IMG/VR virus record: IMGVR_UViG_3300045988_116984
Length of the DNA: 64,000 bases
DNA from: a virus
Strand: one strand, 5' to 3'
The translations under genes were made by a program, and so were the position numbers. The notes beneath the pieces are model-generated. The model did not search any database and was not told where the DNA came from. It saw nothing but the letters and a program-made list of their open reading frames with translations. Below are positions 1 through 64,000 of this stretch, piece after piece (position 1 is the stretch's first letter; each line of letters opens with the position of its first letter).

Positions 1-2
1 TT

Positions 3-431
3 GAAAGTGACAAGATGTTTGAAGAAATTGAGTTGTTTCCAGAAGTATATGAGACACTTAATTCTTTCAAGGACAAATTTGATAGAATGTCGGTTGTCAC
101 GATTGGAACAGATATCAACTTAGAAAAGAAAAGGAGATTTGTCAAAGATAGGTTTTCTTTTGATATAGAATTGATTGGGATTAAGAACGATGGACGAAGT
201 AATAAGGGTAGCGTTGACATGCGTAATGGTGTGTTTATTGACGACCACATTGATTGTTTACATAGTTCTAACGCTAAAGTAAAGATACTCATTAAGACAA
301 GCGAAAATTCGGAATGGAGTAAAATAGAACCAAATGATGATATTTATGTAGTTAGCAATTGGTATGAAATTTACTCTATCTTAGACTTTATAACGAAAAA
401 CAAGGAGATGTATTTATGGGATACATTGTGA
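3..431 (+). CDS. 5'(3')-deoxyribonucleotidase-like HAD phosphatase, C-terminal part; the N-terminus probably lies upstream of the window
   Basis: The frame is open from base 3 with no upstream stop. The VFIDDHIDCL region and the overall layout resemble NT5C-type nucleotidases. The N-terminal DxDxT motif is not inside the window. Confidence 0.4.
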   Translation, partial: ESDKMFEEIELFPEVYETLNSFKDKFDRMSVVTIGTDINLEKKRRFVKDRFSFDIELIGIKNDGRSNKGSVDMRNGVFIDDHIDCLHSSNAKVKILIKTSENSEWSKIEPNDDIYVVSNWYEIYSILDFITKNKEMYLWDTL

Positions 432-1021
432 TAGTTGGGAAAAGTGCTTCGGGCAAGAGCACAGTAGCGAATATTCTTTCGGAGGACTTTAAATACAAGA
501 AAGCGGTTACAGCCACTACGAGGCCAATTAGAGACGGTGAGGTAGATGGGGAAGATTATCACTTCATCACAGATGAACAGTTCACGGATATGTTGAAACG
601 TGGAGAATTTCTTGAATGGGCGGAATATCGCGGATGGAGATATGGCACCCCAAAGAGTGAACTCGATAAGGGCGATAATACAATTTTTGTTTTGAATCCT
701 CAAGGATTAAAGGCATTCAAGGAGTTGGGGATTAATTGTATAAGTTTCTATATTGAAGTTGAAAGTGGCCTGAGGGTTCTAAGACAGCTTGACAGGGGAG
801 ACGATAGAAAAGAGATTGAACGTAGATACTTTGCAGACGAGAAAGACTTTAGGGACATAAGGAAATATGTTGATTATGTAATCAATAATGATACGGATAT
901 TGATGAATGTGTGGATGAGATGTTGTTTGATATTATGTATTCGGAGGACCCGAAGTCACTGGAAGAATTTTTAATAAAACTGGAAACTGCTTTTGACAGA
1001 GCAAACGAAATAGAAGAATAA
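416..1021 (+). CDS. gmk: guanylate kinase-like nucleoside monophosphate kinase
   Basis: P-loop GKSASGKST is followed by the guanylate-kinase hallmark TTRPIRDGEVDGEDYHF and by EWAEY.G..YGT. It overlaps the upstream ORF by 16 nt. Confidence 0.8.
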   Translation: MGYIVIVGKSASGKSTVANILSEDFKYKKAVTATTRPIRDGEVDGEDYHFITDEQFTDMLKRGEFLEWAEYRGWRYGTPKSELDKGDNTIFVLNPQGLKAFKELGINCISFYIEVESGLRVLRQLDRGDDRKEIERRYFADEKDFRDIRKYVDYVINNDTDIDECVDEMLFDIMYSEDPKSLEEFLIKLETAFDRANEIEE

Positions 1022-1031
1022 CGGAGAGATA

Positions 1032-3806
1032 TTGTTGATAAATAGACAATTCTATATCTACAAGTTTGAGAGCAAATATCTTGAGAAGAACAAATACAAC
1101 ATAAAGTTAAGTTTCAAGCAAGCCAAAGAGAGCGACCAGATAATTGCCGTATCAGACAGCCAAATGCTTAGAAGCATAAGAGATATACAGCAGAGATACG
1201 TTGATAAATATAAGATTGAGCTTTTGTTTAAGAAACGAGATGATATTAAGAAACTACCATCGTCAAAGGTTAATTCTTCTCTGATAAGAGAGATTAATAA
1301 GCAGATAAACATGATGATGTTTGTCCCTGAATATGTTTCGGTTATTATTTCAAAGCCAGCGCATTATAAGAAGTTGTTCTATAATGGATTGTATATCAAT
1401 GGAAAGAAATATATAAGATTTTCTTGTTCGGCTTCTCAGGCTAGAGTAAATACAATTATCATGGTTCAAGAAGATATATCGGAAGAACTTTATAAAAGAT
1501 TGAACAATGGCAGACACAGCAAGAAGTTGAACCCAAGCAAATTTAATGCTTATCTAGGGCTGAGCAGTTCAGCAACAACACCTGTTAGTACACCAAGGGT
1601 TTGCGTAGTATCAGACTGTTTGATGAAGCGAAATACGCTTGTAAACTACGTTACTGAAGTATACGAACCATTGTGTGACGATATTATAGAGCGCAAGGAA
1701 GTAGAGATAGAATACAATTACTTTGATGGGATGGGATTGATTTCTCCGCAACAAAGTGAAAAGTGGGCACACGAGCTTGAACTGGATTGGATTCCGGCGG
1801 AATGGTGTATCCGAAACGCTTGGATAAAGGGAATGGTTTGTACGTTCCCTATCCAAGAGTTCTGTGAAAAGGTGAATGGTGGAAACTATATGGTCGAAAC
1901 CATTTATAAGAACGAAGATGGAACACCTAAAATGGCCGACTTGAGAAACATTGACGTAATCATCAGTGAATCTCAATTTAAGATGGCTGGATGTTATGAT
2001 AGTTATGAAGAATATGAGCGCAATTGCATAACCAATAAACTTTCGTGGGGAATATCAAAGTATTCTCCGAAACAGGATTCTAATAATCTGTACTTAAACT
2101 ATCAGTCATTACAGACGCTAAAGCTTGATGATGAAGATATTGTCGAGTTGTGTAAGCCTACTGTTGATTGGATTCGCGGCGTAACAAGAGATAATGTGAT
2201 GTATACTTCTCTTTTTCTTATGGGAAAATCGGTTGGTAAGAACGGAGTAGTAAACTTTGTAAATAGCAGTGATAACTACTGGTTAAAGTCGCTACTTGTA
2301 AACCATGACATTATCAAGGATAGATATGTTTCAGATAAGATATATGATAATATCGTAAATAAGATTAAGAGTGCTTGTATGGGTAAGCTCGTTGTTAATG
2401 GGAATTATCAATGTTTGGTATCAGACCCATATGCTATGATGGAACATATTTGCGGACTTGAACCAAATGGTTTGCTAAAGGAGAACGAGTATTATGCTAA
2501 ATACTGGAACGACAGAGGTGTATCTCTTGTTGACAGTATGCGTTCTCCTCTTACATACAGAAGCGAACATAATCTGTTAGATTTAAAAGATAATGAAGTG
2601 CTTAGTCACTGGTACAGATATTTAAACACTGGTATTGTGGTCAATGTTCATGGCGACGATGTTCTCAGATGGGCCGACTCAGATTATGACTTCGATATTC
2701 TTGCCACAACTTCAAATAAAACTATTATCAAGGGAGTATACAAAGATGAGCTTGCGGTAACATACCAAAAGAAAACTACTGATAAGATTGACTTTACACA
2801 AGAAGATTTATACAAAGCAGACCTACTTGCTTTTGGTTCCGATATTGGCGCAATTACAAATAAGAGCACGTCAATGTATGCTATGTTGCCATTATATGAA
2901 CCTGATAGCCCGCAATATAAAGAATTGGAACGTCGTCTTATAATGACACGAGTGGCACAAGGTAACAGCATCGACAAAGCAAAGGGCGTTCAAACAAAGC
3001 CTTTCCCAAAGCATTGGGGTAACTATCAAAGACAGTCAGAAGAAGATACAGATGAAGTAAAACAGAAGAAAGAGTTCTTCAATAGTATATTGGTTGAAAA
3101 GAAACCATACTTCTTTAAATATCTTTATAAGGATAGCAGAGTTGCTTATAATAAGTTTTTGCGAGAAGAAGAATCATATAGACAGATTTATGGAATTGAC
3201 CTTTCTTCTATTCAAAGCAAAGATGAAAGTGAACTTACGGAAAAAGAAAAATATTATCTTGCTTCAATGAATTATAGAAATCCTCTTATTGAGTCTGATT
3301 GTGAAATGAATCGTATTTGTAGATATCTTGAAAGTGTTGATTTTGACATTAAACATCCTAAGGTACATCACGAAGATATTTATAAGCTGTATATGTGTGA
3401 TGGAATTGAAAAGAACATAAATACATATAACTCCGTTAAACGTTCAGTAAAGAGTTTTTTCCAATCTTTAAGAGAAGATGTTTCAATGAGTGATTATTCA
3501 ACGTCTTTGAAATACGTTCCAGACGAAGAACATAAGATTATCAATAAATATGATTTATTCAAAGACACCATGACCGATTTGTGTTCTAATATAAATGAAC
3601 TTGTAAACTATTTAGTTGAAATCTTTTATGTTGATATGAAGTCATGCAATAAGGATATTTTGTGGAAAACGTTTGGAAAGACCATGTTCACGAATGTATA
3701 TAACAAATCTTCAAAGAAAGTCCTTATCCCGCAAATTGAAGATGATGGCGAATACACATATTTGTTTGATAGATACAACGTCTTGGAGGTAGACTTAGTT
3801 GGTTAA
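1032..3806 (+). CDS. YonO-like / cellular-RdRP-like single-subunit RNA polymerase (two-barrel type), putative
   Basis: 924-aa ORF. It has a metal-binding-type DxDxD motif, DYDFD (nt 2682-2696, context WADSDYDFDIL), and an upstream SMRSPLTYRSEH segment like the RxP..hpgD block of QDE-1/YonO-family enzymes. No other polymerase motifs were recognised. GGAGAG RBS upstream. Confidence 0.5.
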   Translation: MLINRQFYIYKFESKYLEKNKYNIKLSFKQAKESDQIIAVSDSQMLRSIRDIQQRYVDKYKIELLFKKRDDIKKLPSSKVNSSLIREINKQINMMMFVPEYVSVIISKPAHYKKLFYNGLYINGKKYIRFSCSASQARVNTIIMVQEDISEELYKRLNNGRHSKKLNPSKFNAYLGLSSSATTPVSTPRVCVVSDCLMKRNTLVNYVTEVYEPLCDDIIERKEVEIEYNYFDGMGLISPQQSEKWAHELELDWIPAEWCIRNAWIKGMVCTFPIQEFCEKVNGGNYMVETIYKNEDGTPKMADLRNIDVIISESQFKMAGCYDSYEEYERNCITNKLSWGISKYSPKQDSNNLYLNYQSLQTLKLDDEDIVELCKPTVDWIRGVTRDNVMYTSLFLMGKSVGKNGVVNFVNSSDNYWLKSLLVNHDIIKDRYVSDKIYDNIVNKIKSACMGKLVVNGNYQCLVSDPYAMMEHICGLEPNGLLKENEYYAKYWNDRGVSLVDSMRSPLTYRSEHNLLDLKDNEVLSHWYRYLNTGIVVNVHGDDVLRWADSDYDFDILATTSNKTIIKGVYKDELAVTYQKKTTDKIDFTQEDLYKADLLAFGSDIGAITNKSTSMYAMLPLYEPDSPQYKELERRLIMTRVAQGNSIDKAKGVQTKPFPKHWGNYQRQSEEDTDEVKQKKEFFNSILVEKKPYFFKYLYKDSRVAYNKFLREEESYRQIYGIDLSSIQSKDESELTEKEKYYLASMNYRNPLIESDCEMNRICRYLESVDFDIKHPKVHHEDIYKLYMCDGIEKNINTYNSVKRSVKSFFQSLREDVSMSDYSTSLKYVPDEEHKIINKYDLFKDTMTDLCSNINELVNYLVEIFYVDMKSCNKDILWKTFGKTMFTNVYNKSSKKVLIPQIEDDGEYTYLFDRYNVLEVDLVG

Positions 3807-4530
3807 TGAGTATAACGAAATATCCTATGCTAAGAAAATGTTAGATTCGGGCTTTCTAACAAACAAGAGAATGTACGAACTTAACATCTTAGCGAAATAT
3901 TTCTTTTATCTTGGTTATAAACCCAAAGAAGTCCAAGAGCGTGTAGTCGATTTTTGTAATAACTACTTTGATAGTTTTAGCGAAGCAAAGTATTTTGACA
4001 AGATTCAGTCTATTTTAAACAACGCTAGAAAAATGCCAATCATTGAGGTTGGCACCATTCAGATAACAGAAAAGGAAGTTGAATTTATAAACTCAATTAA
4101 AGAGCCATTCAAATTCAATGATGTTCTGTTTTGTCTGCTTGTTATAAAGAAGATTAGGGAGAAACTTGGGCAACAGCCATACCTGAACTGTAAATATACC
4201 AAATTCACCAAATCCTGTGGCCTATCCTCCCCAAAGGTTCTCTATCCCCTTCTCCGCCGCTTAGAACAACTCGGCTTTATTCGTGTTTGTCGAAACTCCA
4301 ATCTTGAAATCTTATTCAACGTAGATGCTTCCAACTCTCCAACCGTCATTGAAGTAAACGATTTTGACAACATCTATGCTTACTATCATAACTATCTTGG
4401 TAAGGGGCGATATGTAGAGTGTTCTTCATGCGGTAAAATGGTTCGTGTAAAGGGGAACAGACGTAAATACTGTAATGAATGTGCTAGAATAATTAACATA
4501 CAAAAAACGTTAGAACGTAAAAAGGTTTGA
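3799..4530 (+). CDS. winged-helix-like protein with C-terminal zinc ribbon (possible transcription/DNA-binding factor)
   Basis: TTG start with a GGAGG RBS 8 nt upstream; it overlaps the RNAP stop (TTGGTTAA). LRRLEQLGFIRV is a wHTH-like segment. The C-terminus has CSSCGK...CNEC. Confidence 0.4.
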   Translation: MVNEYNEISYAKKMLDSGFLTNKRMYELNILAKYFFYLGYKPKEVQERVVDFCNNYFDSFSEAKYFDKIQSILNNARKMPIIEVGTIQITEKEVEFINSIKEPFKFNDVLFCLLVIKKIREKLGQQPYLNCKYTKFTKSCGLSSPKVLYPLLRRLEQLGFIRVCRNSNLEILFNVDASNSPTVIEVNDFDNIYAYYHNYLGKGRYVECSSCGKMVRVKGNRRKYCNECARIINIQKTLERKKV

Positions 4531-4677
4531 AATAGAACTCAATTTTCACCCCCATTTTCAACATACTTTTCCTATGTCATTTTGGCCATCCCAAAATAAA
4601 AACTCGCTAAAAATATATAGGAAAGATAGAAGAAAAAATAAATCAGTAAAATTCTACAAGAAAGGTGTCATAAGCTT

Positions 4678-4851
4678 TTGATAAAGATAACCAAGCAAGA
4701 ATACGAGCAAGGAATTAGAGCGTCAGGGTTCAAGTGTCGTAACCCAATTTCACGTTCAGGTAAAGGGAACAAGTATTACTATATAGTAGAGACAGACTAC
4801 GAGAACTATTTGAGATTCATCAAAAATAAAAATAGATTGGGAGCAAAATAA
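4678..4851 (+). CDS. small hypothetical protein (57 aa, TTG start)
   Basis: Below the ORF-track cutoff. Hand translation gives (M)IKITKQEYEQGIRASGFKCRNPISRSGKGNKYYYIVETDYENYLRFIKNKNRLGAK. Its stop abuts the ATG of the next gene. The AAAGGTG RBS is rather far upstream. Confidence 0.3.
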   Translation: MIKITKQEYEQGIRASGFKCRNPISRSGKGNKYYYIVETDYENYLRFIKNKNRLGAK

Positions 4852-6042
4852 ATGTCCTACATCTTTGATACTAACATGTTCATGGAAGATTTTGACGTGA
4901 ACAAGTACAAAGGCGAGAAGATATATATACCGATTGTTGTACTTGAGGAACTCGACAAACACAGTCATAGTTCAGACAAGTTAAGGGCCTGTAAGGCGAG
5001 AAACGGGCTAAAGGCAATTGAAAAGCTCGGACAAGTCACTTATGGATTTAACGACATAGAGGAGAATAGAGTTTCTTCTTTCTTGGATATGAACGTTAAG
5101 GACAACTTGATTATCGAAGCGGCTCATCTTATTTGCAAGAAAGACCCAGACGCCACCCTATTAACACACGATTTGAACATGTATCAAAAGTGTGTAGCTT
5201 TGGGAGTCAAGTGTAAACACATTGATTATTCAAAGACTCCAATTTACAAAGGATATATCGAGGTTGTCGGTACTACCGAGACAATCAACAGATTCTTTGA
5301 TGAAATAAACACAGACAATCTTTACCCAAACGAATACATTCTTATCAAAGACATCTCTACTGATGAAGAAACAGAAATGCGTTGGACAGGCGAAAAATTC
5401 GTAGCATTAAACCTACCTGACTCAAAAGTTGTTAAGGCTAAGAACGCATTACAGCGTTGCGCGTTGGACTTGATGATGAATAGAGACATAACTGCTGTTG
5501 CTATTCTCGGCGGATATGGTAGTGGCAAAACATATTTGTGTATGCAAATGGCGCACTATTTTGTGTTCGATAGAAAAGAACATAATAAGATTCTTGGAAT
5601 TAGAGAGCCTAACGGTGAGGGAAAAGATATTGGTTATCTTAAAGGAACGTTTGAGGATAAAACGGCCAGATTCTTTAGGCCAATTGAGCAACAACTCAAA
5701 GGGCCGGGAGAATATGACTACTTAATCCAGTCAGGCGTAATTGAAACAGAAATTCCTTTCTACATGAAAGGTACAACCTATGATAAAACTATCTTCGTGG
5801 TTGACGAAGCAGAGGACTTGTCAGAAGCACAAATCAGACTTGTCGGAACTCGTGTCGGAGAGAATAGTAGAATTTTCTTTTCGGGGGACTTTGCACAATC
5901 AGTGAAAGATAAAACAGTTTCTAACCCACTTGTCAAGATGTGTGAACAGCTTAAGGGCAACAAGAAATTTGGTTGCGTATATTTAGACGAAGATGTTAGA
6001 AGCGAAACCAGCAAAATGTTTGCTGACTTATTCAATAATTAA
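4852..6042 (+). CDS. PIN-domain + PhoH-like ATPase (YlaK-type)
   Basis: N-terminal PIN signature (YIFDTNMF, VVLEELD, THD). Walker A GGYGSGKTY and Walker B VVDEAEDL match the PhoH family. Confidence 0.8.
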   Translation: MSYIFDTNMFMEDFDVNKYKGEKIYIPIVVLEELDKHSHSSDKLRACKARNGLKAIEKLGQVTYGFNDIEENRVSSFLDMNVKDNLIIEAAHLICKKDPDATLLTHDLNMYQKCVALGVKCKHIDYSKTPIYKGYIEVVGTTETINRFFDEINTDNLYPNEYILIKDISTDEETEMRWTGEKFVALNLPDSKVVKAKNALQRCALDLMMNRDITAVAILGGYGSGKTYLCMQMAHYFVFDRKEHNKILGIREPNGEGKDIGYLKGTFEDKTARFFRPIEQQLKGPGEYDYLIQSGVIETEIPFYMKGTTYDKTIFVVDEAEDLSEAQIRLVGTRVGENSRIFFSGDFAQSVKDKTVSNPLVKMCEQLKGNKKFGCVYLDEDVRSETSKMFADLFNN

Positions 6043-6056
6043 CGAGGTATATAAAT

Positions 6057-6683
6057 ATGGATTTTGAATTATCCCCTATCTTTATTCCAGAGGATTTGTC
6101 CAATTTGAAGCTTCCAACACCAGAACTTGTTACATTCTATCAAAGCCTTGATAACAGGGTTTTGTGGTTGGATGATGAAATTGGTGACCAGCTACTTGAA
6201 TTTTCTAAATATATCATTAGATGGAATATGGAAGATGATAGAGCGGAGATTCCTATCGAAAACCGAAAGCCAATTAAGATTTTGATTTTCAGTCCCGGCG
6301 GAAGCTTATATGCCTGTAATCACTTTGTAGATATTATTGAAATGTCGAGGACTCCTGTATGGGGCATCAACGTTGGAATGGCAATGAGCGCTGCGTTTTT
6401 CATTCAGTTGTCTTGTCATAAGAGGATGTGTACGAAGAACTCTGTGGCGTTGATACATCAAGGGAGCACAGGAATTAGTGGAAATGCTGCTGATGTTATT
6501 AGTTCAGCAAAGAGCTATGAGCAGCAGTTGAACAGACTGAAAGACAGGGTTTTGGAGAAAACAAATATCACAAATCGTCTTTACAATCAGAAATTGAAAG
6601 AAGATTGGTATTTGGATTCTTCTGAGCAATTGAAATATGGTATCGTTGAAGCGATTGTAGAAGATATTTCTGAATTGTTTTAA
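6057..6683 (+). CDS. clpP: ClpP-family serine protease
   Basis: FSPGGS, GMAMSAAFF (catalytic Ser context) and LIHQGS (His), with a C-terminal ...YGIVEAIV like the ClpP ..yGlvD.I block. Confidence 0.75.
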   Translation: MDFELSPIFIPEDLSNLKLPTPELVTFYQSLDNRVLWLDDEIGDQLLEFSKYIIRWNMEDDRAEIPIENRKPIKILIFSPGGSLYACNHFVDIIEMSRTPVWGINVGMAMSAAFFIQLSCHKRMCTKNSVALIHQGSTGISGNAADVISSAKSYEQQLNRLKDRVLEKTNITNRLYNQKLKEDWYLDSSEQLKYGIVEAIVEDISELF

Positions 6684-6707
6684 CACATAATAGGAGAAAA
6701 CGGAAAA

Positions 6708-7016
6708 ATGGAAAAGACAATACCAAAGAGCGAGCTTATCAAAGAAGTCGCTCGAAGAACAAAATATCTTAAAACGCCAGTTGGCGAGATTATAAACACT
6801 CTTGAAGAAGTTATGAACGAGACGATAATCAATAATGACGGAACGATTCGATTTAGTTGTTTTGAAATTGGCAACAAGATGATTCCGGCTATGAAAGGCA
6901 TTAACCCAAAGAGCGGCGAGCCTTACGACACAAAGGAACATCTTGTTCCATATGCTAAGATTAGACTTACATTTAAAAGACTTCATAGGGAGCTAACATA
7001 CGACAATGAAAAGTAA
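6708..7016 (+). CDS. HU/IHF-family DNA-binding protein
   Basis: KSELIKEVA..., GINPKSGEPYDTKEHLVPYAKIR matches the HU arm (G.NP.tGe.i.i....vp.fk). About 100 aa. Confidence 0.75.
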   Translation: MEKTIPKSELIKEVARRTKYLKTPVGEIINTLEEVMNETIINNDGTIRFSCFEIGNKMIPAMKGINPKSGEPYDTKEHLVPYAKIRLTFKRLHRELTYDNEK

Positions 7017-7197
7017 ACAAGGTATTTTTGATACAACAAGCCGAAAGATTGTAGGAGTTTTGAATCTTGACGATGGCGACGTTGTTGTGGAAGTAAATGG
7101 AACATCAGTAACTTTGGATGAAGTATTACAAGATTATAATGGTTGTAATATCACTATCACAGTAGGTGATAATTCTTCCGGGCTTACGCAGGAATAA
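7006..7197 (+). CDS. hypothetical protein
   Basis: 63-aa ORF that fills the gap and overlaps the HU stop. No recognisable motif. Confidence 0.35.
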   Translation: MKSKQGIFDTTSRKIVGVLNLDDGDVVVEVNGTSVTLDEVLQDYNGCNITITVGDNSSGLTQE

Positions 7198-7209
7198 AGG
7201 AGAACTGTT

Positions 7210-8508
7210 ATGAACGAGATTAAAGTCCGTGTAGTACAGCTCTGTATTGACAAAAAGCGCAGAAACGAAAGGGCCTTTTATGGCTCTGTTGCCGACACGA
7301 TTCGAGAAGAGTTTGGTGTGGACTTGCCAATAGAGCGAATTAGAAGTATTTCTAGGCAATATAGACGCGAGAATCATATGGATGATAACTTCTATCCTAT
7401 TGATGCTACTGAAGCGTCTAAACCAGTAACGGTTTCATTACAGGCTGATGGTTCAACGGTTAGTGAAAAATCTTTTTCGGTTGCGCATAATACAGAACTG
7501 ACGCCAGAACTTCTCCTAGAGAAGCATGGATTCGACAAAAACACATTTGAGCTTGTATCCGCTAAGAATAGTAGATGGAATGTACAGCAAAAAGGCTCTG
7601 GCCTTATGGATATGTATAGCTCAAAGATTACTGTTCGCCCGGCAAAGGAATTTGTTTGGAGTCAGTCGAATATTGATAGAGCTTTCAAAAATATCAAAAT
7701 TCAAGCTTCTCCGTCTAGAAAGAAAAAGGCTTCGGTACATAATGGAAGATGCCTTGTAGTCCCAATTAGTGATTTACACCTTGGACTTCTTTCGGAGAAG
7801 AAAGTTTCTGGAAACGACTATAATCTTGAAATGGCAGAGGCATTATATTACTATGCGATAGATGATGTAATGTCAGAAGTCGGTGATACAGAGTTTGAGA
7901 AAGTTATGTTCATTATAGGCAATGACTTTATCAATGCTGATAATATCAATAATACAACTACAAAAGGAACGCCACAAGATTGTTCCAACCAGTGGCATAC
8001 GATTATTGATAAGGCGATTGAACTTTGTATCAATGGTATCAACAAACTTGCCACAATAGCTCCTGTTGATGTTGTATATGCAGTAAGCAATCACGATTAT
8101 CATAGCATGTATGGTATTATGAATGTTCTTAAAGCGTATTACAGAAATGATGAGCGAATCAATATATATGGCGACCCGGCTGAAAGAAAATACTTTAAGT
8201 TCGGAAGTGTAATCATGGGTGTTTCGCATGATTTGAAGCCAGATAAGGCTTTGGAGATTATGTCGGTTGAAGCACATGATATGTGGAGTTCTTGCAAATC
8301 AATGATTTGGTTTTTGGGACATCTACATACACAGATGGCTTATAGTAAAAAGGGTTATGTTGAAGTTCTCCGCCTCCCGACAATTAGCGGGTGGTCACGT
8401 TGGTCTAACCAGCAGGGATATGTACAAACGGAGCGCAAGAATCAAGCGTTTATTATAGATGCCGATACTGGTATTAAGACGACAATTAATACAGTTATTA
8501 AATTATAA
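7210..8508 (+). CDS. calcineurin-like metallophosphoesterase with N-terminal extension
   Basis: The ordered motifs ISDLHLG, GNDFINAD, SNHDYH and GHLHT match the D-x-H / GD / GNH(D/E) / GH-x-H phosphoesterase pattern. Confidence 0.6.
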   Translation: MNEIKVRVVQLCIDKKRRNERAFYGSVADTIREEFGVDLPIERIRSISRQYRRENHMDDNFYPIDATEASKPVTVSLQADGSTVSEKSFSVAHNTELTPELLLEKHGFDKNTFELVSAKNSRWNVQQKGSGLMDMYSSKITVRPAKEFVWSQSNIDRAFKNIKIQASPSRKKKASVHNGRCLVVPISDLHLGLLSEKKVSGNDYNLEMAEALYYYAIDDVMSEVGDTEFEKVMFIIGNDFINADNINNTTTKGTPQDCSNQWHTIIDKAIELCINGINKLATIAPVDVVYAVSNHDYHSMYGIMNVLKAYYRNDERINIYGDPAERKYFKFGSVIMGVSHDLKPDKALEIMSVEAHDMWSSCKSMIWFLGHLHTQMAYSKKGYVEVLRLPTISGWSRWSNQQGYVQTERKNQAFIIDADTGIKTTINTVIKL

Positions 8509-8514
8509 AGAAAA

Positions 8515-8550
8515 CCCTCGTATCTTTTTATGGATACGGGGGATTTTGTT
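8515..8550 (+). terminator. rho-independent terminator
   Basis: CCCTCGTATC / GATACGGGGG stem (10 bp, one G-U) with an 8-nt loop, followed by ATTTTGTT. Confidence 0.7.
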
Positions 8551-8551
8551 T

Positions 8552-8627
8552 GCTGGTGTAACTCAATTGGTAGAGTAGCTCATTTGTAATGAGCAGGTTT
8601 GGAGTTCGAGTCTCCACATCAGCTCCA
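8552..8627 (+). tRNA. tRNA-Thr (anticodon UGU), CCA encoded
   Basis: Hand-folded cloverleaf. Acceptor GCTGGTG/CATCAGC, D stem ACTC/GAGT, anticodon stem GCTCA/TGAGC with loop TTTGTAA, T stem TGGAG/CTCCA with loop TTCGAGT, and a 5-nt variable loop. Confidence 0.85.
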
Positions 8628-8660
8628 ATAGAAAAAACGGAAAAAGCGGAGGGTATGTAA

Positions 8661-10034
8661 ATGCCTAAAGAAGTAGGAAAAAGGAACATGGGCAGAGCCA
8701 TGACTGGTGGTGCTGATGGTGTTAGACGTGCCAATCGCGGAGCGCCAAGCAAGGCTCAAATTGCTCTATTGAAACAATATAAGGTTGACCATAACAAAGC
8801 AGGAGTCATAGATAATACCATTGATGGTGTTGTATCTGATTGTATTCTTGATATTAAAGAAGCAATTGACAATATGATTCAATATGGCGACCCAAGCATA
8901 TATAGAGTTCTTCCAAAAGAACTTGATGAAAAGATGCGTGCGTATGGAATGTACGCTCAAGAGTATTTCGGAGAAAGGCTAACAAGTATAAAAGGCCAGC
9001 CAGTCTACATAGTGCCAGTTACATTTAAACAGTGTAGTAAGTGTGGCAAGTTCAAAGACAGAGAGACGGAGTTTTACACAACATATTCAGATGTGTCTGA
9101 CGGAACGTCTCCAATTTGCAAAGATTGTTTGAATGAACTGTTTAAAAGATATATTAAAGAGTATGGTGTAAAAGAGTCTTTGGTGGTTGTTTGTCAAAAG
9201 ATTGATATGCCAGTTATATCAGAGTTTATAAATAAGTATATTGACTATTATAATACACCAGACGGTAAAAGAGACGTCCTTAAAGGAAGTTTCATTGGGA
9301 ACTTTCTGTCCGATGTGTCATTATGGCTTTATACAGGCGAAATCCCTGATTCAGATAAGGAGTTCTGCAAAAGCAATTTACATGGAGAACCATTTAGAGA
9401 TATTGTAGCGAAATCCACATTTGCACAAATCTATGACGATGTTTATTCACAGCCGGACGACGAAGAAGATATAACTTCTCGTAAATATGCCTCTATTTCT
9501 AATCTTAGACAAAAATGGGGGAATTTTGAAGATAAAGACTTGTACTGGCTTGAAGATAAATATGACGAGTGGTATGATAAGTGTGAAATTGATGGATTAT
9601 CAAGAGAAAAACTTGTCATGCAGCTTTGTTATGAGGAGCTTTCAATTGTAAGAACCCGTGAAAAGGGTGGAAATGCAAAAGACAAGGTTAAAAGCTTTCA
9701 GGCCTTGATGAAAGACGCTGAACTTACTCCTAAGAAACAAGCGGCTACTGCTACTGGTGAATCACAATTCACATCTCTTGGTGAGTTTATTAAAGCTGCC
9801 GAAGCAAAGGGGCCAATTATAACAAAGAACAAAGCGTTCAAAGACGTTGATAGCTTTGAAAAGTTTTGGCGCTCTATTGCTGGGGCTATCTCTAAGACGC
9901 TTTGTAGAGATAGTGAGTATGTAAAAGACTTTGAAGAAAACTACAAAGATTATACGGTTGATTTCGTAGGGCCATCGAATACCGAAGAACAGTCTCCGCC
10001 AGTAGAGGTTGGTGAGGCAAATGAAAAAGACTAA
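8661..10034 (+). CDS. putative small terminase / packaging accessory protein with internal zinc ribbon
   Basis: It lies immediately upstream of, and overlaps, the large terminase gene. GGAGGG RBS. It contains CSKCGK...CKDC. The assignment is positional only, and the size (457 aa) is unusually large for a TerS. Confidence 0.35.
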   Translation: MPKEVGKRNMGRAMTGGADGVRRANRGAPSKAQIALLKQYKVDHNKAGVIDNTIDGVVSDCILDIKEAIDNMIQYGDPSIYRVLPKELDEKMRAYGMYAQEYFGERLTSIKGQPVYIVPVTFKQCSKCGKFKDRETEFYTTYSDVSDGTSPICKDCLNELFKRYIKEYGVKESLVVVCQKIDMPVISEFINKYIDYYNTPDGKRDVLKGSFIGNFLSDVSLWLYTGEIPDSDKEFCKSNLHGEPFRDIVAKSTFAQIYDDVYSQPDDEEDITSRKYASISNLRQKWGNFEDKDLYWLEDKYDEWYDKCEIDGLSREKLVMQLCYEELSIVRTREKGGNAKDKVKSFQALMKDAELTPKKQAATATGESQFTSLGEFIKAAEAKGPIITKNKAFKDVDSFEKFWRSIAGAISKTLCRDSEYVKDFEENYKDYTVDFVGPSNTEEQSPPVEVGEANEKD

Positions 10035-11871
10035 ATCCTCACAATTTTGGGGAAACTTTAACGAGTGGATAGATTATTGGAGACTTAACATTCATAGATT
10101 CGTTTTGGAGTATATGGGTGTTAATGTTAAGCTTTTCCAGCAAATACTCCTTTACTTAATGGATTCCCCAAGCTGTAAAAAGGATAATTCTTTTATATTC
10201 TTTGCTTCTCGTGGACTTGGTAAGTCGTTCTTAACAATGGTTTACTGTATAGCAAAGTGTATATTATATCCCGGTATTACAATTAAAGTAGCATCTTCAA
10301 CCATGCATCAGGCAGTTCTGTTCACAGAAAAAGCATATGAGATAAAAAGCGGCAGGCCAAACGTAGAAAGAGAAATAGAGCATATCTCTATTGGCAAAGA
10401 CTCCGCTGAAATAACATTCCTTAACGGCTCTACAATTGAAGCTGTTGTATGTTCGGACAACGCTCGTGGCGCTCGTGCTAATATTCTTATATTGGACGAA
10501 AGCCGCCTTATGAGTAAAATTACAATTCAAAAAGTTCTTATTCCTTTCTTGACAAAATCCAATCGTGACCAGCCATGGGCTATGGATACTCGATTTTCGA
10601 AGTATATGGAAGAAAGAGAACACAACTCTACAATCTATCTTACTTCTATCGGGTATAAAGACGAATGGAGCTATCAAGACTTTAAATATTATTGTGAGTG
10701 TATAGCAGAGGGCGATACGTCAAAGTGTGCTATATCGTTGCCGTATCAATTCGCAATTGAAGCTGGTATAATTAGAAAGTCATATATTGAAAATCAGTTC
10801 CATGATAGGAACGCTGATATTAGTGGGCTTAGAATGGAGTTCGAGGTTATTCCGCATGGTGAATCTGAAAGCGCTATGTTTACTTTTGATGAAGTGAACA
10901 GCGTTAGACAGCTTAGGGTTCCATTGTTACCTCCAACTGATGATGAATATATAGAATGCAAAGGTATTCTGAGGGCATTACCATACTATCAGAAGAAAGA
11001 ACCAAGAGAAATTCGTGTTATAAGCATGGATATCGCTGTTGGCGCTGGTAGAAAGAACGACTTGACAGTTATCACGGTGTTCAGGTGTATTGAAAATATA
11101 GAATACTATGATAAGGAACTAGCCTATATTGAGGTAATGGGTGGCGTAAACCTAGACCAACAGGTTATAAGGCTAAAACAGCTATTTTATGACCTAGAGT
11201 GTGACTATGCTGTGGTTGACGCTGGTGGCGCTATTGGTATTGAAACAATAAATGCTTGTGGTAATATCACAAAAGACATGGTGCGCAATCGAAGATACCC
11301 CGGTTGGAAAACTATGAACAAGGTTGATAAATACGATATGCGTATTTCAGACCCAAACGCAGAACCTGTGTTGTTTCCAATACAGATTTCTGGTGCGGGC
11401 GCATCGGCTATGCAGTATAACATGCTTGTTATAGCGCAACTTGAGTTCCAAAGAAAACGAATCTCTTTGCTTGTTGAAGAAGATACAGCCGTTCAGGAGC
11501 TTAATAAGCGATATAAATATATAACAATGAAAACGAGTAATGACAACTTAATGAGAGATAGGGCAAACAACATGTTTGGTCCGTTTGCCAACACAACACA
11601 ATTGGTTGATGAAGCAATTAAAACTCAAATTGTTAAGTTGCCTAGTGGAAGATGGGTATACGACGAAAAGAATGGGCGTAAGGACAGAATAATCAGTATG
11701 ATTTATGGACTATATTTCATAAATCAACTCGAAGAAGATTTAATTGCTATTAACAAGAGTGTTAATATAAGCGACTATGTTTCTTCAAAGAATTACTCAA
11801 GAAAAAATGGTGTAAACAATCCTTTCGCGTCGAATATTAGAAAATTAGCTGGATTTGGAATGAGAAGATGA
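10021..11871 (+). CDS. terL: terminase large subunit
   Basis: Walker A-like SRGLGKSF, Walker B ILILDESR, and nuclease-domain acidic blocks (ISMDIAVG, AVVDAGGAIG). The ATG at 10021 is preferred over the track start at 10009. Confidence 0.8.
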   Translation: MKKTKSSQFWGNFNEWIDYWRLNIHRFVLEYMGVNVKLFQQILLYLMDSPSCKKDNSFIFFASRGLGKSFLTMVYCIAKCILYPGITIKVASSTMHQAVLFTEKAYEIKSGRPNVEREIEHISIGKDSAEITFLNGSTIEAVVCSDNARGARANILILDESRLMSKITIQKVLIPFLTKSNRDQPWAMDTRFSKYMEEREHNSTIYLTSIGYKDEWSYQDFKYYCECIAEGDTSKCAISLPYQFAIEAGIIRKSYIENQFHDRNADISGLRMEFEVIPHGESESAMFTFDEVNSVRQLRVPLLPPTDDEYIECKGILRALPYYQKKEPREIRVISMDIAVGAGRKNDLTVITVFRCIENIEYYDKELAYIEVMGGVNLDQQVIRLKQLFYDLECDYAVVDAGGAIGIETINACGNITKDMVRNRRYPGWKTMNKVDKYDMRISDPNAEPVLFPIQISGAGASAMQYNMLVIAQLEFQRKRISLLVEEDTAVQELNKRYKYITMKTSNDNLMRDRANNMFGPFANTTQLVDEAIKTQIVKLPSGRWVYDEKNGRKDRIISMIYGLYFINQLEEDLIAINKSVNISDYVSSKNYSRKNGVNNPFASNIRKLAGFGMRR

Positions 11872-12323
11872 TTTATAAAATATCTTTCAAAGACGACAAT
11901 CGACCAGAGTATCGTGTACTAATGGACACTATGGCTAGAGTCGGTGATTATTGTTATAGCGCAAAAGACTTTTTCTTAGACACGGACAAGACATTTGAAG
12001 AAATGCGCGCCTTGTTTAATGACGGACTTATTGAAGAAATAGGCCCGTCTTATAATTTGTCAACGTGTTCTGAACTCGTTAGAAATTGGTGTAACGAAAA
12101 GTTCGCTATGAAAGCATTAAGAGAGTTCGAGCAAAGCGACGAAGGACAAAGCAGAATGAGAGAAATTCTGGCATATTTAGATGCCATAGAAGAAAAGAGA
12201 AGAAAGGAGGGGGTTAAGGTAAATGGCAAGACAGGTTCAAAGAGAAACACAAAGCACAAAGCCGACAAGCAGCCAGAAACAAAACAATGCGTCGAGCCAG
12301 CCAGTAAGCGTTCAACAAGTTGA
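11868..12323 (+). CDS. hypothetical protein
   Basis: ATGA overlap with the terL stop. The basic C-terminal tail overlaps the next ORF by about 100 nt. Confidence 0.4.
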   Translation: MIYKISFKDDNRPEYRVLMDTMARVGDYCYSAKDFFLDTDKTFEEMRALFNDGLIEEIGPSYNLSTCSELVRNWCNEKFAMKALREFEQSDEGQSRMREILAYLDAIEEKRRKEGVKVNGKTGSKRNTKHKADKQPETKQCVEPASKRSTS

Positions 12324-14091
12324 AAACCGCTGGAAACAGGTATTTAGCAGCCCTGTTGGTGCTGGTTTTGGTGGCGTATATCCCGGCGGATATATGCTTA
12401 ATGTCGGTGCTAGTTTTGTAAACGACCCATATCTCCTTAATTCTAGGATTAAACAACTATCTACACGTTCTTCTTTCACCGATAGAGATAAAATAGAGGA
12501 ATCATTAAAGAACCCTGAAAATAATGAGTTCTTGCTTCGTGAAGCAACTCATAGCATGATTTATCTCACATATCCTCTTTATAGGCTTCAAATGCTTTAT
12601 GAGGGAATCTTAAAGTATAGAAGTTACATAGAGCCAAGATATGTTAAGAAAGAGGAAATGAATACCCCTCGTTTTAAGTCTGACTGGAAACTCGTAGACA
12701 TGTGGCAAAAGAAGCTCAATCCGCAGAAGCAATTCCGCAGGATTGTAGCAGAGGTTATTCCAGAGGGCAAGAGGGCATATTATCTTAGGCAATCTTATAA
12801 TAGCACAACAGACAAAGAGGGAGTAAACTACGTTCACTTCCAAGTTCTTCCGAGCGATTGGTATAAGATTATCAAACACTCTACTGACAGTTATGAAGTA
12901 GTTGCTTTTAACTTTGCCTACTTTTGGCAGGCCGGTACGGAGCTTGGACAATTCCCGGCTATATTCACAAAATATTATGCGGAATTGATGGACGCAACGA
13001 CTGTGGATGAAAAGGGGCATAGATGGATTGACCCATATAAAACTCCAGAGGATGTTGTTGTTGAGTACAATCAGGACACTATGTCATGGTTCTATTGGAA
13101 AGAGCTTCCTGCTGATGAATGCTTTGTATTCTCGTTCACAGAATCTGACGATTTACAAATATCGCCTTTTGCCTCCTTGTTGTTACAGGCACAAGATTTG
13201 GCTTCTTACTCATTGCTTCAACAGCAACTTTTGACAGTTCCGCTTTATTCAATGCTTCTTGGTGAAATGCCATTGCATGACGATAATAAGTCGGGCACAT
13301 ATACAGACGATTTTAGATTATCGCCAGAAGCTGTAAATGCATTTGAACAGAAAGTCAATTCCAGTATGCCTCCGGGAACAACTTATAATATCGTTCCGTC
13401 AGAGAACAATACACTTTATCACTTCCAAGAAATTCCCAACGCTGGCGAAATCTATAATAAGGGATTACAACAGCTTATCAATACGTCTGGAGCTTCTACA
13501 CTTATGACGACAACAGAGAAACCGTCAGTTGCTCAGGTTGCTGCTGGTAAGGTTATAGAGACAAGATTTATTGATAGAATGTATGACCAATTTGCTTGGG
13601 CATGTAATATAACCCTTGAAAAGATGTACAATCTTGGAGACTTGAAATTCCGTTGGCAATTCTATATTCATGGCGATGCTTTCAGTGAAAAGGACGAAGT
13701 GTCTGCTGTTGAAAAGAGCTTGTCTATGGGGCAAGTAGAGCTTCTGCCAAAATATTTGTCTTATCACGACAAGACGCTTTTGGACGCTGTAACGGATATT
13801 GAGTGGGTTGAGAGTTCTGGCATCTATGACAAATTCAAGCCTCTTGTCAATACGTTTGGAATGTCTAATAAAGACACGAAAACTTCTGGTAGACCAAAAA
13901 TGGATTTAGACAAGATAGAAAATGATAATACAGCAAACAGTGTTGATTCGGGAACAAATACTTCCGATACTCGCTTTTCTTTAAAACATTGTGCTGTGTG
14001 TGGCGGAGAAATATCGGATGAATATTATCCGTTTTGTAGCGAAGAATGCAAAGAATCTTATATAGAGGAACATCATAACGACTATGAGTAA
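12223..14091 (+). CDS. putative portal protein with C-terminal CxxC...CxxxC tail
   Basis: 622 aa in the canonical position after terL. The C-terminus has CAVCGG...CSEEC. No portal motif was verified by eye. Confidence 0.55.
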   Translation: MARQVQRETQSTKPTSSQKQNNASSQPVSVQQVENRWKQVFSSPVGAGFGGVYPGGYMLNVGASFVNDPYLLNSRIKQLSTRSSFTDRDKIEESLKNPENNEFLLREATHSMIYLTYPLYRLQMLYEGILKYRSYIEPRYVKKEEMNTPRFKSDWKLVDMWQKKLNPQKQFRRIVAEVIPEGKRAYYLRQSYNSTTDKEGVNYVHFQVLPSDWYKIIKHSTDSYEVVAFNFAYFWQAGTELGQFPAIFTKYYAELMDATTVDEKGHRWIDPYKTPEDVVVEYNQDTMSWFYWKELPADECFVFSFTESDDLQISPFASLLLQAQDLASYSLLQQQLLTVPLYSMLLGEMPLHDDNKSGTYTDDFRLSPEAVNAFEQKVNSSMPPGTTYNIVPSENNTLYHFQEIPNAGEIYNKGLQQLINTSGASTLMTTTEKPSVAQVAAGKVIETRFIDRMYDQFAWACNITLEKMYNLGDLKFRWQFYIHGDAFSEKDEVSAVEKSLSMGQVELLPKYLSYHDKTLLDAVTDIEWVESSGIYDKFKPLVNTFGMSNKDTKTSGRPKMDLDKIENDNTANSVDSGTNTSDTRFSLKHCAVCGGEISDEYYPFCSEECKESYIEEHHNDYE

Positions 14092-14269
14092 TAAGAAAAA
14101 CTGTCAGCATGTTGATTCAAACGGACATTCCACCATAATTTTTTCACATAAGAAATGGACTGGTGTATATCCGCCAAAAGTCAAAGGAATTTGTAAAATC
14201 TGTAAAGAACAAATTGAAATGACAGAGAGTGAATATAAAGAATTTATAAAAGAGGGTGAGTTATCTTGA
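14084..14269 (+). CDS. small Cys-containing hypothetical protein
   Basis: 61 aa. Contains a CQH... and CKICK pattern. Overlaps its neighbours by a few nt. Confidence 0.35.
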   Translation: MSNKKNCQHVDSNGHSTIIFSHKKWTGVYPPKVKGICKICKEQIEMTESEYKEFIKEGELS

Positions 14270-14781
14270 AACTGATTTCTGACAGAATGGAATCAGCGCT
14301 CACTGGGTTATACGGATTGTGCTTTACTGGAAATAGTATTTGTGACAACTTGGTAACACAACTTGGAGTAAAGTTTGTAATGCCAAGAACATCGGATATT
14401 ATTCATTATGAGATGGCGCATGAATTTCCGCTTCTTGGTGATGATATTGCTGAATATGCTGCTGCTCGTAATTCATATTTGCATAGACCAGCTGTTGCAG
14501 CTCATATGGAAGAATATGAAAACTTGACATCTATGTTTGCATCATTGCTTGATTTTATGATTGCCTTTGAAAAAGAAGTCGGAAAAGTCATTGATTTGGC
14601 AATTGCTGAGGATGACAAACAAACATTAAAACATCTCGATAAGTTTATTAGAAAGCTTGTTCCATTTACAGAAATGGCGCTTGGTTTTGTTGATTATGTT
14701 GAGATGAATGGTGATACACCTACTCAGTGGATGCAGATGGATTCTAATATCAATAAGTTTTTTGGTATTAAAAAGAAATGA
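14266..14781 (+). CDS. hypothetical head-module protein
   Basis: 171-aa ORF that is tightly packed with its neighbours. Helical-looking. No confident family call. Confidence 0.4.
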   Translation: MKLISDRMESALTGLYGLCFTGNSICDNLVTQLGVKFVMPRTSDIIHYEMAHEFPLLGDDIAEYAAARNSYLHRPAVAAHMEEYENLTSMFASLLDFMIAFEKEVGKVIDLAIAEDDKQTLKHLDKFIRKLVPFTEMALGFVDYVEMNGDTPTQWMQMDSNINKFFGIKKK

Positions 14782-14809
14782 TTTGTATACATAGAGGGGT
14801 GGTGATTGG

Positions 14810-16597
14810 ATGCCAAAAGTATTTTCAATGCCTGTATCTAAAATAGACGTTGAAGAAATTAACAACGGAGATTTCTTGAAGCTCAAGTTGTATGCTATTT
14901 CTGATACAGTCAACAGAAACGGCTCAGAGTTCCTGAGAGATGGTTTTGAGGAATCCATTCCCACAATTTATAATAAACCAATTCTCGCCTATTTTAATAA
15001 AAAGATTGGAGACGCAGAAGAGCATAATTCTAGAATGGATATTGACCAATACGGTGACACTTTCTATGATTATGACTATGATGGCGCTGAAAAGCCGGTT
15101 GGCGTAATTCCTGAAAGTGCTGATATTTATATTGAGGCAGTTGATGGGAAGAATTGGGTTGTTATTAATTCAGCCTATGTTTGGGTGGAATACAATAAAC
15201 GCCTTATTGAAGTTATTAAACGGCAAATTACAAAGAAAGTAAGTGTCGAAATAGAGGCTATTGACTCGTGGGAAGAGGATGGGATTGAGAAAATTAGAGT
15301 TTGGAAGTTCTTGGGCATTACTATATTAGGTAAAGATAAATATGGTAATCCTATTGAAGAGGGTATAGAGGGAGCTAAATTAGTTCTTGATGGTTATGAA
15401 AACTCTAATACATTTAACACTTATAAGTCAAAATTTAGATTTGCTATAAGTGGAAATAGAGACACATATTCTTCTGATATACTTGAAAAATATGGTGTAA
15501 CATCTAGCGGTGAAAAAAACATGTTTTCAAAACAAGATAAGTATGGGACCGGAAAGCCAATTTCGGTTGATAAATCAAAAGAGGCAGTTTCTAATGATTC
15601 TTGGGGAGATGTGGATAAGACTTCCCTTAGAAATACAGTTTTAGAAGCTAAAAACTACAAAACGCTTGTAAAATCGGTATATCTTGATGTACAAGACGGA
15701 TGGGAAGAATCTCCATCTGAAAAGCTCAAATATCCGGTTATGCAATATAAAAATGGCAAATTCGTTTATAATGCTGGTGGACTGTTGAGCGCACAACAGT
15801 ACGGAGAAAAATATGACGAAAGCGTTGCCAAAAAGGCTTTAACAATTCGTAAAAGACTTGGACTGGTGAAGTCAGAAAAGGAGGAAAAGATGAAGAAATT
15901 TATTGAAGCAGCCAAAATTTCTGGCTTTGCTTATCTCGGACTTTATAATGGCAAACTTGCTTTTGCTCAAGAGTGCGATTGTGACAAAGAAGAAATGGCT
16001 GAGGACAAATCTGAACTTTGTTTGTTCGAGGTTGATAAAGAACTTGCTGAGAATTATTCCGAGGGCGAAGAGTTTGCTTGGGACGAAATTACAGGACGTT
16101 CTGTTGATTTGACCACTCGTGATGATGGTAATAAAACCGATTATGCTGAAGATGACGAAGATGAATCGGATAAGCATGATGATGACGACGACGACAAAGA
16201 TGACGACGAGGAAAAAGAGGAACTGAAAAAGAAAGTGGAATCTCTTGAGAAAGAGAAGTGCGAAATGGCTCAACGCTGTGAAGCTGCTGAAAAAGAGTTA
16301 GAGGAAATTCGCATGGCTCAATTCAAGGAAGATACTGATGCTATCCTTGCCGACGAAAACGAAGATATGGATGAAAAGACACATGAGGAGCTTGTTAAGA
16401 TGCGCGACGAGGGCAAGTTTGCTTGTGTTGAAGATTTTGCCAAAGAAGTAGCATACAGAAAGTATCTTGCTTCTAAAGAAGAAAAGAAAGAAATGTCCAA
16501 AAAAGAGCAGAAACTTTCTTTCGGCCTTTCTAATAATAAAACTGAACCCAGCACGTCAAAGAAAAATGTTTTGATTGACAAGCTGGCTAAAATTTAA
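14810..16597 (+). CDS. putative scaffolding / prohead-maturation protein (acidic coiled-coil C-terminal half)
   Basis: It lies between the portal and capsid genes. The C-terminal half is extremely acidic (DDEDESDKHDDDDDDKDDDEEKEE) and coiled-coil-like. Confidence 0.45.
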   Translation: MPKVFSMPVSKIDVEEINNGDFLKLKLYAISDTVNRNGSEFLRDGFEESIPTIYNKPILAYFNKKIGDAEEHNSRMDIDQYGDTFYDYDYDGAEKPVGVIPESADIYIEAVDGKNWVVINSAYVWVEYNKRLIEVIKRQITKKVSVEIEAIDSWEEDGIEKIRVWKFLGITILGKDKYGNPIEEGIEGAKLVLDGYENSNTFNTYKSKFRFAISGNRDTYSSDILEKYGVTSSGEKNMFSKQDKYGTGKPISVDKSKEAVSNDSWGDVDKTSLRNTVLEAKNYKTLVKSVYLDVQDGWEESPSEKLKYPVMQYKNGKFVYNAGGLLSAQQYGEKYDESVAKKALTIRKRLGLVKSEKEEKMKKFIEAAKISGFAYLGLYNGKLAFAQECDCDKEEMAEDKSELCLFEVDKELAENYSEGEEFAWDEITGRSVDLTTRDDGNKTDYAEDDEDESDKHDDDDDDKDDDEEKEELKKKVESLEKEKCEMAQRCEAAEKELEEIRMAQFKEDTDAILADENEDMDEKTHEELVKMRDEGKFACVEDFAKEVAYRKYLASKEEKKEMSKKEQKLSFGLSNNKTEPSTSKKNVLIDKLAKI

Positions 16598-16612
16598 GGA
16601 GGAAAACTAATT

Positions 16613-17224
16613 ATGGCTAATAAACACTTTTTTCAGCCTGTGAGAATGGAGTCTCAGTACGTTGACACAAAACTTCAGACTGTTATGTTCCAGGCCGATT
16701 CGGCTAATGCCGCTTGCTATGATGGCGAGCTTGCTGTTCTGGGTGATTTTGTTCAGGACCCCGTATATTTGAGCGCTTTTACCGCTGCTGGCGCTGCGGC
16801 TTCCGCTCCCGTTGATTTCAATACTCGCGCTGCTACTGTTCCTGCCGCTGCTACTGCTGTTGGCGTTGGTGTTATTGACCTCCCGACCGTTCCTATGGCT
16901 ACTGGTGCTGGCGTGGCATATCGCATGGGCTACAAGACGATTGGCCTGACCGCCGAAGCTGGTGTGCCTGTGCGTTTCCGTAAGCTTGTTGTGGACGACA
17001 CGTTTGCCACTGGTGAGGAAAACTGCACAGCCGCTCTGACTGTTGGGCAGTATGCCGTTCTTGCTACTGGCGGTGACGCTGGTAAGTGGGCACCCGCTGC
17101 TGATGCCGCTGCTACTGGTTGCTATGCTAAGGTTATTAGCAAGTATATCGTGTCTCAGGGCGTTGATGGTAAGGTAACAGATGATGGCGTACAGGCTTAT
17201 ATGCTTTGCGTCATGGCTAACTAA
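16613..17224 (+). CDS. Ala-rich head protein (decoration-like by position)
   Basis: It sits directly upstream of the capsid gene, as lambda D does relative to E. AGGAGG RBS. GCT-rich codon usage is shared with the capsid gene. Confidence 0.3.
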   Translation: MANKHFFQPVRMESQYVDTKLQTVMFQADSANAACYDGELAVLGDFVQDPVYLSAFTAAGAAASAPVDFNTRAATVPAAATAVGVGVIDLPTVPMATGAGVAYRMGYKTIGLTAEAGVPVRFRKLVVDDTFATGEENCTAALTVGQYAVLATGGDAGKWAPAADAAATGCYAKVISKYIVSQGVDGKVTDDGVQAYMLCVMAN

Positions 17225-17255
17225 TTAAAGGAAAGGAAAGAGAGGTAATAGAATT

Positions 17256-18431
17256 ATGGCTAACATTAGACAATTCTATGCTTTAAATACTTCCGACAAG
17301 AATTTCTCTATGCTCGATGACGAGCAGAAAGCTCTTGTTGAGGGCGGTTTTAAAGTTGCTAAACAGTACATGGCAGAGCGCATGAAGGATTCCAAGAAGG
17401 ACCTTTTTGCCGCTATCAATGACACCACTATCGACAGCCGCAAGGAACTGAACGATATGGTTGTTGAGAAGATTGCTAAGTATAGTGCGAAACGTGCTGG
17501 CGGTATCAATGTTGAGAATTTTGCTCTGGCGGATGTTGCTAACCCTAACGTACATAACGACCTTATCTTCAAGCGCACGTTTGCCGCTGTTCTGGCGCAG
17601 ATTATGACTCCGGTTGTTCCGGCTATGATTTCCACTTCTTTCATGGACTTCGCTGATGTTGCTAACATCGGTTGGGGCGATACTGCTCGCTTCAAGGTGA
17701 ACTCCAACGATACGTTCTTCGTGACCCGTCTGGCCGAGGGTATTCTCCATGGTTCTGTTCAGAGAACGTACAACAACGAAATCACCGTCAACCCCGAACC
17801 CTACAACATTATGACGGCTGTTGACTGGTATCAGGTTGCTGCTGGTATGTTTGACCTTGGTGAGTTCGTGTACAAAGTTGGTATTTCTTACAATGCTTAC
17901 ATCACCCAGATGGTGATTCAGGCTATCGGTGCCAACATCACTGCCAACGCTGGTACTTCTTACATCGTGAACGGTTTTGCGACTTCTACGTTCGTGAAGC
18001 TGGCTGAAATCCTGCGTGCTGCTAACGGCGGTGCTAAGATTCGTGCTTATGGTACTCTGGCTGCTCTTAGCAACGTGATTCCGTCTGGTACTACGAATGC
18101 TAACCTGCAGATGGGCCTTGGTGAGGAATGGGCGCGTGTTGGCCACTTGGGCACGTTCATGGATGTTGACCTTGTGCGTATTCCGCAGATTCTTCTGCCC
18201 AATACTGTCAATACCACTCCGCTGACTGGCATCCCCGATTCTACAATCTATCTGTTTGCTGATGGTGGTTACAAGCCGGTGAAGCTCGTGTTCGAGGGTA
18301 GCGCTCTGACCACGGACATTGTTCCGACCGAGGCTCCTGACAAGGAAATGGGCATCAGCCTAACGCTTAGAATGGGTACAACGTTTATCGCTGCTTCTAA
18401 GTATGGTGCTATTACGGGCGTTAGCGCGTAA
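17256..18431 (+). CDS. putative major capsid protein
   Basis: 391 aa with a strong RBS and highly biased (GCT/GGT/ACT) codon usage, followed by a strong hairpin terminator. The position is canonical. Confidence 0.6.
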   Translation: MANIRQFYALNTSDKNFSMLDDEQKALVEGGFKVAKQYMAERMKDSKKDLFAAINDTTIDSRKELNDMVVEKIAKYSAKRAGGINVENFALADVANPNVHNDLIFKRTFAAVLAQIMTPVVPAMISTSFMDFADVANIGWGDTARFKVNSNDTFFVTRLAEGILHGSVQRTYNNEITVNPEPYNIMTAVDWYQVAAGMFDLGEFVYKVGISYNAYITQMVIQAIGANITANAGTSYIVNGFATSTFVKLAEILRAANGGAKIRAYGTLAALSNVIPSGTTNANLQMGLGEEWARVGHLGTFMDVDLVRIPQILLPNTVNTTPLTGIPDSTIYLFADGGYKPVKLVFEGSALTTDIVPTEAPDKEMGISLTLRMGTTFIAASKYGAITGVSA

Positions 18432-18446
18432 TTGAGTAATATAATA

Positions 18447-18468
18447 GGGGGACTCTTTTGAGTCCCCC
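18447..18468 (+). terminator. hairpin terminator after capsid gene
   Basis: GGGGGACTC-TTTT-GAGTCCCCC perfect 9-bp stem. The downstream T-tract (ATATATT) is weak. Confidence 0.55.
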
Positions 18469-18509
18469 ATATATTAAATGAGAAAAAGGAATAAAAGGAG
18501 AACAACATT

Positions 18510-19178
18510 ATGCCTGCTACTAAAAAGGCTGTACCGCAGAATAATGATAATGCGGAAGATAAAACTGTTACTTCTGCTTCGTCTGGCATGACAGCAGAAG
18601 ATATGCTTGCTATGATTGCGAATTTAACGGCTCAGATTAATAAGCTCACCGCTCAATCGAACGGGGAGACAATAACGTCTAATAGCGGCGTTTCAAAGAT
18701 GGATAGGCCGTGTACATTGATTCATTTGTGTGAATGTCACCCGTCGTTGCCATCTACGATTAAATTGAACGGCAATGAGATTCGTTTCACAAAATTTGGT
18801 GAACGTAGAACATTCAGATTCGCAGAAATGCAAGATATTACATCCCGTTATAGAGATTGGTTTGAGCGTGGTATCTTTACGTTGGGTAGTGACTGCGACG
18901 ATATGGTAGACGAGTTTGGGCTTGAGATTATGGACGTCCCCATGTCTGCTTCTCAATACGCTCGAATCGCTAACCTGCCTATGGCGGAGTTCAAACGTAT
19001 CGTTGATGGATTATCTTATCCGATGGCGCTCCGTTTGGCACAGACGTGGATTAAACGCTACGAAGCAAAACAGGCGGGATATTCCAATCTTGAAAAAGTC
19101 AAGATTTTAAATAAGAAAACAAAAGGCTTTATGAAACAGTTCATGTCTGACTTGTTAAACGAGGGGACAGAAGAATAA
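18510..19178 (+). CDS. hypothetical head/neck-module protein
   Basis: 222-aa ORF with an AAAGGAG RBS. No motif recognised. Confidence 0.4.
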   Translation: MPATKKAVPQNNDNAEDKTVTSASSGMTAEDMLAMIANLTAQINKLTAQSNGETITSNSGVSKMDRPCTLIHLCECHPSLPSTIKLNGNEIRFTKFGERRTFRFAEMQDITSRYRDWFERGIFTLGSDCDDMVDEFGLEIMDVPMSASQYARIANLPMAEFKRIVDGLSYPMALRLAQTWIKRYEAKQAGYSNLEKVKILNKKTKGFMKQFMSDLLNEGTEE

Positions 19179-19190
19179 GGGGGAAAGTTT

Positions 19191-19901
19191 GTGGCCGGGA
19201 CATCTTATTTTACTGTATACAAAAGGGCCATAACAGAGTTCAAAGACCCTACTCTAAAAAATCTTTTAGAAAATGACACTGTTATGTTCAGCCAAGTTAT
19301 GTATAATTTCTTGGAGAATGCGATTTCTCTTTTCACAAATCCAATTCCGGCGCAAAAACGTGTGAACGACAGGGTTCCTCCTAAATTTTATTCTCAAACC
19401 TTTATAGGTGACGGGAGTAATAAGCAATTTGCATTAACTGACGCGCCCGATGCTTCTTTGATTGATGATTGTCTTTTTGAATATACTGTTGACGGCAACA
19501 AAGTAAAAGGCGTATATACTGCTGTTGCTGGTGGAGAAGTTGGAAAAGCAATTGTTGGCAAAACTCATACTGAGGGAACGCCAACAGTAACGCTTGACCC
19601 TGCTCCATTTGATGGAGCTGAGGTTGTGGTCAATATTTATTATGTTGGCAACTGGAATATCAATCTTTATCCTATGGAAGAATATATTCTCTCCGAGTTT
19701 ATTATGGCGGCTTGGTCGGAATACATTCAAAATGATAAGCTTGATATTGTCAGGTTGCTTGGTGATACCGACTTTAAACTTACGTCAGTATCTTCGGCAA
19801 CAACTTCAAAATCAAGTTGGTATATTGTGAATAGAGAGACTGTTACTAAGCGTATGACAAAATATGCATGGGATGCGGCTATTCAGAGGTTATACCCATG
19901 A
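19191..19901 (+). CDS. hypothetical head-tail connector-region protein
   Basis: GTG start with a GGGGGAAAG RBS. Contains one VGKAIVGK motif. Confidence 0.4.
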   Translation: MAGTSYFTVYKRAITEFKDPTLKNLLENDTVMFSQVMYNFLENAISLFTNPIPAQKRVNDRVPPKFYSQTFIGDGSNKQFALTDAPDASLIDDCLFEYTVDGNKVKGVYTAVAGGEVGKAIVGKTHTEGTPTVTLDPAPFDGAEVVVNIYYVGNWNINLYPMEEYILSEFIMAAWSEYIQNDKLDIVRLLGDTDFKLTSVSSATTSKSSWYIVNRETVTKRMTKYAWDAAIQRLYP

Positions 19902-20161
19902 TAAAAAAATATTATGCTGACCTTGTAAATAGAGTGTTTAATGTATTGTATGTATACGAAAACGACATAGACTCCTTTGAAACCTATGTAAAGTCATTGA
20001 TATTTGAATTAAGTGGAAATGAGGACTTTTCAGAGATACATCAAATACGATTCAAACTTAATGCCTTGCTTGTAAACAACATTGTTCATTCTGATGTTAG
20101 ACATGCGGTATTAAAGTCAATCAGTATATTGGATAGAATATTGAGCAATTGGAAGGAGTGA
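19898..20161 (+). CDS. hypothetical protein
   Basis: ATGA overlap with the upstream stop. 87 aa. Confidence 0.35.
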   Translation: MIKKYYADLVNRVFNVLYVYENDIDSFETYVKSLIFELSGNEDFSEIHQIRFKLNALLVNNIVHSDVRHAVLKSISILDRILSNWKE

Positions 20162-20165
20162 TAAT

Positions 20166-21308
20166 ATGGCTCTTGATTTAAGAGGAATAAAAGCGGCCAC
20201 ATTCAACACTCCAACCAACTATGTCGAAAGCGTACAATACTACGAACAGAATTTACAAGATAAAATAAATGAGACATATCAATATGCGAGCAATACTTAT
20301 GAGATAGGGCAAGAGCTTGTTCGTGGGACATTAGATTTCACTCCTTTGGTATGTCGTGTTTGCCATGCCATTAACCCTAAAACTGGGTTAAACCTTGGTG
20401 ACGACTTTAAAGACCTAAAATTCTTCGATGTCTTTTCTCATAGAACTATGGGTGAAAGATATTGGTTTAATAATTCTGTTTGGATTACTACTAATACAGA
20501 CAACTATCATTATAACACACAATCTGCTATTGTCAGAAGATGCAATAACACGTTAAACTTAATTAATAGTAATGGATGTATTATAAGAGAACCATGTATT
20601 GTTGGTTATTCAATTAAATACGCCAATATCTATTATAACACTTCTGTCGAAATTCCGCAAGGGACGATTGTTGTAACAGCACAAAACAATGATATAACTC
20701 AAGGTATAAACATAAACGATAGGTTCATTCTTGATAATCAAGTGTTTAAGATTAAATCAGTCAAGGACTATCTTCGTAGTAATACTACGATTGGTGAATC
20801 TGTGCCGTTAATTGAGTTCGAAATGTATGTTGACGCTATTTCTCCTGATGATGATTTTGAGCTTTGTATCGCCAATATGTCTAGATATAAAGGTATATAT
20901 AAGCCTTACGAAGAAGTGAAACCAAGCGATAAGGCTACAAGCCTTGTTGGTGAGGCCATTGTTGGAACTTCGGTTGTTGGCGAATCAGAAACAAACATCG
21001 GTGCGATAGTGATAGAGCCGTATCCAGTGAAACTATATCAGGGAGAACAACAGACTTATACATGTTCGGCTTATGGATATGTTGCGTCATGTGGTTGTCG
21101 TGATTCTTATGACTACGAAGAACCGATAGATGTGGAATTTGTATTTAGTACAAGTGGTGCGAATCCAAACAGATATAAATTTGAAGTAATTGACAGAAAC
21201 ACATTTTCGGTAATGTGTCTTGGAAAGTCAACAGTGCCGTTGGTTGTGACGTGTTCAGGCGGTGGAGTTTCTAAACAGGTAACTATTGATTTAAGGGGGC
21301 TATACTAA
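20166..21308 (+). CDS. hypothetical structural protein with Ig-like C-terminus
   Basis: 380 aa. Contains LVGEAIVGTSVVGES. The C-terminal beta-rich segment resembles Big_2-type domains. Confidence 0.4.
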   Translation: MALDLRGIKAATFNTPTNYVESVQYYEQNLQDKINETYQYASNTYEIGQELVRGTLDFTPLVCRVCHAINPKTGLNLGDDFKDLKFFDVFSHRTMGERYWFNNSVWITTNTDNYHYNTQSAIVRRCNNTLNLINSNGCIIREPCIVGYSIKYANIYYNTSVEIPQGTIVVTAQNNDITQGININDRFILDNQVFKIKSVKDYLRSNTTIGESVPLIEFEMYVDAISPDDDFELCIANMSRYKGIYKPYEEVKPSDKATSLVGEAIVGTSVVGESETNIGAIVIEPYPVKLYQGEQQTYTCSAYGYVASCGCRDSYDYEEPIDVEFVFSTSGANPNRYKFEVIDRNTFSVMCLGKSTVPLVVTCSGGGVSKQVTIDLRGLY

Positions 21309-21309
21309 T

Positions 21310-21888
21310 ATGGTTTACGACTTAGATAGGATAGCCTATAATAAATTTACTGGTTTTTCCGACTTGTGTTATAACATTCTAGGCTATCTTATGACACAGA
21401 ACGAGAACATATGGAAACTTTTGAAATATGATACGCCAGATGCTCTGTCTAAGCCTAATCTCACGTTAGAAGAAAAGCGTAAGATGATTTATGACGGTGT
21501 TGGTGATTCAGAACATTATAATGTGTATAGATGCCCGTTCGTTGATGATGCTTTCACAGAGCAAACAAGCCAACTTAGAATATATTCATATACTATCAAT
21601 CCTAACAACAGGAGTATGTCCACAATTGATATTAATATTGATTGTATAACGCATACAAAGCTTGTTAATATAGATGGGTGTAAGAGTAGAGTTGAAGTGA
21701 TGGTTGAAGAAGTCTTAAAGACGTTAAACGGCCAAGAAATCAATGGCGTTGGGAAGTTGTTCTTCGACGCTAGAGAAAGCATGTACAATGCGGCTCGTTC
21801 AAGCATATTCAACAACAGATATTTCTGGGGTTATCAAATCACAATGTCTGTGAAATACGGAGAATTGGAACCTTTTACACATGGTTGA
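21310..21888 (+). CDS. hypothetical neck/tail-completion-region protein
   Basis: Tightly coupled 192-aa ORF. Confidence 0.35.
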   Translation: MVYDLDRIAYNKFTGFSDLCYNILGYLMTQNENIWKLLKYDTPDALSKPNLTLEEKRKMIYDGVGDSEHYNVYRCPFVDDAFTEQTSQLRIYSYTINPNNRSMSTIDINIDCITHTKLVNIDGCKSRVEVMVEEVLKTLNGQEINGVGKLFFDARESMYNAARSSIFNNRYFWGYQITMSVKYGELEPFTHG

Positions 21889-22657
21889 CGATATTTTAAT
21901 ACCATATAGACAGGCAGTCATTAATGACGAACCTGTTGAACTGTTCGATGGATTGGTGCTTCATCCAGTCAAGATGCGAGACTATATCACATTTAATGTT
22001 TGTTCGTCAATTTTGAAAATAAACAAAAACTCAACAAACGACCCAAAAGTTATTTCTATGTCATATTTAGACTATATCATATATCTCATGCAAATGGAAG
22101 AACGAGAAAAAGAGCCGGGGAAGCCAAATATAAATGAAATGTTCTTAGAATGTTTAATTCTATTGGTTACAAACAAAGACGGTGCGGAGATAAGATATGG
22201 AGTAGATGGAAAGAAAAAGAGTTTCATTGAGATTGATGGGGTAGTATTACATAAAAAAGAATTTGACAAGTTTAGAAAATTTATACTTGTTCAAAACATC
22301 CCTGACTACAAAGAGGAATATATCAACCCAGAGTTGGAAGCCGATTTAAAGAAGGCGGATGAAATCAGGAATAAAGGGAAAACCCCATGTGACATAGAAA
22401 AACAAATGATGGCAGTAGTGATTGGAAGTTCTTTGACGTTGGAAGAAGTTAAAGAAATGACAATCAGAAAGTTCTTTATTGCCCTTGAAATGATTGATAA
22501 AAAACTTCATTACACCATTCTTAAACAGGCAAGTCTATCAGGATTTGTTGAGTTTAAACAAGAAATAACTCACTATTTGGTTGAGGATAATAGAAGCATT
22601 GGCGACAGTGTTGTTGACTATTCTCAGTTCCAAAATAAAATAAATAGTGTAAATTAA
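21881..22657 (+). CDS. hypothetical protein
   Basis: 258-aa ORF that overlaps the upstream ORF by 8 nt. Confidence 0.35.
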   Translation: MVDDILIPYRQAVINDEPVELFDGLVLHPVKMRDYITFNVCSSILKINKNSTNDPKVISMSYLDYIIYLMQMEEREKEPGKPNINEMFLECLILLVTNKDGAEIRYGVDGKKKSFIEIDGVVLHKKEFDKFRKFILVQNIPDYKEEYINPELEADLKKADEIRNKGKTPCDIEKQMMAVVIGSSLTLEEVKEMTIRKFFIALEMIDKKLHYTILKQASLSGFVEFKQEITHYLVEDNRSIGDSVVDYSQFQNKINSVN

Positions 22658-22674
22658 ATAAGGAGGAAACTTAT

Positions 22675-23733
22675 ATGTCAAGACAATTTTTGGCTGGTGC
22701 TGCTACTGTTGACATGCTTGTAGGCGACCAGCTTATTGCTACGGCTACTACATTGCTTGATTCTTCTATCACTGTTGGTTCTACGGCTGAGGAAGTCCGT
22801 GGTGGCCCCGGTGCTAAGTTGCTCGGTAAGTATTATCATACAAGCACGTTTGACGTCAACTTGACAGACGTTCTGTTTAAGCTTGAGTATTTCGCGTTCC
22901 AGACCGGCTCTGCTATTCAGCAGATTGCTGATGTGTTTACTTCAGAGCAAGTTACGCTTGGCGCTGGTGGCTCTGGCACTATCACTGGTACCCCTGCTGT
23001 GTATCAGTCTTACGGTACGATTGGTTGGGCGGCCAAACCGGGTTCTGACGCTTATCAGAAGATTACTTTTACAGAAAAAGCGTTTACAGTTGCTGGTGCC
23101 AAAGAGGGAGATATCTACTGTGTGAAGTATATCAGCACAGATAATGCTGCTCGTCAGATTACAATTTCTTCTTCGTTCATTCCGAGCGAGGTTACTCTGG
23201 TTATGACTGCCAACCTGTATCGTGCTGGCGGACGCGGAGAAAATGACGTGAACAATTCTTCTAAGATTGGTATTGTTCAGGTTCTCGTTCCTCGATTCCA
23301 GTTTAATGGTTCTATGGAGCTGTCTATGACTTCTACGGGCGTTGCTAACTCCCCGATTGCTGGTTCTGCTTTGGATAATCCGTCTGCAGACTGCTCTGAC
23401 GGTGGTTACTACGCTATTATCACGGAGCAACTCTCAGGTAGTTCTTGGTATGATAACGTGTTCGCGCTTGCTATTGAGGATAGTGATATTGAGCTTGCAA
23501 CTACGACTGGTACGGCTACCCTTAGTGTTTATGCTTTGCCCCTTAATGGCGCTGCTTTCAAGCCGCCCTACGAGGATTTGACGTTCACTTCCGCCGCTAA
23601 CGGTACGGCTACTGTTACGCAGGAAGGTGTTGTAACTGGCGTTGCCCAGGGTAGCACGACCGTTACTGTCTCTATTAAGAATAAGGCGGGCGTAGAGGCT
23701 ATTGCTAATATCACCGTTCCTGCTGCTGGTTAA
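22675..23733 (+). CDS. putative major tail (tube) protein with C-terminal Big_2-like Ig domain
   Basis: AGGAGG RBS and capsid-like codon bias. The C-terminal ...ATVTQEGVVTGVAQGSTTVTVSIKNKAGVEAIANITV is a typical Big_2 pattern. No sheath gene is seen. Confidence 0.55.
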   Translation: MSRQFLAGAATVDMLVGDQLIATATTLLDSSITVGSTAEEVRGGPGAKLLGKYYHTSTFDVNLTDVLFKLEYFAFQTGSAIQQIADVFTSEQVTLGAGGSGTITGTPAVYQSYGTIGWAAKPGSDAYQKITFTEKAFTVAGAKEGDIYCVKYISTDNAARQITISSSFIPSEVTLVMTANLYRAGGRGENDVNNSSKIGIVQVLVPRFQFNGSMELSMTSTGVANSPIAGSALDNPSADCSDGGYYAIITEQLSGSSWYDNVFALAIEDSDIELATTTGTATLSVYALPLNGAAFKPPYEDLTFTSAANGTATVTQEGVVTGVAQGSTTVTVSIKNKAGVEAIANITVPAAG

Positions 23734-23757
23734 TTGATAGTTAGGAGCTGAATAATA

Positions 23758-24162
23758 ATGGCATATACACCTACTGTTTGGGCTAATGGTGATGTTATCA
23801 CCGCAGATAAGCTCAATAAATTAGAAAACGGTGTAGCCAATGAACAGGTGGGGCCAGCAGGCCCCGCTGGTTCGGCTGCCACCGTTACTGTTGGTAGCGT
23901 TACGACTGGTGAAGCTGGTACGGAAGCAACTGTGACAAATTCTGGTACTGAAAGTGCCGCTATTCTCGATTTTGTTATCCCTAAAGGAGCAGCTGGTACA
24001 AACGGTACTGACGGCGCTCCTGGTGCTGCGGGGGCGGCTGGCGCTTCCATTAAAGCGATTGAACTGTATACTAACGAGGCCGGTGGAGTAACTGGCGGTA
24101 AGGCAACGCTTACTGATAATAGTGAAATCACTATTACTGTAACTACCGCTCCCGCTGGCTAA
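23758..24162 (+). CDS. small collagen-like (G-X-Y) fibre protein
   Basis: The N-terminus YTPTVWANGDVITADKLNKLENGV is typical of phage fibre proteins. Two short G-X-Y runs are present (GPAGPAGSA; GAAGTNGTDGAPGAAGAAGAS). Confidence 0.55.
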   Translation: MAYTPTVWANGDVITADKLNKLENGVANEQVGPAGPAGSAATVTVGSVTTGEAGTEATVTNSGTESAAILDFVIPKGAAGTNGTDGAPGAAGAAGASIKAIELYTNEAGGVTGGKATLTDNSEITITVTTAPAG

Positions 24163-24170
24163 TTCGAGTT

Positions 24171-24203
24171 AAGGGACTACCATACGGTAGTCCCTTATTT
24201 TTA
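24171..24203 (+). terminator. rho-independent terminator
   Basis: AAGGGACTACC-ATAC-GGTAGTCCCTT followed by ATTTTTA. Confidence 0.8.
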
Positions 24204-24218
24204 CGTTGGAGTGATAGC

Positions 24219-24422
24219 ATGTGCCCGTATTCTGTGGATAAATCTGATATATTACACAAAAATTTAGTTTGTACAATTGACAATAAAACATGTGGGCTAT
24301 GGAGATATTGCCCAACCCTAAAGAAGCCAATTATGAGCGACACATATAACAAATATGGTTGTCGCACAAAAAATGAATTTGAAAACAGTCAGAAAGATGG
24401 TGATAAAGATGGACAAAGATAA
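24219..24422 (+). CDS. small Cys-rich hypothetical protein
   Basis: 67 aa with a GGAGTG RBS and six Cys residues. Confidence 0.35.
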   Translation: MCPYSVDKSDILHKNLVCTIDNKTCGLWRYCPTLKKPIMSDTYNKYGCRTKNEFENSQKDGDKDGQR

Positions 24423-24657
24423 TGTTGTTTTGGAGGACGTTAAGGCTTTACCCAAACCTAAGAAAGCGGCTCCAAAAACGAAAAAGATTATTGCTACCGT
24501 AAACTATTCTAAACCCTCCAAAAACTTAACTTCTGTGTCGTATGAAAAAGATGGCACTATCTGTTCTGTTTTTATAAAAGGTATTTATACGGATAAAGTA
24601 GAAATTGAATATACAGGCGACTCTTTTAACAAAGATAAGATTGTAAGTGTAAAATAA
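24409..24657 (+). CDS. hypothetical protein
   Basis: The ATG at 24409 follows GGTGA. 82 aa with a Lys/Pro-rich N-terminus. Confidence 0.35.
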   Translation: MDKDNVVLEDVKALPKPKKAAPKTKKIIATVNYSKPSKNLTSVSYEKDGTICSVFIKGIYTDKVEIEYTGDSFNKDKIVSVK

Positions 24658-24669
24658 GGAGGGACTTAT

Positions 24670-24975
24670 ATGTTTATTACAGTAGCTGGGACTCCTGCTG
24701 GATATGGATATTTTGAAATTACAGCAACTCCGAACGAAAATATTATTCCAGCCATGGTAGCCGAGATAAAAGCAAACGACATTAACAAGGAGCTTAGGGC
24801 CAATATTTCTGTTGGAACAATGGCTATTCAAGTTAAAGCGCCATGTAAAGTAAGTATAAATGGCAGAAATCCTGTTCTTGTTGAACCTGACATTGGACTT
24901 ACATTTGATGCCAGAGGGGTATTTTCAGTTGTTTTTGACACAGCAGTAGCCTATAATATTACAATCTCATATTAA
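24670..24975 (+). CDS. hypothetical protein
   Basis: AAGGAGGG RBS. 101 aa, beta-rich. Confidence 0.4.
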   Translation: MFITVAGTPAGYGYFEITATPNENIIPAMVAEIKANDINKELRANISVGTMAIQVKAPCKVSINGRNPVLVEPDIGLTFDARGVFSVVFDTAVAYNITISY

Positions 24976-24987
24976 TGGGGTGATTTA

Positions 24988-25254
24988 ATGTTGCCTCAAT
25001 ATGGTTTTAGGGTTGTTTACTATAATATAATCCGTGGGTTTAACAATATCAACGTTGGTGAATCTGGTGGCGGTGGAGACTACAATAAAGATGCTACGGT
25101 AGGTAAAGCTATTGTTGGTCAAGCCGTTGTTGGTTATGAATATTCTACGTATGGTGCATCTTTAATCGGAGAAGCCAAAGTAGATGAAGCAATTGTTGGC
25201 TATGTACCATCTAGCATTAATGTTGCTGTCGTTGGAACTTCAGAAGCAGTTTAA
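24988..25254 (+). CDS. hypothetical protein built largely of (V/I)G(K/E)A.VG repeats
   Basis: 88 aa. Contains VGKAIVGQAVVG, IGEAKVDEAIVG and VAVVGTSEAV. Confidence 0.4.
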   Translation: MLPQYGFRVVYYNIIRGFNNINVGESGGGGDYNKDATVGKAIVGQAVVGYEYSTYGASLIGEAKVDEAIVGYVPSSINVAVVGTSEAV

Positions 25255-25295
25255 CACTGATTCAATTTAAGTGATAAAATAAGGGGGTGGTTCCA

Positions 25296-25742
25296 ATGGC
25301 AGAAATATTAAAGCTTGCCTCAAGTATAGCTAGTGAAATTACCACTATTATTGCTTTGTTGGCAATAATACTTCCCAAATCCAGAAATGCTATTGTAAAA
25401 TGGCTCAAAAAAGCTTTAGAAATTGATAGAGTAAATAAAACACTAGATGAGCAAAGCAAAAAAAATGAAGAAAGAGAAAAACTCATAGGGGATTTAAAAA
25501 ACACATTAGACAACCACGTTAAAAGATATAAAGAATATACGGATAGAGCGCAAGAAAGAGACATATTTATGCTTAGAAGTGAAATAGACAACATATATCA
25601 CAAATATATGCCGCTTGGATATATTACTTCGACAGCCAAAAGTGATGTCGTTAAAGCATGGGAACTATATGTCGCTATGGGCGGAAATAGCTACGCAAAG
25701 TCAGAGGTTACTGACCTTATGGCATTGCCAGTAAGATTTTAA
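25296..25742 (+). CDS. membrane-anchored coiled-coil protein
   Basis: GGGGGTGG RBS before the ATG at 25296. It has an N-terminal hydrophobic helix (ITTIIALLAIILP) followed by a charged coiled coil. Confidence 0.45.
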   Translation: MAEILKLASSIASEITTIIALLAIILPKSRNAIVKWLKKALEIDRVNKTLDEQSKKNEEREKLIGDLKNTLDNHVKRYKEYTDRAQERDIFMLRSEIDNIYHKYMPLGYITSTAKSDVVKAWELYVAMGGNSYAKSEVTDLMALPVRF

Positions 25743-25749
25743 TGGGTTT

Positions 25750-25782
25750 AAGGGACGCACAAACTGTGCGTCCCTTATTTTA
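25750..25782 (+). terminator. rho-independent terminator
   Basis: AAGGGACGCAC-AAACT-GTGCGTCCCTT followed by ATTTTA. The stem base and flanks are the same as in the 24171 terminator. Confidence 0.8.
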
Positions 25783-25811
25783 CCGGAATAAAAGGAAAAG
25801 GTGGTGAGCAT

Positions 25812-26858
25812 ATGGCTAGAAAGACATTTAAAAAGATTATTACAAGTGAGGAATTAATTTCTCAAATAAATCCAGAGAACAAAAAAATAGCCGATAGGTT
25901 CTTAAAAAACTTTGCTACAAAACGCTCAGAAACATCAGTTAAGGTGTATAAGTCCAATTTCAACATATTCTTTTGTTGGAATCTCCAATATAATGATAAT
26001 AAATTCTTCACAGATATTAGAAAGTCTGAAATGATGGATTTCTTTGACTATGGCTCGTCTGAATTACAGTGGAGTCCAAACAGATATGCTAATGTTTGGA
26101 GTTCTTTGAACAGTCTTAGTACGTTTATAGAGAATGTACTTGACGATGATTACCCTGATTTCAGAAATCAAGTGAGAAAAATAGAGAAGCAGCCAAAGGC
26201 TACTGTTAGAAAGAAAACAGTTCTTACCGATGTACAAGTCCACAATTTACTCAATCATCTTTCAGAGACAAACACACAGCAAGCCTGTTTATTAGCGCTT
26301 GCGTGCTATTCGGGTGCTAGGATTAGTGAATTGTTCCGTTTCACGACGGACTTGATTGATTTAAATAATTTAGCATATGAAGATTTGTTCCTTGAAACAA
26401 CTGATGAGATTAAGACAAAGGGTAGAGGACGACTCGGTAAGGTATTATATAAATACATATTAAAAGCGCCATTTGAGCCTTATTATGTTAAATGGATAGA
26501 AGAACGCGAAGCTATTATGAAAGAGCTTGGTGTGTCACATGATTATCTATTTATCAGAAAAGACGGACAACCAGCTACTCCAGACACGGCGCGCGTATGG
26601 ATAAAGCAATGGGAGAAGTATCTTACGGACGAAGAACCGAGTAATAAGCGTCACGACCCTGTTGATTTATACGCCCATGCTTTCAGGCATTATCTGTGTA
26701 CATATTTAGCTAAGATAGGGCTGGAACAAGAACTTGTTGTCGAAATCTTTGGTTGGAGTTCATTTGATATGTTTAATATCTATAATGATATGACGGCCAA
26801 AGATAAAAAGTGGAAGGGGCTTGAGAAGCTCAAAAAAGCCATTGAAAAACAAGGGTGA
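25812..26858 (+). CDS. tyrosine site-specific recombinase (integrase/Xer/invertase family)
   Basis: Catalytic pattern: GARISEL (Arg), KTKGRG (Lys), HAFRHY (His-x-x-Arg), GWSS, and NIYND (Tyr). There is an N-terminal SAM-like core-binding region. Confidence 0.85.
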   Translation: MARKTFKKIITSEELISQINPENKKIADRFLKNFATKRSETSVKVYKSNFNIFFCWNLQYNDNKFFTDIRKSEMMDFFDYGSSELQWSPNRYANVWSSLNSLSTFIENVLDDDYPDFRNQVRKIEKQPKATVRKKTVLTDVQVHNLLNHLSETNTQQACLLALACYSGARISELFRFTTDLIDLNNLAYEDLFLETTDEIKTKGRGRLGKVLYKYILKAPFEPYYVKWIEEREAIMKELGVSHDYLFIRKDGQPATPDTARVWIKQWEKYLTDEEPSNKRHDPVDLYAHAFRHYLCTYLAKIGLEQELVVEIFGWSSFDMFNIYNDMTAKDKKWKGLEKLKKAIEKQG

Positions 26859-26862
26859 TTTT

Positions 26863-27453
26863 ATGGATAAAAATATCAAGATAAAAGAAATTATTGCTGA
26901 TGTAAAAGCTGGTAATAATTTTGCTGATAAAGTAAAGATTAGGAGATACATTCCAATACTTGAAAAGGGAGATATTGCTAGAAATTATCTTTTCAAAGTA
27001 AATTCTATGAATTTAGATTTAATGGACCCGGTTACCAAAGTGACCGAAACTGAGATGCTTTGGCGTTTCAACGTTTTGCTTGAGTTCACAAATATAAAAG
27101 TAGATGATGATGATATTACCTTTGAGAACTACGATGTTTTATCAAGTTCTGGTATTTTCGACCATATAAAAGAAGAATGTGGACTTGACTTTACGAAAAT
27201 GGAAAAGTTCATAATGGAGACAATGATGTTTAGCAGAAACGACTTTATGTCAGATATGCTAAAATCAGCCAATGGCGATAATCTCAAAGAGTCTTTGAAA
27301 GAGTTTAAGGAAATTCTGGGCGACAAAGAGCTTGTCAATAAAATGTCCGAAATCATTGCTTTCAACGACCCAATAGCAAAAGCGGAAATTGAAAAAGCAA
27401 AAGCTGTGGTGGCAAAAGAGAAACTGAAAGCGGATATTGAGACAAAGAAATAA
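26863..27453 (+). CDS. hypothetical protein (tail-assembly-chaperone position)
   Basis: AAGGGTGA RBS. Acidic, 196 aa. It is one of two ORFs preceding the tape-measure gene. Confidence 0.35.
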   Translation: MDKNIKIKEIIADVKAGNNFADKVKIRRYIPILEKGDIARNYLFKVNSMNLDLMDPVTKVTETEMLWRFNVLLEFTNIKVDDDDITFENYDVLSSSGIFDHIKEECGLDFTKMEKFIMETMMFSRNDFMSDMLKSANGDNLKESLKEFKEILGDKELVNKMSEIIAFNDPIAKAEIEKAKAVVAKEKLKADIETKK

Positions 27454-27474
27454 TGTGAGAAAAGGGGTGTTCTT

Positions 27475-28041
27475 TTGTGTGCTAAATATGCTTCTCGTGG
27501 CGGTAAAACGTTTATAGACGACGAAGATAAACTGATTGATTATCTCGTTAAAGGGGCTAAAGGTTTTACGACGGCCATTGCTAGAGATACAGCTAAAAGG
27601 CTGAAAAAGAACACGGCTGAATTGGTTTATAAAGATTATAAACCTAAAATGTATAATAGAACAATGGAAATGCTAAACTCCATTGTAGGCCCCGGTTTTA
27701 ATGGAGGCACTCCAACTAGAAAGACAATAGACGGGTTTGAAGCCGAAGTTGGATTTGACTTGGATAGAATTACCCCATATCCGCCAACAAAAACGGAATG
27801 GGGTAAACATTCTACTTGGGACGGAGAGCCATATATTGGAGAACTGATAGAGGGTTTTGAAGAACGAGGGTTCACGTTGTATGGCGGTAAAAATCTTAGT
27901 CATATTATATATGAGCGTGAACCTGTTCATATGATTGAAACAACAATAGAGGAAGTAGAATCAGCATTAAACGGGATAGATAGAGAAGTCCCAGATTTTG
28001 ATATGCTTGAAAATATAATATCTGTAAAACTAGACAGATAA
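27475..28041 (+). CDS. hypothetical tail-module protein
   Basis: TTG start after AAAGGGGTG. 188 aa. No slippery-site frameshift links it to the upstream ORF. Confidence 0.35.
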   Translation: MCAKYASRGGKTFIDDEDKLIDYLVKGAKGFTTAIARDTAKRLKKNTAELVYKDYKPKMYNRTMEMLNSIVGPGFNGGTPTRKTIDGFEAEVGFDLDRITPYPPTKTEWGKHSTWDGEPYIGELIEGFEERGFTLYGGKNLSHIIYEREPVHMIETTIEEVESALNGIDREVPDFDMLENIISVKLDR

Positions 28042-28055
28042 AGGGGTGAGAGATA

Positions 28056-31000
28056 GTGGCAAAACGCATTGATATTCTTTTTGGTTCTAGGATAGATGAA
28101 AGCGGAGCCAAAAAGGATATAGAGAGAATACAAACAATATTTAAGAGTGCTGGACTTAAAATTGTTCCTCAATTTGACAATACAACATTAAAAGAGTTTC
28201 AGAAAAACCTAAAGGTTACAATTGACGAAGCTACTAAGTTAAGAACCCTCACGTCTAGCTTTACACAGGGTGGCATCAAGTACGATATCTCTCAACGCGA
28301 ATCATCACGCGGACAATGGTCGAAACCCGTCGTATCAATGGACTATGAACAGTCTATTGATACTGTTGAGAAAAAGTTAAAGTCTTTATATAGAACCGCT
28401 ATTGAAACGCAGGAAAACATAAACGCTGCGGCTAAGGTTGGCGCGGCCACATATCAAAAGCAGTGGGAAAAATCTCTTTCAGAGATAGAAGCAGAAATTA
28501 AGTCAACGAAAGAGACTCTTGCTACACTTGGATATAACGTTGGTGAAGATAGAGGACTTAACAGACTAAGCGGTAGGCTCGGAACAGCAAAGCTCGAACA
28601 AGATGCTATTGAACAAAAGAAGCTTGCCGACAATCTGGAAGATTCTCTTAATAGACTTATTGTAGCAGAGACAAACCTTGAAAAAGCGCAAGCTTATCAC
28701 AGTAGCAACGAAACGATACAATCACTTCAAGCACAAGTTGACATGTATAGAAAGCAAATTCGTGCTATTGAAGAGGCCACTCATGCTACTGAGGAATTAA
28801 AGCAGAAAGCCAGAGAGGGAATTGAAAGTTCTTCTATAAATGCCAAGGGGTATAGCGCCCGCTCTGGTGAGAAATATGACAACGAGCAGTTAGAGGCATA
28901 TTCTAGAGTTCTAAAAAAAGTAAACAAATATAAGCTTGAACTTGCCGCGACAAACAAAAAAGTCGATTCGAGTAACGACGAAGTAAATCAATCAACTGAG
29001 AAATATATAAATTCTCTCAAAGAAGAAATTAGTAAATTAGAACGACGGCTTGATTTGATGCAGCAGTCGTTTAACACTTCCAATGCGGCGGCAACTGCGG
29101 CTGAAAAACGAGCAGAAGCTGAAAGAGAATGTGCATTAGCGATAGATAAGCTTAACAAAGAGATGGACGATGGTATTAGAACATCGAAAACTTTTGGAGA
29201 AGCTTTAAAAGATGCTTTTGATAATTATATTGGGCCAGCGGCTTTGGCCGATAGGGCAGTAGATTTGCTGGTGGATGGTGCTAAAGAAGCGTATCAGACT
29301 ATCGTAGATTTGAATAAGGCCATGACTGATGTTCAGATGGTTACTGGTGAAAGCGCTGAACAAACGGCTGAATTAGCACATCAATATAGCCAAATGGCCA
29401 AAGAGCTTGGGGCAACCACTACTGAAGTTGCCAATGGAGCGGCGGAATGGCTGAGGCAAGGCAAGAGCGTAGCCGAAACAAACCAGCTTCTTGAATCTTC
29501 AATGATTCTGTCAAAAGTTGGCGCTATCGAATCTTCACAGGCGACAGAGCTTCTTACTTCTACACTTAACGGGTACAAAAAAGAAGCAAATGAAGCAATG
29601 CATGTTGTTGACGCTATGTCGGCGGTTGACTTGGCTGCAGCTACTTCCGTTGAAGAACTTGCTGTTGCCCTCCAAAGTACCGCTAACATGGCTCGTGTTA
29701 ATGGTGTTGGGTTTGAACAACTTCTTGGCATGGTTGGCGCTGTTTCTGAGGCTTCAAGGCGTAGCGCTAGTGTTGTCGGTAACAGCTTCAAAACAATTTT
29801 TTCTCGTCTTACCAACGTTGCTGCTGGTAAAATGACAGACGACTTAGGCGAGCCTCTTAACGACGTTGAACAAGTATTTAACGGGCTTAATATAAAGCTT
29901 AGAGATTCTAGTGGCGAGTTCCGCAACATGTATGATGTTATTAGTGAACTCGCTAATAAGTGGACGAAACTTGACAACGCAGAACAAAGCTGGGTTGCTA
30001 CAAGTGTGGCTGGTACACGTCAGCGTGAGACATTCTTGACATTGATGGAAAACTGGGATAGAGCGGTTACATTGTCAACTACGGCTTTGAATTCCGAAGG
30101 CATGGCTATGGACAAGATGTCGATTTATCTCGAAAGTATCGAAGCGAACCTGAACAAGCTAAAAGCCGCTGTTGAGGACTTGTTGTATAGCGAAGAAATT
30201 GTAAACGTAATCAACCTCGTTATTAAAGCAATAACACGGCTTGTAGAGGGAATATCTTGGCTTATAGATAAGCTTGGAGGAGTCAATTCGGCTGTTTTGG
30301 CTACTGTTGCTATTTTCTTAAAACTTAAAAGTGCTATAAATATAGCTAAAGACACTGAAAAAGTGTCGGGCGCTTTAAAAGTTTTTTCTGAAATTGCTAG
30401 TGGCGGAAATAAAACCATAAAAGTATTAACTTCAACATTTTCTGCGTTTAAAGACGGAGTATTGGCAGGTAAAGATGCCATAAATATAGCTGGTAAAGCT
30501 CTTTGGGCTTCTCCGTTTGTCAAAGTAGCAATTGTATTAGCAGGAATTACAGCTATTGTTGCTGCGTTTGATGCCCTAATAACGACAACAGAAGAATACG
30601 AAGATATACTTGCTGAAACACAGTCTAAGCTTCAAGAAGTAAGTGATAAACGAAATGCTCTTGAGCAAAAAGCCGAAGTTGAGCAACTTACAGAAGCTGA
30701 AAAAGAGTATTTAGAAGTATTAAAGGCTGAAGAAGGTATTCTTGAAGCGCGTGAAAAGCGTGATAGACAGAACGTCTATAATTCTGCGGCAAAAGATGTT
30801 GAGCGTGGCGGCGAAGGGTTCTGGGCGAGAGCCAAAGAGGCGGCATTTATGTCGTCTCAAAACCCTGTCAACGAATTGGGCCTGCCAATTCCAAACAAAG
30901 CTCCGGTTGTTGAATACAACGTAGCCATCGAGGAACTTACTGGCAATATTGAGGAATATAAGGAAGTCACAGACCAACTTAATAACTCAAGTGGAAAGTC

Positions 31001-33122
31001 TCTTGAAGAATACGAGGCATTACAAGAGAGACAACAAGAGTTAAGCCAAGTATTTCTTGAACACATCAAGCGTATATCTGAAGCGAACACTTACGGGTTA
31101 GAACTAACTGACACTGATAAACAACTCGCTGAAATGATGGAGAAGGCTGGAATCACAGCAGAAGCTCTGTCAGAAGCAATGGGCAATGTTGCTAATGAGC
31201 TTGGCGAAACCGGAGATGACTTAGTCAGAATTACATCGGAGGTTTCTGGCTTACAATCCGCTTATGACAACTTAATATCTGTAAACGAAGAAGTAGCAAA
31301 CACTGGAGTTATTTCAATTGAAACTCTTGATGCTCTTGTTTCAAGATATCCAGCACTCAATGATGAAGTAACAAACTATCTTCTTGGACTTGCTTCAACA
31401 GAAGATGTTCTAACAGAATTGAAATTGGCCTATCAGGATGATGAAGCAAATGCCTATGCTAATATCATAAACAAATTGAAAATGCAACAAAACTATTATA
31501 GTTTGTTGTCTACAATGGATTCGGCTTTAATGCAACAATTTGCTGCTGATTATGGTGTTGATATTGGCAATCATGGCACATATGCTCAGTCAAAAGAAAA
31601 GATAGAAACTGATTTACTTCAGAGAATTTCGTCAATGTGGGCACAGTTCTATAAATCACAGGCATTGACGATGGACAACGTTATTAAGGCGGCTAACGGA
31701 GCGTTAAAACCAGATGGCGGCTCACTTTTACCTACTTCAGAGATTAATGCTTTGAAGAACGTTGTAAACTCTTATAACGATGCTATTCAGGGACTTAATA
31801 ACGTATATGATAAATCAATAAAATTAAGGCTTGATGGATATAAACAAATAAGTTCTGCCGCCAAAGACGCAGCAAAATCTAGTGGTTCTGCATCTAAGCA
31901 ACAAAGCGAAGCCGAAAAAGCGTATGATGACTTGTTGCAAATAACAATCAAGATGCTCAAAAAGAAAAAAGAGCTTGAAAAAGAAGCACTTAAAGAGCAG
32001 CTTGAGGGTTATAAAAAAGTTATTGATGCTCAAAAAGATTTACTTGATTTACAGGACGACGAGTATAATCATAAGCGTGAGTTAGAAGAAAAGAACAAAA
32101 CTGTCTCTACTCTTGAATCACAAATTGCTGAACTTCAGTTTGATACGAGTGCTGAGGGCACAAAGAAACGTCTTGAACTCGAAGAAGAACTTGCCGAAGC
32201 CAAGCGTGAACTTGAAGATTATCAACACGATTATTCTATTGACCAGCAAAAAGACGCTCTTGACAGAGAAGAAAGTCGATTTGAAGAATATATCAATAAC
32301 CAAATTGATGAAATTGACGATTATCTTTCTAAGACTGGTGAAATAACTGCTGAAGCTATTAGACTTCTTCAAGAGCATAGTGAGGAAACCCTTAATGCTC
32401 TAATTCAATATAACAGAGCGTATGGGGATTCAATAGACCAGAATATCATTGATTTATGGAACAAAGCCACAGGCGCTGTCAACACATATAAATCTGCTCT
32501 TGATGAGGCGGCCTCCGCAGCAAGCCGATTGGCAGCGGCAAGTGGTGGTGGAAGTTCTGTTTCATTGCCGAGCACTAGCCCTCCTGTTGGTAGCGCTGCC
32601 ATGCGCCCTGCTGGCAAACCGCCTGTTGATACTACGCCGAAATATCTTATTTATAAAACAGGCACAACTACCCCCATTAGTGGCTTTATGACACTAGAGG
32701 AAGCTCAAAGGGTTTGGGGATATATTCCAGACCCAAAAAACTACTATTGGACAAAATTCGTCGGAGCGGCAAAGAAAAACTTAGTATATGCTGTTAAACC
32801 ATATCATACCGGGCTTGATGCTGGATTTGTTGGCAACATCAAAGGTAATGAAGAGTTTGTTAAGGCCCTTAAAGGCGAAGCCTTTATTACCAGAGAGCAA
32901 CAGGACAGATTTATGAATAATATTCTTCCTGATATTGTTTCAAAGACTTCTACATATGGCGGAGCAACTTTTGATAATCTCCTCAATATTAACGTGCAGG
33001 GCAATCTTGATTCTTCTGTTGTTCCTGATATTGAGCGCATATCAAATGATGTATTTAAACGTCTTAACAAGGCAATGTTCCAAGGCGGATATAAACGAAA
33101 CACGAATACTGTTTCAATTTAA
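28056..33122 (+). CDS. tail tape-measure protein
   Basis: 1688 aa, largely coiled coil, with hydrophobic central segments. The core region (...VDLNKAMTDVQMVTGES...AEWLRQGKS...) is typical of TP901-type tape-measure proteins. Confidence 0.85.
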   Translation: MAKRIDILFGSRIDESGAKKDIERIQTIFKSAGLKIVPQFDNTTLKEFQKNLKVTIDEATKLRTLTSSFTQGGIKYDISQRESSRGQWSKPVVSMDYEQSIDTVEKKLKSLYRTAIETQENINAAAKVGAATYQKQWEKSLSEIEAEIKSTKETLATLGYNVGEDRGLNRLSGRLGTAKLEQDAIEQKKLADNLEDSLNRLIVAETNLEKAQAYHSSNETIQSLQAQVDMYRKQIRAIEEATHATEELKQKAREGIESSSINAKGYSARSGEKYDNEQLEAYSRVLKKVNKYKLELAATNKKVDSSNDEVNQSTEKYINSLKEEISKLERRLDLMQQSFNTSNAAATAAEKRAEAERECALAIDKLNKEMDDGIRTSKTFGEALKDAFDNYIGPAALADRAVDLLVDGAKEAYQTIVDLNKAMTDVQMVTGESAEQTAELAHQYSQMAKELGATTTEVANGAAEWLRQGKSVAETNQLLESSMILSKVGAIESSQATELLTSTLNGYKKEANEAMHVVDAMSAVDLAAATSVEELAVALQSTANMARVNGVGFEQLLGMVGAVSEASRRSASVVGNSFKTIFSRLTNVAAGKMTDDLGEPLNDVEQVFNGLNIKLRDSSGEFRNMYDVISELANKWTKLDNAEQSWVATSVAGTRQRETFLTLMENWDRAVTLSTTALNSEGMAMDKMSIYLESIEANLNKLKAAVEDLLYSEEIVNVINLVIKAITRLVEGISWLIDKLGGVNSAVLATVAIFLKLKSAINIAKDTEKVSGALKVFSEIASGGNKTIKVLTSTFSAFKDGVLAGKDAINIAGKALWASPFVKVAIVLAGITAIVAAFDALITTTEEYEDILAETQSKLQEVSDKRNALEQKAEVEQLTEAEKEYLEVLKAEEGILEAREKRDRQNVYNSAAKDVERGGEGFWARAKEAAFMSSQNPVNELGLPIPNKAPVVEYNVAIEELTGNIEEYKEVTDQLNNSSGKSLEEYEALQERQQELSQVFLEHIKRISEANTYGLELTDTDKQLAEMMEKAGITAEALSEAMGNVANELGETGDDLVRITSEVSGLQSAYDNLISVNEEVANTGVISIETLDALVSRYPALNDEVTNYLLGLASTEDVLTELKLAYQDDEANAYANIINKLKMQQNYYSLLSTMDSALMQQFAADYGVDIGNHGTYAQSKEKIETDLLQRISSMWAQFYKSQALTMDNVIKAANGALKPDGGSLLPTSEINALKNVVNSYNDAIQGLNNVYDKSIKLRLDGYKQISSAAKDAAKSSGSASKQQSEAEKAYDDLLQITIKMLKKKKELEKEALKEQLEGYKKVIDAQKDLLDLQDDEYNHKRELEEKNKTVSTLESQIAELQFDTSAEGTKKRLELEEELAEAKRELEDYQHDYSIDQQKDALDREESRFEEYINNQIDEIDDYLSKTGEITAEAIRLLQEHSEETLNALIQYNRAYGDSIDQNIIDLWNKATGAVNTYKSALDEAASAASRLAAASGGGSSVSLPSTSPPVGSAAMRPAGKPPVDTTPKYLIYKTGTTTPISGFMTLEEAQRVWGYIPDPKNYYWTKFVGAAKKNLVYAVKPYHTGLDAGFVGNIKGNEEFVKALKGEAFITREQQDRFMNNILPDIVSKTSTYGGATFDNLLNINVQGNLDSSVVPDIERISNDVFKRLNKAMFQGGYKRNTNTVSI

Positions 33123-33134
33123 GGTGGTGAGTTA

Positions 33135-33923
33135 ATGGCATTTTGGGCACGTTCATTTATATTTGATGATATCCCAAGTGAAACTTACGGCCTGTTTTTA
33201 ATTAGCGAGAGTGGAGCTGGCGTTCTAGAGAACGTCGGCTCCAATTCGGTAGAGCCGTATACACAGGAGATATACAGAAAACCAAAGCCGTATTTCTTCG
33301 GTGTTCAACAAACGCCAGTTCTCACATTTAGTTTGAGCTTCGCTAGTTTAAAACCAGTCGATGCTGTTCAACAGCAAATTATTCAAAGATGGTTGTTTGG
33401 ACACAATTCATATAAAAAGCTTCAAATAATGCAGTGCGACATGGAATCGGTATACTTTAATTGTATACTGAACAATCCAACAGTCACTACTGTTGGGAAC
33501 TATGCTTATACATTTAAGTGTGACGTGGTGTGTGATGCGCCATGGGCTTGGGAATACCCTAAAACAGAATCATTTGGGCCGTTTTTAGTTGAAGGAACGT
33601 TCGATTTTAATAATATTTCGGACGACAACTACTATATGTTCCCTATTTTTACTGTTAAAATGGGGAGCAATTCTAATTCGTTTGAACTGATAAATAAAAC
33701 CGATGGGAATAAAGGTTGTTCCTTTGTGGGGTTAAGTCCAAGCGAAACATTGACAATTGATTCTAATAAATATATAATCACATCAAGCACAGGATTATTG
33801 CGTGTTGGTAATATGACTGGCACTCTGCCAAGACTTGTGCCCGGTATGAATACATTTCAAGTTCTTGGTTCACCTGAAAGCATAACAATAAGTTATCAAA
33901 ACGCAAGGAAAGTAAGCGGATAA
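33135..33923 (+). CDS. distal tail protein (Dit-like)
   Basis: It lies immediately after the tape-measure gene. The N-terminus SFIFDDIPSETYGLFL is typical of siphovirus tail-component proteins. Confidence 0.55.
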   Translation: MAFWARSFIFDDIPSETYGLFLISESGAGVLENVGSNSVEPYTQEIYRKPKPYFFGVQQTPVLTFSLSFASLKPVDAVQQQIIQRWLFGHNSYKKLQIMQCDMESVYFNCILNNPTVTTVGNYAYTFKCDVVCDAPWAWEYPKTESFGPFLVEGTFDFNNISDDNYYMFPIFTVKMGSNSNSFELINKTDGNKGCSFVGLSPSETLTIDSNKYIITSSTGLLRVGNMTGTLPRLVPGMNTFQVLGSPESITISYQNARKVSG

Positions 33924-33941
33924 AACGGAAAGGAGGATATA

Positions 33942-36605
33942 ATGTTACAAAAGTTTAATTATTTCGGAGAACATGAAGATTATGTAATCAGATTGTGTAA
34001 TCCGAATAAACAACAAATCTGTTTCTTAAATCAAGGATATCAACAGGAACTGTCTTTGAGATTTAATGAAATGTCAGAGTTCCACATCACTATTCCATAT
34101 ATGACAGATGGAGAAATATTCCCATATTATGACAGAATAAAGAGCAAAAAACTTATTTTGATTGATGATATTGGGTATTTTCTAATCACAACTGTTGATG
34201 AAACAGATGATGGTATTGTCAAACAAAAGACTGTAACAGCATATTCTTTAGAAACGGAACTTGCGTTTAAAAAAATAAACATATTTGATGGTACGTATAA
34301 GTTCTATGACCCTATTAACGCAGACAACACACTTATGGGCAAGATTCTGTCAACATCCAACTGGACAATTGGGCAGATAGACCCTGACTTATGGAATGTT
34401 TATAGGACTTTTGAGATACCGGATAGTACAGTATATGAATTTTTAATGAATGATGTCGAAACGTCTTATGAATGCGTATTTATGTTTGACTCTTTTGCTA
34501 GGACAGTTTCGGCATATACATTGAAAAACCTAGTAAAGAATACTGATATTATACTAAGTTACAATAATCTGATTCAAAATATTGACATTAATGAAAAATC
34601 AGATGAAATTGTTACGGCTTTAAGCGTATATGGCGGTAATAATCTTGGTATATCGGCTGTAAATCCATTGGGCACAAACACAATCTATGATTTTAGTTAT
34701 TTTGCCACAACAGAATGGATGGACCAAGCCTTAATCAATGCTATTAAAGCCTGGGAGGCCGCAATAGCAGCACAACAAACAAGATATTCTAACCTTTTAA
34801 CTCAATACAAAGATAAAAACACCGAGATAGTGACAGCCAATTCTACTTTAGTAGACTCAAAGACTGACAGAGACGCTATTGAGGGCGTTGTAAAGGTTAT
34901 GATAGAGGGAGATTTGAAGAATACTCCCGAATACACAGCCAAGGTTAATGAGCTTAATGCCGCCAATGCAGCCGTAACAGCACAAGAAAATCATATAAAT
35001 GATTTAAAAACACAGCTTGAAGTTATAAACTCTGATTTAAAAGCAATCAATGAATCTTTGGCTTTCTCTAAATTCTTCACGGAAGAACAGTACGAAGAAC
35101 TCAAAACCTATATGGTTGAGAATACATATCAAAATGAAAGTTTTACTATAACATCAGAAATGACGAATAGTGAAATCCAAGATATGGCACAATCTCTGTA
35201 TAATCAGGGCAAATATGTACTTGAAAGAGTATCACAGCCACGTTTTGAGTTCACAGTTGAAAGTGTAAACTTTTTATTCTTAAAGGACTTTGAAAAATTT
35301 AGTCAACAGTTGGAACTTGGATGTATTATTAACATAGAGAAAGACGAAGCTGTGTATGTCAAGCCAGTATTACTTGAATTGAATGTACAGCTTGATGACC
35401 CAACGAATTTTTCTCTTGTATTCGGCAATAGATATAAGCTTGATAATGGCGAATATACTTTCAGAGATTTGTTCGGTGATGCTATTAAGGCTGGTTCAAG
35501 CGTTAAATTTGACGGCGCTAAGTGGGGAGAATATGTCAATAGTGGAATGAATAACGCTGTTAGTGACTTTATTAACTCCGCCTTAGACACTTCAAAGAAT
35601 AATGTTATCAATGCCACAAATCAAGAGATATTGATAAATCAAAACGGATTGCGTGGACGTACCATGATGGATAATGGTACATACAATCCAAACCAAGTAT
35701 GGCTTACATCCAACACTCTTGCTTTTACGTCAGATAACTGGCAAACTGTACGACTTGCTCTTGGCGAAATAGATTTAAACGGACAAAAGATTTTTGGTGT
35801 TGCTGGTGATGCTTTGGTTGGTAAAATTATCGCTGGTAATCAGCTTATTATATCCAACGACAACAACAACTTTACATTGGACAGCAATGGTGCTGTACTG
35901 AACAATGCTAGTTTTTCTATTGTTTCTAATAACGGGTTAAGTCAAATACAACTAAACCCGACACAAGGCATTAGTATACAAACAAGGGCGAACACAAGCG
36001 CTGCTTGGGCTAATCAATTTTACGTTGATGCGCAAGGCAATCTTGTTATTAACGGCAAAATCACAGCTAATAGCGGTACAATTGGTGGATGGCAAATTGA
36101 TTCTACCAGATTATATAACTCTGCTAATGGTGACTACATTGGCTCAAATGGATATGGTAAACTTAGTTTGCTTTCGTGGACACCAACATCGGCTACATTT
36201 AACGGCAGAATTTACGCTTCAAATCTTGGTGACCAAATTAAAACGGGCAATATTCAAGATGGCGCTGTAACGTCGGCAAAGCTAGATACTCTATATGCTA
36301 CCAAGGCATTTGTTGATGAAATGAACGTTGAACTGGCTAACGTACATACGCTTGCGGCAAATGCGGCTACAATTCAACAGTTAAATGCCACAAATGCTAC
36401 AATTGCTAATCTTGACCTTACAAATTTGAAATTTCAAGGGCGTTCAGCGAGCTGGACTCAGACGCCAATCGTGTATGATTTGAATGTGACTAATACGCTT
36501 GTCATAACATCGGTTGATTTTAAGAATCAAACATATACATCAGCAAATATAACTGGTATTCGTAACTTCTATAAAACAAGCGGAATGTGGGTTATTAGTG
36601 GTTGA
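33942..36605 (+). CDS. tail-tip / tail-associated (Tal-like) minor structural protein whose last ~54 aa have an inverted silent alternative downstream
   Basis: 887 aa in the position after Dit. The central part is coiled coil and the C-terminal part is beta-rich, ending ...NLKFQGRSASW...SGMWVISG. Confidence 0.6.
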   Translation: MLQKFNYFGEHEDYVIRLCNPNKQQICFLNQGYQQELSLRFNEMSEFHITIPYMTDGEIFPYYDRIKSKKLILIDDIGYFLITTVDETDDGIVKQKTVTAYSLETELAFKKINIFDGTYKFYDPINADNTLMGKILSTSNWTIGQIDPDLWNVYRTFEIPDSTVYEFLMNDVETSYECVFMFDSFARTVSAYTLKNLVKNTDIILSYNNLIQNIDINEKSDEIVTALSVYGGNNLGISAVNPLGTNTIYDFSYFATTEWMDQALINAIKAWEAAIAAQQTRYSNLLTQYKDKNTEIVTANSTLVDSKTDRDAIEGVVKVMIEGDLKNTPEYTAKVNELNAANAAVTAQENHINDLKTQLEVINSDLKAINESLAFSKFFTEEQYEELKTYMVENTYQNESFTITSEMTNSEIQDMAQSLYNQGKYVLERVSQPRFEFTVESVNFLFLKDFEKFSQQLELGCIINIEKDEAVYVKPVLLELNVQLDDPTNFSLVFGNRYKLDNGEYTFRDLFGDAIKAGSSVKFDGAKWGEYVNSGMNNAVSDFINSALDTSKNNVINATNQEILINQNGLRGRTMMDNGTYNPNQVWLTSNTLAFTSDNWQTVRLALGEIDLNGQKIFGVAGDALVGKIIAGNQLIISNDNNNFTLDSNGAVLNNASFSIVSNNGLSQIQLNPTQGISIQTRANTSAAWANQFYVDAQGNLVINGKITANSGTIGGWQIDSTRLYNSANGDYIGSNGYGKLSLLSWTPTSATFNGRIYASNLGDQIKTGNIQDGAVTSAKLDTLYATKAFVDEMNVELANVHTLAANAATIQQLNATNATIANLDLTNLKFQGRSASWTQTPIVYDLNVTNTLVITSVDFKNQTYTSANITGIRNFYKTSGMWVISG
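36426..36439. repeat. left inverted repeat (candidate recombination site) inside the tail-tip gene
   Basis: TTGAAATTTCAAGG, codon-aligned as L-K-F-Q-G. Its partner lies at 36776-36790. Confidence 0.6.
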
Positions 36606-36627
36606 TATTAAATTAACCACTAATAAC
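36591..36627. repeat. 13-bp perfect inverted repeat formed by the two convergent cassette ends
   Basis: GTTATTAGTGGTT-(11 nt)-AACCACTAATAAC. Both arms encode V-I-S-G followed by a stop. Confidence 0.8.
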
Positions 36628-36786
36628 ATAACCAGAGCTACCATATGTAAGCCCAACTACTACTTTTTCTTCGGAATATGTTGGAGTTCCTCCAGAACTA
36701 ATACTTGAAACATATCTAATTGTGTGAGTTTGTATACCGGTTACAAACGTTGAGTATCTCCAACTAGCAGCTATACCTTGAAAATT
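36616..36786 (-). other. silent alternative C-terminal cassette for the tail-tip protein (no start codon, no RBS)
   Basis: Hand translation of the minus strand gives (TGA)NFQGIAASWRYSTFVTGIQTHTIRYVSSISSGGTPTYSEEKVVVGLTYGSSGYVISG(TAA). That is 57 codons, preceded by an in-frame stop, with no ATG/GTG/TTG plus RBS. Confidence 0.6.
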
Positions 36787-36790
36787 TCAA
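36776..36790. repeat. right inverted repeat (candidate recombination site)
   Basis: CCTTGAAAATTTCAA is the reverse complement TTGAAATTTTCAAGG. It matches the left repeat except for one extra T. Confidence 0.6.
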
Positions 36791-36824
36791 TTTTATTGAC
36801 TATATAAAAGGAGTAAACGGAAAA

Positions 36825-36992
36825 ATGAAAGAAAAATTACAATCTATTTATAATGCCTTGAATACTATTCAAGTTAGTGGTAAAACAAACTGTGCTATTG
36901 TAGCTGGCGTTATGAATGTTATCGAAGAATTATTCGTAGAATGCGAAAACTATCAACCTGTAAAACAGGAAGAAGGGAATACTGATGGCTAA
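36825..36992 (+). CDS. small hypothetical protein (55 aa)
   Basis: Below the ORF-track cutoff. AAAGGAG RBS at 36807-36813. Translation is MKEKLQSIYNALNTIQVSGKTNCAIVAGVMNVIEELFVECENYQPVKQEEGNTDG. ATGGCTAA overlap with the next ORF. Confidence 0.5.
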   Translation: MKEKLQSIYNALNTIQVSGKTNCAIVAGVMNVIEELFVECENYQPVKQEEGNTDG

Positions 36993-37344
36993 TGGCATAT
37001 TTTGCTACGAGGTAAATCAGCTTGGCGAATTTGCAATGATTGCCGGTACATCTGAAACTCTTGAATTTTACTATTATTACTCGGATGGCACACCATTCAA
37101 TTTAGAAAGTTCAACAGCGAGATGGAGATTGTGTCGTGTTGGACAACCAGATGTCGCCGTTTTAGATTTGCCCTGTGATATATTTAGCGGTAATGGTGTT
37201 GTTGTAAAACTTGGCAGTGCTCATACACAGAACCTTTCAGGGAAATATATACAACAGCCTGTACTTATAGATTATTCTGGAGAAGAATACGCTTTTCAAC
37301 AGGGCGTTATTACATTTATTCCAAAGATTAGGCCAACAACATAA
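36985..37344 (+). CDS. hypothetical tail-fibre-module protein
   Basis: 119-aa coupled ORF. Confidence 0.4.
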   Translation: MANGIFCYEVNQLGEFAMIAGTSETLEFYYYYSDGTPFNLESSTARWRLCRVGQPDVAVLDLPCDIFSGNGVVVKLGSAHTQNLSGKYIQQPVLIDYSGEEYAFQQGVITFIPKIRPTT

Positions 37345-37347
37345 GGA

Positions 37348-37764
37348 GTGATTTCTTTGGCTATTACTACATATCAGGCTAATAAGCTGAACGATTTTTT
37401 ATTTGGCGGAACGTCATTTACTCCGAGTGGTACATACTATCTCGGACTTTCAACAACAGCAATTAACGCTAATGGTGGCGGAGCAACTGAACCCGCTGGC
37501 GGCGGATATGCTAGAGTTGCTGTTACAAACAACAAGACTAATTTTACAACGTCGTCTGGTGGCATTGTCCAAAATAATACACAGTTTGAGTTCCCAGAAA
37601 GCACAACTGCTTGGGGAACAATTACACATGTATTCATTGCGGATTCTGGTACAATTGGCGGCGGAAATATTTTGTATTACGACGCTTTGACGAATCCTAG
37701 AACTGTGCAAACTGCTACAATCTTATTGTTTGCTATTAATTCTATGAAAATTCAGCTCGTCTAA
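37348..37764 (+). CDS. hypothetical tail protein (LNDFLFGG...GGGYARVAV family-like)
   Basis: The pattern L..l.g......p...YlGLst......g...E....gYaRvav...f resembles a widespread phage minor-tail family. The true start may be the TTG at 37357, because the AGGAG RBS ends at 37347. Confidence 0.45.
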   Translation: MISLAITTYQANKLNDFLFGGTSFTPSGTYYLGLSTTAINANGGGATEPAGGGYARVAVTNNKTNFTTSSGGIVQNNTQFEFPESTTAWGTITHVFIADSGTIGGGNILYYDALTNPRTVQTATILLFAINSMKIQLV

Positions 37765-37787
37765 TACATGAAAGGCGGGGCGATTAA

Positions 37788-38261
37788 GTGAGAGCCTTTA
37801 AAATATTCGCTACTCCTAAACGTGTTTTTAAGATAGTGGCTGATACATTTCTAAGACTGGCAACTTTAATCTTTAATAATACAAACACAATTGAACTTAT
37901 TGGATTAATCATGGCGCATTTGAAATCGAACGTGACTTTAAAAATACAGTCATTGTTTACAATAACAGATACTCGTATGAAGCTTCATATGATAATGAGC
38001 AATATAGTCGCCCCGATAAGATTTAGAATTTTGGCTATACCAAAATCCATAGAGAGTGAAAAAATACTTATAATTGTAGCTACTAATATTATAGCACAAT
38101 CGCTTGGACTTGTCAAGTTAGACTTTAATTCGTCAAGTACGGTTAAAATAATAGCGTCCGCATTAGTTGGAAGATTTAGACTTCTTGGCGAATTAGACCC
38201 GCTAACTTTGGGCGAAATAGACAATGACACTCTTGGAACGTTAGATTTCAAAACACAATAA
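37788..38261 (+). CDS. hypothetical protein
   Basis: GTG start after GGCGGGG. 157 aa and it fills the gap. Confidence 0.3.
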   Translation: MRAFKIFATPKRVFKIVADTFLRLATLIFNNTNTIELIGLIMAHLKSNVTLKIQSLFTITDTRMKLHMIMSNIVAPIRFRILAIPKSIESEKILIIVATNIIAQSLGLVKLDFNSSSTVKIIASALVGRFRLLGELDPLTLGEIDNDTLGTLDFKTQ

Positions 38262-38276
38262 CAAAGGAGGGAGATA

Positions 38277-39425
38277 ATGGCTAATACTCCTAACTATAAT
38301 CTTACAACGTATTCTTCATCAGATACGGATGTAAGATTCTTAGATTTTCGTGTAGCTATTGCTGGTAGTCAAACTACAAGCAACTTCTATAAAATTGACA
38401 CAGCCTTAAAACAGCATACCGACGCTATTGCTTCTCTTGAGGCTTCTCCATCGGCGTTTACGGTTAATGCTGTATATTCTACGGACAACTTTTATACTGC
38501 TTCTGTTACGAACTATCCTGGATATAAGACAAACCAACTTATCGCATTATCGCTTGACAGAAATAATGTTGGAACAGTAACAATCAATATCAATGGCTCT
38601 ACTACAAAGAGTGTTATGAAATATAATACGTCTGGGCTATTAGTAAATGCCGCTGATAATGATTTTGTGAAAAATAATCCCGTCCTTTGTATTTATGATG
38701 GTACACAGTTCATTATGCTTGGTTCTTCTAGTGCTACTAATATACGAATTGACGGCGCTGCTAATCACGTTGTTATGATTTCAGGGCAAAATACTCTTGT
38801 GACAAGTGGACGAGGCATAGGAATTGCTAATGGTTTTGCTACATTGGATGCTAGTGGTAAGCTTGTCCAGACGGCTAAAAACTCCGACTACGCAACTACT
38901 GCTGGTATAGCAAATACTGTTCTTGATGGCTCTATTGTAACAAATTCTTTCAACTCAGCTGCTGTTGCTCCAACCGCCGCTAAAACATCACAAGCTCTGA
39001 CTATTCAGTTAAATGGTACAGCACAGCCAACATTTAATGGCTCTACTGCTAGAACAATCAATGTAACACCAGCTTCAATTGGTGCGGCAACGACTGGTGC
39101 GCTGGATGGAGTTGTTTCAGACTTAACCGATGGCACTACTGTTGTAGCGCAAGCCAACAAGGTAACTAACGCTCTGGTTATTATGAGCAACAGTGGAACC
39201 GCGTTGGTAAACTATGACGGAAGTGCCACAGCAAATATGACACTTAGTCCATCCAATGTAGGTGCAGAACCAGCATTCACAAAAAACTCGGCGTTCAACA
39301 AAAACTTCGGTAGTTCTGCTGGCACGGTATGTCAAGGCAATGATAGTAGACTGTCTGATGCTCGTCGTTCATCTAATATAACCATGAGTTTGTCTGGAAC
39401 AGACCTTAGTATTAGTTATAAGTAA
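38277..39425 (+). CDS. tail fibre protein
   Basis: AGGAGGGAG RBS. The C-terminal module NVGAEPAFTKNSAFNKNFGSSAGTVCQGNDSRLSDAR is shared with the 793-aa fibre. Confidence 0.55.
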   Translation: MANTPNYNLTTYSSSDTDVRFLDFRVAIAGSQTTSNFYKIDTALKQHTDAIASLEASPSAFTVNAVYSTDNFYTASVTNYPGYKTNQLIALSLDRNNVGTVTININGSTTKSVMKYNTSGLLVNAADNDFVKNNPVLCIYDGTQFIMLGSSSATNIRIDGAANHVVMISGQNTLVTSGRGIGIANGFATLDASGKLVQTAKNSDYATTAGIANTVLDGSIVTNSFNSAAVAPTAAKTSQALTIQLNGTAQPTFNGSTARTINVTPASIGAATTGALDGVVSDLTDGTTVVAQANKVTNALVIMSNSGTALVNYDGSATANMTLSPSNVGAEPAFTKNSAFNKNFGSSAGTVCQGNDSRLSDARRSSNITMSLSGTDLSISYK

Positions 39426-39437
39426 GGATGTGTTATT

Positions 39438-39980
39438 ATGGCTTTAAGTTTTAAGGGCACAAATGTACCTCCGTCCGGTAATGTAATATTTAATGGGACG
39501 TATTGTAAAACCGTAACATACAATGGTACTGAGGTTTGGAAAAAAGAATATACTGTGTATCCCGGCGCTCCCGTTGCTAATACTCAAAACCTTGGGTATG
39601 CTTCTTACTTTACTGTTACAAACAGTGGTACAGACATTAAGGTTGACGCATTTGGCGGCACAGAACGAGGATATGGGCGTGTTATGCTTGGTGGATTTAG
39701 CACAATAGGTTATTCACAAATATATTTTAATAATCTCCGGGCATTTATCACAAACAGCTATTCCCATATCAAGGTGGCATTGAGTGATATAAACGGGAAT
39801 GTTGTTCAACAGCTTATTTATTCAGAAACAAACGGATTCGACGCAACATATACCGCAAGCACTAAATTCAACATAAATTCGCCAAATGGTAATTACTATT
39901 TAATGTTAGAAGTTGAATCTGGCGCTACACACTTAGGAAAGAACGCCACCATTTTAATGAATGGTTGTTATTTAGTTTAA
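39438..39980 (+). CDS. hypothetical tail-fibre-associated protein
   Basis: 180-aa beta-rich ORF. Confidence 0.35.
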   Translation: MALSFKGTNVPPSGNVIFNGTYCKTVTYNGTEVWKKEYTVYPGAPVANTQNLGYASYFTVTNSGTDIKVDAFGGTERGYGRVMLGGFSTIGYSQIYFNNLRAFITNSYSHIKVALSDINGNVVQQLIYSETNGFDATYTASTKFNINSPNGNYYLMLEVESGATHLGKNATILMNGCYLV

Positions 39981-39993
39981 GTGAGGGATTATA

Positions 39994-40374
39994 ATGATTA
40001 AAATTACATTGAAAAACGGTAAGGAGTATGAAGTGCTTGATAGTACATTGGTATATCCAAGCGGAATGTCAAGTGTTCGTAGCAAAATAGAAATTCATTT
40101 AGATGAATCAGCTATGACTCTTGCCGAACTTGAAAAAATATTTATAGACGAAACAGCAACAGACGAAATCCGTATTACAAAAACACGCGAGGACGGAGTT
40201 GTGGAATACGATAATATATATTACCACTATTGTGTTGTTTCTAGTATTGGCAAAAAGATTGTTTCTTCTGTTAGCAATTCAACTGGTGAAGTTACAGAAA
40301 AAATGCGCTTATCCGTTGTTCTAGAGCAGAGAACATATATCGAACAGAAATTATATGAGTTGGGTGTGTCTTGA
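39994..40374 (+). CDS. hypothetical protein
   Basis: 126-aa ORF with a GAGGGA RBS. Confidence 0.35.
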   Translation: MIKITLKNGKEYEVLDSTLVYPSGMSSVRSKIEIHLDESAMTLAELEKIFIDETATDEIRITKTREDGVVEYDNIYYHYCVVSSIGKKIVSSVSNSTGEVTEKMRLSVVLEQRTYIEQKLYELGVS

Positions 40375-40402
40375 ACATATCTGGAAGAAAGGATGACAAA
40401 TC

Positions 40403-40834
40403 ATGTTTAATGATGTATTAAGTTCTGTATTAGAAAGTTTAGTTATGGTGTCATCTTTCGGATTGTTTATGCTTTGTTGTGCTCTTTCCAATACCATTCT
40501 TGGCTCAATTATTGCTTCTAAGACTGCCACTTTTGAGTGGAAAACATTAGCCAAAGGGCTTCTGCGTAATATTGGTGTTGTTCTTGGTATTGATGTTCTA
40601 GCGGCTGGACTATCAGGTATGACAAAGCTTATAGAGATATATGACGTTGTTCCTCAATATTCAGAAGCCTTACAGGGCGTAAGTGTGTTGGCAATAGTAG
40701 CCATAATTGTAACAATATCTTATAAGGTTTATGGCGCACAGGCTATTGAAAAAATCAAAGAAATTGGTGGCATAAAAGATGAAGATATTATCCCCATTGA
40801 AAAGGCAGACGGATGGGAACAGAGAGGAACGTGA
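40403..40834 (+). CDS. putative holin (multi-pass membrane protein)
   Basis: At least three hydrophobic segments (LVMVSSFGLFMLCCAL, IGVVLGIDVLAAGL, VSVLAIVAIIVTI) and a charged C-terminus. It is the only such ORF on the late strand. Confidence 0.45.
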   Translation: MFNDVLSSVLESLVMVSSFGLFMLCCALSNTILGSIIASKTATFEWKTLAKGLLRNIGVVLGIDVLAAGLSGMTKLIEIYDVVPQYSEALQGVSVLAIVAIIVTISYKVYGAQAIEKIKEIGGIKDEDIIPIEKADGWEQRGT

Positions 40835-40838
40835 TTAA

Positions 40839-41462
40839 ATGTTAAGTTTCTCTGTCAAGAAGCAAAAACTCGAAAGAAAAGACAATCAAGAAGTGGTTGG
40901 AGGAACATATAATTACTTATATGCTGTATTTGACTTTTCATATGATTGGGACAACGTTTCTAAAAATGCAATATTCAATAACTGCAAAGCAAAGAAAAAC
41001 TTTGCCGTTCCTATTGTAGAAAATATATGTCTTGTGCCATGGGAGGTTATAGAAAGTCCAAACTTTACGGTATCGTTATATGGATTTACAGACAACAAGA
41101 GAATAACTTCTAATGAAGTTATGATACCAGTTAAAAGCAAACCATATAACGCCAATAACATTCCATCACCGCCTCCGACACCAACTGATTATGAAGCATA
41201 TGTACAACTTGTAAATAAATATAAAGAAGAATCGGACGCTCAATACAATGAGCTTAAAGAAACAAAAGCGGAAGTAACAACAACTGACAGCATTTATAAA
41301 TTCCCGAATATCGGGAACAAAAACTATCTATACATTGATTCTTCTACTAATACAACGTATAGATGGGATGAAACCGAATTAAAGTATTATTGTGTTGGTT
41401 CTGATTACAGAGAAATAGAGATTATCATAGGGGGGAAAGCAAGTGGCAAATACAACTCTTAA
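40839..41462 (+). CDS. hypothetical tail-fibre-module protein
   Basis: 207 aa. The C-terminal NYLYIDSSTNTTYRWDETELKYYCVG motif is seen in Firmicutes phage fibre proteins. Confidence 0.4.
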   Translation: MLSFSVKKQKLERKDNQEVVGGTYNYLYAVFDFSYDWDNVSKNAIFNNCKAKKNFAVPIVENICLVPWEVIESPNFTVSLYGFTDNKRITSNEVMIPVKSKPYNANNIPSPPPTPTDYEAYVQLVNKYKEESDAQYNELKETKAEVTTTDSIYKFPNIGNKNYLYIDSSTNTTYRWDETELKYYCVGSDYREIEIIIGGKASGKYNS

Positions 41463-42813
41463 TGTTAAAATACAAATAAGAAATGACGTTGCCAATACTT
41501 GGAAAACCACAAACCCTGTACTTCTAAAGGGTGAAATGGGTATTGAAACAGATACAAGGAAGTTCAAGTTCGGTGACGGCGTTTCAACTTGGACTGAACT
41601 TGACTATGCAAGTGCGCAAGCTGCGGTTGTAATGAACAAAGCGCCTACGCCAATGGACTCTGGATATGATATTGGTGTAATTTGGATTGATACAGCGGGC
41701 AACAAGGCGTATGTCTTGTTTAACAACACATCTAATAATGCTATTTGGAAACAGATGGTTACGCCTGATGACTTGAGCGACCTTGGCGCAGGAGACATGT
41801 TGAAATCTCAGTTTGCCAACAATCCAAAAGCAGAGCAAGGTTATGTAAACGCAGCTATTGTAGCCGACACAGCAAATGCTACTAAGGCGGCGCTTACTGC
41901 TGGTACAAAGACATTTAACGGCTCAACAGCGATTGAAATCACTGCTGGTGATTTGGGTGCTCTTACATCTGTTCCATCAGAGTACGTCAAAAACACAGAT
42001 TACGGTACTACCGAACAGGGCGGCGTTGTTAAGTCGGTTGCTAAGGGCACTGATACAGTTACCATTAACGCCGACGGAACAATGTCCATGGGAAAGGCTT
42101 CTACCGCCGGAGCGGCAGACACCGCCGCTGCTTTACAAACTGGTAGAACGATTGCTCTTAGTGGAGACGCAACTGGTACTTCTGCTGCTTTCGATGGTAC
42201 GGCGAATGTAACAATTCCTGTTGTATTAGCAAAGAGTGGTGTTACAGCTGGTACATTCACAAAGGTTACTGTGAATGATAAAGGGCTTGTAACAAGCGGG
42301 GAGGCTCTTGTAGCTTCTGACATTCCATCCCTTACTCTTTCGAAGATTACTGATGCTGGTACTGCTGCTGCGGCTGATACTGGTATCGCAGAGGGCAACG
42401 TCCCCATTCTTGGTGCTGGTGGCAAACTGAACGAAGCGGTTATCCCCGCCATTGCTATTACTGATACATATGTTGTTGACAGTCAAGCCGCAATGCTTGG
42501 GCTTGATGCTCAAAAAGGTGACGTTGCTGTTCGTACAGATATCAATAAAACATTCATCTTAAAACAGTCTCCCGCATCTACTTTGGGAAACTGGGTTGAG
42601 CTTGAAACACCGACAGATGCTGTAACGAGTGTAAATGGTTTAACTGGTGCTGTTGTTCTTACAACATCAAATATAGAAGAAGGAAGTAATCTTTATTTCA
42701 CGACTGCTAGAGCAAACGCGAACTGGATTACACATGCTTCTACGGAGCTTACAGACTCTGATACTCTGCTTAGGACAACTGACACATTTATACTTAATGG
42801 CGGAAATGCCTAA
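41443..42813 (+). CDS. tail fibre protein (conserved fibre N-terminal domain)
   Basis: GTG start. The N-terminus IRNDVANTWKTTNPVLLKGEMGIETDTRKFKFGDGVSTWTELDY is the common phage-fibre/hyaluronidase-type N-terminal domain. Confidence 0.6.
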   Translation: MANTTLNVKIQIRNDVANTWKTTNPVLLKGEMGIETDTRKFKFGDGVSTWTELDYASAQAAVVMNKAPTPMDSGYDIGVIWIDTAGNKAYVLFNNTSNNAIWKQMVTPDDLSDLGAGDMLKSQFANNPKAEQGYVNAAIVADTANATKAALTAGTKTFNGSTAIEITAGDLGALTSVPSEYVKNTDYGTTEQGGVVKSVAKGTDTVTINADGTMSMGKASTAGAADTAAALQTGRTIALSGDATGTSAAFDGTANVTIPVVLAKSGVTAGTFTKVTVNDKGLVTSGEALVASDIPSLTLSKITDAGTAAAADTGIAEGNVPILGAGGKLNEAVIPAIAITDTYVVDSQAAMLGLDAQKGDVAVRTDINKTFILKQSPASTLGNWVELETPTDAVTSVNGLTGAVVLTTSNIEEGSNLYFTTARANANWITHASTELTDSDTLLRTTDTFILNGGNA

Positions 42814-42841
42814 TCTATATCAACATTAAGGAGGGGTATCT

Positions 42842-45223
42842 GTGGCTAATAGAAACCTAAACGCTCGACAGCAGCAAAAACATGATACTTCGTCCAATTT
42901 TAACTCTAAAAATGCCACATATTTAGAGGGCGAAATCCTTATTGAAAGTGACACCGGCAGAGTTAAGATAGCTGATGGAGATACAGATTATAAAACGCTC
43001 CAATATACTATTGGAACTCGTGTACCAACAGATGCCAAGTTTACAGATACCACTTATACTGCTAGTGGAGGGCTGTCCCTTAGCGGGACAACCTTTTCCA
43101 TTGCTAATTCTGGTGTAACAGCGGATACTTATGGGCCAACTGCTAATGTATCTGGCTCTTGGGGAACGTCGTTTACAGTACCAAGCGTTGTTGTAAATAC
43201 TAAAGGACAAGTTACGAGCGCGGTTGATAGAACTGTTACTATGCCTGCGAAACCAACCGCTGCTGATATTGGTGCCGAGCCAGCGTTTACAAAAAATACA
43301 GCGTTCAACAAAAATTTCGGAACTGCTTCTGGAACTGTTTGTGAGGGTGACGATGAGAGATTGTCGAATGCGCGTCCTGCTTCTGATGTTTCAGCATGGG
43401 CAAAAGCGGCTACAAAGCCAACCTATACCCCAACAGAAGTTGGCGTCATTGGTGCAGCTCCTGCTTCTGGGCAAGTAGCTGTTTTTGATGGTACAACTGG
43501 TAAGATTAAATCTACTGGGTTTACGATAGCAACATCGGTGCCTGCCAATGCCGAATTCACAGACACAACATATAACAAAGCAACAGATTCTTCTCTTGGA
43601 CTGGTGCAAGTTGGATATTCCACTTCTGGAAAAAACTACGCTGTTACTTTAGACGATTCTGGCAATGCTTATGTAAACGTCCCATGGACGGATTCTGTTG
43701 CTAATAACCCAGCCATAACAATTACACAAAACGGAACGTCTAAAGGCTCTTTCACGCTAAACCAGACTTCGGCAGAAACAATTGATTTGACTGATACAAC
43801 ATATTCTGTTTTTGAAGCCGCCACTTCAAGTGTAGCAGGTAGTACCGGATTAGTACCAGCTCCTGCGGCTGGCAAGCAGACGAGCTTCTTACGAGGAGAC
43901 GGGACATGGGTTATACCGTCTCAACCGACAGTGAATAATCCTACTATCACAATAAAACAGGACGGCGCGACCAAAGGGACATTTACTTTAAATCAATCTG
44001 GAGATGCCACAATAGAGCTTACTGACGCCAATACGACTTATGCTCAAGCGACATCAACAGTCCTTGGTTTGGTTAAGATTGGATACGCTGAAAATGGCCG
44101 AAACTATCCAATTAAGCTTGATTCTTTGGGGAAAATGTTTGTCAATGTACCATGGACAGACACAACATATTCCGTCGCCACTGTTAGCGAGGATGGATTG
44201 ATGCCTAAAATCCCAAGTTCGTCTGCTCAATATTTAAACGGCATGGGACAGTGGAGTACACCACCAGATACTAAATATACAAACTTTGTCGGTTCTGGCT
44301 CTGAAGCTAAGTCTGGACTTGTTCCGTCTCCGGGGACAATCGCTGGCACAACAAAATATCTAAGAGAAGATGGAACATGGAGTGTACCGCCAGATACTAC
44401 ATATACAGCAGGACGAGCAATTGAAATTAGTCAAGGCGCTATTAGCGTAACAAGCAGTGGTGTATCTTCTGGCGCATACGGTTTAACGGATAGTACCAGT
44501 GTTAATATTGGTACGTCATTTACTGTTCCGGGGTTTGTTGTTGACCAATGCGGTAGATTGACGCAGGCATACAGCAGGACTGTTACTGTTAATGCGCCAA
44601 ATATGACTGGTGCCACAACATCAGCAGCAGGAACGGCTGGCTTGGTTCCTACGCCTACTGCGGGGAAGCCAACAAGGTACCTTTGTTCAACCGGAGAATG
44701 GAGTATACCCACTGGAACTATTTATAATGGAAGCACAACAATATCCGTTAAACCGTCTACAACTGATGGAGAATACAATATATATTTAGTTGCGTTATTT
44801 CCGGGCACTACAAGCCAAAGCGTTGGACCAAGCGCATCAGGAACAATTAATTTTGGCTCTGCTTTTAATGTGCCATATATAACGATAGACCAATATGGCA
44901 GAATCACGGCATTAGCGAATAGAAGTATGATTCTTAGTGGAGCATTAGCAAGCAGCTCTGCTCCTGGTTTGTGTCCAAAGTTAGATTCGTCACATCCATC
45001 ATATTATCTAAATGCTAATGGAAGTTGGAGTCTCCCAAGAGGCAGAGTATATGGTGTAAAAGGAGAAGCCGAAACGGATTATCGTAAAGGACAAGTAAAC
45101 ATAACAGCAGATAATATTGGAGCATTATCTCTTTCTTCTGGCGGCACAGTTGCTGGTGCTACAACGTTTAGTAGTGATGTTACTATTAGCGGCGAACTAA
45201 ATTATGATGGTGGATTCTATTGA
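42842..45223 (+). CDS. long tail fibre protein with internal repeats
   Basis: GTG start after AAGGAGGGG. It has the same N-terminal domain type (EGEILIESDTGRVKIADGDTDYKTLQY) and repeated GLVP.P....K.LR.DGTW..P units. It also carries the AEPAFTKNTAFNKNFG...RLSNAR module. Confidence 0.65.
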   Translation: MANRNLNARQQQKHDTSSNFNSKNATYLEGEILIESDTGRVKIADGDTDYKTLQYTIGTRVPTDAKFTDTTYTASGGLSLSGTTFSIANSGVTADTYGPTANVSGSWGTSFTVPSVVVNTKGQVTSAVDRTVTMPAKPTAADIGAEPAFTKNTAFNKNFGTASGTVCEGDDERLSNARPASDVSAWAKAATKPTYTPTEVGVIGAAPASGQVAVFDGTTGKIKSTGFTIATSVPANAEFTDTTYNKATDSSLGLVQVGYSTSGKNYAVTLDDSGNAYVNVPWTDSVANNPAITITQNGTSKGSFTLNQTSAETIDLTDTTYSVFEAATSSVAGSTGLVPAPAAGKQTSFLRGDGTWVIPSQPTVNNPTITIKQDGATKGTFTLNQSGDATIELTDANTTYAQATSTVLGLVKIGYAENGRNYPIKLDSLGKMFVNVPWTDTTYSVATVSEDGLMPKIPSSSAQYLNGMGQWSTPPDTKYTNFVGSGSEAKSGLVPSPGTIAGTTKYLREDGTWSVPPDTTYTAGRAIEISQGAISVTSSGVSSGAYGLTDSTSVNIGTSFTVPGFVVDQCGRLTQAYSRTVTVNAPNMTGATTSAAGTAGLVPTPTAGKPTRYLCSTGEWSIPTGTIYNGSTTISVKPSTTDGEYNIYLVALFPGTTSQSVGPSASGTINFGSAFNVPYITIDQYGRITALANRSMILSGALASSSAPGLCPKLDSSHPSYYLNANGSWSLPRGRVYGVKGEAETDYRKGQVNITADNIGALSLSSGGTVAGATTFSSDVTISGELNYDGGFY

Positions 45224-45235
45224 TAGGTGATTATT

Positions 45236-46195
45236 ATGGCAATTAAAATACAAAGGCAGACGGCATCAGCGTCGTCTGCCTCTCCTCCCTCTACGCTTCC
45301 ATATGGGGAATTAGCATGTGATAAAACGGCAGTTTTATATGTCGGAAATTCGTCAAATTTGCCTGTTAAAATGATGGACACGAACAGTTACAATCAAGTT
45401 GGCAATCCAAATCTTTTAGACAATACAAACTTTAAGAATTTAGTAAATCAAAGAGGTAAATCTTCTTATTCATTAGACTGGAAATATTGTATTGATAGGT
45501 GGGTGCTTTTAGGAACATATTCCGTCAGTAATCATACGCTTACTTTTGATGCCGGATACCAAACGTCAAGATTTGGGCTTGACGCAATATCATACATGCG
45601 TCAAGGACTTGAAAAACTTGATTCTGGTACATATACAATATCGGCAGGAGTCGGAGATACAGTATATTCTCAGACTATATCCGTTTATCAAGGCGGTTCA
45701 GCAAATGCATGGAACATGGGGCCATTCTATTTTACATATGAAAAATTCGTTGGTGTGGATGTACAGTGGTTTGGCTTTGGGGTTACACCGGGAGAATCAG
45801 GCCCAGGCTCTATTGCTTTAGACTGGATTAAACTTGAGCAGGGTGATAAAGCAACACCATATTCCCCGAAAGGATACGGAGCTGAATTAGGCGAGTGTTC
45901 AAGATATTTTATAAGCGCTATTGGATTTGGTGCTCCTGGAATTATAAACGCTAGTAGTTCAAGACTATTCATAAATACTCCTGTAATGATGCGTGGAGTG
46001 ACACCAACCGTAACTGTAAATTCTCCTGATAATATTGTATTCAACGGTACATTTAAAGCCCTAAATACAACGGCAACAGGAGCGCAAAGATTTAAAAATG
46101 GTATTCTTGTAAATATAGGTTCGGCGACAACAGGAGTTACAAATACTCCCGGTATTGCCTTTGGATTATCTGTTGATATATCGTGCGATATATAA
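45236..46195 (+). CDS. putative receptor-binding / fibre-tip protein, paralogue 1
   Basis: TAGGTGA RBS. YNQVGNPNLLDNTNF...CIDRW...WIKLEQGDKATPYSPKGY is shared with the next gene. Confidence 0.5.
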   Translation: MAIKIQRQTASASSASPPSTLPYGELACDKTAVLYVGNSSNLPVKMMDTNSYNQVGNPNLLDNTNFKNLVNQRGKSSYSLDWKYCIDRWVLLGTYSVSNHTLTFDAGYQTSRFGLDAISYMRQGLEKLDSGTYTISAGVGDTVYSQTISVYQGGSANAWNMGPFYFTYEKFVGVDVQWFGFGVTPGESGPGSIALDWIKLEQGDKATPYSPKGYGAELGECSRYFISAIGFGAPGIINASSSRLFINTPVMMRGVTPTVTVNSPDNIVFNGTFKALNTTATGAQRFKNGILVNIGSATTGVTNTPGIAFGLSVDISCDI

Positions 46196-46210
46196 CTAAG
46201 GTGGTTTAAT

Positions 46211-47094
46211 ATGCCTATAAAGATATATAGACAAAATATTTCCGCAAATGAGCCATTGCCCCCCCGTTGACTTACGGAAATATAGCGTCTAATAAATATG
46301 GAAAACTATATGCGGGGGACTCATCTAATAGCCCAATTGGTATGTTAGATGAAAAGACTTATAATCAAGTAGGAAATCCAAACTTACTAGACAATAGCGA
46401 TTTTACAAATGCTGTAAAACAACGTGGAGATACCATATTTGATAGAAATGGGTATTGCGTTGATAGATGGCAAGTGTTTGAGTCTACATATGACACTACT
46501 ACAAAAACTGTTACAGCTGATGATGTAGTTGAATCTTGTGGCTCTCAGCTCAGACAAATAATAGACCCAAGCGTACTTTGTGAAGGAGACACTATTTCGG
46601 TTAGTGCTTATGTAAATAATACACTTTATAAGTTTACCACAACTATAACGACGTTTAGTGATTCAGGTTTAATTTCAGACGCTCCTTATGCTTTGGAAAC
46701 GTCTTGGGGCGGATTTAAAATAGTTCTATTTGCTCATAGGCCGGAAATATTTTTTGTAATGTTTTTAAATCCGTCTCAAAAAATAACTGTAAATTGGGCC
46801 AAACTGGAAAGAGGAGCATCTGTAACACCATATGTGCCCAAAGGATATTGGCAAGAGCTGTCGGAGTGTTTAAGATATTATCAAACAATTGCTTTTTCAG
46901 TTGGAGCAGATAGAGCAACATATAAATATATTCCGACACTTACTCCTATGAGGACCACACCAACGTGTACATTACAACAGATAGCAGCAAGTGGAACACT
47001 GCCAACAATATCAACAAACAATTTGTACATAACGGCGAATTTGGCAACGCCACAGTATTTTGACGGAATTGCATTGCTTTCGGCAGATTTTTAA
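46211..47094 (+). pseudogene. receptor-binding paralogue 2, interrupted by a frameshift at a C7 tract (phase-variable, recoded or disrupted)
   Basis: An AAGGTGG RBS and the ATG at 46211 give MPIKIYRQNISANEPLPPR followed by a stop. The remaining 275 codons continue in the -1 frame from 46267. Homology to paralogue 1 spans the break (MAIKIQRQ...LPYGEL versus MPIKIYRQ...LTYGNI). Confidence 0.65.
46259..46265 (+). repeat. homopolymeric C7 tract at the frameshift point
   Basis: Sequence is ttgCCCCCCCgttgac. Eight or five C residues would restore a single ORF. Confidence 0.9.
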
Positions 47095-47107
47095 GGAGCG
47101 AACTTAC

Positions 47108-47458
47108 ATGGAAGATGGAAAATATATCGTATATATCCGTGTTGACGAGAATGGCAGTATCATAGAAATAAATAGTGATGCTTTCTTGGATAACATAGAT
47201 GGCTATATAGAACTTGATAGTGGTTATGGCGACAAATACCATCACGCTCAAAATAACTATTTTTCTAAGCCGTTGTATGACGAACAATGGTGTGCCAACT
47301 ATAAAATGGAAAACGGCATTGTATTGGAACGCACAGAAGAAGAAAAAGAGATTGAGATGTCTAATAGGCCTAAACCATTGCCAACGGGCGAGGAGAGACT
47401 TGCCGCTCTTGAAGAGGCGATGTTAGCAACGATGTCTAGGGGGACTACAAATGTTTGA
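47108..47458 (+). CDS. small tail-fibre-associated protein (XkdW-position)
   Basis: AAGGAG RBS before the ATG at 47108. It lies directly upstream of, and overlaps, the XkdX-like gene. Confidence 0.35.
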   Translation: MEDGKYIVYIRVDENGSIIEINSDAFLDNIDGYIELDSGYGDKYHHAQNNYFSKPLYDEQWCANYKMENGIVLERTEEEKEIEMSNRPKPLPTGEERLAALEEAMLATMSRGTTNV

Positions 47459-47570
47459 CTTTTTAAAAATTCAATATGAACTTGGGAAGATAACAAAAGA
47501 GCAATTATATTCTTATGTTTCAACATGGATTTCCGAGTTTGAATATAAGAAAATAATTGGAGAAATGTAA
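47451..47570 (+). CDS. xkdX: XkdX-family small protein
   Basis: Below the ORF-track cutoff. The 39-aa translation MFDFLKIQYELGKITKEQLYSYVSTWISEFEYKKIIGEM matches my recollection of the XkdX pattern (..y..g..t.eq....V....It..EY..ItGe). Confidence 0.6.
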   Translation: MFDFLKIQYELGKITKEQLYSYVSTWISEFEYKKIIGEM

Positions 47571-47675
47571 CCCCCAAAAACGATATTTATGCTGATACCA
47601 ATAAAACTACGTAGATTTAGCTGCTATGAGTGGTAACAATATCAATTTAACGAAAGTCAAAAAAAGGTGAATAAT

Positions 47676-49325
47676 ATGTCTATCTATTCAGGTAGAACAC
47701 AAGTCCCATTCTATTATAGCTGTTACGGCTATACAAGAGGCGGAGGAAAAACATGGCATGGAGGTATTGATGTTGTTGGAGTTGACGATACTACAATACG
47801 CATGCCAGACTACGATGGTAAGTCAATTAGTGGTACAGTTGTTTCTTCTAGGATAGTTGATAAAAGTACAGGCGATTTGACATGGGAGTGGGGTTGGTAT
47901 GTTTGTGTCCAACTAGATGCTAACCAAACTCCTGATACCGTAAACTATCTATATTTTTGTCACAATGAAAGAAACCTAGTAACTGTTGGACAAAAAGTAA
48001 AGACTGGTGATGCTCTTGCTATTATGGGCAACAGTGGTAACGCGGCTTTAGCAAATCCTCCAATCAAACATTGTCACTTTGAAGTAAGAGCAACGAGAAG
48101 TGGAAAGGGACTCGACCCAACACATTATTCTGGGACAAAGAACGCAGTTGGCACATATGATTCGTCCAACTCAAATAGTGATTCTGGAAATACTAATGTT
48201 TTATATAATGGGATTGACGTTTCAAAATATCAGGGAGTAATCAATTGGCCACAAGTAAAAGCGGCTGGATATAAATTTGCGTTTATTCGAGTAGGGTATT
48301 GTGGATATGATGGACGTATTATTGATGGATACGACCCATATTATGAGACAAATATGAAGAACGCAATAGCGGCTGGAATAGACGTCGGTGTATATGTTTA
48401 CTCATATGCTAAGACAGTTGAAGCGGCTAAAATAGCGGCTCAAGATGTTATCAATAGGGTAAAACCATATACAGTAACAATGCCTATTGCTTTTGACTTC
48501 GAGGACAGTTCTCTATATTCAACGATAGGTAAAGCCGCGAATACAGAAATATGTAAGGCGTTTTTAAGCGAAGTACAAAGACTTGGATATTATTCAATGC
48601 TTTATACATATACAAACTTTGCCAATACGTTGCTTGATATGTCACAATTAAGTGCTTATGACATGTGGCTTGCTGACTATACAGGAAGTCCTGGATATTC
48701 TGGCTCTTATAGTATATGGCAATATAGCTCAAAAGGCTCTGTGGCTGGAATTAGCGGAAATTGTGACGTAAACTATGAATACAAAGACCACCCAGCTATT
48801 ATAAGAGCAGCTGGACTTAACGGATTGGGGGAACCAACTGTGGAGAAACTTACAAATACACTTCTTAGGGTATCAATGGTAGGAGAAAAGAATCCTAATC
48901 AATACTTCAACAGCAAAGACACAAATGATATTGTTGGGTATCTTGACATTGGTGACTATGAAGCAATTGAGAAAAATAGTGCTTTAGAGAATGGGTTCTG
49001 GTGGGTTAAATTTAAACATACAGACGGTAAAGAATATTGGGCTGTATATGACAACCATGACGGCGGAGCAATCAGTGACGGTAGAGCAGTGCTTGTAGCT
49101 GGTTCTATTAAACCCGACCCTGAACCCGAACCAGAGCCTACGCCTCCTGCCAGTGAACTTGTAAAACAAATCGAGGAATTGATGAAACAACTCGAAGATT
49201 TGATGAAGCAAGTTGATGATGCTTTGGCGAAAGCGAATGCTCTCGAAGAAGAAAACAAAAGACTTGTAGCTGAAAACGAACAGCTTAAAGCCAAAATTGA
49301 GGCGGCTAAGGCCGCTCTAGCATAA
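47676..49325 (+). CDS. multidomain endolysin: M23 peptidase + GH25 muramidase + SH3-like region + PEPE linker + coiled coil
   Basis: M23 motifs WHGGIDV and KHCHFEV. GH25 start NGIDVSKYQGVINWPQVKAAGYKFAFIRVGY. The C-terminus has PDPEPEPEPTPP followed by heptad-like ELVKQIEELMKQLEDLMKQVDD... Confidence 0.8.
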   Translation: MSIYSGRTQVPFYYSCYGYTRGGGKTWHGGIDVVGVDDTTIRMPDYDGKSISGTVVSSRIVDKSTGDLTWEWGWYVCVQLDANQTPDTVNYLYFCHNERNLVTVGQKVKTGDALAIMGNSGNAALANPPIKHCHFEVRATRSGKGLDPTHYSGTKNAVGTYDSSNSNSDSGNTNVLYNGIDVSKYQGVINWPQVKAAGYKFAFIRVGYCGYDGRIIDGYDPYYETNMKNAIAAGIDVGVYVYSYAKTVEAAKIAAQDVINRVKPYTVTMPIAFDFEDSSLYSTIGKAANTEICKAFLSEVQRLGYYSMLYTYTNFANTLLDMSQLSAYDMWLADYTGSPGYSGSYSIWQYSSKGSVAGISGNCDVNYEYKDHPAIIRAAGLNGLGEPTVEKLTNTLLRVSMVGEKNPNQYFNSKDTNDIVGYLDIGDYEAIEKNSALENGFWWVKFKHTDGKEYWAVYDNHDGGAISDGRAVLVAGSIKPDPEPEPEPTPPASELVKQIEELMKQLEDLMKQVDDALAKANALEEENKRLVAENEQLKAKIEAAKAALA

Positions 49326-49331
49326 AAAATT

Positions 49332-49359
49332 AAAGGCTAACCCGTATGGGTTAGCCTTT
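49332..49359. terminator. bidirectional terminator between convergent late and nucleotide-metabolism operons
   Basis: AAAGGCTAACCC-GTAT-GGGTTAGCCTTT, with A/T runs on both sides. Confidence 0.8.
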
Positions 49360-49382
49360 TTTACACGCCTATTTTATAATTA

Positions 49383-49949
49383 TTATTCTACCGATTCTAC
49401 ACTTTCTTCTGGAATAACTAGAGTATCTCTTTTAACAAATGAAACCTTGTACGGCAAGACAGCAATTGTCTTTTTATGTACGGTTTTTATTGTTTTTTCT
49501 CCGCTCTTTTCAACACTACATGTGTCAAAATCGCCATCTTCTGTATACAAAATACAGTTACCAATCTCAAACTTTAAGTCATAATACCAAAAATCTTCTT
49601 CATAGTTTTCTGGCTTAATTGCCTCTGGTAAATCCATATTCTTCCACAATGCTTCAAGCACACTTGTTGTGATAAAATCATCACAATCTTCATCATTATA
49701 TATTACAGCGCATCGTGTGGCATTAAACTCAATATCATTGTTAAAATATACTTCAAGCGAGCGTTCGTATTTATTGTCATTTGATATTTGTCTGCCAATA
49801 AAAGGAAGCTCAAAATGAATAGTATTTTCAAGTGTATTTAGTGTGTTTTTATTCTCATAAGCAATATCGAAATCTTTGATATAAAAAGAATCATCTTTCA
49901 TATTATCTAGATTTCCATATATTTCCTTTACAAATTTAATTGAACGCAT
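49383..49949 (-). CDS. acidic hypothetical protein
   Basis: 188-aa ORF, the last gene of the leftward operon. No motif recognised. Confidence 0.4.
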   Translation of the reverse strand: MRSIKFVKEIYGNLDNMKDDSFYIKDFDIAYENKNTLNTLENTIHFELPFIGRQISNDNKYERSLEVYFNNDIEFNATRCAVIYNDEDCDDFITTSVLEALWKNMDLPEAIKPENYEEDFWYYDLKFEIGNCILYTEDGDFDTCSVEKSGEKTIKTVHKKTIAVLPYKVSFVKRDTLVIPEESVESVE

Positions 49950-49952
49950 ATC

Positions 49953-50144
49953 TTACTCCTCGGCTTTATAATATAGCCCGCAATGGCAATATCCAGTGGT
50001 ATTTTGATTTACAAATTCCTCGCACATACATTTATTCTCTTTTAGTTTTCCAAGCTTACATGGGCAATATCCGTCTTTTTTCTTCAAAGCTTCTCTTATT
50101 TTTGATTCATGTTCTTTATCATCGGTTACAAATATTTTAAGCAT
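49953..50144 (-). CDS. ferredoxin:thioredoxin reductase catalytic-subunit-like small Fe-S/disulfide protein
   Basis: Cys pattern CPC-x10-CMC-x11-CHC (GYCPCKLG...KCMCEEF...GYCHCGLY) resembles the CPC...CPC...CHC signature of FTR catalytic chains. Its start overlaps the nrdG stop (ATGCTTAA). Confidence 0.5.
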   Translation of the reverse strand: MLKIFVTDDKEHESKIREALKKKDGYCPCKLGKLKENKCMCEEFVNQNTTGYCHCGLYYKAEE

Positions 50145-50622
50145 TATATGATTTCCTAAATAAATGTGTTAAATCTTCAAATTCTTTATTTTTTATATGA
50201 TAGAATTTTTGATTTGTTTTCCCCGAATCGAGTCCACCATACTCTTTAATATAAGGGCCAATCTTCAAATAATCAATAATATTGTCGTTAATTAAATCTG
50301 CGAAAGAAGTTATGCTTTGTAGTCCACTATAAATACATGTTTTTAGATTCGGATATTTTTCTTTGATTGACTTTATAAATAGATAAAGTTCTTCTATATT
50401 TTGGTCGCCGCCCATAAAACAAACACATGTAATAAATGTATTATATCTATCAATTATTTTTAAATAATCCTCTTTTACATATTTACCAACATAATCCCAT
50501 AGATATTTAGAGTGGCAACCCTCACATTTGTGAGGGCAACCACTAATATTGAACACAAGAGTTGTTTCGTTCGGTACTTCTTGGAACACTATATCATAAG
50601 AACAATATTTTAGATTAAGCAT
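50137..50622 (-). CDS. nrdG: anaerobic ribonucleotide reductase activating protein (radical SAM)
   Basis: CPHKCEGC radical-SAM CxxxCxxC cluster near the N-terminus. The ATG at 50622 overlaps the nrdD stop (ATGCTTAA). Confidence 0.8.
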   Translation of the reverse strand: MLNLKYCSYDIVFQEVPNETTLVFNISGCPHKCEGCHSKYLWDYVGKYVKEDYLKIIDRYNTFITCVCFMGGDQNIEELYLFIKSIKEKYPNLKTCIYSGLQSITSFADLINDNIIDYLKIGPYIKEYGGLDSGKTNQKFYHIKNKEFEDLTHLFRKSYNA

Positions 50623-51061
50623 AATATCTATCACGTTCTTCTTTTTGACGCGCCTCAGAGAAGTTTGATACACGTTTCAAATACCCAATTACTCTAGTGG
50701 CATAATCAAGATTTTCGCTTCCGCATTTTGGACATTTATTTAAACGATGTTTACTAATATGGCCACATTCGTTACAGATTGTATTTGGAACATTGAATGT
50801 AAAATACGAACATCCTGTTGACATTGCGGTATCGAGCAAATGTTTATACTGTTCTTTTGTAAGGTGTTCGTTCAGATTGGCATGAAGGGCGCTACCACCA
50901 TCAAGATATTTTGTTAGCTTTTCTCCATGTAATATAAACTTATCAATAAGATTTACACTATCATCTTCCACACGATAGAAATAACTATTATAACACTCTC
51001 TTGGTACATATAGCCCATCTTTTTTATCCCAGCCTGAATTTTTAACGCCTAGATTTTCCGC
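50615..51061 (-). CDS. nrdD: anaerobic (class III) ribonucleotide reductase, exon 2
   Basis: It begins AENLGVKN, completing the conserved ..vPAE.lgvk block. It has the Zn-ribbon CNECGH...CPKCG and the glycyl-radical motif TRVIGYL. Confidence 0.8.
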   Translation of the reverse strand, partial: AENLGVKNSGWDKKDGLYVPRECYNSYFYRVEDDSVNLIDKFILHGEKLTKYLDGGSALHANLNEHLTKEQYKHLLDTAMSTGCSYFTFNVPNTICNECGHISKHRLNKCPKCGSENLDYATRVIGYLKRVSNFSEARQKEERDRYYA

Positions 51062-51952
51062 CATTCTGTTGCTTTTATGACCTACATCAATTCTTTTTCA
51101 GCATTAGTACGTGCTTCTAATGCTAACTCATAAGTTTCAAACGTACCTAAGTAGTGCGTTTTATAATTTTTTGTGATTGTGACTTGATATTTACCAGAAG
51201 GAACTCTTTTTATCCCTTTTCTATCAATTGATTGGTTCCTAATGTTATCAGAATGTTCTATTACCCTAAGATTATTTTTACGGTTATCCATTCCGTTTCT
51301 ATTTATATGGTCTATATCTTTGTCACCATAATAATTAAGAATAAATCTATGTAAGAACGTTTGTTTTCCATTTATATTAGTCATAGCATAATTTGTATTT
51401 TTGCTTCTTTTTATGTGCCATTTACGCTCTAAGCAACGTTGTAAATCATCTGTGTCTATTATAGCTCTGCCAATCTCTTTACAATTCTTATCATTAATTA
51501 TAATTTCTGAATAATCATCAAATATAATATAATCGTTTTTATCATAAATGGTTTTATCTAAGAAGCCGCCATGTCTATATAATTGTGTTATATGGCGAGT
51601 ACATAAGTTCATGCCCCTAATCGTTCTTATGCGTTTCTTATCGCTTGTTATTCCACATACGTCACACTCTATAATTTATACTCCTTTCTATATTTTAATA
51701 GCACGTTTTATGATGTAGGCGGTGATGGTTCTTCCAAGAGTGTCTTTACACTCGACCATCACTCACTATGTTACCATAGTGTTCAGACTATCGCACCAGC
51801 ACCTAAGTGCTGCTTCTTCATTTAGTCGTTCACGCTGCCATTACGCTTGCGCCCTGTTATCCAACTGTAAAGACAATTGGAACTCCAAGTCAATTAGAAG
51901 AAGTTTTTATATGACAGTTTATGTATTATGCTGCCAAGTGCCCACTCATTTT
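51062..51952 (-). mobile_element. group I intron in nrdD carrying an HNH homing-endonuclease ORF
   Basis: It splits the conserved FVP|AENLG block. Exon 1 ends in U (..GTGCCT) and the intron ends in G (..CAGAATG). The intron contains GCGATAGTCTGAAC, a J8/7-P7-like core, and many hairpins. Confidence 0.7.
51082..51612 (-). CDS. HNH homing endonuclease with AP2-like DNA-binding domain (intron-encoded)
   Basis: HRFILNYYGDKDIDHINRNGMDNRKNNLRVIEHSDN is the HNH motif. The C-terminal KRVPSGKYQVTITKNYKTHYLGTFETYELALEAR is AP2-like. Confidence 0.8.
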   Translation of the reverse strand: MNLCTRHITQLYRHGGFLDKTIYDKNDYIIFDDYSEIIINDKNCKEIGRAIIDTDDLQRCLERKWHIKRSKNTNYAMTNINGKQTFLHRFILNYYGDKDIDHINRNGMDNRKNNLRVIEHSDNIRNQSIDRKGIKRVPSGKYQVTITKNYKTHYLGTFETYELALEARTNAEKELM

Positions 51953-53356
51953 AGGCACAAATTCGGTATTAAACATTATTTCGGATGTTCTGTCTCTTTT
52001 GTTTATAGTATAAATAGGTTTAAGAATAGCTTCTCCATATTTGAAATATTCTTCATTTACAGTAGGTTGAATCCCTAAAAATTCTGCTCCCTCTACAAAT
52101 CCATTAATTCCAATAGTAAGATACTGTTTTTCCATCGAAATATATCCGGCATCATATACTGGAAGCATATGGTTTTTGAGGTTGTCTTTTACAATTTCGT
52201 TATACGAAATCATATATTTATGAATTTTTTCTACCTGTTCAGCTACTCTTTCACTAATATCTTCAAGCGTAATTTTGCCTTTTTCTTTTGCTAAATTTTG
52301 AATAAGTCTATTGAGGTTGATGGTCATAACGCCTTTACTGCCTGTACTTATTCCACCAGCACCAAGCGTGTATGAAAACGTGTTCTCTGTCACTTCGTTC
52401 TTTAAACGACAGCACGATGCTAATGCGTCAACACTATTACTCGTATAGCAGAAAAATGAATGTCCTTCGCTCCACATTTCGGCCGTGAAATCATACCATT
52501 CTTTATCTACATATTCTGTGCCATTATTGAGCAGATTGACAGTTTCAACTGGGAATGTAAGAATTTTCTTCAATCGCTCAGCGTTAAACCATTTCATAAA
52601 CTTCTTTTGAAGCCAATTTACGCTTTCCCAGATTGGAGAAGAACCATCAGGGAATACAAACTCACTAAACATCCCATCGAAGTATGGTTTATCAAAATAA
52701 GCTATATTCCAGAATACTGACTGAAAGTTTCTGGCACCAGCAGGGTCGTTTATTGTATAGACAACTTGTTGAAATTTGTTTTCAATAAGATTTTCTAGAG
52801 ACTTTGGCTCTTTACCAAGAATAACATTATCAGAAACATGTTTATAGTAGTCGTCACCAAAATCCTTCCTGATAAAGTAATCCATATACATAAGGAACTC
52901 TGGTGTGGCAACTGCTCCAGCGAATTGTGAAGCAACAGCGTATACAAGATTAACGAAACTTCCGCAGAATGAATCAAGATGTTTCGGAGCTTCTGAATTT
53001 CCTCCGATATTTGTTGTGCCACTGAACAAGAATGGATACATTGTTATGCTTACACAATAAGGCAACATGGGATTCGTTTCGTCATGCCTATAAATCTCGT
53101 GCGAATCTAGTTGACGAATGTATTCTTCAGCCAGTTCTTCTCCATAAAGCTCCGTAATCTTATTAATCATAAGAAGCCGGTTTGTGCCAATTGCTTCTTT
53201 TTTATACATTTCGCCGGTACAAGTCGTTACGTTTTTATGCTCTACATTAGCATTGGAATCAACTTCGCTTCCGCTTGAAGCATTTACTGCTTTACGATAT
53301 CTGTCGATGAAATTAAGGTATTTTGTGTATTGATTCTTATACTTCTCTATTCCCAT
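51953..53356 (-). CDS. nrdD: anaerobic (class III) ribonucleotide reductase, exon 1
   Basis: 468 codons ending ...EIMFNTEFVP. The in-frame read-through (KMSGHLAA then stop) is intron sequence. Confidence 0.8.
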
Positions 53357-53359
53357 TTG

Positions 53360-53566
53360 TTAATCCCCCATGCTATTTATTAAATTATAAGCATCCCGAA
53401 AGTTGTACAGTTTTCCATCAACTGATAACATCGGCATACTTGTAAAACCGAGCTTAATCATTTCATTTTCATCTGTAAAAATATCATAATCGACGTTTTT
53501 TGACCTCAATATTTTTTCAAGTATAATACACTGTGGACAATGATTAGAATATAAAATTACTTTCAT
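53360..53566 (-). CDS. nrdH: NrdH/glutaredoxin-like redoxin
   Basis: MKVILYSNHCPQCIILEKIL... has a CPQC active site. GGAGA RBS before the ATG at 53566. Confidence 0.7.
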   Translation of the reverse strand: MKVILYSNHCPQCIILEKILRSKNVDYDIFTDENEMIKLGFTSMPMLSVDGKLYNFRDAYNLINSMGD

Positions 53567-53579
53567 AGCTTCTCCAATA

Positions 53580-54029
53580 TTAGTTTGTTTCATCGGAATA
53601 TACAACAACGCCGTTTACAGTATATGTGCTTGTTTTTTCTACGCACAAATTATACATAACTTCCACTACATTTTCCGAAACACTTACGCTAACTATATTA
53701 CTATAACTAGACAAATCATCTTCTTTTCTATTAGCCAGCAATATATGATGGTTAAACGTTATATTTCTTGCTTCAACCCATCCAGCCTCGAATGTAAAGA
53801 ATTTGTGCTCCGGAGCACAAATAATTGGTTCATCAATTCCGTTTACTGTAAAAACAAGGATATGTCCACTGTATATATGGCTAACGACATTATTTACTCG
53901 ATTGTATGTTAAGTCGTGCGACAAAACCATGTCACCGACTTTTATATCTTCAATGTTATGTATTCCACGGTTTGTAATAACTTTATGCCCAGCCATGAAA
54001 CAGTCGGAACTACAACTGCTCAATAACAT
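53580..54029 (-). CDS. free-standing degenerate Hint (intein-like) domain protein
   Basis: MLLSSCSSD is followed by CFMAGHKVITNRG..IEDIKVGDMVLSHD (block A/N2-like), ICAPEHKF (block B-like) and VMYNLCVEKTSTYTVNGVVVYS (block F/G-like). The terminal His-Asn is replaced by Tyr-Ser, and no C-extein follows. Confidence 0.6.
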   Translation of the reverse strand: MLLSSCSSDCFMAGHKVITNRGIHNIEDIKVGDMVLSHDLTYNRVNNVVSHIYSGHILVFTVNGIDEPIICAPEHKFFTFEAGWVEARNITFNHHILLANRKEDDLSSYSNIVSVSVSENVVEVMYNLCVEKTSTYTVNGVVVYSDETN

Positions 54030-54037
54030 TACCACCT

Positions 54038-54211
54038 TTATTGTTTATCTATCCATGCCAATGCCGCATTGTAATTGTACAAAGTTCCATTTACACTTAT
54101 AGAATATTCAGTATCACCCGCAGGAACTTCTGTATATTCTATTTTCTTGATATTTAAAAAGGCTTTTATATCTTGATAATATAAAGAGCCATCATCATAT
54201 AGTATTACCAT
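54038..54211 (-). CDS. glutaredoxin-fold paralogue lacking the CxxC site
   Basis: MVILYDDGSLYYQDIKAFL...VNGTLYNYNAALAWI aligns with the NrdH-like ORF, but GSLY replaces CPQC. Confidence 0.4.
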   Translation of the reverse strand: MVILYDDGSLYYQDIKAFLNIKKIEYTEVPAGDTEYSISVNGTLYNYNAALAWIDKQ

Positions 54212-54698
54212 CTGTGCTTCCAAAACCACCGTTTCTTTCTTTGTCAACAGAATCATCATCTGTCGTATAGAATTTACTAAACACTCCCTGTACAAACCCT
54301 TTACCAGCGGGCACTTCAACATCTACGCCTTTTCTGTTATCGTTTATCATTGTAATTGATATATGTCCCTCGTTATCCGAGAAAACAAAATCGCTATCCA
54401 CAATACCAACTACATTGTTTAACTGAAGCCTATTTCTAATTCCAAGTCCACTTCTTGGATAAATCATAAGAACAATATCTTCTGGCATATAACATCGAAT
54501 ACCAGTCGGTATTGATATTTCTTCTCCGGCCTTTAAAGCAATATCAAAAGGAGCAAAAAAGTCATAACCTGCAGAACCTTTTGTGGCGCGTTTTGGCAAT
54601 TTAATATTATCATACGCTTTCTTAGATTCTTCATCACTAAAAAACGGAGTGGATTTCCTAAATTCTTCAAAACTTACTTTTTTAAAAGCTATATACAT
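54195..54698 (-). CDS. dut: dUTP diphosphatase (trimeric dUTPase)
   Basis: Motifs GSAGYDF, YPRSGLG, GIVDSDF and the C-terminal NGGFGSTD. AAGGAG RBS. Confidence 0.85.
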   Translation of the reverse strand: MYIAFKKVSFEEFRKSTPFFSDEESKKAYDNIKLPKRATKGSAGYDFFAPFDIALKAGEEISIPTGIRCYMPEDIVLMIYPRSGLGIRNRLQLNNVVGIVDSDFVFSDNEGHISITMINDNRKGVDVEVPAGKGFVQGVFSKFYTTDDDSVDKERNGGFGSTDGNTI

Positions 54699-54708
54699 TT
54701 AATGCTCC

Positions 54709-54867
54709 TTAAATATCACCTATAAATAATCTATCTACATTTCCGCAATCACTACAAGTCACGACAACACAGTTTTCATCGGCGTCGTATTCAAGCTCGT
54801 ACTTGTCTGAATCGCACATTTTACAATAAATTTCAAAATCAAACGTTTCATTCTCGAAAGTCAACAT
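54709..54867 (-). CDS. small zinc-ribbon protein (52 aa), first gene of the leftward early operon
   Basis: Below the ORF-track cutoff. AAGGTGGTG RBS. Translation is MLTFENETFDFEIYCKMCDSDKYELEYDADENCVVVTCSDCGNVDRLFIGDI (CxxC...CxxC). Confidence 0.55.
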   Translation of the reverse strand: MLTFENETFDFEIYCKMCDSDKYELEYDADENCVVVTCSDCGNVDRLFIGDI

Positions 54868-54896
54868 TTTCACCACCTTTGAGGGAAAGTAATCAT

Positions 54897-54925
54897 ATTA
54901 TACCACAAAATTGTTTATTTGTCAA
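54897..54925 (-). promoter_or_regulatory. leftward sigma-A-type promoter PL1
   Basis: On the minus strand: TTGACA, a 17-nt spacer ending TGTGG (extended -10 TGn), then TATAAT. Confidence 0.75.
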
Positions 54926-55021
54926 TACCATAATTGTGAAAGATTTGTAAACAAATTGTGAACAACTATACATATTTTTCATATTCTCAGCCTTGAAGAA
55001 GTAATTTATTGCTATGTTTGT

Positions 55022-55050
55022 ATTATAACATATCTTGCTGTAAAAGTCAA
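55022..55050 (-). promoter_or_regulatory. leftward sigma-A-type promoter PL2
   Basis: On the minus strand: TTGACT, 17 nt, then TATAAT (ttgacttttacagcaagatatgttataat). Confidence 0.7.
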
Positions 55051-55092
55051 TACCTTAATTGTAAATAAATTATTAACAAATTACTGCAATAT

Positions 55093-55668
55093 TATTATAA
55101 GCTTATAGATTTATACGCTTGTATTACAAGCTAGTCTATAATATAGGCTTATATACTAGCTTATATTTCTATACGCTTATCTACACGTTTATAAAACTAT
55201 ACGCTTGTAATATAATATATATTATATAAACAAAAAAACTAAATATTATATTAAAACGGTAGTTACTACTTTGAGCGTATAGAAAAGCTTATAGTATGAC
55301 AAGCTTATATACAAGCTTATAGATTTATACGCTTATAATACTAACTTATAAATCTATAAGCGTATATTACTAGCTTGTAGTATTATAAGCTAGTAATATA
55401 TATTATTATATATAAATATATAATTATAAGCTTATATTATATACTAGTTTGTAATATAAGCTTATAATACTACAAGCTAGTTACATGATTGTCATACTAT
55501 AAGCTTTTCTATACGCTCAAAGTAGTAACATCTTTTTAAATATTATATTATTTTTTTGTTTATATAATATATATTATACTACAAGCTTGTAGTATTATTA
55601 GCTTATATATAAGCTTATATTATAGACTAGCTTATAATACAAGCGTATAAATCTATAAGCTTATATTA
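55093..55668. repeat. ~600-bp imperfect composite palindrome built from AGCT-core dyad boxes (candidate origin / centromere-like / regulator array)
   Basis: Outer arms 55093-55155 and 55604-55668 match as inverted repeats apart from 2-3 mismatches. The 40-nt arms 55263-55302 and 55489-55528 are identical inverted repeats, as are the 22-nt arms 55368-55389 and 55461-55482. The region holds 10 AAGCTT cores plus about 9 one-off variants and has no ORF. Confidence 0.85.
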
Positions 55669-55739
55669 CAAGCATATAGCATTACAGGCTTGTAACTGTA
55701 TTACAGTAGTTTGTTCACAAATTATTTACAATTGAGGTA

Positions 55740-55768
55740 TTGACTTCTTCTCGGCAATGTGGTATAAT
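55740..55768 (+). promoter_or_regulatory. rightward sigma-A-type promoter PR1
   Basis: TTGACT, a 17-nt spacer ending TGTGG, then TATAAT. Confidence 0.75.
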
Positions 55769-55888
55769 AGCATCGTTGATTGAGTTTGTGATTGTGATTA
55801 TTGTGATTGTTAGTGCGTTTTGTGTAATTTTAGTGTATTTTTTATATGTGGTGCTTGTTTTGTTCATAAATTGTTTACAATTAGGGTA

Positions 55889-55917
55889 TTGACAAATTGA
55901 TTGAAGTGTGGTATAAT
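55889..55917 (+). promoter_or_regulatory. rightward sigma-A-type promoter PR2
   Basis: TTGACA, a 17-nt spacer ending TGTGG, then TATAAT. It lies about 50 nt upstream of the 55967 ORF. Confidence 0.8.
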
Positions 55918-55966
55918 ACAAATACAGTCGAAAACGACAACAAAATATTTCATTTAGGAGTAACTT

Positions 55967-56419
55967 ATGGCAGTAGAATACATCATTAACGAAGAAAAGC
56001 GTACTGTTGTTGCTATGCTTAAAGGCACAGAACTTGACGCTCATAAAGCAATTATGCGGCAAGTTGGAGACGCTGAGGAAAGCTTTTTCGGATTTAACAG
56101 CAATTGGACTACGTTGATTCCTGATTCTTTCACAGGTAAAGCAAAATGCGACCCGCGTGACGAATTTAGTCTTGACGAGGGAAAGAAAATCGCAAAAGCT
56201 CGTTGTATGGAAAAGTATTACAGGGCGAAAGACGCGGCAATTAAAACGTGGTATAAGAATGCTCGTGTAAAGATGGGGCGAGTAGAAAAGCTTGTTCGTG
56301 ACATTGACACGGCTAGACTGTTCAAGGAAAGAAAACAAAAAGAGGAAGCATTGAACAAATATAGAACAGCATTAGAGGCTGTTGAAGAAGCTAGAGCCGA
56401 ACTTGAAAAAGTTATGTGA
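55967..56419 (+). CDS. hypothetical early protein (first gene of the rightward operon)
   Basis: TAGGAG RBS. 150 aa with a ...GKAKCDPRDEFSLDEGKKIAKAR... block and a C-terminal coiled coil. Confidence 0.5.
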   Translation: MAVEYIINEEKRTVVAMLKGTELDAHKAIMRQVGDAEESFFGFNSNWTTLIPDSFTGKAKCDPRDEFSLDEGKKIAKARCMEKYYRAKDAAIKTWYKNARVKMGRVEKLVRDIDTARLFKERKQKEEALNKYRTALEAVEEARAELEKVM

Positions 56420-56466
56420 TATCATTATTGATATTTTATAATAATTAAGAAAATGAGGTAAAATTA

Positions 56467-56820
56467 ATGGCAGTTGGATTTAGCTTTCAAAAAGCAAAAC
56501 GAGAGAAAATTTGGGTAAAACTTCTGCTTAATGGCCCGTCAGGTAGCGGCAAAACGTATACAGCATTGCGTCTAGCTACTGGTATGTTGAGCAAGGTTGG
56601 CGGAGCTGGTATTGCCGCTATTGACACGGAGAATGGACGTATTCGTTATTATGCGAATGAATTTGACTTCTTCGACTTACAGCTTGGCGAACCATATACG
56701 TCTGAATCGTATATCGAAGCAATCAATGCGGCAGTTGACAATGGATTTAAAGTGCTTATCATTGATAGTTTGAGCCATGAATGGAAATGGTTGAATGAAG
56801 TACATGATAAGATGCCCGGT
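56467..56820 (+). CDS. Sak4-like / AAA_24-type RecA-fold ATPase, exon 1
   Basis: Walker A NGPSGSGKTY and Walker B LIIDSLSHEW. The ORF-track product ends in the intron-derived residues CNVA then stop. Confidence 0.7.
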
Positions 56821-57224
56821 TGTAATGTGGCGTAAACACATTCACGGCCCGCTATATTGGTAACAATATGGTGTTTCCTCACGAATATGCTGGAACGCCC
56901 TTAGAGTTCACATGCTAAAGAGGAATCTTGAGATAGATAAACTTAAATGCTATAAAAAGTTGTGAAATTGGGAAATCAGCAGGGAATGGATATAACAGTC
57001 CTGCCCTCAACGACTATGGTGTTGGAACCAGTAGAATTAAGCGATTCAAAATGTGAGGACTCCTTATGAGTAAAAACAATTTAACTTCTATGACAAAAGA
57101 CGAAGTTCAAGAAGTTATTATCTCATTAGGATGAAGATATAGTCTGCACTTACGCGAAAGCGTGAGAAAAGCATATAAACTATGCTCTTTATAGAAATAG
57201 CGAATCTATAAAGTAACACAATGG
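56821..57224 (+). mobile_element. ORF-less group I intron
   Basis: It separates two halves of one ATPase gene. It contains GATGAAGATATAGTCTGCAC (the AAGATATAGTC J8/7-P7 consensus), a GAAA-capped hairpin CTTACGC-GAAA-GCGTGAG, and several further hairpins. The proposed 5' splice site follows U56820, which pairs as GGUUG/CGGCC with G-U. The intron ends in G57224. The boundaries are inferred. Confidence 0.65.
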
Positions 57225-57797
57225 AACTCATTTACGAACTGGGGCAAGCTTAAACCGCGTCATGCGGCTTTGATGGAAAAAATTCTTCAGTCACCAATTC
57301 ATATTATTGCTACTGCTCGTGGTAAAGATGATTATGTGATGGAAGATAAGAACGGTAAACAGATTCCTAAAAAGGTTGGTGTAGGTTCACAGCAAGAGAA
57401 AGATATCGAATACAACTACACTGTAACGTTTAATATCGACCAAGAAACGCATGTGGCATCAGTGGCAAAGGATAATACACATCTTTTTGAGGGACGATAT
57501 GATAAACTCACGGAAAAAGATGGTTCTAATCTGATTGATTGGGCAACTTCTGGCGAGGGAGAAATGCCGACAGAACCTGTTTCAAAGCCTACATTTGCAG
57601 CACCGAGCGATTCTAATGATTTGGATAGCAAGGTTATTGAGTGTAAGGATTTGTTCGCTTCTAGAATGGATGAGGGTATCTCAAAGGATTTCTTGTATGA
57701 CATTGTAAAGAAGCACAATGCTGGCAATAAAAACTTCATGCAGATTAAAGATATTGAAGTATTGAATACTATTATTAAGGAAATTAAAGAGGTTTAA
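57225..57797 (+). CDS. Sak4-like / AAA_24-type ATPase, exon 2
   Basis: The frame is open from 57201. NSFTNWGKLKPRHAALMEKILQSPIHIIATARGKD continues the family pattern (..W.kl.....l...l....hvI.tah.k). Confidence 0.7.
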   Translation, partial: NSFTNWGKLKPRHAALMEKILQSPIHIIATARGKDDYVMEDKNGKQIPKKVGVGSQQEKDIEYNYTVTFNIDQETHVASVAKDNTHLFEGRYDKLTEKDGSNLIDWATSGEGEMPTEPVSKPTFAAPSDSNDLDSKVIECKDLFASRMDEGISKDFLYDIVKKHNAGNKNFMQIKDIEVLNTIIKEIKEV

Positions 57798-57802
57798 TTA
57801 AT

Positions 57803-58204
57803 ATGAGTCTGAATATTCGTGAAACTTACGCAAGTGTTTTTGATGTCGCACCGAACGATAGATATGTAAACTGTAATCTTAGCACAGGACGTAAACTGAA
57901 AGATGTTGATGATAATGGGAATCCAAAATATGCTAATTCAAGTTGGCGTGCTACTTTCGTTGGTTCAAAGCTTGAGGAAGCCAAGAAGCTTAAGGCGAGA
58001 GATAGGATTAAGATTAATTCTGGCACTATTAGCCATGAAAAGAGCAACAAGACTGGTGTTGACGGCAAGCCTCTTTATTTCTATAATGTGACTATCTTTG
58101 ACTTTGATAAGATAGATTCTTCGGGTTCTTCTTCCGCAACCACTACTTCTTCTACGCCAAAAGCCACTGGCGTAATTGATTCCGAAGATGATTTGCCGTT
58201 CTAA
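57803..58204 (+). CDS. ssb: single-stranded DNA-binding protein
   Basis: OB-fold-sized (133 aa). It has a Ser/Thr-rich linker and the acidic C-terminal tip DSEDDLPF typical of bacterial and phage SSBs. Confidence 0.7.
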   Translation: MSLNIRETYASVFDVAPNDRYVNCNLSTGRKLKDVDDNGNPKYANSSWRATFVGSKLEEAKKLKARDRIKINSGTISHEKSNKTGVDGKPLYFYNVTIFDFDKIDSSGSSSATTTSSTPKATGVIDSEDDLPF

Positions 58205-58215
58205 TGCGTAATTGT

Positions 58216-58250
58216 GGCGGGGAGAAATTAAACTCCCCGCCTATTCTTTT
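58216..58250 (+). terminator. rho-independent terminator/attenuator after ssb
   Basis: GGCGGGGAG-AAATTAAA-CTCCCCGCC followed by TATTCTTTT. It lies inside the 5' end of the ORF-track entry 58212..59045. Confidence 0.7.
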
Positions 58251-58265
58251 AAAGGTAGTGGTTTA

Positions 58266-59045
58266 TTGATTTTACTTGAACAGGAATTGATACATGACAT
58301 AATTGATGATATGGTGTGGTCGTTCTCAAGGCTAAATAGCTTTTATAACTGTAAAAAGGGTTGGTATTATTCATATATTTTAAAGAGGGCTGACCAAGAG
58401 AATTTCTTTTCACAGTATGGCACATTTGCTCATTCAGTGTTTGAAAAATATAACAATGGTGAGCTTGAAATATTTGAATTAGCAGACTATTATAAAGACA
58501 ATTATTATGATAATGTTGTCGAACCAGCACCACCAAATAAATATGTTGACTTAAATGAATCATATTTCAATAAAGGATATGAGTATTTTTCTACATTTGA
58601 CGACAACGATAGTGAAGAAATTATAGGTGCTGAGATTAAATTTGACTTTAACATAGAAGTTCTTGGCAAAGATAGAAAGTTTCTTGGCTTTATTGATAAG
58701 ATTTCCAAGGACAAAGATGGATATATTGTAACAGATTATAAGTCTAAGGGGAGATTTAAGAGTAAAGAAGAACTGCATGATTATACACGACAATTGTATA
58801 TTTATGCAATAGCAATAAAAAAAATGTTTGGGGAATATCCTCATACATTGATATTCAATCAATTTAAAGAACATACACAAGAGGTTATAAAGTTCAACGA
58901 AGCAGATTTACAAGAAACAATTGATTGGATAAAGAAAACTATTGAATTAATTTATGACGAAAAAGACTTTTTAGCTTCTCCGAATGACTTTTTCTGCGCA
59001 TATTTGTGTTCTTCAAGGGATGAATGTACTTCGGATGGCGGTTGA
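58266..59045 (+). CDS. PD-(D/E)XK Cas4/RecB-like exonuclease with Cys cluster
   Basis: GFIDKISKDKDGYIVTDYKS is the nuclease motif. One N-terminal Cys (YNCKKGWYY) plus the C-terminal CAYLCSSRDEC fit a Cas4/AddB-type Fe-S pattern. The start was moved downstream of the terminator to the TTG at 58266, after AAAGGTAGTGG; the ATG at 58311 is an alternative. Confidence 0.65.
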   Translation: MILLEQELIHDIIDDMVWSFSRLNSFYNCKKGWYYSYILKRADQENFFSQYGTFAHSVFEKYNNGELEIFELADYYKDNYYDNVVEPAPPNKYVDLNESYFNKGYEYFSTFDDNDSEEIIGAEIKFDFNIEVLGKDRKFLGFIDKISKDKDGYIVTDYKSKGRFKSKEELHDYTRQLYIYAIAIKKMFGEYPHTLIFNQFKEHTQEVIKFNEADLQETIDWIKKTIELIYDEKDFLASPNDFFCAYLCSSRDECTSDGG

Positions 59046-59070
59046 CAACTTTTTCGTTTTGTGATATAAT
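59042..59070 (+). promoter_or_regulatory. sigma-A-type promoter for the primase-helicase/dnaE unit
   Basis: TTGACA, 17 nt ending TGA (TGn), then TATAAT. The -35 element overlaps the stop codon of the nuclease gene. Confidence 0.7.
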
Positions 59071-59088
59071 TAGGACGGAGTAGGTTAT

Positions 59089-61062
59089 ATGATAAGTAGA
59101 GAACAAATTGAAGCCGCGAAAGAAAAACTAGGCGAACGGGCGTTCGCACTTATGGCTCAAGAACTTCCACTTGAGCAAGTAGATATGAAAACTCTTTCAT
59201 GTAAATCTCCTTTCAGAGATGAAAGAACTCCGTCCGCACATTGGTATAAAGAGGGAAATTGCTTAAAATGCTTCTCTACTGGAATATCAATGGATTATAT
59301 TGACTTTCTTATTCGTTTTCAAGGCAGAACATTTTCAGAAGCCGTCAGAGAGCTTTTTGAAGAAGCAGAAGTTGAATATAATCCTGATGATTTAAAGCCA
59401 GACAGTGGTGAAGATGCTTATAGGAATTTTAAATTCGCACATGATGAGCCTAGAAATGATAGACAAATAGTCGAAGCATATCTAAAACGGCGGCACATCT
59501 CTCCAAAAACGCTTGATTTTTGTAATGTTAAGCAAGATAAGAATGGCAATATTGCTTATCAATTCTATGATACCGATGGCAGACTTATTCAAACTAAGTA
59601 CAGAGTGTCTAAACCAGCTGAGAACGGTGAAACTAAATGGCATTGGCAAGTAGGTTCAAGCAATTGCGCTTTGCTGTATGGTATAAACAAAGTTAATCCA
59701 TCTTTGCCACTTGTTATAGTAGAGGGGCTTAATGATAGATTAGCTTGTGTAGAGGCGGGTTATACAAATACTGTATCTATTCCTGGCGGAGCAAACGACT
59801 TAAACTGGATTGACTTTAACTTTAATACACTCCAAAAGTGTAAGGAGCTTATCCTTTGGTTTGATGATGATGAATCTGGACAAAAGGCTACAAAAGAATG
59901 TGTTAGCAGACTTGGTATTTATCGCACAAAGGTAGTTCAGAATGATTCTGTTATTAAAGAAAAAATTAGAGAGTTCTACGGACAGCATAATATTGATAAA
60001 GTAGACGCTAATAATGTACTGGCGGCTTGTGGAGAGAACGAAGTTCTTAATATGATTGCCAAGGCAAAAATGGAAGATAATCCGCGAGTACAGCATCTTA
60101 TGGACGTAGAAGAAGTACAGATTAGTGATTTACCTAGGATTTCTATGGGCTTCAAGGCAATGGATAAGGTGTTTTCTGGAAATTTTGAACACTCTTTGAC
60201 AATTCTTACTGGCAAATCTGGTAATGGTAAATCTAGTATTCTTAACACAATGTTTGTGGCCGCTCCACTTGAAGCAGGAGAAAAGGTGTTTATATATAGT
60301 GGTGAAATTCCAAGCGGAATACTTCTAGCCAATATCTTAAAGCCGTTAGCTTCTAATAGACATATTCTTGAATTTGATAATGGTGATGCTCCTAAAGGGT
60401 ATGCGGTTTCAAAACAAGCTTCTCCGGTAATAAAATCGTTTTATCGTGAAGATTTGTTCAACTATAATGATTCAAATGAGTTTGACACTGATTCAAAATC
60501 TATTTTACATGCTATGGAGTATTCTTATAAAAGATATGGTGTTAAGAACTTCATTGTTGATTCTTTGCTAACAGTTGATTATTCGCATGAATACGGTGAC
60601 GATAAATACGAAAAGCAGAAAAACTTTGTTATAAACCTAAAGTCATTTACAAATGCTTATCCAGTTCGTGTTGCTCTTGTAGCACATAGTAGAAAGCTTG
60701 CTCCGGGGGCCAAAGAGATAGGCGGAGACGATATTGCTGGTTCAAGTGATATTCTGAAATGTTGTAACAGAGCGTTTAGTGTGGAGATTTTGTGGGACGA
60801 CCCTGATGGGTATAACACGTTGGTTCGTTGTATTAAGGATAGAGAGACTGGTTACGCCGATAGAGAAGTTAAGCTGTATTACGACAGAAAGAGTTATAGA
60901 GTATATTCTAATAAAGAAGAACTGAATTACAAGTACAAGTGGGAAGTAGAAGCCGAGAAGAACAGAACTATTAGATATTCCGAACATGTATCGAAAAGAC
61001 TTGTATGTAACATTAAAGAGCCAGTGGTTGCGAAAGAAGTATTAGGAGAAATTGAGAAGTGA
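59089..61062 (+). CDS. bifunctional primase-helicase (zinc finger + Toprim + DnaB/RecA-type ATPase)
   Basis: Zinc motif CKSPFRDERTPSAHW...CLKC. Toprim VIVEGLNDRLA and WFDDDESGQKA. Walker A LTGKSGNGKSS and Walker B NFIVDSLL. Confidence 0.8.
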   Translation: MISREQIEAAKEKLGERAFALMAQELPLEQVDMKTLSCKSPFRDERTPSAHWYKEGNCLKCFSTGISMDYIDFLIRFQGRTFSEAVRELFEEAEVEYNPDDLKPDSGEDAYRNFKFAHDEPRNDRQIVEAYLKRRHISPKTLDFCNVKQDKNGNIAYQFYDTDGRLIQTKYRVSKPAENGETKWHWQVGSSNCALLYGINKVNPSLPLVIVEGLNDRLACVEAGYTNTVSIPGGANDLNWIDFNFNTLQKCKELILWFDDDESGQKATKECVSRLGIYRTKVVQNDSVIKEKIREFYGQHNIDKVDANNVLAACGENEVLNMIAKAKMEDNPRVQHLMDVEEVQISDLPRISMGFKAMDKVFSGNFEHSLTILTGKSGNGKSSILNTMFVAAPLEAGEKVFIYSGEIPSGILLANILKPLASNRHILEFDNGDAPKGYAVSKQASPVIKSFYREDLFNYNDSNEFDTDSKSILHAMEYSYKRYGVKNFIVDSLLTVDYSHEYGDDKYEKQKNFVINLKSFTNAYPVRVALVAHSRKLAPGAKEIGGDDIAGSSDILKCCNRAFSVEILWDDPDGYNTLVRCIKDRETGYADREVKLYYDRKSYRVYSNKEELNYKYKWEVEAEKNRTIRYSEHVSKRLVCNIKEPVVAKEVLGEIEK

Positions 61063-64000
61063 TTGATTTTGTTAATCTCCACCTACACGATGATAATTCT
61101 TTGTTAGATAGTTGTACAAAGTTCAATGAATATGTAGATTTAGCAGTTAAATACGAACAGAAAGCGATAGCATGTACGAATCACGGAAGAATCATAAATT
61201 GGACTGACAAGAAAAGATATTGCGATTCTGTTGGTATTAAATATATACACGGCTGTGAGGTATATTTAACGGCTAAAGAATATTTTAATATTGATGATTC
61301 TCAAAGAAAAGTAAAAGATAACTATCATACAATTCTATTAGCAAAGAATAATGATGGTATAAAAGAGCTTAATTCACTTGTGTCGATGTCAAGCACTCCG
61401 TCTCACATGTATTATAAACCGAGAATAACTTTTGATGAGTTTCTTGGAATATCTGATAATATAATATCTTTATCGGCATGTTTAGCTGGTGTATTATCTA
61501 GAATAGATAGAGAAATAAAATATTTGTCTGAATCAGAATCTGAATTAGATATACAAAGACTTTCGGTTCTAATAGATTATAGGGAGAAACTTTTTGATAA
61601 GTATGATTATTATGAAGTACAACCTCATAATACCGACGAACAGATTGTGCTTAACAGAGTTCTTTCAAAAGAAGCAAAAGCTAGAGGGAAGAAATTAGTA
61701 GCAACTAATGATGTTCATAGTTTAAATCAATATAAAGCAGAATGTAGAAAAATTCTTATGGCTGGAAAAGAAATAACGTTTGGAGAGGACGAATACGATT
61801 TTGATTTAACGTTTAAATCAGGCGACGAAATGAAAGAACTTCTTCGCAATCAATTTGTATTGTCTGATGAAGAAATAGATGATGCTATCGCAAATTCTGT
61901 TGAAATAGCGAATAACATAGAATTATATGAATTAGACACTTCTATTAAATATCCTAAAATAAGCGATAATGATGAAGAAGTGTTTATAAAGAAAGTAAGA
62001 GAAAAACTTGATTATAAAATCAAGAACGGTATTATCAGGGAAGATGAGATAGAACAGGTAAGAAAGAATTTAAACGAAGAATATAAAGTATTTAAACAAG
62101 TAAATATGATAACGTTTATGCTCTCAATGTCTGATTTGATTTGCTGGTGTAAGGACAACGGAATACCTGTTGGGCCAGCAAGAGGAAGCGTTGGTGGCTC
62201 TACAACGGCATATGTGCTTGATATTATAGATATGAACCCTGTAAGATGGAATACTATATTCTCTAGGTTCTGTAATGAGTTCAGAGTTGAAATAGGAGAT
62301 ATAGATGTTGACATACCGGGCAATCAACGAGACGCCGTTTTTAACCACTGTATAGAAACGTTTGGGAAAGATAAAACTGCGTTTGTGTTGGCAATTGGAA
62401 CTGTTGTTGATAAGGGAACGATAGACTTAATAGGTAAAGCATTAAAGTATGATTTAAACGAAGTAAAAGAAATAAAGAAAAAATACGAAGAAAGCCCAGA
62501 AAAGACAAGAAGTAAATATAAAGATATATTTAAGTATTTTGATGGTATTGTAAATACTTGTATATCACAATCTAGGCATCCTGCTGGTATCGTTATTTCT
62601 CCGATAACATTAGATGATAACTATGGTACATTAGTTGATTCAGACGGCAATAGAGTATTACAGCTTGATATGGAAGCTGTACACGAAGTTGGTTTGGCAA
62701 AATATGATATCCTTGGCTTGAGGACGGTTGATACGATATATGAGACATATAAGTTGATAGGGAGGCCTTATCCTAAAAGCCACGAAATAGATTGGGACGA
62801 CCAAAAAGTTTGGGAAGATATGCTTCGTTCACCATTCGGAATATTTCAAATGGAATCTCCTTTTGCTTTCCAGATGATAAATGAATTTAAACCACATAGC
62901 ATATTTGACATGTCTTTGGTTACTGCTATGATTCGCCCTAGCGGAGCGTCTTATAGAGATGGGCTTATAAAAAAACAAGTTCATAAAAATCCATCAGAAG
63001 AAATTGACGAACTTCTTAAAAATAACTATGGATACCTTGTGTATCAAGAGGACGTTATTGCTTTTCTACAAAAAGTTTGTGGGCTAAGTGGAGGCGAAGC
63101 AGACAATGTAAGACGAGCAATTGGCCGAAAGGATTTAGATAGACTTGAAAAGGCAATGCCATCAATACTTGAGGGATATTGTAATAAGTCTAAGAAACCA
63201 AGAGAAGTAGCAGAGCAAGAGGCAAAAGAGTTCTTAAAGGTGATAGAAGATGCTAGTTCCTACATGTTTGGCTACAACCATTCAATAGCATATTGTCTGT
63301 TGGGCTATATGTGCGCTTATCTTCGGTATTATTATCCGTTGGAATTTATTACGGCTTCATTCAACACGATTGAAAGCGAGAAAGATATTGCTGACTGTAC
63401 AGAGCTAGCAAAACAAATGAAAATATCCATTTATCCTCCACAATTTAGGTATTCTCGTTCAAACTATTATATGGACAAAGAGCATAACGCTGTATATAAA
63501 GGAATAGCTTCAATTAAGTTTCTAAGTCCTGACACAGCAGAATATCTATTCGGGTTGCGTGGTGAAAAATATAATGGGTTTATTGATTTTCTTTCAAGGC
63601 TCGACACCGGCCATATCAACTCACGTCAAATTGAAATCCTTATCAAACTTGATTTCTTCAAGGAATTTGGTAACTCAAAGTTTTTGCTTAATGCTTATCG
63701 TTTTTATAGTAAGTTTGGTTCTTCAAAGATGATTAGCAAAGATAAATTCGACGACGCTAATATTATTGAAAACATATTTAAACGTCATAGCCGAGAAACA
63801 GCAAAGAAATATGTTGATTTAGATATGGAAGCTATATTGGCAGAAGTTGAAGAATACTTGAAGATGATTCATTCAGAAGATTTTCCGATAATTGACAAAA
63901 TTAAATGGCAAAATGAATTTGTCGGATATATAGACTTCAGAACAAATGAAGAAGAAGATAGAACAAAACTCCTTATATTATATATTCGTAAATTGGTAAG
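61059..64000 (+). CDS. dnaE: DNA polymerase III alpha subunit (DnaE-type), 3' end beyond the window
   Basis: Absent from the ORF track, presumably because no stop is reached. GTG start after AGGAGA, overlapping the upstream stop. Hand translation gives the PHP motif VIDFVNLHLHDDNSLLDS, then later GPARGSVGGSTTAYVLDIIDMNPV..FSRFCNE.RVEIGDIDVD and RHPAGIVISP. I spot-checked the frame but did not read all of it. Confidence 0.8.
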   Translation, partial: MIDFVNLHLHDDNSLLDSCTKFNEYVDLAVKYEQKAIACTNHGRIINWTDKKRYCDSVGIKYIHGCEVYLTAKEYFNIDDSQRKVKDNYHTILLAKNNDGIKELNSLVSMSSTPSHMYYKPRITFDEFLGISDNIISLSACLAGVLSRIDREIKYLSESESELDIQRLSVLIDYREKLFDKYDYYEVQPHNTDEQIVLNRVLSKEAKARGKKLVATNDVHSLNQYKAECRKILMAGKEITFGEDEYDFDLTFKSGDEMKELLRNQFVLSDEEIDDAIANSVEIANNIELYELDTSIKYPKISDNDEEVFIKKVREKLDYKIKNGIIREDEIEQVRKNLNEEYKVFKQVNMITFMLSMSDLICWCKDNGIPVGPARGSVGGSTTAYVLDIIDMNPVRWNTIFSRFCNEFRVEIGDIDVDIPGNQRDAVFNHCIETFGKDKTAFVLAIGTVVDKGTIDLIGKALKYDLNEVKEIKKKYEESPEKTRSKYKDIFKYFDGIVNTCISQSRHPAGIVISPITLDDNYGTLVDSDGNRVLQLDMEAVHEVGLAKYDILGLRTVDTIYETYKLIGRPYPKSHEIDWDDQKVWEDMLRSPFGIFQMESPFAFQMINEFKPHSIFDMSLVTAMIRPSGASYRDGLIKKQVHKNPSEEIDELLKNNYGYLVYQEDVIAFLQKVCGLSGGEADNVRRAIGRKDLDRLEKAMPSILEGYCNKSKKPREVAEQEAKEFLKVIEDASSYMFGYNHSIAYCLLGYMCAYLRYYYPLEFITASFNTIESEKDIADCTELAKQMKISIYPPQFRYSRSNYYMDKEHNAVYKGIASIKFLSPDTAEYLFGLRGEKYNGFIDFLSRLDTGHINSRQIEILIKLDFFKEFGNSKFLLNAYRFYSKFGSSKMISKDKFDDANIIENIFKRHSRETAKKYVDLDMEAILAEVEEYLKMIHSEDFPIIDKIKWQNEFVGYIDFRTNEEEDRTKLLILYIRKLV

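What the first reader, a model, noticed from the sequence alone, without database searches (positions are those of the whole stretch)
1032..4530. YonO-type single-subunit RNA polymerase candidate with a coupled wHTH/zinc-ribbon partner
Seen:
- The 924-aa ORF has no recognisable DNA-polymerase, T7-RNAP or primase motifs.
- It carries WADSDYDFD (DxDxD) about 30 residues after SMRSPLTYRSEH. This is the arrangement I associate with the catalytic double-psi beta-barrel of eukaryotic-type RdRPs (QDE-1) and their bacteriophage relative YonO of SPbeta.
- Its stop overlaps the start of a 243-aa protein with a winged-helix-like segment and a C-terminal CxxC...CxxC ribbon.
- Consensus sigma-A promoters are visible only in the early region (54.9-55.9 kb and 59.04 kb). 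None are seen in front of the late genes.

Inference: late transcription may depend on this enzyme, and the coupled protein may act as a specificity or DNA-binding factor.
Basis: partly seen in the sequence, partly recalled or inferred. Interest (0 to 1): 0.65.

Follow-up and report, generated by a model that had tools for sequence, protein, structure and literature searches.

The report
Two-part YonO-type phage RNA polymerase
This phage encodes a relative of YonO, the unusual single-chain RNA polymerase that phage SPbeta uses for its late genes, plus a tightly coupled small partner protein whose zinc-binding tail is fused onto YonO itself and which is a good candidate for YonO's unidentified start-site factor.

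Summary
ORF 1032-3806 (probable start 1035) encodes a two-barrel RNA polymerase of the YonO/cellular-RdRP family.
- Pfam RdRP scores above its curated cut-off.
- BLASTP to SPbeta YonO gives E=1e-33.
- DYDFD aligns with YonO's experimentally essential DNDGD triad.
- The three Asp are invariant in 41 homologues.
- The AlphaFold model matches only RDR2/QDE-1 structures (E down to 2.6e-17).
- Gene order matches SPbeta's (HU, YonK, YonJ, YonG, terminase, portal).

The overlapping 243-aa gene belongs to a large unannotated family. It follows the polymerase gene in 77 of 79 loci chosen by polymerase alone. Its zinc ribbon and basic tail are homologous to the C-terminal ~40 residues of YonO (hhalign 94.6%). 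Phages with a fused ribbon lack the partner. I therefore read the pair as a two-subunit version of YonO. The partner's proposed role as an initiation or DNA-binding subunit is inferred, not shown.

- A perfect sigma-A site also lies inside the late block (33750-33778).
- The catalytic motif lacks the usual Gly (DxD[F/Y/M/L]D throughout this clade).

A candidate late promoter element sits at 4611-4626, but it is supported only by subclade conservation.

Overall this is a known kind of enzyme in a new split architecture.

The parts
1032..3806 (+). Gene for the catalytic subunit, a YonO-family two-barrel RNA polymerase. It is 924 aa from TTG 1032 and more probably 923 aa from TTG 1035.
   Evidence: ORF. 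RBS GGAGAG at 1023-1028. Pfam RdRP E=9.8e-12. PHROG 8308 E=1.9e-154. BLASTP to YonO E=1e-33. AlphaFold model pLDDT 87.6, with Foldseek hits to RDR2/QDE-1 at E=2.6e-17 to 1.6e-11.
1722..1838 (+). First (beta-like) barrel signature FDGMGLIS...IRNAWIKGMV, containing D232, G233, R261, K266 and G267.
   Evidence: Translation. These residues are invariant in alignment A1. They align with YonO TDGCGMM...VRLPWVKGLL and with RDR2 SDGIGKIS...IRYGGYKGVI.
2535..2570 (+). SMRSPLTYRSEH, carrying the R-x-P motif (R504, P506) of the second (beta-prime-like) barrel.
   Evidence: Translation. R504 and P506 are invariant in A1. The motif aligns with YonO LRSPHLFREH.
2676..2696 (+). DSDYDFD, containing the metal-binding Asp triad D551/D553/D555. 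Phe occupies the position where almost all two-barrel polymerases have Gly.
   Evidence: Translation. The triad aligns with YonO DNDGD, the triad Forrest et al. mutated to Asn with loss of activity (PMC5467207). The three Asp are invariant in A1. The fourth position was M, Y, F or L, never G, in the 98 homologues read by pattern.
3785..3789 (+). Ribosome-binding site (GGAGG) of the partner gene, lying inside the 3' end of the polymerase gene.
   Evidence: Sequence. It sits 9 nt upstream of TTG 3799. The two genes overlap by 8 nt.
3799..4530 (+). Partner gene, 243 aa. It has an N-terminal helical domain (residues 7-91) that is weakly PriX-like, a winged-helix-like unit (about 104-171), a C4 zinc ribbon (205-230) and a basic C-terminal helix.
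   Evidence: ORF. AlphaFold model pLDDT 90.7. The family has 1501 clusters. It lies directly downstream of the polymerase gene in 77 of 79 loci. PDB profile hits to PriX at E=0.004. Winged-helix structural neighbours, all at E>=0.14.
4411..4530 (+). Zinc ribbon plus basic tail (YVECSSCGKMVRVKGNRRKYCNECARIINIQKTLERKKV). It is homologous to the C-terminal ~40 residues of YonO.
   Evidence: Translation. hhalign of the partner profile against the YonO C-terminus gives probability 94.6%, E=6.8e-8 (90.6% with the smaller profile). The same module is fused to the polymerases of phages Perkons and D-1873.
4531..4677 (+). Intergenic region after the partner gene. It marks the start of the co-directional late block and is the candidate location of the late promoter.
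   Evidence: It is one of only a few gaps over 100 nt in the + strand block 15-49325. Relatives have a gap at the same place, often with a hairpin or terminator.
4611..4626 (+). AAATATATAGGAAAGA, a conserved element (core TATATAGGA at 4614-4622) and a candidate initiation site. It has no -35 hexamer at sigma-A spacing.
   Evidence: It occurs once in the window. It is conserved at the same place in L006, L007, L008 and L009-L017, always 40-56 nt before the next gene. A PWM trained on distant clades does not score it above background.
4678..49325 (+). Late block presumed to depend on this polymerase. It runs PhoH/PIN, ClpP-like, HU, YonK-like, YonJ-like exonuclease, tRNA-Thr, YonG-like, large terminase, portal, head, tape measure, tail and endolysin. 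It ends at a bidirectional terminator at 49332-49359.
   Evidence: PHROG and Pfam hits. Pfam YonK/YonJ/YonG/YonD labels in the syntenic locus L008. Terminator. The gene order matches SPbeta yonN-yonK-yonJ....

Best explanation
The two genes encode a two-subunit version of the YonO-type phage RNA polymerase.

Catalytic subunit (ORF 1035-3806). It is a single-chain two-barrel polymerase. One barrel supplies D232, R261 and K266. The other supplies R504-x-P506 and the metal-binding triad D551/D553/D555. [quoted passage not shown] It would be made from the early/middle operon by host sigma-A polymerase. It would then transcribe the co-directional late block (about 4.6-49.3 kb), largely as one long unit.

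Partner (243 aa). It is translated from an RBS inside the polymerase gene, with an 8-nt stop/start overlap, so the two are likely made together. Its C-terminal zinc ribbon and basic helix are the same module that YonO carries fused to its own C-terminus. I infer that this module is part of the polymerase assembly and anchors the partner to the catalytic subunit.

The extra ~200 residues (a helical, weakly PriX-like domain and a winged-helix-like domain) are proposed to bind promoter DNA and assist de novo initiation. This would be a minimal initiation factor, working at or near the conserved element at 4611-4626.

Shown here: family membership, conservation of the catalytic residues, gene coupling, and the ribbon homology.

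Inferred: DNA dependence, the late-gene role, physical association, the initiation role, and the promoter location.
For: Polymerase:
- Pfam RdRP scores 44.8 bits against a cut-off of 23.8.
- tblastn hits include SPbeta-group records annotated 'yonO: DNA-directed RNA polymerase'.
- BLASTP to YonO gives E=1e-33, with SDYDFD aligned to FDNDGD and MRSPL to LRSPH.
- YonO's triad is essential, and YonO is required for 37 late genes of SPbeta (PMC5467207).
- D551, D553, D555, R504, P506, D232, R261 and K266 are invariant in 41 homologues of 43-85% identity.
- The model has pLDDT 87.6. The 21 significant PDB matches are all RDR2 or QDE-1.
- Synteny with SPbeta and BUCT082.

Partner:
- Homologues lie immediately downstream in BUCT082 (E=6e-34), c-st, MT835481, PMBT24 and CB473P1 (E about 1e-28).
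- 77 of 79 loci picked by polymerase alone carry it, with most starts within -20 to +14 nt of the polymerase stop.
- Ribbon homology to the YonO C-terminus: probability 94.6%.
- Complementary distribution: YonO, Perkons and D-1873 have the ribbon fused and no partner ORF nearby. The window, BUCT082, c-st and the Enterocloster phages have a partner and no fused ribbon.
- Winged-helix neighbours. PriX is the top PDB profile hit (E=0.004), and the Pfam PriX family matches 5 of 52 family members.

Late block:
- About 45 kb runs on one strand from the gap after the partner gene to the endolysin and a terminator.
- No sigma-A site of 11/12 or better occurs in 1-20000.
Against: - Physical association of the two proteins is inferred from gene coupling and the fusion in other phages.
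- The catalytic motif lacks the otherwise near-universal Gly (DYDFD), so its activity has to be assumed.
- Purified YonO elongates without any factor (PMC5467207), and nothing is known about what its ribbon does.
- TR-TP1 has a partner-like protein without a ribbon, next to a polymerase without one. The ribbon therefore cannot be the only link between the two proteins.
- PriX's nucleotide-binding residues D70/R72/R74 are not conserved across the partner family.
- A perfect sigma-A promoter lies inside the late block at 33750-33778, so part of late expression could be host-driven.
- The promoter candidate is unique to the subclade. It fails a cross-clade PWM test, scoring -7.4 bits.
Confidence: 0.6

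Rival explanations
1. The polymerase is YonO-like, but the 243-aa protein is an independent DNA-binding regulator. It could be a late-gene activator, a repressor or a nucleoid-type protein. On this view it merely shares an operon with the polymerase and does not bind it.
For: Its winged-helix-like fold, zinc ribbon and basic tail are generic DNA-binding features. An HU gene is also conserved nearby. TR-TP1 keeps the N-terminal part without the ribbon.
Against: The ribbon and tail are physically fused to the polymerase in three other phages. The distribution of fused ribbons and partners is complementary. In 77 of 79 loci the partner gene follows the polymerase gene, and it overlaps or abuts it in most.
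Confidence: 0.2
2. Late genes are transcribed mainly by host RNA polymerase from sigma-A-type promoters within the block. The phage enzyme would serve only a subset of genes or another purpose.
For: There is a perfect TTGACA-17-TATAAT site at 33750-33778 (+) ahead of the tail genes. Strong intrinsic terminators at 24170-24197 and 25749-25775 suggest several transcription units.
Against: No sigma-A site of 11/12 or better lies in 1-20000, ahead of the packaging and head genes. In SPbeta the homologous block is silent without YonO (PMC5467207). The polymerase gene is conserved at the head of this block in all relatives examined.
Confidence: 0.1
3. The pair acts in DNA replication, as a primer-making RNA polymerase with a PriX-like or Rep-like helper, rather than in gene expression.
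For: PriX, a primase initiation subunit, is the top PDB profile hit for the partner's N-terminal domain (E=0.004; PMC5700102). Weak structural and Pfam neighbours include plasmid replication initiators (4pta; Rep3_N).
Against: The phage has its own primase-helicase at 59089-61062. The gene pair sits at the head of the structural block, not in the replication module. The SPbeta phenotype of yonO deletion is loss of late transcripts. PriX's nucleotide-binding residues are not conserved in the partner family.
Confidence: 0.05
4. The enzyme is an RNA-dependent RNA polymerase, as GenBank labels its relatives. It might, for example, amplify or copy RNA.
For: The Pfam family name and the annotations of PMBT24, TR-TP1 and Perkons say so. 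The closest solved folds are RNA-dependent enzymes.
Against: The only characterised phage member, YonO, is DNA-dependent (PMC5467207). The labels are transferred from the Pfam family name, not from experiments.
Confidence: 0.05

Closest known systems
YonO of Bacillus phage SPbeta (Forrest et al. 2017, PMC5467207)
   Same: Both have the same fold family, and the catalytic Asp triad, the R-x-P motif and the first-barrel motifs align. Both genes sit upstream of the HU-YonK-YonJ-terminase late cluster. Both carry the same zinc-ribbon and basic-tail module.
   Different: Identity is only 26% over the core. The window protein has DYDFD where YonO has DNDGD. It ends in an extra beta-hairpin domain and lacks the ribbon. 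The ribbon sits instead on a separate 243-aa protein with about 200 additional residues that YonO lacks. The window has no 1.7-kb non-coding gap before the yonK-like gene.
Bacillus phage BUCT082 proteins UAW07825/UAW07826 and the Clostridium phage c-st genes CST179/178/177
   Same: These are true orthologues of the pair (46% and 31% identity for BUCT082, about 30% and 25% for c-st), with the same overlapping gene arrangement.
   Different: All are annotated as hypothetical. The c-st annotation notes CST177 as 'YonO-homolog (C-ter only)' without interpretation. The c-st polymerase gene is interrupted at the catalytic motif.
Eukaryotic cellular RNA-dependent RNA polymerases QDE-1 and RDR2 (PDB 2j7n, 7w82, 7rqs)
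   Same: They are the best structural matches over about 900 aligned columns (E down to 2.6e-17, TM 0.4-0.5). They share the two-barrel active site and the Pfam family.
   Different: Sequence identity is 11-14%. Those enzymes copy RNA in gene silencing and have DxDGD. They have no comparable partner.
Other phage two-barrel polymerases (crAss-like phi14:2 gp66, jumbo-phage multisubunit RNAPs)
   Same: They belong to the same superfamily and play the same kind of role, phage-encoded transcription.
   Different: The structural match is only marginal (phi14:2 E=0.05, cr111 E=0.025), so they form separate branches.
Archaeal primase subunit PriX (PDB 4wyh, 5of3)
   Same: It is the top PDB profile hit for partner residues 7-91 (E=0.004-0.0065). 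In the window protein K23-R24 fall at the start of helix 2, where PriX has its 72-RKR-74 nucleotide-binding motif.
   Different: The hit is borderline. PriX D70/R72/R74 are not conserved across the partner family. PriX works with a primase of unrelated fold.
Initiation factors that combine a winged helix and a zinc ribbon (archaeal TFE/TFIIE-alpha; TFB/TFIIB has a ribbon plus DNA-binding domains). This comparison comes from general knowledge and was not tested here.
   Same: They follow the same architectural logic: a small factor with a DNA-binding helical domain and a zinc ribbon that docks on a two-barrel polymerase.
   Different: No sequence or structural match was detected. The resemblance is an analogy only.

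Membership tests
Two-barrel RNA polymerase superfamily, YonO/cellular-RdRP branch (Pfam PF05183) | Score above the curated Pfam gathering threshold. | tested here: met
   44.8 bits against a cut-off of 23.8, E=9.8e-12, residues 111-564.
Two-barrel RNA polymerase superfamily, YonO/cellular-RdRP branch (Pfam PF05183) | Three metal-binding aspartates in a DxDxD loop of the beta-prime-like barrel. | tested here: met
   D551/D553/D555 align with YonO DNDGD. They are invariant in 41 homologues. The motif was recovered by a regular-expression pattern in 98 of the 120 listed homologues. The rest are truncated or split genes, or escaped the anchored pattern while still showing a DxDxD motif.
Two-barrel RNA polymerase superfamily, YonO/cellular-RdRP branch (Pfam PF05183) | Gly at the fourth position of the loop (DxDGD, as in NADFDGD, QDE-1 DYDGD and YonO DNDGD). 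| tested here: not met
   The window has Phe. This position was M, Y, F or L, never G, in the 98 clade members read by pattern. YonO, Perkons, D-1873, PMBT24 and TR-TP1 keep Gly.
Two-barrel RNA polymerase superfamily, YonO/cellular-RdRP branch (Pfam PF05183) | Invariant Arg and Pro (R-x-P) upstream of the triad. These are the Rpb1 R446/P448 equivalents listed in PMC2919709. | tested here: met
   R504 and P506 in MRSPL are invariant and align with YonO LRSP.
Two-barrel RNA polymerase superfamily, YonO/cellular-RdRP branch (Pfam PF05183) | A first barrel supplying an Asp and two basic residues. | tested here: inconclusive
   D232, R261 and K266 are invariant and align with YonO and RDR2 motifs. 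K317 is also invariant. Which residues correspond to Rpb2 K979 and K987 could not be fixed without model coordinates.
Two-barrel RNA polymerase superfamily, YonO/cellular-RdRP branch (Pfam PF05183) | Overall fold. | tested here: met
   The model has pLDDT 87.6 and pTM 0.83. The top 21 PDB matches are all RDR2 or QDE-1 at probability 1.00.
YonO-type phage transcriptase (function) | DNA-templated, processive RNA synthesis. | not testable with these tools
   Known only for YonO itself (PMC5467207).
YonO-type phage transcriptase (function) | Required for late-gene transcripts, with the gene at the head of the late cluster. | tested here: inconclusive
   The position and synteny are met. Dependence of late transcripts on the enzyme cannot be tested. 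A sigma-A site lies inside the block.
YonO sensu stricto (SPbeta clade architecture) | A C-terminal zinc ribbon and basic tail on the polymerase chain. | tested here: not met
   The polymerase has no CxxC...CxxC. The module is on the next protein instead.
Zinc ribbon (partner C-terminus) | Two CxxC knuckles with conserved spacing. | tested here: met
   C208, C211, C225 and C228 are invariant in 52 diverse members. Several Pfam zinc-ribbon families match weakly.
Winged helix-turn-helix (partner middle domain) | Three helices plus a beta-hairpin wing, matching known wHTH structures. | tested here: inconclusive
   The secondary structure fits. The Foldseek neighbours are FNR/CRP, LexA, MarR, DtxR and Rep wHTH domains, but all at E>=0.14. 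PadR and HTH_36 match weakly in a few members.
PriX / primase helper helical domain (partner N-terminus) | Sequence-profile match to PriX. | tested here: inconclusive
   E=0.0042 (19.7 bits) with the 52-sequence profile, against 0.23 with the 14-sequence profile. Pfam PriX matches 5 of 52 members, best E=7e-4.
PriX / primase helper helical domain (partner N-terminus) | The nucleotide-binding residues D70, R72 and R74 at the start of helix 2. | tested here: not met
   The window has T21-N22-K23-R24-M25 at the aligned positions. Across the family these columns are variable.

The most novel reading that the evidence does not exclude
The 243-aa protein is the missing initiation factor of YonO-type polymerases. 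It would dock through the zinc ribbon that YonO carries in cis. It would recognise a short promoter through its winged helix. It would use a primase-type (PriX-like) helical domain to hold the initiating nucleotide. That would make it a minimal functional counterpart of sigma or TFB, built from a primase initiation module and attached to the simplest known two-barrel RNA polymerase.
Probability: 0.25. Interest if true: 0.8.

Novelty: new variant of a known kind. Interest (0 to 1): 0.55.

Why it matters
YonO is the smallest known relative of cellular RNA polymerases. It is used as a model for what an ancestral single-chain transcriptase could do.

The paper that characterised it left open which promoter it uses and whether it needs a factor (PMC5467207). 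No paper in the searched library describes either since then.

This window, with its many relatives, shows that a large branch of the family always comes with a dedicated partner. It also shows that YonO's own C-terminus is a remnant, or a fused piece, of that partner. That gives a concrete protein and a concrete 147-nt DNA region to test for promoter-specific initiation.

The clade also replaces the near-universal Gly of the DxDGD catalytic loop with a bulky hydrophobic residue. This is a natural experiment on the active-site geometry of two-barrel polymerases.

Practically, hundreds of database entries labelled 'RNA-dependent RNA polymerase' or 'hypothetical protein' could be re-annotated as a two-subunit phage transcriptase.

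Tried and rejected
- Megablast of the region against 50,697 phage records found nothing. Only protein-level relatives exist.
- phmmer of the polymerase against PDB sequences gave only noise. Even the 41-sequence profile reaches RDR2 only at E=0.04. Fold comparison was needed.
- Foldseek of the partner against PDB gave no significant whole-protein match. The winged-helix call therefore stays tentative.
- Exact mapping of the SPbeta YonO start site (genome position 2225998) onto the SPBc2 record failed, because I lacked the coordinate offset. Primer positions only bracket it to L001 8931-9123.
- I tested whether the element at 4614-4622 is a sigma-A promoter. There is no TTGACA-like hexamer at 16-18 nt and no TG extension, and the scan does not list it. 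Rejected.
- I tested whether it is an RBS or the start of a small ORF. No conserved start codon follows it in relatives. Rejected.
- I tested whether the family-wide motif found by expectation-maximisation in relatives (TTTTnTTAnnTWATGR, log-likelihood 130 against at most 54 in shuffles) marks the same site in the window. A PWM trained on distant clades scores the window's gap negatively, and its top hits elsewhere in the window are at chance level. The link rests only on intermediate forms in L008 and L040.
- The resemblance of TATAGGA/ATAAGGGAGACA to the T7 promoter initiation region is treated as coincidence, because the enzymes are unrelated.

Full report
**1. What is there**

The window carries a 924-aa ORF at 1032-3806 and a 243-aa ORF at 3799-4530, both on the + strand. 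The two overlap by 8 nt (TTGGTTAA). A GGAGG ribosome-binding site for the second gene lies inside the end of the first, 9 nt before TTG 3799.

The first gene more probably starts at TTG 1035. That codon is 6 nt after GGAGAG, and the closest homologues are 923 aa.

SMRSPLTYRSEH is at nt 2535-2570, and WADSDYDFD follows 33 residues later at nt 2670-2696. The partner ends in CSSCGK...KYCNEC followed by a basic tail.

**2. The large protein is a YonO-family two-barrel RNA polymerase**

- Sequence family. Pfam gives a single significant family, RdRP PF05183 (44.8 bits, cut-off 23.8, E=9.8e-12). It finds no DNA-polymerase, T7-type or primase domain. PHROGs places the protein in an unannotated family (phrog_8308, E=1.9e-154).
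- Phage relatives. There is no nucleotide-level relative among 50,697 phage records. tblastn finds 39 records:
  - Bacillus phage BUCT082 (46% identity, full length).
  - Clostridium phage c-st and the Enterocloster phages (about 30%).
  - The SPbeta group (26% over residues 119-616, E about 1e-28), several annotated 'yonO: DNA-directed RNA polymerase'.
- Direct comparison with YonO. BLASTP gives E=1e-33. It aligns SDYDFD with FDNDGD, MRSPLTYRSEH with LRSPHLFREH, and FDGMGLIS...IRNAWIKGMV with TDGCGMM...VRLPWVKGLL.
- Experimental anchor. Forrest et al. changed exactly that YonO triad to Asn and lost all activity. They showed YonO to be a processive DNA-dependent polymerase. They also found that 37 late genes stay silent without it (PMC5467207).
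- Conservation. In 41 homologues of 43-85% identity, D551, D553, D555, R504, P506, D232, R261, K266 and K317 are invariant. These cover the aspartate triad and the Arg/Pro pair among the eight residues that Ruprich-Robert and Thuriaux list as shared by all two-barrel polymerases (PMC2919709).
- Fold. An AlphaFold model built on that alignment is confident (pLDDT 87.6, pTM 0.83). Its only significant matches among solved structures are plant RDR2 and fungal QDE-1. There are 21 such hits, with E from 2.6e-17 to 1.6e-11 and about 900 aligned columns. Weak bacterial beta-prime hits follow. Among predicted viral structures the best matches are phage 'RNA-dependent RNA polymerases'. crAss-like polymerases match only marginally.

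**3. One real difference in the active site**

YonO, Perkons, D-1873, PMBT24 and TR-TP1 have DxDGD, as do QDE-1 and cellular polymerases. The window has DYDFD.

Among the 120 listed homologues of 44% identity or more, the loop could be read by pattern in 98. In those it reads D-[FWY]-D-[MYFL]-D, never Gly. The triad itself is kept, so I still file the protein in the family. The 'DxDGD' feature is not met, and its consequence is unknown.

**4. Genomic setting**

The neighbours run, in order:
- guanylate kinase;
- polymerase and partner;
- a 147-nt gap and a 57-aa ORF;
- PhoH/PIN, a ClpP-like protease and HU;
- a 63-aa ORF and a YonJ-like exonuclease;
- tRNA-Thr;
- a YonG-like gene, large terminase and portal;
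- head genes, tape measure, tail genes and endolysin.

All lie on one strand up to a bidirectional terminator at 49332-49359.

SPbeta has yonO, yonN (HU), yonK and yonJ in the same order, and so does BUCT082. In a relative with 56% identity the downstream genes carry Pfam YonK, YonJ, YonG and YonD labels.

The region at 49.4-64 kb holds nucleotide-metabolism and replication genes: NrdD/NrdG, dUTPase and a primase-helicase. This is an SPbeta-like phage, with the polymerase at the junction between the early/middle genes and the late block.

**5. The partner**

The 243-aa protein has no Pfam family above threshold, only weak zinc-ribbon hits. It nevertheless belongs to a large family. A profile search of 1.84 billion representatives finds 1501 clusters at E<=1e-3, nearly all 230-300 aa and full length. 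The four Cys are the only fully invariant columns in 52 diverse members.

*Coupling.*
- Homologues sit immediately after the polymerase gene in BUCT082 (31% identity, E=6e-34), c-st and MT835481, PMBT24 and CB473P1 (E about 1e-28 with the family HMM), and L006-L008.
- As an unbiased test, I fetched 79 viral loci using the polymerase alone (38-98% identity) and scanned them with a partner HMM. 77 have a partner-family ORF downstream.
- In most of the 77 its start lies within -20 to +14 nt of the polymerase stop. In four (L092, L094, L102, L105) the match is weaker and begins 274-739 nt downstream.
- The two loci without a partner are a contig that ends at the polymerase gene and one split gene.

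*Fusion.*
- The YonO C-terminus ([36 protein letters not shown]) matches the partner's ribbon and tail. BLASTP gives E=1e-3. hhalign gives probability 90.6% with 14 sequences and 94.6%, E=6.8e-8, with 52.
- The polymerases of Perkons and D-1873 carry the same module at their C-termini. The D-1873 tail AKEINIKKTIENRKK is close to the window's ARIINIQKTLERKKV.
- Phages with a fused ribbon have no partner ORF in the fetched flanks. Phages with a partner have no ribbon on the polymerase.
- The c-st annotators had already labelled CST177 'YonO-homolog (C-ter only)'. No paper in the searched library describes this relationship.
- One exception is TR-TP1. The gene after its polymerase matches partner positions 9-167 (probability 88.8%) but has no ribbon, and neither does the polymerase.

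*Domains.*
- The AlphaFold model (pLDDT 90.7) shows a four-helix N-terminal domain (7-78), a small beta-alpha element, a helix-helix-helix-hairpin unit (about 104-171), the ribbon (205-230) and a basic helix.
- Foldseek gives no significant match (best E=0.14). The weak list is dominated by winged-helix DNA-binding domains: FNR/CRP, LexA, MarR-type, DtxR and a plasmid Rep.
- The 52-sequence profile puts the archaeal primase subunit PriX at the top of the PDB search (E=0.0042-0.0065, partner 7-91 against PriX 31-113). With the narrower profile the E-value was 0.23. The Pfam PriX family matches 5 of 52 members.
- PriX supplies the initiating-nucleotide site of the Sulfolobus primase through D70 and 72-RKR-74 at the start of its second helix (PMC5700102).
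- In the window protein K23-R24 fall at the aligned positions, at the start of helix 2. Across the family these columns vary.
- The PriX likeness is therefore a lead about fold and role. It is not a demonstrated nucleotide site.

**6. Promoters and the late transcription unit**

Sigma-A sites.
- No site of 11/12 or better lies in 1-20000.
- The late block does contain a perfect site at 33750-33778 (+), inside the dit gene and ahead of the minor tail gene. It also contains an antisense perfect site at 38116-38088.
- By my own estimate, such perfect sites are expected about 0.01-0.03 times per 20 kb. They are unlikely to be accidental.
- The statement that none precede late genes is therefore wrong. 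Some host-driven expression inside the block is possible.

The gap after the partner gene.
- In SPbeta, YonO starts one long late transcript downstream of yonN. The promoter and any factor are unknown.
- In the window, 4531-4677 is one of the few gaps in the block.
- It holds TATATAGGA (4614-4622), which occurs once in the window.
- The element is conserved at the same place, 40-56 nt before the next gene, in relatives down to 56% polymerase identity.
- It has no -35 partner and is followed by no conserved start codon.

Wider relatives.
- Expectation-maximisation on 56 non-redundant post-partner regions finds TTTTnTTAnnTWATGR (log-likelihood 130 against 48-54 in shuffles).
- This motif is often preceded by a conserved hairpin, AACCCTTG-N7-9-AAGGGTT.
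- L008 (TTTTTATATATAGGA) and L040 (TTTTTATATAATGGA) look like intermediates.
- A PWM trained on the distant clades scores the window's gap negatively. Its best hits elsewhere in the window are at chance level.

SPbeta.
- The published primers bracket the YonO start site to L001 8931-9123.
- That interval holds CATTTATGAGG at 9035-9045, and a second exact copy lies at 8878-8888.
- I could not map the exact start.

I therefore give the element at 4611-4626 as a candidate only.

**7. How it most likely works**

1. Host sigma-A polymerase transcribes the early/middle genes, including the polymerase-partner pair (inferred from the promoter positions).
2. The partner is translated in step with the polymerase through the overlapping stop/start and the internal RBS. 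The arrangement is shown; the coupling itself is inferred.
3. The ribbon-tail module, which is covalently part of YonO in other phages, associates with the catalytic subunit (inferred from the fusion and from the complementary distribution).
4. The additional helical and winged-helix domains contribute DNA recognition and help with de novo initiation at the start of the late block (inferred).
5. The enzyme then transcribes about 45 kb on one strand (by analogy with SPbeta).

My confidence is about 0.9 that this is a YonO-family polymerase. It is about 0.65 that the partner is a subunit of it, and about 0.4 that the partner's job is initiation or promoter recognition.

**8. Verdict**

The enzyme is a new member of a known and experimentally characterised kind. 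Several relatives are already labelled as RdRP or YonO in GenBank.

What is new, as far as the searched literature shows:
- the split architecture with an obligate partner;
- the homology of that partner's ribbon to YonO's own C-terminus;
- the non-Gly catalytic loop of this clade;
- a concrete candidate region for the promoter.

Noticed in passing
L030 7645-8511; also L035-L039, L004 (c-st) 5666-6033, and L005 (CB473P1) 2030-3184: In many close relatives the polymerase gene is interrupted. In L030 and c-st the break falls exactly at the DxDxD codons: in L030, exon 1 ends '...VLRWAD' and exon 2 resumes 'DIVATTSN'. The L030 insert is about 870 nt. It carries an HNH_3 endonuclease ORF and sub-threshold group I intron matches (29.9 bits against a cut-off of 50). 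This explains the 548-aa 'truncated' homologues. The CB473P1 interruption lies further downstream, because its first piece still contains DFDGD. The window's copy is uninterrupted.
   Followed up: partly
window 56812-57166 (+), between ORFs 56467-56835 and 57270-57797: A group I intron above the Rfam threshold (59.5 bits) splits a recombinase-like gene. Both flanking ORFs hit consecutive parts of phrog_1366.
   Followed up: partly
window 50137-54035 (-): An anaerobic ribonucleotide reductase module. The NrdD-like ORF 51926-53356 matches only the first half of its profile. An HNH endonuclease ORF (51082-51612) lies just downstream of it, and an NrdG-like ORF lies at 50137-50673. This suggests another endonuclease-associated split gene.
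   Followed up: no
window 8552-8627 (+): A tRNA-Thr (anticodon TGT) sits in the gap between the YonJ-like exonuclease and the YonG-like gene. A hairpin at 8515-8542 precedes it. SPbeta has an unannotated non-coding RNA at the head of its YonO transcript.
   Followed up: no
window 33750-33778 (+) and 38116-38088 (-): Two perfect TTGACA-17-TATAAT sites lie inside the late structural block. One is inside the dit gene, 164 nt before the minor tail gene. The other is antisense within ORF 37788-38261.
   Followed up: partly
window 25812-26858 (+), with terminators at 24170-24197 and 25749-25775: A tyrosine-integrase-like gene (phrog_1, E=4.6e-28) lies in the middle of the late block, between the head and tail genes. 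Two strong intrinsic-terminator hairpins with near-identical stems (TAAGGGAC...GTCCCTTA) lie upstream of it.
   Followed up: no
window 55362-55401: An 18-bp-arm AT-rich inverted repeat (GTATATTACTAGCTTGTA...) lies in the 838-nt gap between the divergent perfect early promoters. It could be an operator or an origin.
   Followed up: no
L044-L098, post-partner regions (for example L002 6862-6925): Relatives share a sequence-conserved hairpin, AACCCTTG-N7-9-AAGGGTT, just after the partner gene. About 20 nt further on comes a T-rich tract and then TWATGR. The same hairpin half-sites occur after yonO in SPbeta (L001 about 8197-8222) and after the polymerase gene in D-1873.
   Followed up: partly
L001 8245-8258; L029 about 5850; L028 about 4810; L003 about 7318: SPbeta, D-1873, Perkons and the Enterocloster phages share ATAAGGGAG(A/T)(A/C)A downstream of the polymerase or partner gene. 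In SPbeta it lies between yonO and yonN. In the Enterocloster phages it follows the partner gene. Its meaning is unknown.
   Followed up: no
L001 8878-8888 and 9035-9045: SPbeta carries two exact copies of CATTTATGARG, 157 nt apart, downstream of yonN. The second lies inside the interval bracketed by the published YonO primer-extension primers.
   Followed up: partly

What the first reader, a model, noticed from the sequence alone, without database searches (positions are those of the whole stretch)
36426..36790. Start-less inverted copy of the tail-tip C-terminus bounded by in-phase inverted repeats: a candidate minimal invertible host-range switch
Seen in the sequence:
- The 887-aa tail-tip gene ends ...NLKFQG-RSASWTQTPIVYDLNVTNTLVITSVDFKNQTYTSANITGIRNFYKTSGMWVISG-stop.
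- 11 nt downstream, the opposite strand (36786 down to 36616) reads stop-NFQG-IAASWRYSTFVTGIQTHTIRYVSSISSGGTPTYSEEKVVVGLTYGSSGYVISG-stop.
- This cassette has no start codon and no RBS, and an in-frame TGA lies directly upstream. It is almost the same length as the expressed C-terminus (53 versus 54 aa after FQG). It shares the FQG..ASW entry and the VISG-stop exit.
- The junctions carry inverted repeats: TTGAAATTTCAAGG (36426-36439) and its complement with one extra T (36776-36790). In both copies the F-Q-G codons are in the same phase.
- Inverting the ~350-bp segment would therefore splice the alternative C-terminus in frame.

Established knowledge: this is the logic of the Mu G and P1 C segments and of the R64 shufflon.

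Inference: the phage toggles its receptor-binding tip. The CTTGAAAA arm resembles, from memory, the half-sites of Hin/Gin-type serine invertases. No serine invertase is in the window, and the only recombinase present is the tyrosine enzyme at 25812-26858.
Basis: partly seen in the sequence, partly recalled or inferred. Interest (0 to 1): 0.85.

Follow-up and report, generated by a model that had tools for sequence, protein, structure and literature searches.

The report
Invertible tail-tip switch in gut phage
A 365-bp DNA segment at the end of this common human-gut phage's tail-tip gene holds two alternative end-domains back to back, and related phage genomes show it flipped exactly at its short inverted repeats, so the phage can swap its tail tip; this kind of switch is already known from other phages.

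Summary
The tail-tip gene (33942-36605) ends in a 54-aa cassette. A start-less 53-aa cassette lies inverted just downstream. Both are entered through in-phase F-Q-G codons inside inverted repeats (core TTGAAATTTCAAGG).

Thirty-five independent copies of this module all have two intact cassettes. Five cassette pairs occur in both orientations. One relative (L096) carries the window's own two cassettes, amino-acid identical, with breakpoints exactly at the repeats. Two contigs 99.98% identical over 57 kb differ by the flip. Seven contigs end exactly on the repeat. The repeat is invariant even where it is never translated, while neighbouring synonymous sites vary. Cassettes are under purifying selection (pN/pS 0.05-0.22).

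So this is a real invertible switch of a whole C-terminal beta-domain.

The enzyme is not established. No serine invertase was found in about 112 kb of the roughly 116-kb genome. The only site-specific recombinase is a Xer-like tyrosine enzyme 10 kb upstream. That enzyme also persists in a relative with no cassette module.

The window's right repeat carries an extra T that may lock this allele.

This is a new variant of a known kind (Mu G, P1 C, Rin shufflon).

The parts
33942..36605 (+). Tail-tip gene (887 aa; follows Dit; YomG-family, Tal-like). The constant part runs to the FQG codons at 36432-36439.
   Evidence: ORF. PHROG 6211 minor tail protein, E = 2e-93. YOMG_N hit. Dit lies at 33135-33923.
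36420..36439 (+). Left inverted repeat (IR-L), ACAAATTTGAAATTTCAAGG. The perfect shared core is 36426-36439. It encodes T-N-L-K-F-Q-G.
   Evidence: Invariant in 20 unique contexts, including all synonymous third positions, while upstream codons vary. The L096 flank alignment ends at 36439.
36440..36605 (+). Cassette A, the currently expressed C-terminal domain (RSASW...MWVISG, 54 aa plus stop).
   Evidence: The same cassette sits in the silent position in L096 and in 12 relatives of the B/A arrangement. pN/pS = 0.08. The AF2 model places a compact beta-domain here, pLDDT 83-95.
36591..36627 (.). Central 16-bp hairpin formed by the two VISG-stop ends. It is symmetric, so it is present in either orientation.
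   Evidence: 94% complementary. (-23.1 kcal/mol, z = -4.8). No U tract follows, so it is not a canonical terminator.
36613..36775 (-). Cassette B, silent and start-less alternative C-terminal domain (IAASWRYSTF...GYVISG, 53 aa plus stop).
   Evidence: Expressed in L096 with identical sequence and in P0001/L001/L002/L008 and others as close variants. pN/pS = 0.13.
36776..36796 (-). Right inverted repeat (IR-R). On the minus strand it reads ATAAAATTGAAATTTTCAAGG, with one extra T relative to all other relatives except L059.
   Evidence: Consensus ATAAAATTGAAATTTCAAGG is invariant in 19 unique contexts, although its outer 12 nt are never translated. The L096 right-flank alignment starts at 36776.
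25812..26858 (+). Xer-like tyrosine recombinase (348 aa). It is the only site-specific recombinase found and is a candidate, but unproven, invertase.
   Evidence: PF00589, E = 1e-18, plus an N-terminal SAM-like domain. The candidate catalytic residues R, K, HxxR, W and Y can be read in the printed sequence, by eye rather than by alignment. Conserved at 86-98% in all relatives that reach that far. It is also kept in L175, which lacks the module.

Best explanation
Window 36420-36796 is a programmed invertible DNA segment.

Two 20-nt inverted repeats (perfect core TTGAAATTTCAAGG) flank two alternative cassettes arranged tail to tail. Each cassette encodes one complete 53-54-aa C-terminal beta-domain of the tail-tip protein. 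Recombination inside the core flips the segment. The constant 834-aa part ends in a long helical stalk and the codons F-Q-G. After a flip, that part is joined in frame to the other cassette. The downstream gene and its ribosome-binding site stay untouched.

Shown:
- the anatomy;
- that inversion has happened repeatedly and recently in natural populations, exactly at these repeats;
- that both cassettes are kept functional;
- that the repeat is constrained at the DNA level.

Inferred:
- The domain is the receptor-contacting tip, so the flip changes host or receptor specificity (bet-hedging).
- The reaction is site-specific.
- The catalyst is most likely the phage's own Xer-like tyrosine recombinase (25812-26858) acting from 10 kb away. 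I put that enzyme assignment at about 50%.

The window's own allele has a 1-nt insertion in the right repeat. If strand exchange needs identity across that position, or occurs 5' of it, this copy is locked on cassette A. A flip would then give the truncated product ...LKFSRYSC-stop.
For: 1. Thirty-five unique modules (34 contigs plus the window) all have both repeats about 350 bp apart and two intact cassettes. The 70 cassettes contain no stop or frameshift.
2. The same cassette pair is found in both orientations for five pairs: A/B 6 versus 12, B/C 6 versus 1, D/E 1 versus 2, E/G 2 versus 1. The inter-stop spacer is the exact reverse complement.
3. L096 carries the window's cassettes flipped. 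The segment is 99.2% identical in reverse, and the flanks (96.5% and 98.1%) end at 36439 and 36776.
4. IMG/VR contigs 117014 and 135762 differ by 8 mismatches in 57,150 compared bases, yet carry opposite orientations. Flips with 100% identical 600-nt left flanks are also seen.
5. Seven contigs end on the last base of the repeat. In assembly OIYU01, contigs of 47,082 and 68,845 bp end at IR-L and IR-R respectively and sum to about the whole genome.
6. The repeat is invariant, including its untranslated part, amid synonymous variation.
7. Cassette pN/pS is 0.05-0.22, and nucleotide-identical cassettes are seen in both expressed and silent positions.
8. The AF2 model shows helix 31-81, then a beta-domain at 83-140, so FQG sits at the domain junction.
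9. For the enzyme: it is the only recombinase found in the window plus about 50 kb of flanking genome from relatives. No integrated copies were seen: 409 blocks carry a window protein, none on a contig over 200 kb, and there was no GTDB hit.
10. Precedents exist: Rin (PMC6109161) and PsrA acting on three different repeat pairs (PMC7096588).
Against: - No reads were available, so both orientations were not demonstrated within one clonal lysate.
- IMG dataset 3300045988 holds many strains and may be pooled.
- Receptor binding is unproven. Foldseek found no significant match for the domain.
- Against the enzyme assignment, the recombinase is 10 kb away, not adjacent.
- Orthologues sit at the same place (the yomM position) in SPbeta-like phages generally. 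One is L175 (78% identical), whose tail-tip gene has a fixed end and no cassette.
- Recombinases 99-100% identical occur with two module types whose repeats look unrelated.
- About 4 kb of the genome was not seen, and the genome survey is a composite of strains.
- The window allele's extra T may make this particular copy inactive.
Confidence: 0.8

Rival explanations
1. The switch is real, but another enzyme in trans catalyses it. This could be a host-encoded invertase or a phage protein not recognisable as a recombinase. The YomM-position tyrosine recombinase would then have a different job, such as resolving genome dimers of an episomal form, as Cre does.
For: The recombinase is not adjacent to the segment. 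It is conserved in L175, which has no module, and across distant SPbeta-like phages and a Paenibacillus prophage. The same enzyme accompanies two unrelated repeat sets. A bifidophage inversion with no adjacent recombinase has been proposed to use a trans invertase (PMC6109161).
Against: No other recombinase was found in about 112 of about 116 kb. A host enzyme would have to recognise phage-specific repeats that are invariant across many strains. PsrA shows that one tyrosine enzyme can serve dissimilar repeats (PMC7096588).
Confidence: 0.3
2. In this window the element is a locked, or broken, copy. The 1-nt insertion in IR-R prevents productive inversion, so this strain permanently expresses cassette A and carries B as a silent spare.
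For: The extra T is present in the window and in the 99.4%-identical L059. Both are in the A-expressing orientation. All other copies, including the flipped L096, have perfect repeats. From established knowledge, tyrosine recombinases need identical overlap regions. A crossover 5' of the T run would give ...LKFSRYSC-stop, as read.
Against: The crossover point within the 14-nt core is unknown. If exchange occurs in CAAGG, the insertion is harmless to the reading frame. There are only two observations. Cassette B in the window is still intact and nucleotide-identical to the expressed copy in L096.
Confidence: 0.35
3. No dedicated site-specific system exists. The repeats are identical only because both cassettes must begin with the same peptide. 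Rare inversions arise by homology-driven or replication template-switch recombination.
For: The core overlaps conserved codons (L-K-F-Q-G). The second module type in relatives uses a 46-nt repeat, long enough for homologous exchange.
Against: The outer 12 nt of IR-R are never translated in either orientation, yet they are invariant. All synonymous positions of IR-L are frozen while adjacent codons vary. A repeat of 14-20 nt is very short for homologous recombination (established knowledge). Flips occur between genomes 99.98% identical, which implies a high rate.
Confidence: 0.07
4. The element is an evolutionary fossil or a chance feature. It would be a decayed duplicate of the C-terminus plus a terminator hairpin, with no present-day inversion.
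For: Within the window alone the repeat is only 14 nt with an indel. The VISG-stop similarity follows automatically from a 16-bp hairpin.
Against: All 70 cassettes are intact, and pN/pS is 0.05-0.22. Both orientations are frequent and recent. Assemblies break at the repeats.
Confidence: 0.03

Closest known systems
Rin shufflon and the second, simpler inversion of Bifidobacterium prophages (Mavrich et al. 2018, PMC6109161)
   Same: The C-terminus of a phage tail or receptor-binding protein is swapped by inversion at very short repeats (11-bp rix; 8 bp in the simple ~500-bp system). The recombinase is a predicted tyrosine enzyme of Xer-like build with no arm-binding domain. The simple system has two dissimilar segments and no adjacent recombinase. 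Both are found in the human gut.
   Different: The repeat sequences differ. Rin's recombinase is adjacent to the cassettes, which are several and tandem. Here there are exactly two tail-to-tail single-domain cassettes, and the candidate enzyme is 10 kb upstream inside the tail module. The phage here is a ~116-kb SPbeta-like phage with no sign of integration, not an actinobacterial prophage. No sequence comparison with Rin was possible.
Mu G segment/Gin, P1 C segment/Cin, e14 Pin, p15B Min (serine-invertase tail-fibre switches)
   Same: The logic is identical. A constant N-terminal tail-fibre part lies outside the segment. Alternative C-terminal parts face each other inside it. Inverted repeats sit at the constant/variable junction, and the variants differ in host range.
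   Different: Those use a small serine recombinase encoded next to the segment, 26-bp hix/gix-type sites and a Fis enhancer, and each variant brings its own chaperone gene within a 3-4 kb segment. Here the segment is 365 bp with no accessory genes, no serine recombinase was found, and the site is a 14-20 nt near-palindrome.
BV01-like Phocaeicola phage tail-fibre shufflon (PMC13596623) and the R64 Rci/pilV shufflon
   Same: A tyrosine-type or recombinase-flanked multi-inversion system changes the C-terminus of an adhesin or tail fibre. The directional motifs are short (10 bp plus extensions; the sfx 7-bp core plus arm). All configurations are detected in populations.
   Different: Those have three or more cassettes and an adjacent recombinase. 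The window's module has two cassettes. The three-cassette nested module seen in relatives L006, L014, L015 and L019 is the closer analogue.
PsrA / hsdS (cod locus) inversions of Streptococcus pneumoniae (PMC7096588)
   Same: One tyrosine recombinase drives in-frame, gene-altering inversions at several inverted-repeat pairs of different sequence and length. This matches the situation implied here, where 99-100% identical recombinases accompany two module types.
   Different: The target there is a restriction-modification specificity subunit in a bacterial chromosome, and the enzyme is adjacent. No family membership was found here: the NCBIfam invertase models are not matched above cut-off.

Membership tests
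Gene-altering programmed inversion (generic; Milman et al. 2023, PMC9881135) | Inverted repeats, one inside a coding sequence, that keep the reading frame after inversion | tested here: met
   The FQG codons are in the same phase in both repeats. In-frame chimeras are actually encoded in relatives.
Gene-altering programmed inversion (generic; Milman et al. 2023, PMC9881135) | Both orientations occur among closely related genomes or within populations | tested here: met
   Five cassette pairs occur in both orientations. L096 versus the window. Contigs 99.98% identical are flipped. Contigs break at the repeats. Read-level proof within one sample was not available.
Hin/Gin/Cin/Pin/Min serine-invertase tail-fibre switches | A small serine recombinase (resolvase domain plus HTH) encoded next to the segment | tested here: not met
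   No PF00239-type hit among about 55 window ORFs or among ORFs of the flanking genome in relatives. About 4 kb of the genome was not seen.
Hin/Gin/Cin/Pin/Min serine-invertase tail-fibre switches | 26-bp hix/gix-type crossover sites (two 12-bp half-sites around a 2-bp core) and a Fis-bound enhancer | tested here: inconclusive
   The shared sequence is 14 nt perfect, or 20 nt with 2 mismatches. The 'CTTGAAAA' resemblance depends on the window-specific extra base. The comparison with hix rests on memory. The enhancer is not testable.
Hin/Gin/Cin/Pin/Min serine-invertase tail-fibre switches | A constant N-terminal tail-fibre part, alternative C-terminal parts facing each other, and variant-specific chaperone genes inside the segment | tested here: not met
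   The constant and variable layout is met. There is no room for any further gene: the segment is 365 bp and the two stops are 7 nt apart.
Rin-type tyrosine-invertase shufflon of phages | A tyrosine recombinase of Xer-like build (core-binding plus catalytic domain, no arm-binding domain) | tested here: met
   PF00589 at residues 137-328 plus SAM-like at 37-115, in a 348-aa protein. The best NCBIfam hits are XerA, XerC and XerD, far below their cut-offs. The candidate catalytic residues can be read in the sequence.
Rin-type tyrosine-invertase shufflon of phages | The recombinase gene flanks the cassettes; several tandem cassettes are each preceded by the 11-bp rix TTCCCTAACCC | tested here: not met
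   The recombinase ends 9.6 kb upstream of IR-L. There are two cassettes and the repeat is different. Sequence relatedness to Rin itself was not tested, because no Rin sequence was at hand.
Rin-type tyrosine-invertase shufflon of phages | The recombinase co-occurs with the invertible module | tested here: not met
   L175 keeps a 78%-identical recombinase but has a fixed tail-tip end and no cassette. Orthologues are present in distant SPbeta-like phages.
Diversity-generating retroelement (considered because two Mtd_N proteins are nearby) | A reverse transcriptase plus template and variable repeats in direct orientation that differ at adenines | tested here: not met
   No reverse-transcriptase family was found in the ORFs scanned. 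The cassettes are inverted, about 20% identical, and differ throughout.

The most novel reading that the evidence does not exclude
The tyrosine recombinase at the yomM position is conserved across SPbeta-like phages and, as far as I know, has no assigned function. It may be a trans-acting DNA invertase serving dissimilar repeat sets: the 14-20 nt FQG repeat here, and the 46-nt and 19-nt repeats of the three-cassette module in sister strains. It would operate in a phage that does not integrate. Tail-tip variants would then be generated during lytic or episomal replication, as bet-hedging, rather than in a resident prophage as in Mu or P1.
Probability: 0.35. Interest if true: 0.7.

Novelty: new variant of a known kind. 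Interest (0 to 1): 0.55.

Why it matters
The phage is common in human-gut metagenomes. One of its proteins is recorded in 409 blocks of the assembly collection.

The switch swaps one small, self-contained domain at the very end of the tail tip. At least seven cassette types circulate among strains, always as one 53-aa B/E-class cassette paired with one 54-aa cassette.

This gives a compact, experimentally tractable system for three purposes:
- linking tail-tip domains to receptors in uncultured gut phage-host pairs;
- measuring phase variation of phages directly from metagenomic reads;
- finding what the conserved SPbeta-type tyrosine recombinase does.

It also has a practical consequence. Assemblies of this phage break at this locus or fix one orientation arbitrarily, so host-range predictions made from a single contig can be wrong.

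Tried and rejected
- **Annotated phage records (INPHARED, blastn distant):** no match.
- **GTDB genomes with the tail protein:** no relative found, so no prophage context.
- **Closing the genome walk:** about 4 kb between L170 and L104 stayed unseen, and one walk query found nothing.
- **Shared motif between module types:** I compared the repeats of the two module types by eye and found none convincing.
- **Co-occurrence of recombinase and module:** this failed as support. L175 has the enzyme without the module, and L172 shows no obvious cassette.
- **Curated invertase families:** NCBIfam gave only a 15.7-bit partial hit to a Fim-type model whose cut-off is 221. PDB sequence search gave only weak Xer/Int hits.
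- **Fold of the cassette domain:** AF2 gave a confident small beta-domain, but Foldseek against PDB and BFVD found nothing significant.
- **Tail protein against PDB sequences:** nothing.
- **Terminator reading of the central hairpin:** no U tract, and it is not called by the scan.
- **DGR reading:** rejected, because there is no reverse transcriptase and the geometry is wrong.
- **Apparent ORF-free stretch at 61062-64000:** this is just the PolIII-alpha gene running off the window.
- **Literature search for yomM:** unproductive.
Full report
**1. The observation**

The 887-aa ORF 33942-36605 follows a Dit gene (33135-33923) and a 1688-aa tape-measure gene. It matches a PHROG of minor tail proteins (E = 2e-93) and the YOMG_N domain. 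It ends ...NLKFQG-RSASW...MWVISG-stop.

Seven bases after its stop, the minus strand carries an open frame. It reads stop-N-F-Q-G-IAASWRYSTF...GYVISG-stop, has no start codon, and has a TGA two codons before the F.

TTGAAATTTCAAGG lies at 36426-36439. Its complement with one extra base lies at 36776-36790. The F-Q-G codons are in the same phase in both.

The two VISG-stop ends form a 16-bp hairpin. It folds at -23.1 kcal/mol with z = -4.8, and no U tract follows it.

Within the window alone, a 14-nt repeat with an indel would be only suggestive.

**2. What relatives show**

I searched the protein collection with a hypothetical flipped C-terminus. This returned P0001, a real protein whose end is the window's silent cassette type joined to the constant part. 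Every related locus fetched has the same layout: a constant part, the repeat, an expressed cassette, an inverted start-less cassette, then the repeat and the downstream gene.

Scans of IMG/VR and of metagenome contigs were made with the tail protein and with the 20-nt repeat. Together with the window they gave 35 unique complete modules.

- All 70 cassettes are intact, with 53 or 54 aa after FQG.
- There are seven cassette types, A to G.
- Every module pairs one 53-aa B/E-class cassette with one 54-aa cassette.

Five cassette pairs occur in both orientations:

| Pair (first cassette named / second) | First expressed | Second expressed |
|---|---|---|
| A / B | 6 | 12 |
| B / C | 6 | 1 |
| D / E | 1 | 2 |
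| E / G | 2 | 1 |

(The A/B row combines two sub-pairs, A1/B1 and A2/B2.) In each case the spacer between the stops is the exact reverse complement.

**3. The flip is precise and recent**

L096 (OGZY01001836.1, human gut) has the window's flanks and the window's two cassettes, amino-acid identical, but expresses B. The alignments run to 36439 on the left (96.5%) and from 36776 on the right (98.1%). The piece between them is 99.2% identical in reverse.

L070 is a 97-98% relative with different cassettes. It loses homology between 36448 and 36759, so cassettes are also exchanged as units.

IMG/VR contigs 117014 and 135762 come from the same dataset. They differ at 8 of 57,150 compared bases, yet they carry the B/C segment in opposite orientations. 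Contig 135762 begins 35 nt before the left repeat.

Other flipped pairs have 100% identical 600-nt left flanks.

Seven contigs end exactly on the last base of the repeat. In assembly OIYU01, a 47,082-bp contig ends at the left repeat and a 68,845-bp contig starts at the right repeat. Together they make about one genome without the segment. Assembly QWCN01 shows a similar pair. This is what an assembler produces when both orientations are present. I could not inspect reads, so it is strong circumstantial evidence, not direct proof.

**4. Selection**

Cassette variants differ mostly at synonymous sites (pN/pS 0.05-0.22). Nucleotide-identical cassettes are found in both expressed and silent positions.

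In 20 unique left-repeat contexts, nearly every third codon position upstream varies, but ACAAATTTGAAATTTCAAGG is frozen. In 19 right-repeat contexts, ATAAAATTGAAATTTCAAGG is frozen, although its outer 12 nt are never translated in either orientation.

So the repeat is constrained as DNA, as expected for a recombination site. The polymorphic outer positions stay with the flanks after a flip, so exchange happens inside the 14-nt core. The core contains a perfect 12-bp palindrome, TTGAAATTTCAA.

**5. What is swapped**

An AlphaFold2 model of the last 140 residues has mean pLDDT 78. It shows a long helix up to about residue 81, then a compact beta-domain at residues 83-140 with pLDDT 83-95. FQG (residues 84-86) sits at the junction. 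Each cassette is therefore one whole terminal domain on a constant stalk.

Foldseek found no significant match in PDB or BFVD. [quoted passage not shown]

**6. The enzyme**

The window's only site-specific recombinase is a 348-aa Xer-like tyrosine enzyme at 25812-26858. It has a core-binding domain and a catalytic domain. Residues matching the R, K, HxxR, W and Y catalytic set can be read in the printed sequence. It has no arm-binding domain. It is conserved at 86-98% at the same place in all relatives that reach that far.

The phage genome is about 116 kb, judged from contigs of 115-118 kb. It bears SPbeta-type marks: a YonO-like RNA polymerase, YonG_N and YOMG_N. It shows no sign of integration. 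None of the 409 blocks holding one of its proteins has a contig over 200 kb, and there was no GTDB hit.

I walked through relatives' DNA on both sides of the window, about 50 kb in all, leaving about 4 kb unseen. I found no other recombinase, only a TnpB in some strains.

These points favour the tyrosine enzyme, but three findings weaken the assignment.

- It is 10 kb away from the segment.
- Orthologues occupy the same position, between YomN and the tape-measure gene, in distant SPbeta-like phages and in a Paenibacillus prophage. One is L175 (78% identical), whose tail-tip gene has a fixed end followed after 18 nt by the next gene.
- Recombinases 99-100% identical accompany a second module type whose repeats look unrelated.

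PsrA of S. pneumoniae is a precedent for one tyrosine recombinase using dissimilar repeat pairs (PMC7096588). I put the assignment at about one half.

The 'CTTGAAAA' string depends on the window-specific extra base, and no serine recombinase was found.

**7. The window's own allele**

The extra T in the right repeat is shared with L059, a 99.4%-identical independent assembly. It is absent from all other copies, including the flipped L096.

Two scenarios would make this allele non-productive. Exchange might occur 5' of the T run, in which case a flip would yield ...LKFSRYSC-stop. Or the enzyme might need identical cores, in which case the copy is locked on cassette A. If exchange occurs in CAAGG, the insertion is harmless. 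This cannot be decided from sequence.

**8. Comparison with what is known**

The logic is that of Mu G and P1 C. The membership features of that family are not met: there is no adjacent serine invertase, no 26-bp sites, and no chaperone genes inside the segment.

The nearest described systems are in Bifidobacterium prophages (PMC6109161). One is the tyrosine-type Rin shufflon. The other is a ~500-bp inversion with an 8-bp site and no adjacent recombinase. A further relative is the BV01-like tail-fibre shufflon (PMC13596623). Systematic surveys list tail fibres among the targets of programmed inversions (PMC9881135).

What is different here:
- the minimal tail-to-tail, single-domain, two-cassette design of 365 bp;
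- a candidate enzyme that is remote and conserved independently of the module;
- an apparently non-integrating, very common gut phage;
- two interchangeable module architectures at the same locus.

I file it as a new variant of a known kind, of moderate interest.

Noticed in passing
L014:12437-13170; L006:3861-4586; L015:8158-8883; L019:1758-2490: Close relatives carry a different, larger module at the same place. It has three C-terminal cassettes: X ends ...NLWTW, Y ends ...TITYLGR and Z ends ...TIRYLGR. It has nested inverted repeats, a 46-nt outer pair and a 19-nt inner pair. X is expressed in L014, Y in L015 and L006, and Z in L019. L014 and L015 are 97-99% identical but rearranged. L006 is 97-99% identical to the window in the flanks. 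This is a shufflon-like sister of the window's switch, accompanied by the same recombinase.
   Followed up: partly
window 36776-36796; L059:2139-2159: A one-base insertion turns TTT into TTTT in the right repeat. It is shared by the window and an independent 99.4%-identical assembly and is absent from all other copies. It may lock the switch or cause a frameshift on flipping.
   Followed up: partly
35 type-I modules: Every module pairs one 53-aa cassette of the related B/E class (motif FVxG..T...RYVS..S.G.P..SE) with one 54-aa cassette of another class (A, C, D, F or G). Two cassettes of the same class are never paired. The invertible segment is often more conserved than its flanks, for example 100% against 95%. 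That pattern suggests the segments are exchanged as units between strains.
   Followed up: no
window 56812-57166: A group I intron (Rfam RF00028, 59.5 bits, full-length model) lies in the replication-gene region.
   Followed up: no
window 50615-53356 (minus strand), 53580-54035: The anaerobic ribonucleotide reductase NrdD is split. The N-part is 51926-53356 and the C-part is 50615-51064, with an HNH-endonuclease ORF (51082-51612) between them. In relative L106 the gene is one 984-aa ORF with an intein. A separate Hint/intein-like ORF lies at 53580-54035.
   Followed up: no
window 54900-55900: A dense cluster of long inverted and palindromic repeats, built on units such as TATAAGCTTATA, lies in an intergenic zone between divergent gene blocks. 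It may be a replication origin or a regulatory region.
   Followed up: no
window 1032-3806: A 924-aa protein matches the RdRP family PF05183. This is the YonO-type single-subunit RNA polymerase seen in SPbeta-like phages. Together with YonG_N, YOMG_N and the Yom-type tail gene order, it places this gut phage among SPbeta-like phages.
   Followed up: partly
window 41443-42813 and 42842-45223; 44478-44492 / 44742-44756: Two further tail-fibre-like proteins carry the Mtd_N domain, but no reverse transcriptase was seen. The second gene contains a perfect 15-nt inverted repeat pair 249 nt apart, which could be chance.
   Followed up: no
L002:2455-3615; L150:14909-16078: TnpB (IS605 OrfB / Cas12f-like) genes are inserted at different places in some strains of this phage.
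   Followed up: no
L001:1332-4009: In this relative the tail-tip gene is called as two overlapping ORFs of 746 and 146 aa. This is either a frameshift or an assembly error just upstream of the switch.
   Followed up: no
window 8552-8627: A single tRNA-Thr (anticodon TGT) is present.
   Followed up: no

What the first reader, a model, noticed from the sequence alone, without database searches (positions are those of the whole stretch)
46211..46270. C7 homopolymer splits the second of two tandem receptor-binding paralogues
Seen:
- A good RBS (AAGGTGG) and the ATG at 46211 open a frame encoding MPIKIYRQNISANEPLPP. This frame terminates 3 nt after a run of seven C residues (46259-46265).
- The remaining 275 codons continue in the -1 frame.
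- The upstream paralogue (45236..46195) aligns across the break: MAIKIQRQ...SPPSTLPYGELACDK versus MPIKIYRQ...EPLPP/LTYGNIASNK.
- Eight or five C residues would give a single 294-aa-class ORF.

Established knowledge: poly-C/G tracts of this length are classic slipped-strand phase-variation switches in bacterial surface genes.

Inference: this is an ON/OFF or dosage switch for an alternative receptor-binding protein. Less likely explanations are -1 recoding, a decaying duplicate, or a homopolymer sequencing error.
Basis: partly seen in the sequence, partly recalled or inferred. Interest (0 to 1): 0.65.

Follow-up and report, generated by a model that had tools for sequence, protein, structure and literature searches.

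The report
Poly-C switch in phage tail-fibre gene
A run of seven C's breaks the reading frame of the second of two tandem tail-fibre-tip genes in an uncultured human-gut phage, and related phages show that such C/G runs change length easily and put these genes in or out of frame, so it is most likely a mutational ON/OFF switch for an alternative host-recognition protein.

Summary
C8 or C5 restores one ORF, and paralogue A aligns across the break.

Comparative data support the phase-variation reading.
- In 33 related gut-metagenome loci, this family of short tail-fibre paralogues (2-4 or more tandem copies per phage) usually carries a poly-C (C6-C12) or poly-G (G6-G10) run at the same codon position.
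- Of 65 copies with a run of 6 or more, 28 are in frame and 37 are out of frame, in both directions.
- Of 25 copies without a run, 22 are in frame.
- Every out-of-frame copy keeps a full-length body, with dN/dS 0.13-0.21.
- Contigs with identical bodies differ only at the tracts.
- There is no frameshift-stimulating RNA structure and no conserved shift direction.

Caveats:
- The window's own lineage shows C7 (OFF) in all four assemblies, and its ON form has not been seen.
- No reads were available, so switching within a population is inferred.
- Receptor binding rests only on tail-fibre homology.

Precedents are the Campylobacter Fletchervirus polyG tracts (2021) and T2/T4 contingency loci (2025). 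I class this as a new member of a known kind, in a widespread and uncharacterised gut phage lineage. Interest 0.6.

The parts
46198..46204 (+). Shine-Dalgarno sequence AAGGTGG of paralogue B
   Evidence: Read directly. It lies 6 nt upstream of ATG 46211. It is conserved in relatives as AAGGTGG, AAGGGGA or AAGGCGG.
46211..46270 (+). 5' segment of paralogue B in frame 0. It encodes 19 codons (MPIKIYRQNISANEPLPPR) and ends at TGA 46268-70. This is the conserved N-terminal MxIKIxRQ motif of the family.
   Evidence: The motif is present in all paralogues.
46259..46265 (+). C7 homopolymer, the proposed slipped-strand switch. C8 or C5 is in frame; C7 is OFF (-1).
   Evidence: Homologous tracts of C6-C12 and G6-G10 vary in length among relatives.
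46267..47094 (+). Body of paralogue B in the -1 frame. It has 275 codons counted from TTG, and the frame is open from 46252. It comprises the rest of the N-terminal anchor, a beta-sandwich middle domain and a C-terminal tip.
   Evidence: The ORF is listed. It matches the C-terminal part of phrog_4492, a tail fibre family, at E 1e-11. The AF2 model matches predicted phage tail fibres at E 4e-10. dN/dS against relatives is 0.14-0.21.
45236..46195 (+). Paralogue A (319 aa). It belongs to the same family. Its Pro codons are interrupted (TCTCCTCCCTCT), so it has no tract and is always in frame.
   Evidence: phrog_4492 E 1e-15. It is in frame in every relative examined.
42842..45223 (+). Long tail fibre protein (793 aa) with an Mtd_N-type N-terminus, immediately upstream of the paralogue pair
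41443..42813 (+). Tail fibre protein (456 aa) with an Mtd_N N-terminal domain
   Evidence: (PF18454, E 1e-9).
47108..47458 (+). Conserved 116-aa gene (phrog_24451) that follows the paralogues in all relatives. Its function is unknown. It is followed by an XkdX-like 39-aa ORF (47451-47570) and the endolysin (47667-49325, M23 + GH25).

Best explanation
Paralogue B is a contingency (phase-variable) gene of a phage. It encodes a short tail-fibre or fibre-tip protein that shares its first ~55 residues, the presumed virion-attachment module, with paralogue A. Its target-recognition body and tip differ from A.

Proposed mechanism:
- The Pro-Pro(-Pro) codons at positions 17-19 are written as a homopolymeric C run.
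- During phage DNA replication, polymerase slippage on this run adds or removes C's at a rate far above the base substitution rate.
- That toggles the gene between in frame (C8 here; full 294-aa fibre made) and out of frame (C7 as assembled; translation stops after 19 codons).
- A phage population would therefore hold virions with fibre A only and virions with A plus B. This would hedge against hosts whose surface receptor varies.

What is shown:
- the tract, the frames and the paralogy;
- membership of a tail-fibre family;
- tract-length polymorphism with ON, +1 and -1 states among near-identical relatives;
- intact bodies under purifying selection in OFF copies.

What is inferred:
- slippage as the mutational mechanism;
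- switching within a single population;
- the receptor-binding role and the bet-hedging benefit;
- that the window's own C7 allele still switches.
For: 1. Anatomy.

2. Tail-fibre identity. Both paralogues match the C-terminal third of phrog_4492, a tail fibre family. The AF2 model has pLDDT 73, and above 85 for residues 90-200. Its best BFVD matches are tail fibre proteins at E 4e-10 to 1e-5. The genes sit between two Mtd_N fibre genes and the lysis genes.

3. ON alleles with the same leader exist. L010 and L011 read ...CCATTG-C9-TCATTGGCC (PLPPPSLAYG, 295 and 315 aa). L003, L004 and L005 have C7, and L006 has C6+A; all are out of frame.

4. L006 (OFF) and L011 (ON) come from different samples. 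They are 99.5% identical over 2.4 kb, and the only gap is the tract.

5. Census of 90 paralogue 5' ends in 33 non-duplicate loci. With a run of 6 or more: 28 ON, 23 OFF(-1), 14 OFF(+1). With a run below 6: 22 ON and 3 OFF, and those 3 are deletion remnants of tracts. Fisher p = 1e-4.

6. Ten contigs from ten samples encode an identical 254-aa body. Within the aligned coding sequence their only indels are at two C tracts (C8/C9/C12 and C7/C8/C9). Three of them have no substitutions at all between them.

7. Protein clusters at 90% identity mix full-length and N-truncated members. In cluster 7, for example, the 314-aa form is seen on about 10 contigs and the 254-aa form on about 50.

8. All 40 OFF copies keep downstream ORFs of normal length. 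dN/dS of the body is 0.13-0.21, including OFF-OFF pairs.

9. The related fibre modules hold 80 C/G runs of 7 or more in 190 kb, against 3.7 expected.

10. Precedent: Fletchervirus polyG tracts in RBP genes (Sorensen 2021, Cell Rep 35:109214, as cited) and phage contingency loci in T2/T4 (bioRxiv 10.1101/2025.10.21.683753).
Against: - All four assemblies of the window's own lineage (L007, L008, L009, L068; 99.9-100% identical) carry C7. No C8 protein of this lineage is in the 5.8-billion-cluster collection. This particular allele could therefore be locked OFF.
- C7 is at the short end of the family's range, so it should slip less often than C9-C10.
- No reads were available, so heterogeneity within one population is not shown.
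- Part of the census was retrieved with OFF proteins as queries, which inflates the OFF fraction for those genes. The unbiased pattern-scan loci give 12 ON and 13 OFF (14 and 13 if the tract-free A-type copies of L016 are also counted).
- Differences between assemblies at C9-C12 runs could partly reflect assembler or Illumina trouble at long homopolymers. One scaffold gap sits on a tract in L063.
- The host, the receptor and any phenotype are unknown.
Confidence: 0.75

Rival explanations
1. The allele is locked OFF, or is a young pseudogene. The family is phase-variable, but in the window's lineage the C7+G allele is a fixed loss of function that no longer reverts at a useful rate. The phage would rely on paralogue A alone.
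For: - C7 is found in all four assemblies of this lineage, and no ON form is in the databases.
- The tract context differs from relatives: C7-G-TTG here against C9-TCA-TTG.
- C7 is among the shortest tracts in the census.
Against: - The body is intact at 275 codons. The RBS, ATG and 18-codon leader are also intact.
- dN/dS against relatives is 0.14-0.21, and 0.21 against the closest one, L003, although that figure rests on only 14 differences.
- One added C restores the frame.
- The four assemblies come from few HMP samples and are nearly clonal, so they count as roughly one observation.
Confidence: 0.12
2. Recoding supplies the full-length protein. It would be made from the out-of-frame template by ribosomal slippage of tRNA-Pro on the C run (-1 here, +1 in the L003 type) or by RNA polymerase slippage. 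The frameshift would then set a low dosage rather than switching the gene off.
For: - CCC_C runs are known slippage-prone sites for tRNA-Pro, and homopolymers can cause transcriptional slippage (established knowledge).
- In the window the frame-0 stop lies one codon after the run.
- A -1 slip on the common C9 allele of the PQPPPH type would give exactly the protein of the C10 allele.
- Out-of-frame alleles are common and under purifying selection.
Against: - The shift direction is not conserved. There are 23 -1 and 14 +1 alleles, plus 28 in-frame alleles of the same genes.
- The 80 nt downstream fold no better than shuffled sequence (z = +0.68).
- G CCC CCC is not a canonical X XXY YYZ heptamer in frame 0.
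- C7 is short for efficient transcriptional slippage, which usually needs 9 or more A/T (established knowledge).
- Recoding cannot explain why the DNA tract length itself varies between near-identical genomes.
Confidence: 0.08
3. Sequencing or assembly error: the true sequence is C8 and the gene is simply intact.
For: Homopolymers are classic indel-error sites. The source is an early HMP metagenome assembly.
Against: - C7 is reproduced in JGI WUGC and LANL assemblies, in a separate JGI sample and in an independent ENA re-assembly. L009 differs by a SNP nearby.
- No other ORF in the fibre module is broken.
- Out-of-frame alleles of homologous tracts recur in dozens of unrelated samples and pipelines.
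Confidence: 0.03
4. Termination-reinitiation: ribosomes finishing the 19-codon leader at TGA (46268-70) restart at the overlapping TTG (46267-69). They would make an N-terminally truncated 275-aa fibre protein.
For: The stop and the TTG overlap as TTGA, a typical coupling arrangement.
Against: - The overlap is not conserved. In +1 OFF relatives the leader frame stops 8-9 codons further on, with no in-frame start nearby.
- The truncated product would lack the MxIKIxRQ motif conserved in every paralogue.
- TTG with no Shine-Dalgarno sequence of its own is a weak start.
Confidence: 0.02

Closest known systems
Hypermutable polyG tracts in receptor-binding-protein genes of Campylobacter Fletchervirus phages (Sorensen et al. 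2021, Cell Rep 35:109214; described)
   Same: - Homopolymeric G/C tracts of about 7-11 bases lie inside phage host-recognition genes.
- Tract-length changes shift the frame and create phage subpopulations with different RBP expression.
- Several tracts occur per genome.
- The concept is bet-hedging against variable host receptors.
   Different: - There is no sequence relationship. tblastn of the repaired protein against 50,697 GenBank phage records finds nothing.
- This is an uncultured ~115-125 kb human-gut phage, probably of Clostridia. The host is Gram-positive-type rather than Campylobacter.
- The tracts sit at one homologous position, codons ~15-19 of a shared N-terminal anchor. They occur in a tandem family of modular paralogues.
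- Evidence here is comparative only. No phenotype or switching rate has been measured.
Phage contingency loci in T2/T4 and other coliphages (Gomez, Barrick & Waters, bioRxiv 10.1101/2025.10.21.683753)
   Same: Short homopolymer repeats in phage genes act as reversible frameshift hot spots through polymerase slippage and give population heterogeneity.
   Different: - In that survey, SSRs of 6 bp or more were under-represented in tail-fibre and other infection genes of BASEL coliphages. Here the tracts are concentrated in the fibre module, with 80 observed against 3.7 expected.
- The T-even examples (agt, rIIA) concern defence evasion, not adsorption.
- Those tracts are mostly A/T runs in AT-rich genomes. 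Here they are C/G runs in a 38% GC genome.
Bacterial contingency loci: poly-C/G phase variation of surface and LOS/capsule genes in Neisseria, Haemophilus and Campylobacter
   Same: - The tract lies early in the coding region, so the OFF state truncates after a few codons.
- Several independently switching loci occur.
- OFF alleles stay intact and under purifying selection.
   Different: The tract is carried by a virus and replicated by the phage's own replication machinery. It controls a virion component rather than a cell-surface structure.
Other phage tropism-switching systems: Bordetella BPP-1 Mtd diversity-generating retroelement, and Mu Gin / P1 Cin invertible fibre segments
   Same: The functional goal is the same, namely alternative tail-fibre specificities within one phage lineage. 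The neighbouring fibre genes carry the Mtd_N N-terminal domain.
   Different: The mechanism differs. No reverse transcriptase with template and variable repeats, and no invertible segment, is involved at this locus. A tyrosine recombinase exists at 25812-26858, but no convincing inverted repeats flank it.

Membership tests
SSR-mediated phase-variable (contingency) gene | Homopolymeric tract of about 7 bases or more inside the 5' part of the coding region | tested here: met
   C7 at 46259-46265 covers codons 17-19 of a 294-codon gene.
SSR-mediated phase-variable (contingency) gene | Gain or loss of a repeat unit switches between a full-length ORF and early termination | tested here: met
   C8 and C5 give 294 and 293 aa. 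C7 stops after 19 codons.
SSR-mediated phase-variable (contingency) gene | Tract length is polymorphic among otherwise near-identical genomes, in the gene family | tested here: met
   L006 and L011 are 99.5% identical and differ by a gap only at the tract. Ten contigs with an identical body carry C8/C9/C12 and C7/C8/C9. Census.
SSR-mediated phase-variable (contingency) gene | Tract length is polymorphic in the window's own lineage | tested here: not met
   All four assemblies carry C7. They are nearly clonal, so the power of this test is low.
SSR-mediated phase-variable (contingency) gene | OFF alleles remain intact and under purifying selection, so they are not pseudogenes | tested here: met
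   All 40 OFF copies keep full-length bodies. dN/dS is 0.13-0.21.
SSR-mediated phase-variable (contingency) gene | High-frequency, reversible switching within a clonal population, with a phenotypic effect | not testable with these tools
   This needs read pile-ups, single-plaque amplicon sequencing and a host. One hint: L057 and L063 may be two assemblies of one sample, and they differ at a tract.
Fletchervirus polyG RBP system (homology) | Sequence relationship to Fletchervirus RBP genes or phages | tested here: not met
   tblastn of the repaired protein and megablast of the 4.7-kb locus against the GenBank phage collection found no match. The system is an analogue, not a homologue.
Programmed -1 ribosomal frameshift | Canonical X XXY YYZ slippery heptamer in the zero frame | tested here: not met
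   Frame 0 reads TTG CCC CCC CGT. The heptamer is G CCC CCC, so only the A-site tRNA re-pairs perfectly.
Programmed -1 ribosomal frameshift | Stimulatory RNA structure 5-9 nt downstream | tested here: not met
   The MFE is -10.8 kcal/mol against a shuffle mean of -12.65, z = +0.68.
Programmed -1 ribosomal frameshift | Frameshift site and direction conserved among homologues | tested here: not met
   There are 28 in-frame, 23 -1 and 14 +1 alleles.
Phage tail fibre / receptor-binding protein | Profile or fold similarity to tail fibre proteins | tested here: met
   phrog_4492 tail fibre at E 1e-15 for A and 1e-11 for B. BFVD tail fibre hits at E 4e-10 and weaker. There is no PDB relative by sequence or fold.
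Phage tail fibre / receptor-binding protein | Location in the tail-fibre module of a phage | tested here: met
   The genes lie downstream of the terminase, portal, a minor tail protein and two Mtd_N fibre genes. They lie upstream of XkdX and the endolysin.
Phage tail fibre / receptor-binding protein | Demonstrated binding to a host receptor | not testable with these tools
   The host is unknown. Only distant fibre homologues (25-32% identity) occur in Clostridia/Oscillospiraceae MAGs and Ruthenibacterium.

The most novel reading that the evidence does not exclude
This widespread, uncultured lineage of ~115-125 kb human-gut phages runs a combinatorial contingency-locus system on its host-recognition module.
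- Up to five or six independent poly-C/G switches occur per genome.
- Most sit at one homologous position in the shared N-terminal anchor of a cassette of modular, recombining fibre-tip paralogues.
- Further tracts lie in the RBS spacer of the conserved downstream gene and upstream of another structural gene.
- One genotype would therefore continuously produce many virion 'phasotypes' with different fibre sets.

The window's C7 would be the single remaining switch of a reduced version.
Probability: 0.45. Interest if true: 0.72.

Novelty: new member of a known kind. Interest (0 to 1): 0.6.

Why it matters
Homopolymer-driven phase variation of phage host-recognition genes has been shown experimentally only for Campylobacter Fletchervirus phages. 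The wider idea of phage contingency loci was proposed only in 2025 (bioRxiv 10.1101/2025.10.21.683753). A 2025 gut-phage study (Nature, PMC12823448) lists polyG tracts as a possible but not yet observed host-range determinant in the gut.

The data here indicate that an abundant, uncharacterised human-gut phage group, probably infecting Clostridia, concentrates such tracts in a family of tail-fibre tip genes. About half of all assembled alleles are out of frame.

Two practical consequences follow:
- Automated annotation splits or truncates these genes, so they appear in databases as 250-298-aa fragments.
- Host-range prediction from a consensus genome will be wrong for a mixed population.

The system also gives a directly testable case, by read pile-ups in public data, for phage bet-hedging in the human gut.

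Tried and rejected
- Megablast of 42800-47500 against GenBank phages found no match. tblastn of the repaired protein found no match either. No annotated relative could be used.
- The PDB sequence profile search gave only spurious hits at E 0.002 or weaker. The Foldseek PDB search found nothing at E 0.001 or better. There is no solved-structure anchor for 'receptor binding'.
- Pfam gave no domain for either paralogue.
- An exact-pattern scan of IMG/VR for the window-type leader plus tract found nothing. The first IMG/VR protein scan gave only a partial locus.
- The look-up of the NCBI ON protein P0126 (UVY03723.1) found no record in the contig index.
- Programmed -1 frameshifting was tested and rejected. 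There is no downstream structure and no conserved direction.
- I looked for an invertible segment near the tyrosine recombinase at 25812-26858. Only weak inverted repeats of 14-18 nt and 82-93% complementarity turned up.
- I considered that MSHCPP…, as called in P0001, P0004 and P0007, is a genuine alternative start. I rejected this because it is simply the +1 frame of the conserved leader, and it is out of frame with the body in the window.
- I could not establish the host. Genome hits are only 25-32% identical fibre homologues in Clostridia MAGs. The portal is at most 27% identical to anything in GenBank phages.

Full report
**Observation**

- AAGGTGG lies at 46198-46204 and the ATG at 46211.
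- Frame 0 encodes MPIKIYRQNISANEPLPPR and stops at TGA 46268-70.
- The C run is seven bases, 46259-46265.
- The -1 frame is open from 46252. From TTG 46267 it runs 275 codons to the stop at 47092-94.

This C7 is the only C or G run of 7 or more in the whole 64-kb window, whose GC content is 37.6%. Adding one C gives a 294-aa ORF and removing two gives 293 aa. The repaired protein aligns with the upstream paralogue A (45236-46195, 319 aa) from residue 1, across the break, to the C-terminus.

**What the genes are**

The window is part of a ~115-kb phage contig from a Human Microbiome Project sample. L007, from JGI record SRS015663_WUGC_scaffold_23444, is identical to it.

The window carries these genes:
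- a terminase-like gene, a portal and a minor tail protein;
- two long fibre genes whose products start with the Mtd_N domain (41443-42813 and 42842-45223);
- paralogues A and B;
- a conserved 116-aa gene (phrog_24451) and an XkdX-like ORF;
- an M23+GH25 endolysin.

A and B both match the C-terminal third of the tail-fibre family phrog_4492, at E 1e-15 and 1e-11. An AlphaFold2 model of repaired B has mean pLDDT 73, and above 85 for the central beta-sandwich. Its best matches among predicted viral structures are tail fibre proteins and 'carbohydrate-binding CenC-like' proteins, from E 4e-10 down. Nothing in the PDB matches by sequence or fold.

'Tail-fibre tip protein' is therefore supported. 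'Receptor-binding' is an inference.

No relative exists among 50,697 GenBank phage records, and the portal is at most 27% identical to anything there. Distant homologues of the fibre protein (25-32% identity) occur in Clostridia and Oscillospiraceae MAGs and in Ruthenibacterium. The host is therefore probably a gut member of the Clostridia.

**Relatives**

Their N-termini fall into three groups.
- Some are full length, for example P0122, P0126, P0132 and P0136 with …NEPLPPPSL[AT]YGN….
- Some begin right after the tract (MTYGN…, MAYG…) or further downstream (MLDEK…, MDNSDF…).
- Some begin MSHCPP… or MFPQMSHCPP…. This is the +1 reading of the same leader DNA.

Clusters at 90% identity mix full-length and truncated members.

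The DNA explains this. With an identical leader, L010 and L011 have C9 and are in frame. L003, L004 and L005 have C7, and L006 has C6+A; these are out of frame in the +1 sense. The window has C7+G and is out of frame in the -1 sense. L006 (OFF) and L011 (ON) come from different samples. They are 99.5% identical over 2.4 kb, and the only gap is the tract.

**Census**

I located every family member by its MxIKIxRQ start and its downstream YG.[IL]A motif, in the window plus 32 non-duplicate related loci. This gave 90 gene 5' ends. Phages carry two to four or more tandem paralogues.

| Longest C/G run | In frame | Out of frame (-1) | Out of frame (+1) |
|---|---|---|---|
| 6 or more (C6-C12, G6-G10), 65 copies | 28 | 23 | 14 |
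| Below 6, 25 copies | 22 | 0 | 3 |

- The 3 out-of-frame copies without a run are visibly deletion remnants of a tract (GCCGCCCTCTAC against GCCGCCCCCCCCTCTAC).
- The association of frameshift with tract gives Fisher p = 1e-4.
- All 40 out-of-frame copies retain a downstream ORF of normal length.
- Part of the sample was retrieved with OFF proteins as queries, so the OFF fraction for those genes is inflated. Loci found by unbiased pattern scans give 12 ON and 13 OFF (14 and 13 if the tract-free A-type copies of L016 are also counted).
- The related fibre modules contain 80 C/G runs of 7 or more in 190 kb, where 3.7 are expected from composition.

**Hypermutability and selection**

Ten contigs from ten samples encode an identical 254-aa body. 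Aligned over 1.65 kb, their only indels inside coding sequence are at two C tracts: C8, C9 or C12 in one gene and C7, C8 or C9 in the next paralogue. Three of these contigs have no substitutions between them yet differ at both tracts.

Nei-Gojobori dN/dS of the 273-codon body is 0.13-0.21 for all pairs that include the window, L003 or L004. This covers the OFF-OFF pairs. These genes are therefore not decaying; they must be expressed often enough to be selected.

**Mechanism and rivals**

The pattern is the signature of a contingency locus:
- a tract early in the gene;
- stepwise length variation around in-frame lengths;
- both out-of-frame states present;
- bodies intact and under selection.

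The inferred mechanism is polymerase slippage on the homopolymer, giving ON/OFF expression of an alternative fibre.

*Programmed ribosomal frameshifting* is poorly supported.
- The direction is not conserved, and in-frame alleles of the same genes are common.
- The zero-frame heptamer is not canonical.
- The 80 nt downstream fold no better than shuffled sequence, z = +0.68.
- Low-level leaky expression from tRNA-Pro slippage or transcriptional slippage cannot be excluded.

*Sequencing error* is unlikely. C7 is reproduced in four assemblies, including an independent ENA re-assembly, and one of them carries a nearby SNP.

*Termination-reinitiation* at the overlapping TTGA is possible in the window but is not conserved among relatives.

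*A locked OFF allele* is the main residual doubt, and it concerns the window's own copy. Only C7 has been seen in its near-clonal lineage. No C8 protein of this lineage exists in the collection. C7 is at the short, less slippery end of the family's range.

**Comparison with known systems**

The closest precedent is the set of 7-11-base polyG tracts in RBP genes of Campylobacter Fletchervirus phages (Sorensen et al. 2021, Cell Rep 35:109214, as described). The general concept of phage contingency loci was set out for T2/T4 (bioRxiv 10.1101/2025.10.21.683753).

The present system works like these but is not homologous to them. It differs in four ways:
- It belongs to an uncultured human-gut phage lineage.
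- The tracts occupy one homologous position in the shared N-terminal anchor of a tandem, strongly mosaic paralogue family.
- The tracts are enriched in fibre genes, whereas the coliphage survey found SSRs depleted there.
- A 2025 gut-phage study mentions polyG tracts only as a possible host-range determinant. My literature searches found no description of this phenomenon in gut Clostridia phages.

**Verdict**

I classify the finding as a new member of a known kind, with interest 0.6. My confidence that the tract is a slipped-strand contingency switch of a tail-fibre gene is about 0.75. The decisive test is a read pile-up of the C run in the public source samples.

Noticed in passing
window 25812-26858 (+): A 348-aa tyrosine recombinase or integrase-like gene (phrog_1, E 5e-28) sits inside the structural module, between head genes and the 1688-aa tape-measure-like ORF. 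That is an odd place for an integrase. Only weak inverted repeats (14-18 nt, 82-93% complementary) lie nearby.
   Followed up: partly
L015:971, L018:1029, L019:3408, L047:3413 (homologous to window ~47090-47107): In some relatives a poly-G run (G8, G9, G10, G9) forms the Shine-Dalgarno and spacer region just upstream of the ATG of the conserved phrog_24451 gene (…TTTAAAGGGGGGGGAATATCATGGAAGAT…). Its variable length would change the SD-to-start spacing. The window has an ordinary AAGGAG RBS there.
   Followed up: partly
L055-L064 around position 5400; L021:5582; L045:5529: Another variable poly-C run (C7 to C11) lies in a short leader ORF (MMMKFYTIDAPPP…) about 40 nt upstream of the RBS of a 194-aa gene. 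In L063 the scaffold breaks into N's exactly at this tract. The window has only a weak match to that gene's N-terminus, at 39438-39566.
   Followed up: partly
Alignment A1; window 45236-47094 and relatives: The fibre-tip family is strongly mosaic. The N-terminal ~55-aa module, the middle beta-sandwich and the C-terminal tip recombine independently. For example, P0002 combines an A-type N-terminus with a B-type body, and P0024 combines an A-type body with a B-type tip. At least four tip types exist.
   Followed up: partly
L057 (Logan SRR13236317) vs L063 (ENA CHOI22-1_SAMN17049693): These two ~123.4-kb contigs have no substitutions over 1.65 kb and nearly identical coordinates. They may be two assemblies of one sample. 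They differ at a tract (C7 against C9), which hints at within-sample heterogeneity.
   Followed up: no
window 41443-42813 and 42842-45223: Two consecutive long fibre proteins both begin with the Mtd_N domain known from the Bordetella phage BPP-1 tropism determinant. The short paralogues have an N-terminus of similar pattern (…L.YGE[IL]A.DK…LYVG…) that does not reach Pfam significance.
   Followed up: no
window 47667-49325 (+): The endolysin combines Peptidase_M23 and GH25 domains. A PEPEPEPTPP linker and a C-terminal coiled-coil-like tail follow them. Some relatives have a different ~660-aa gene at this position.
   Followed up: no
window 8552-8627 (+): A tRNA-Thr (TGT) gene lies just upstream of the terminase region.
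   Followed up: no
Public protein databases (clusters of P0003, P0153, P0140 and others): Gene callers annotate the out-of-frame alleles as N-truncated proteins of 250-298 aa. They use arbitrary internal ATG, TTG or GTG starts, or the +1-frame MSHCPP… start. The family is therefore systematically mis-annotated.
   Followed up: yes
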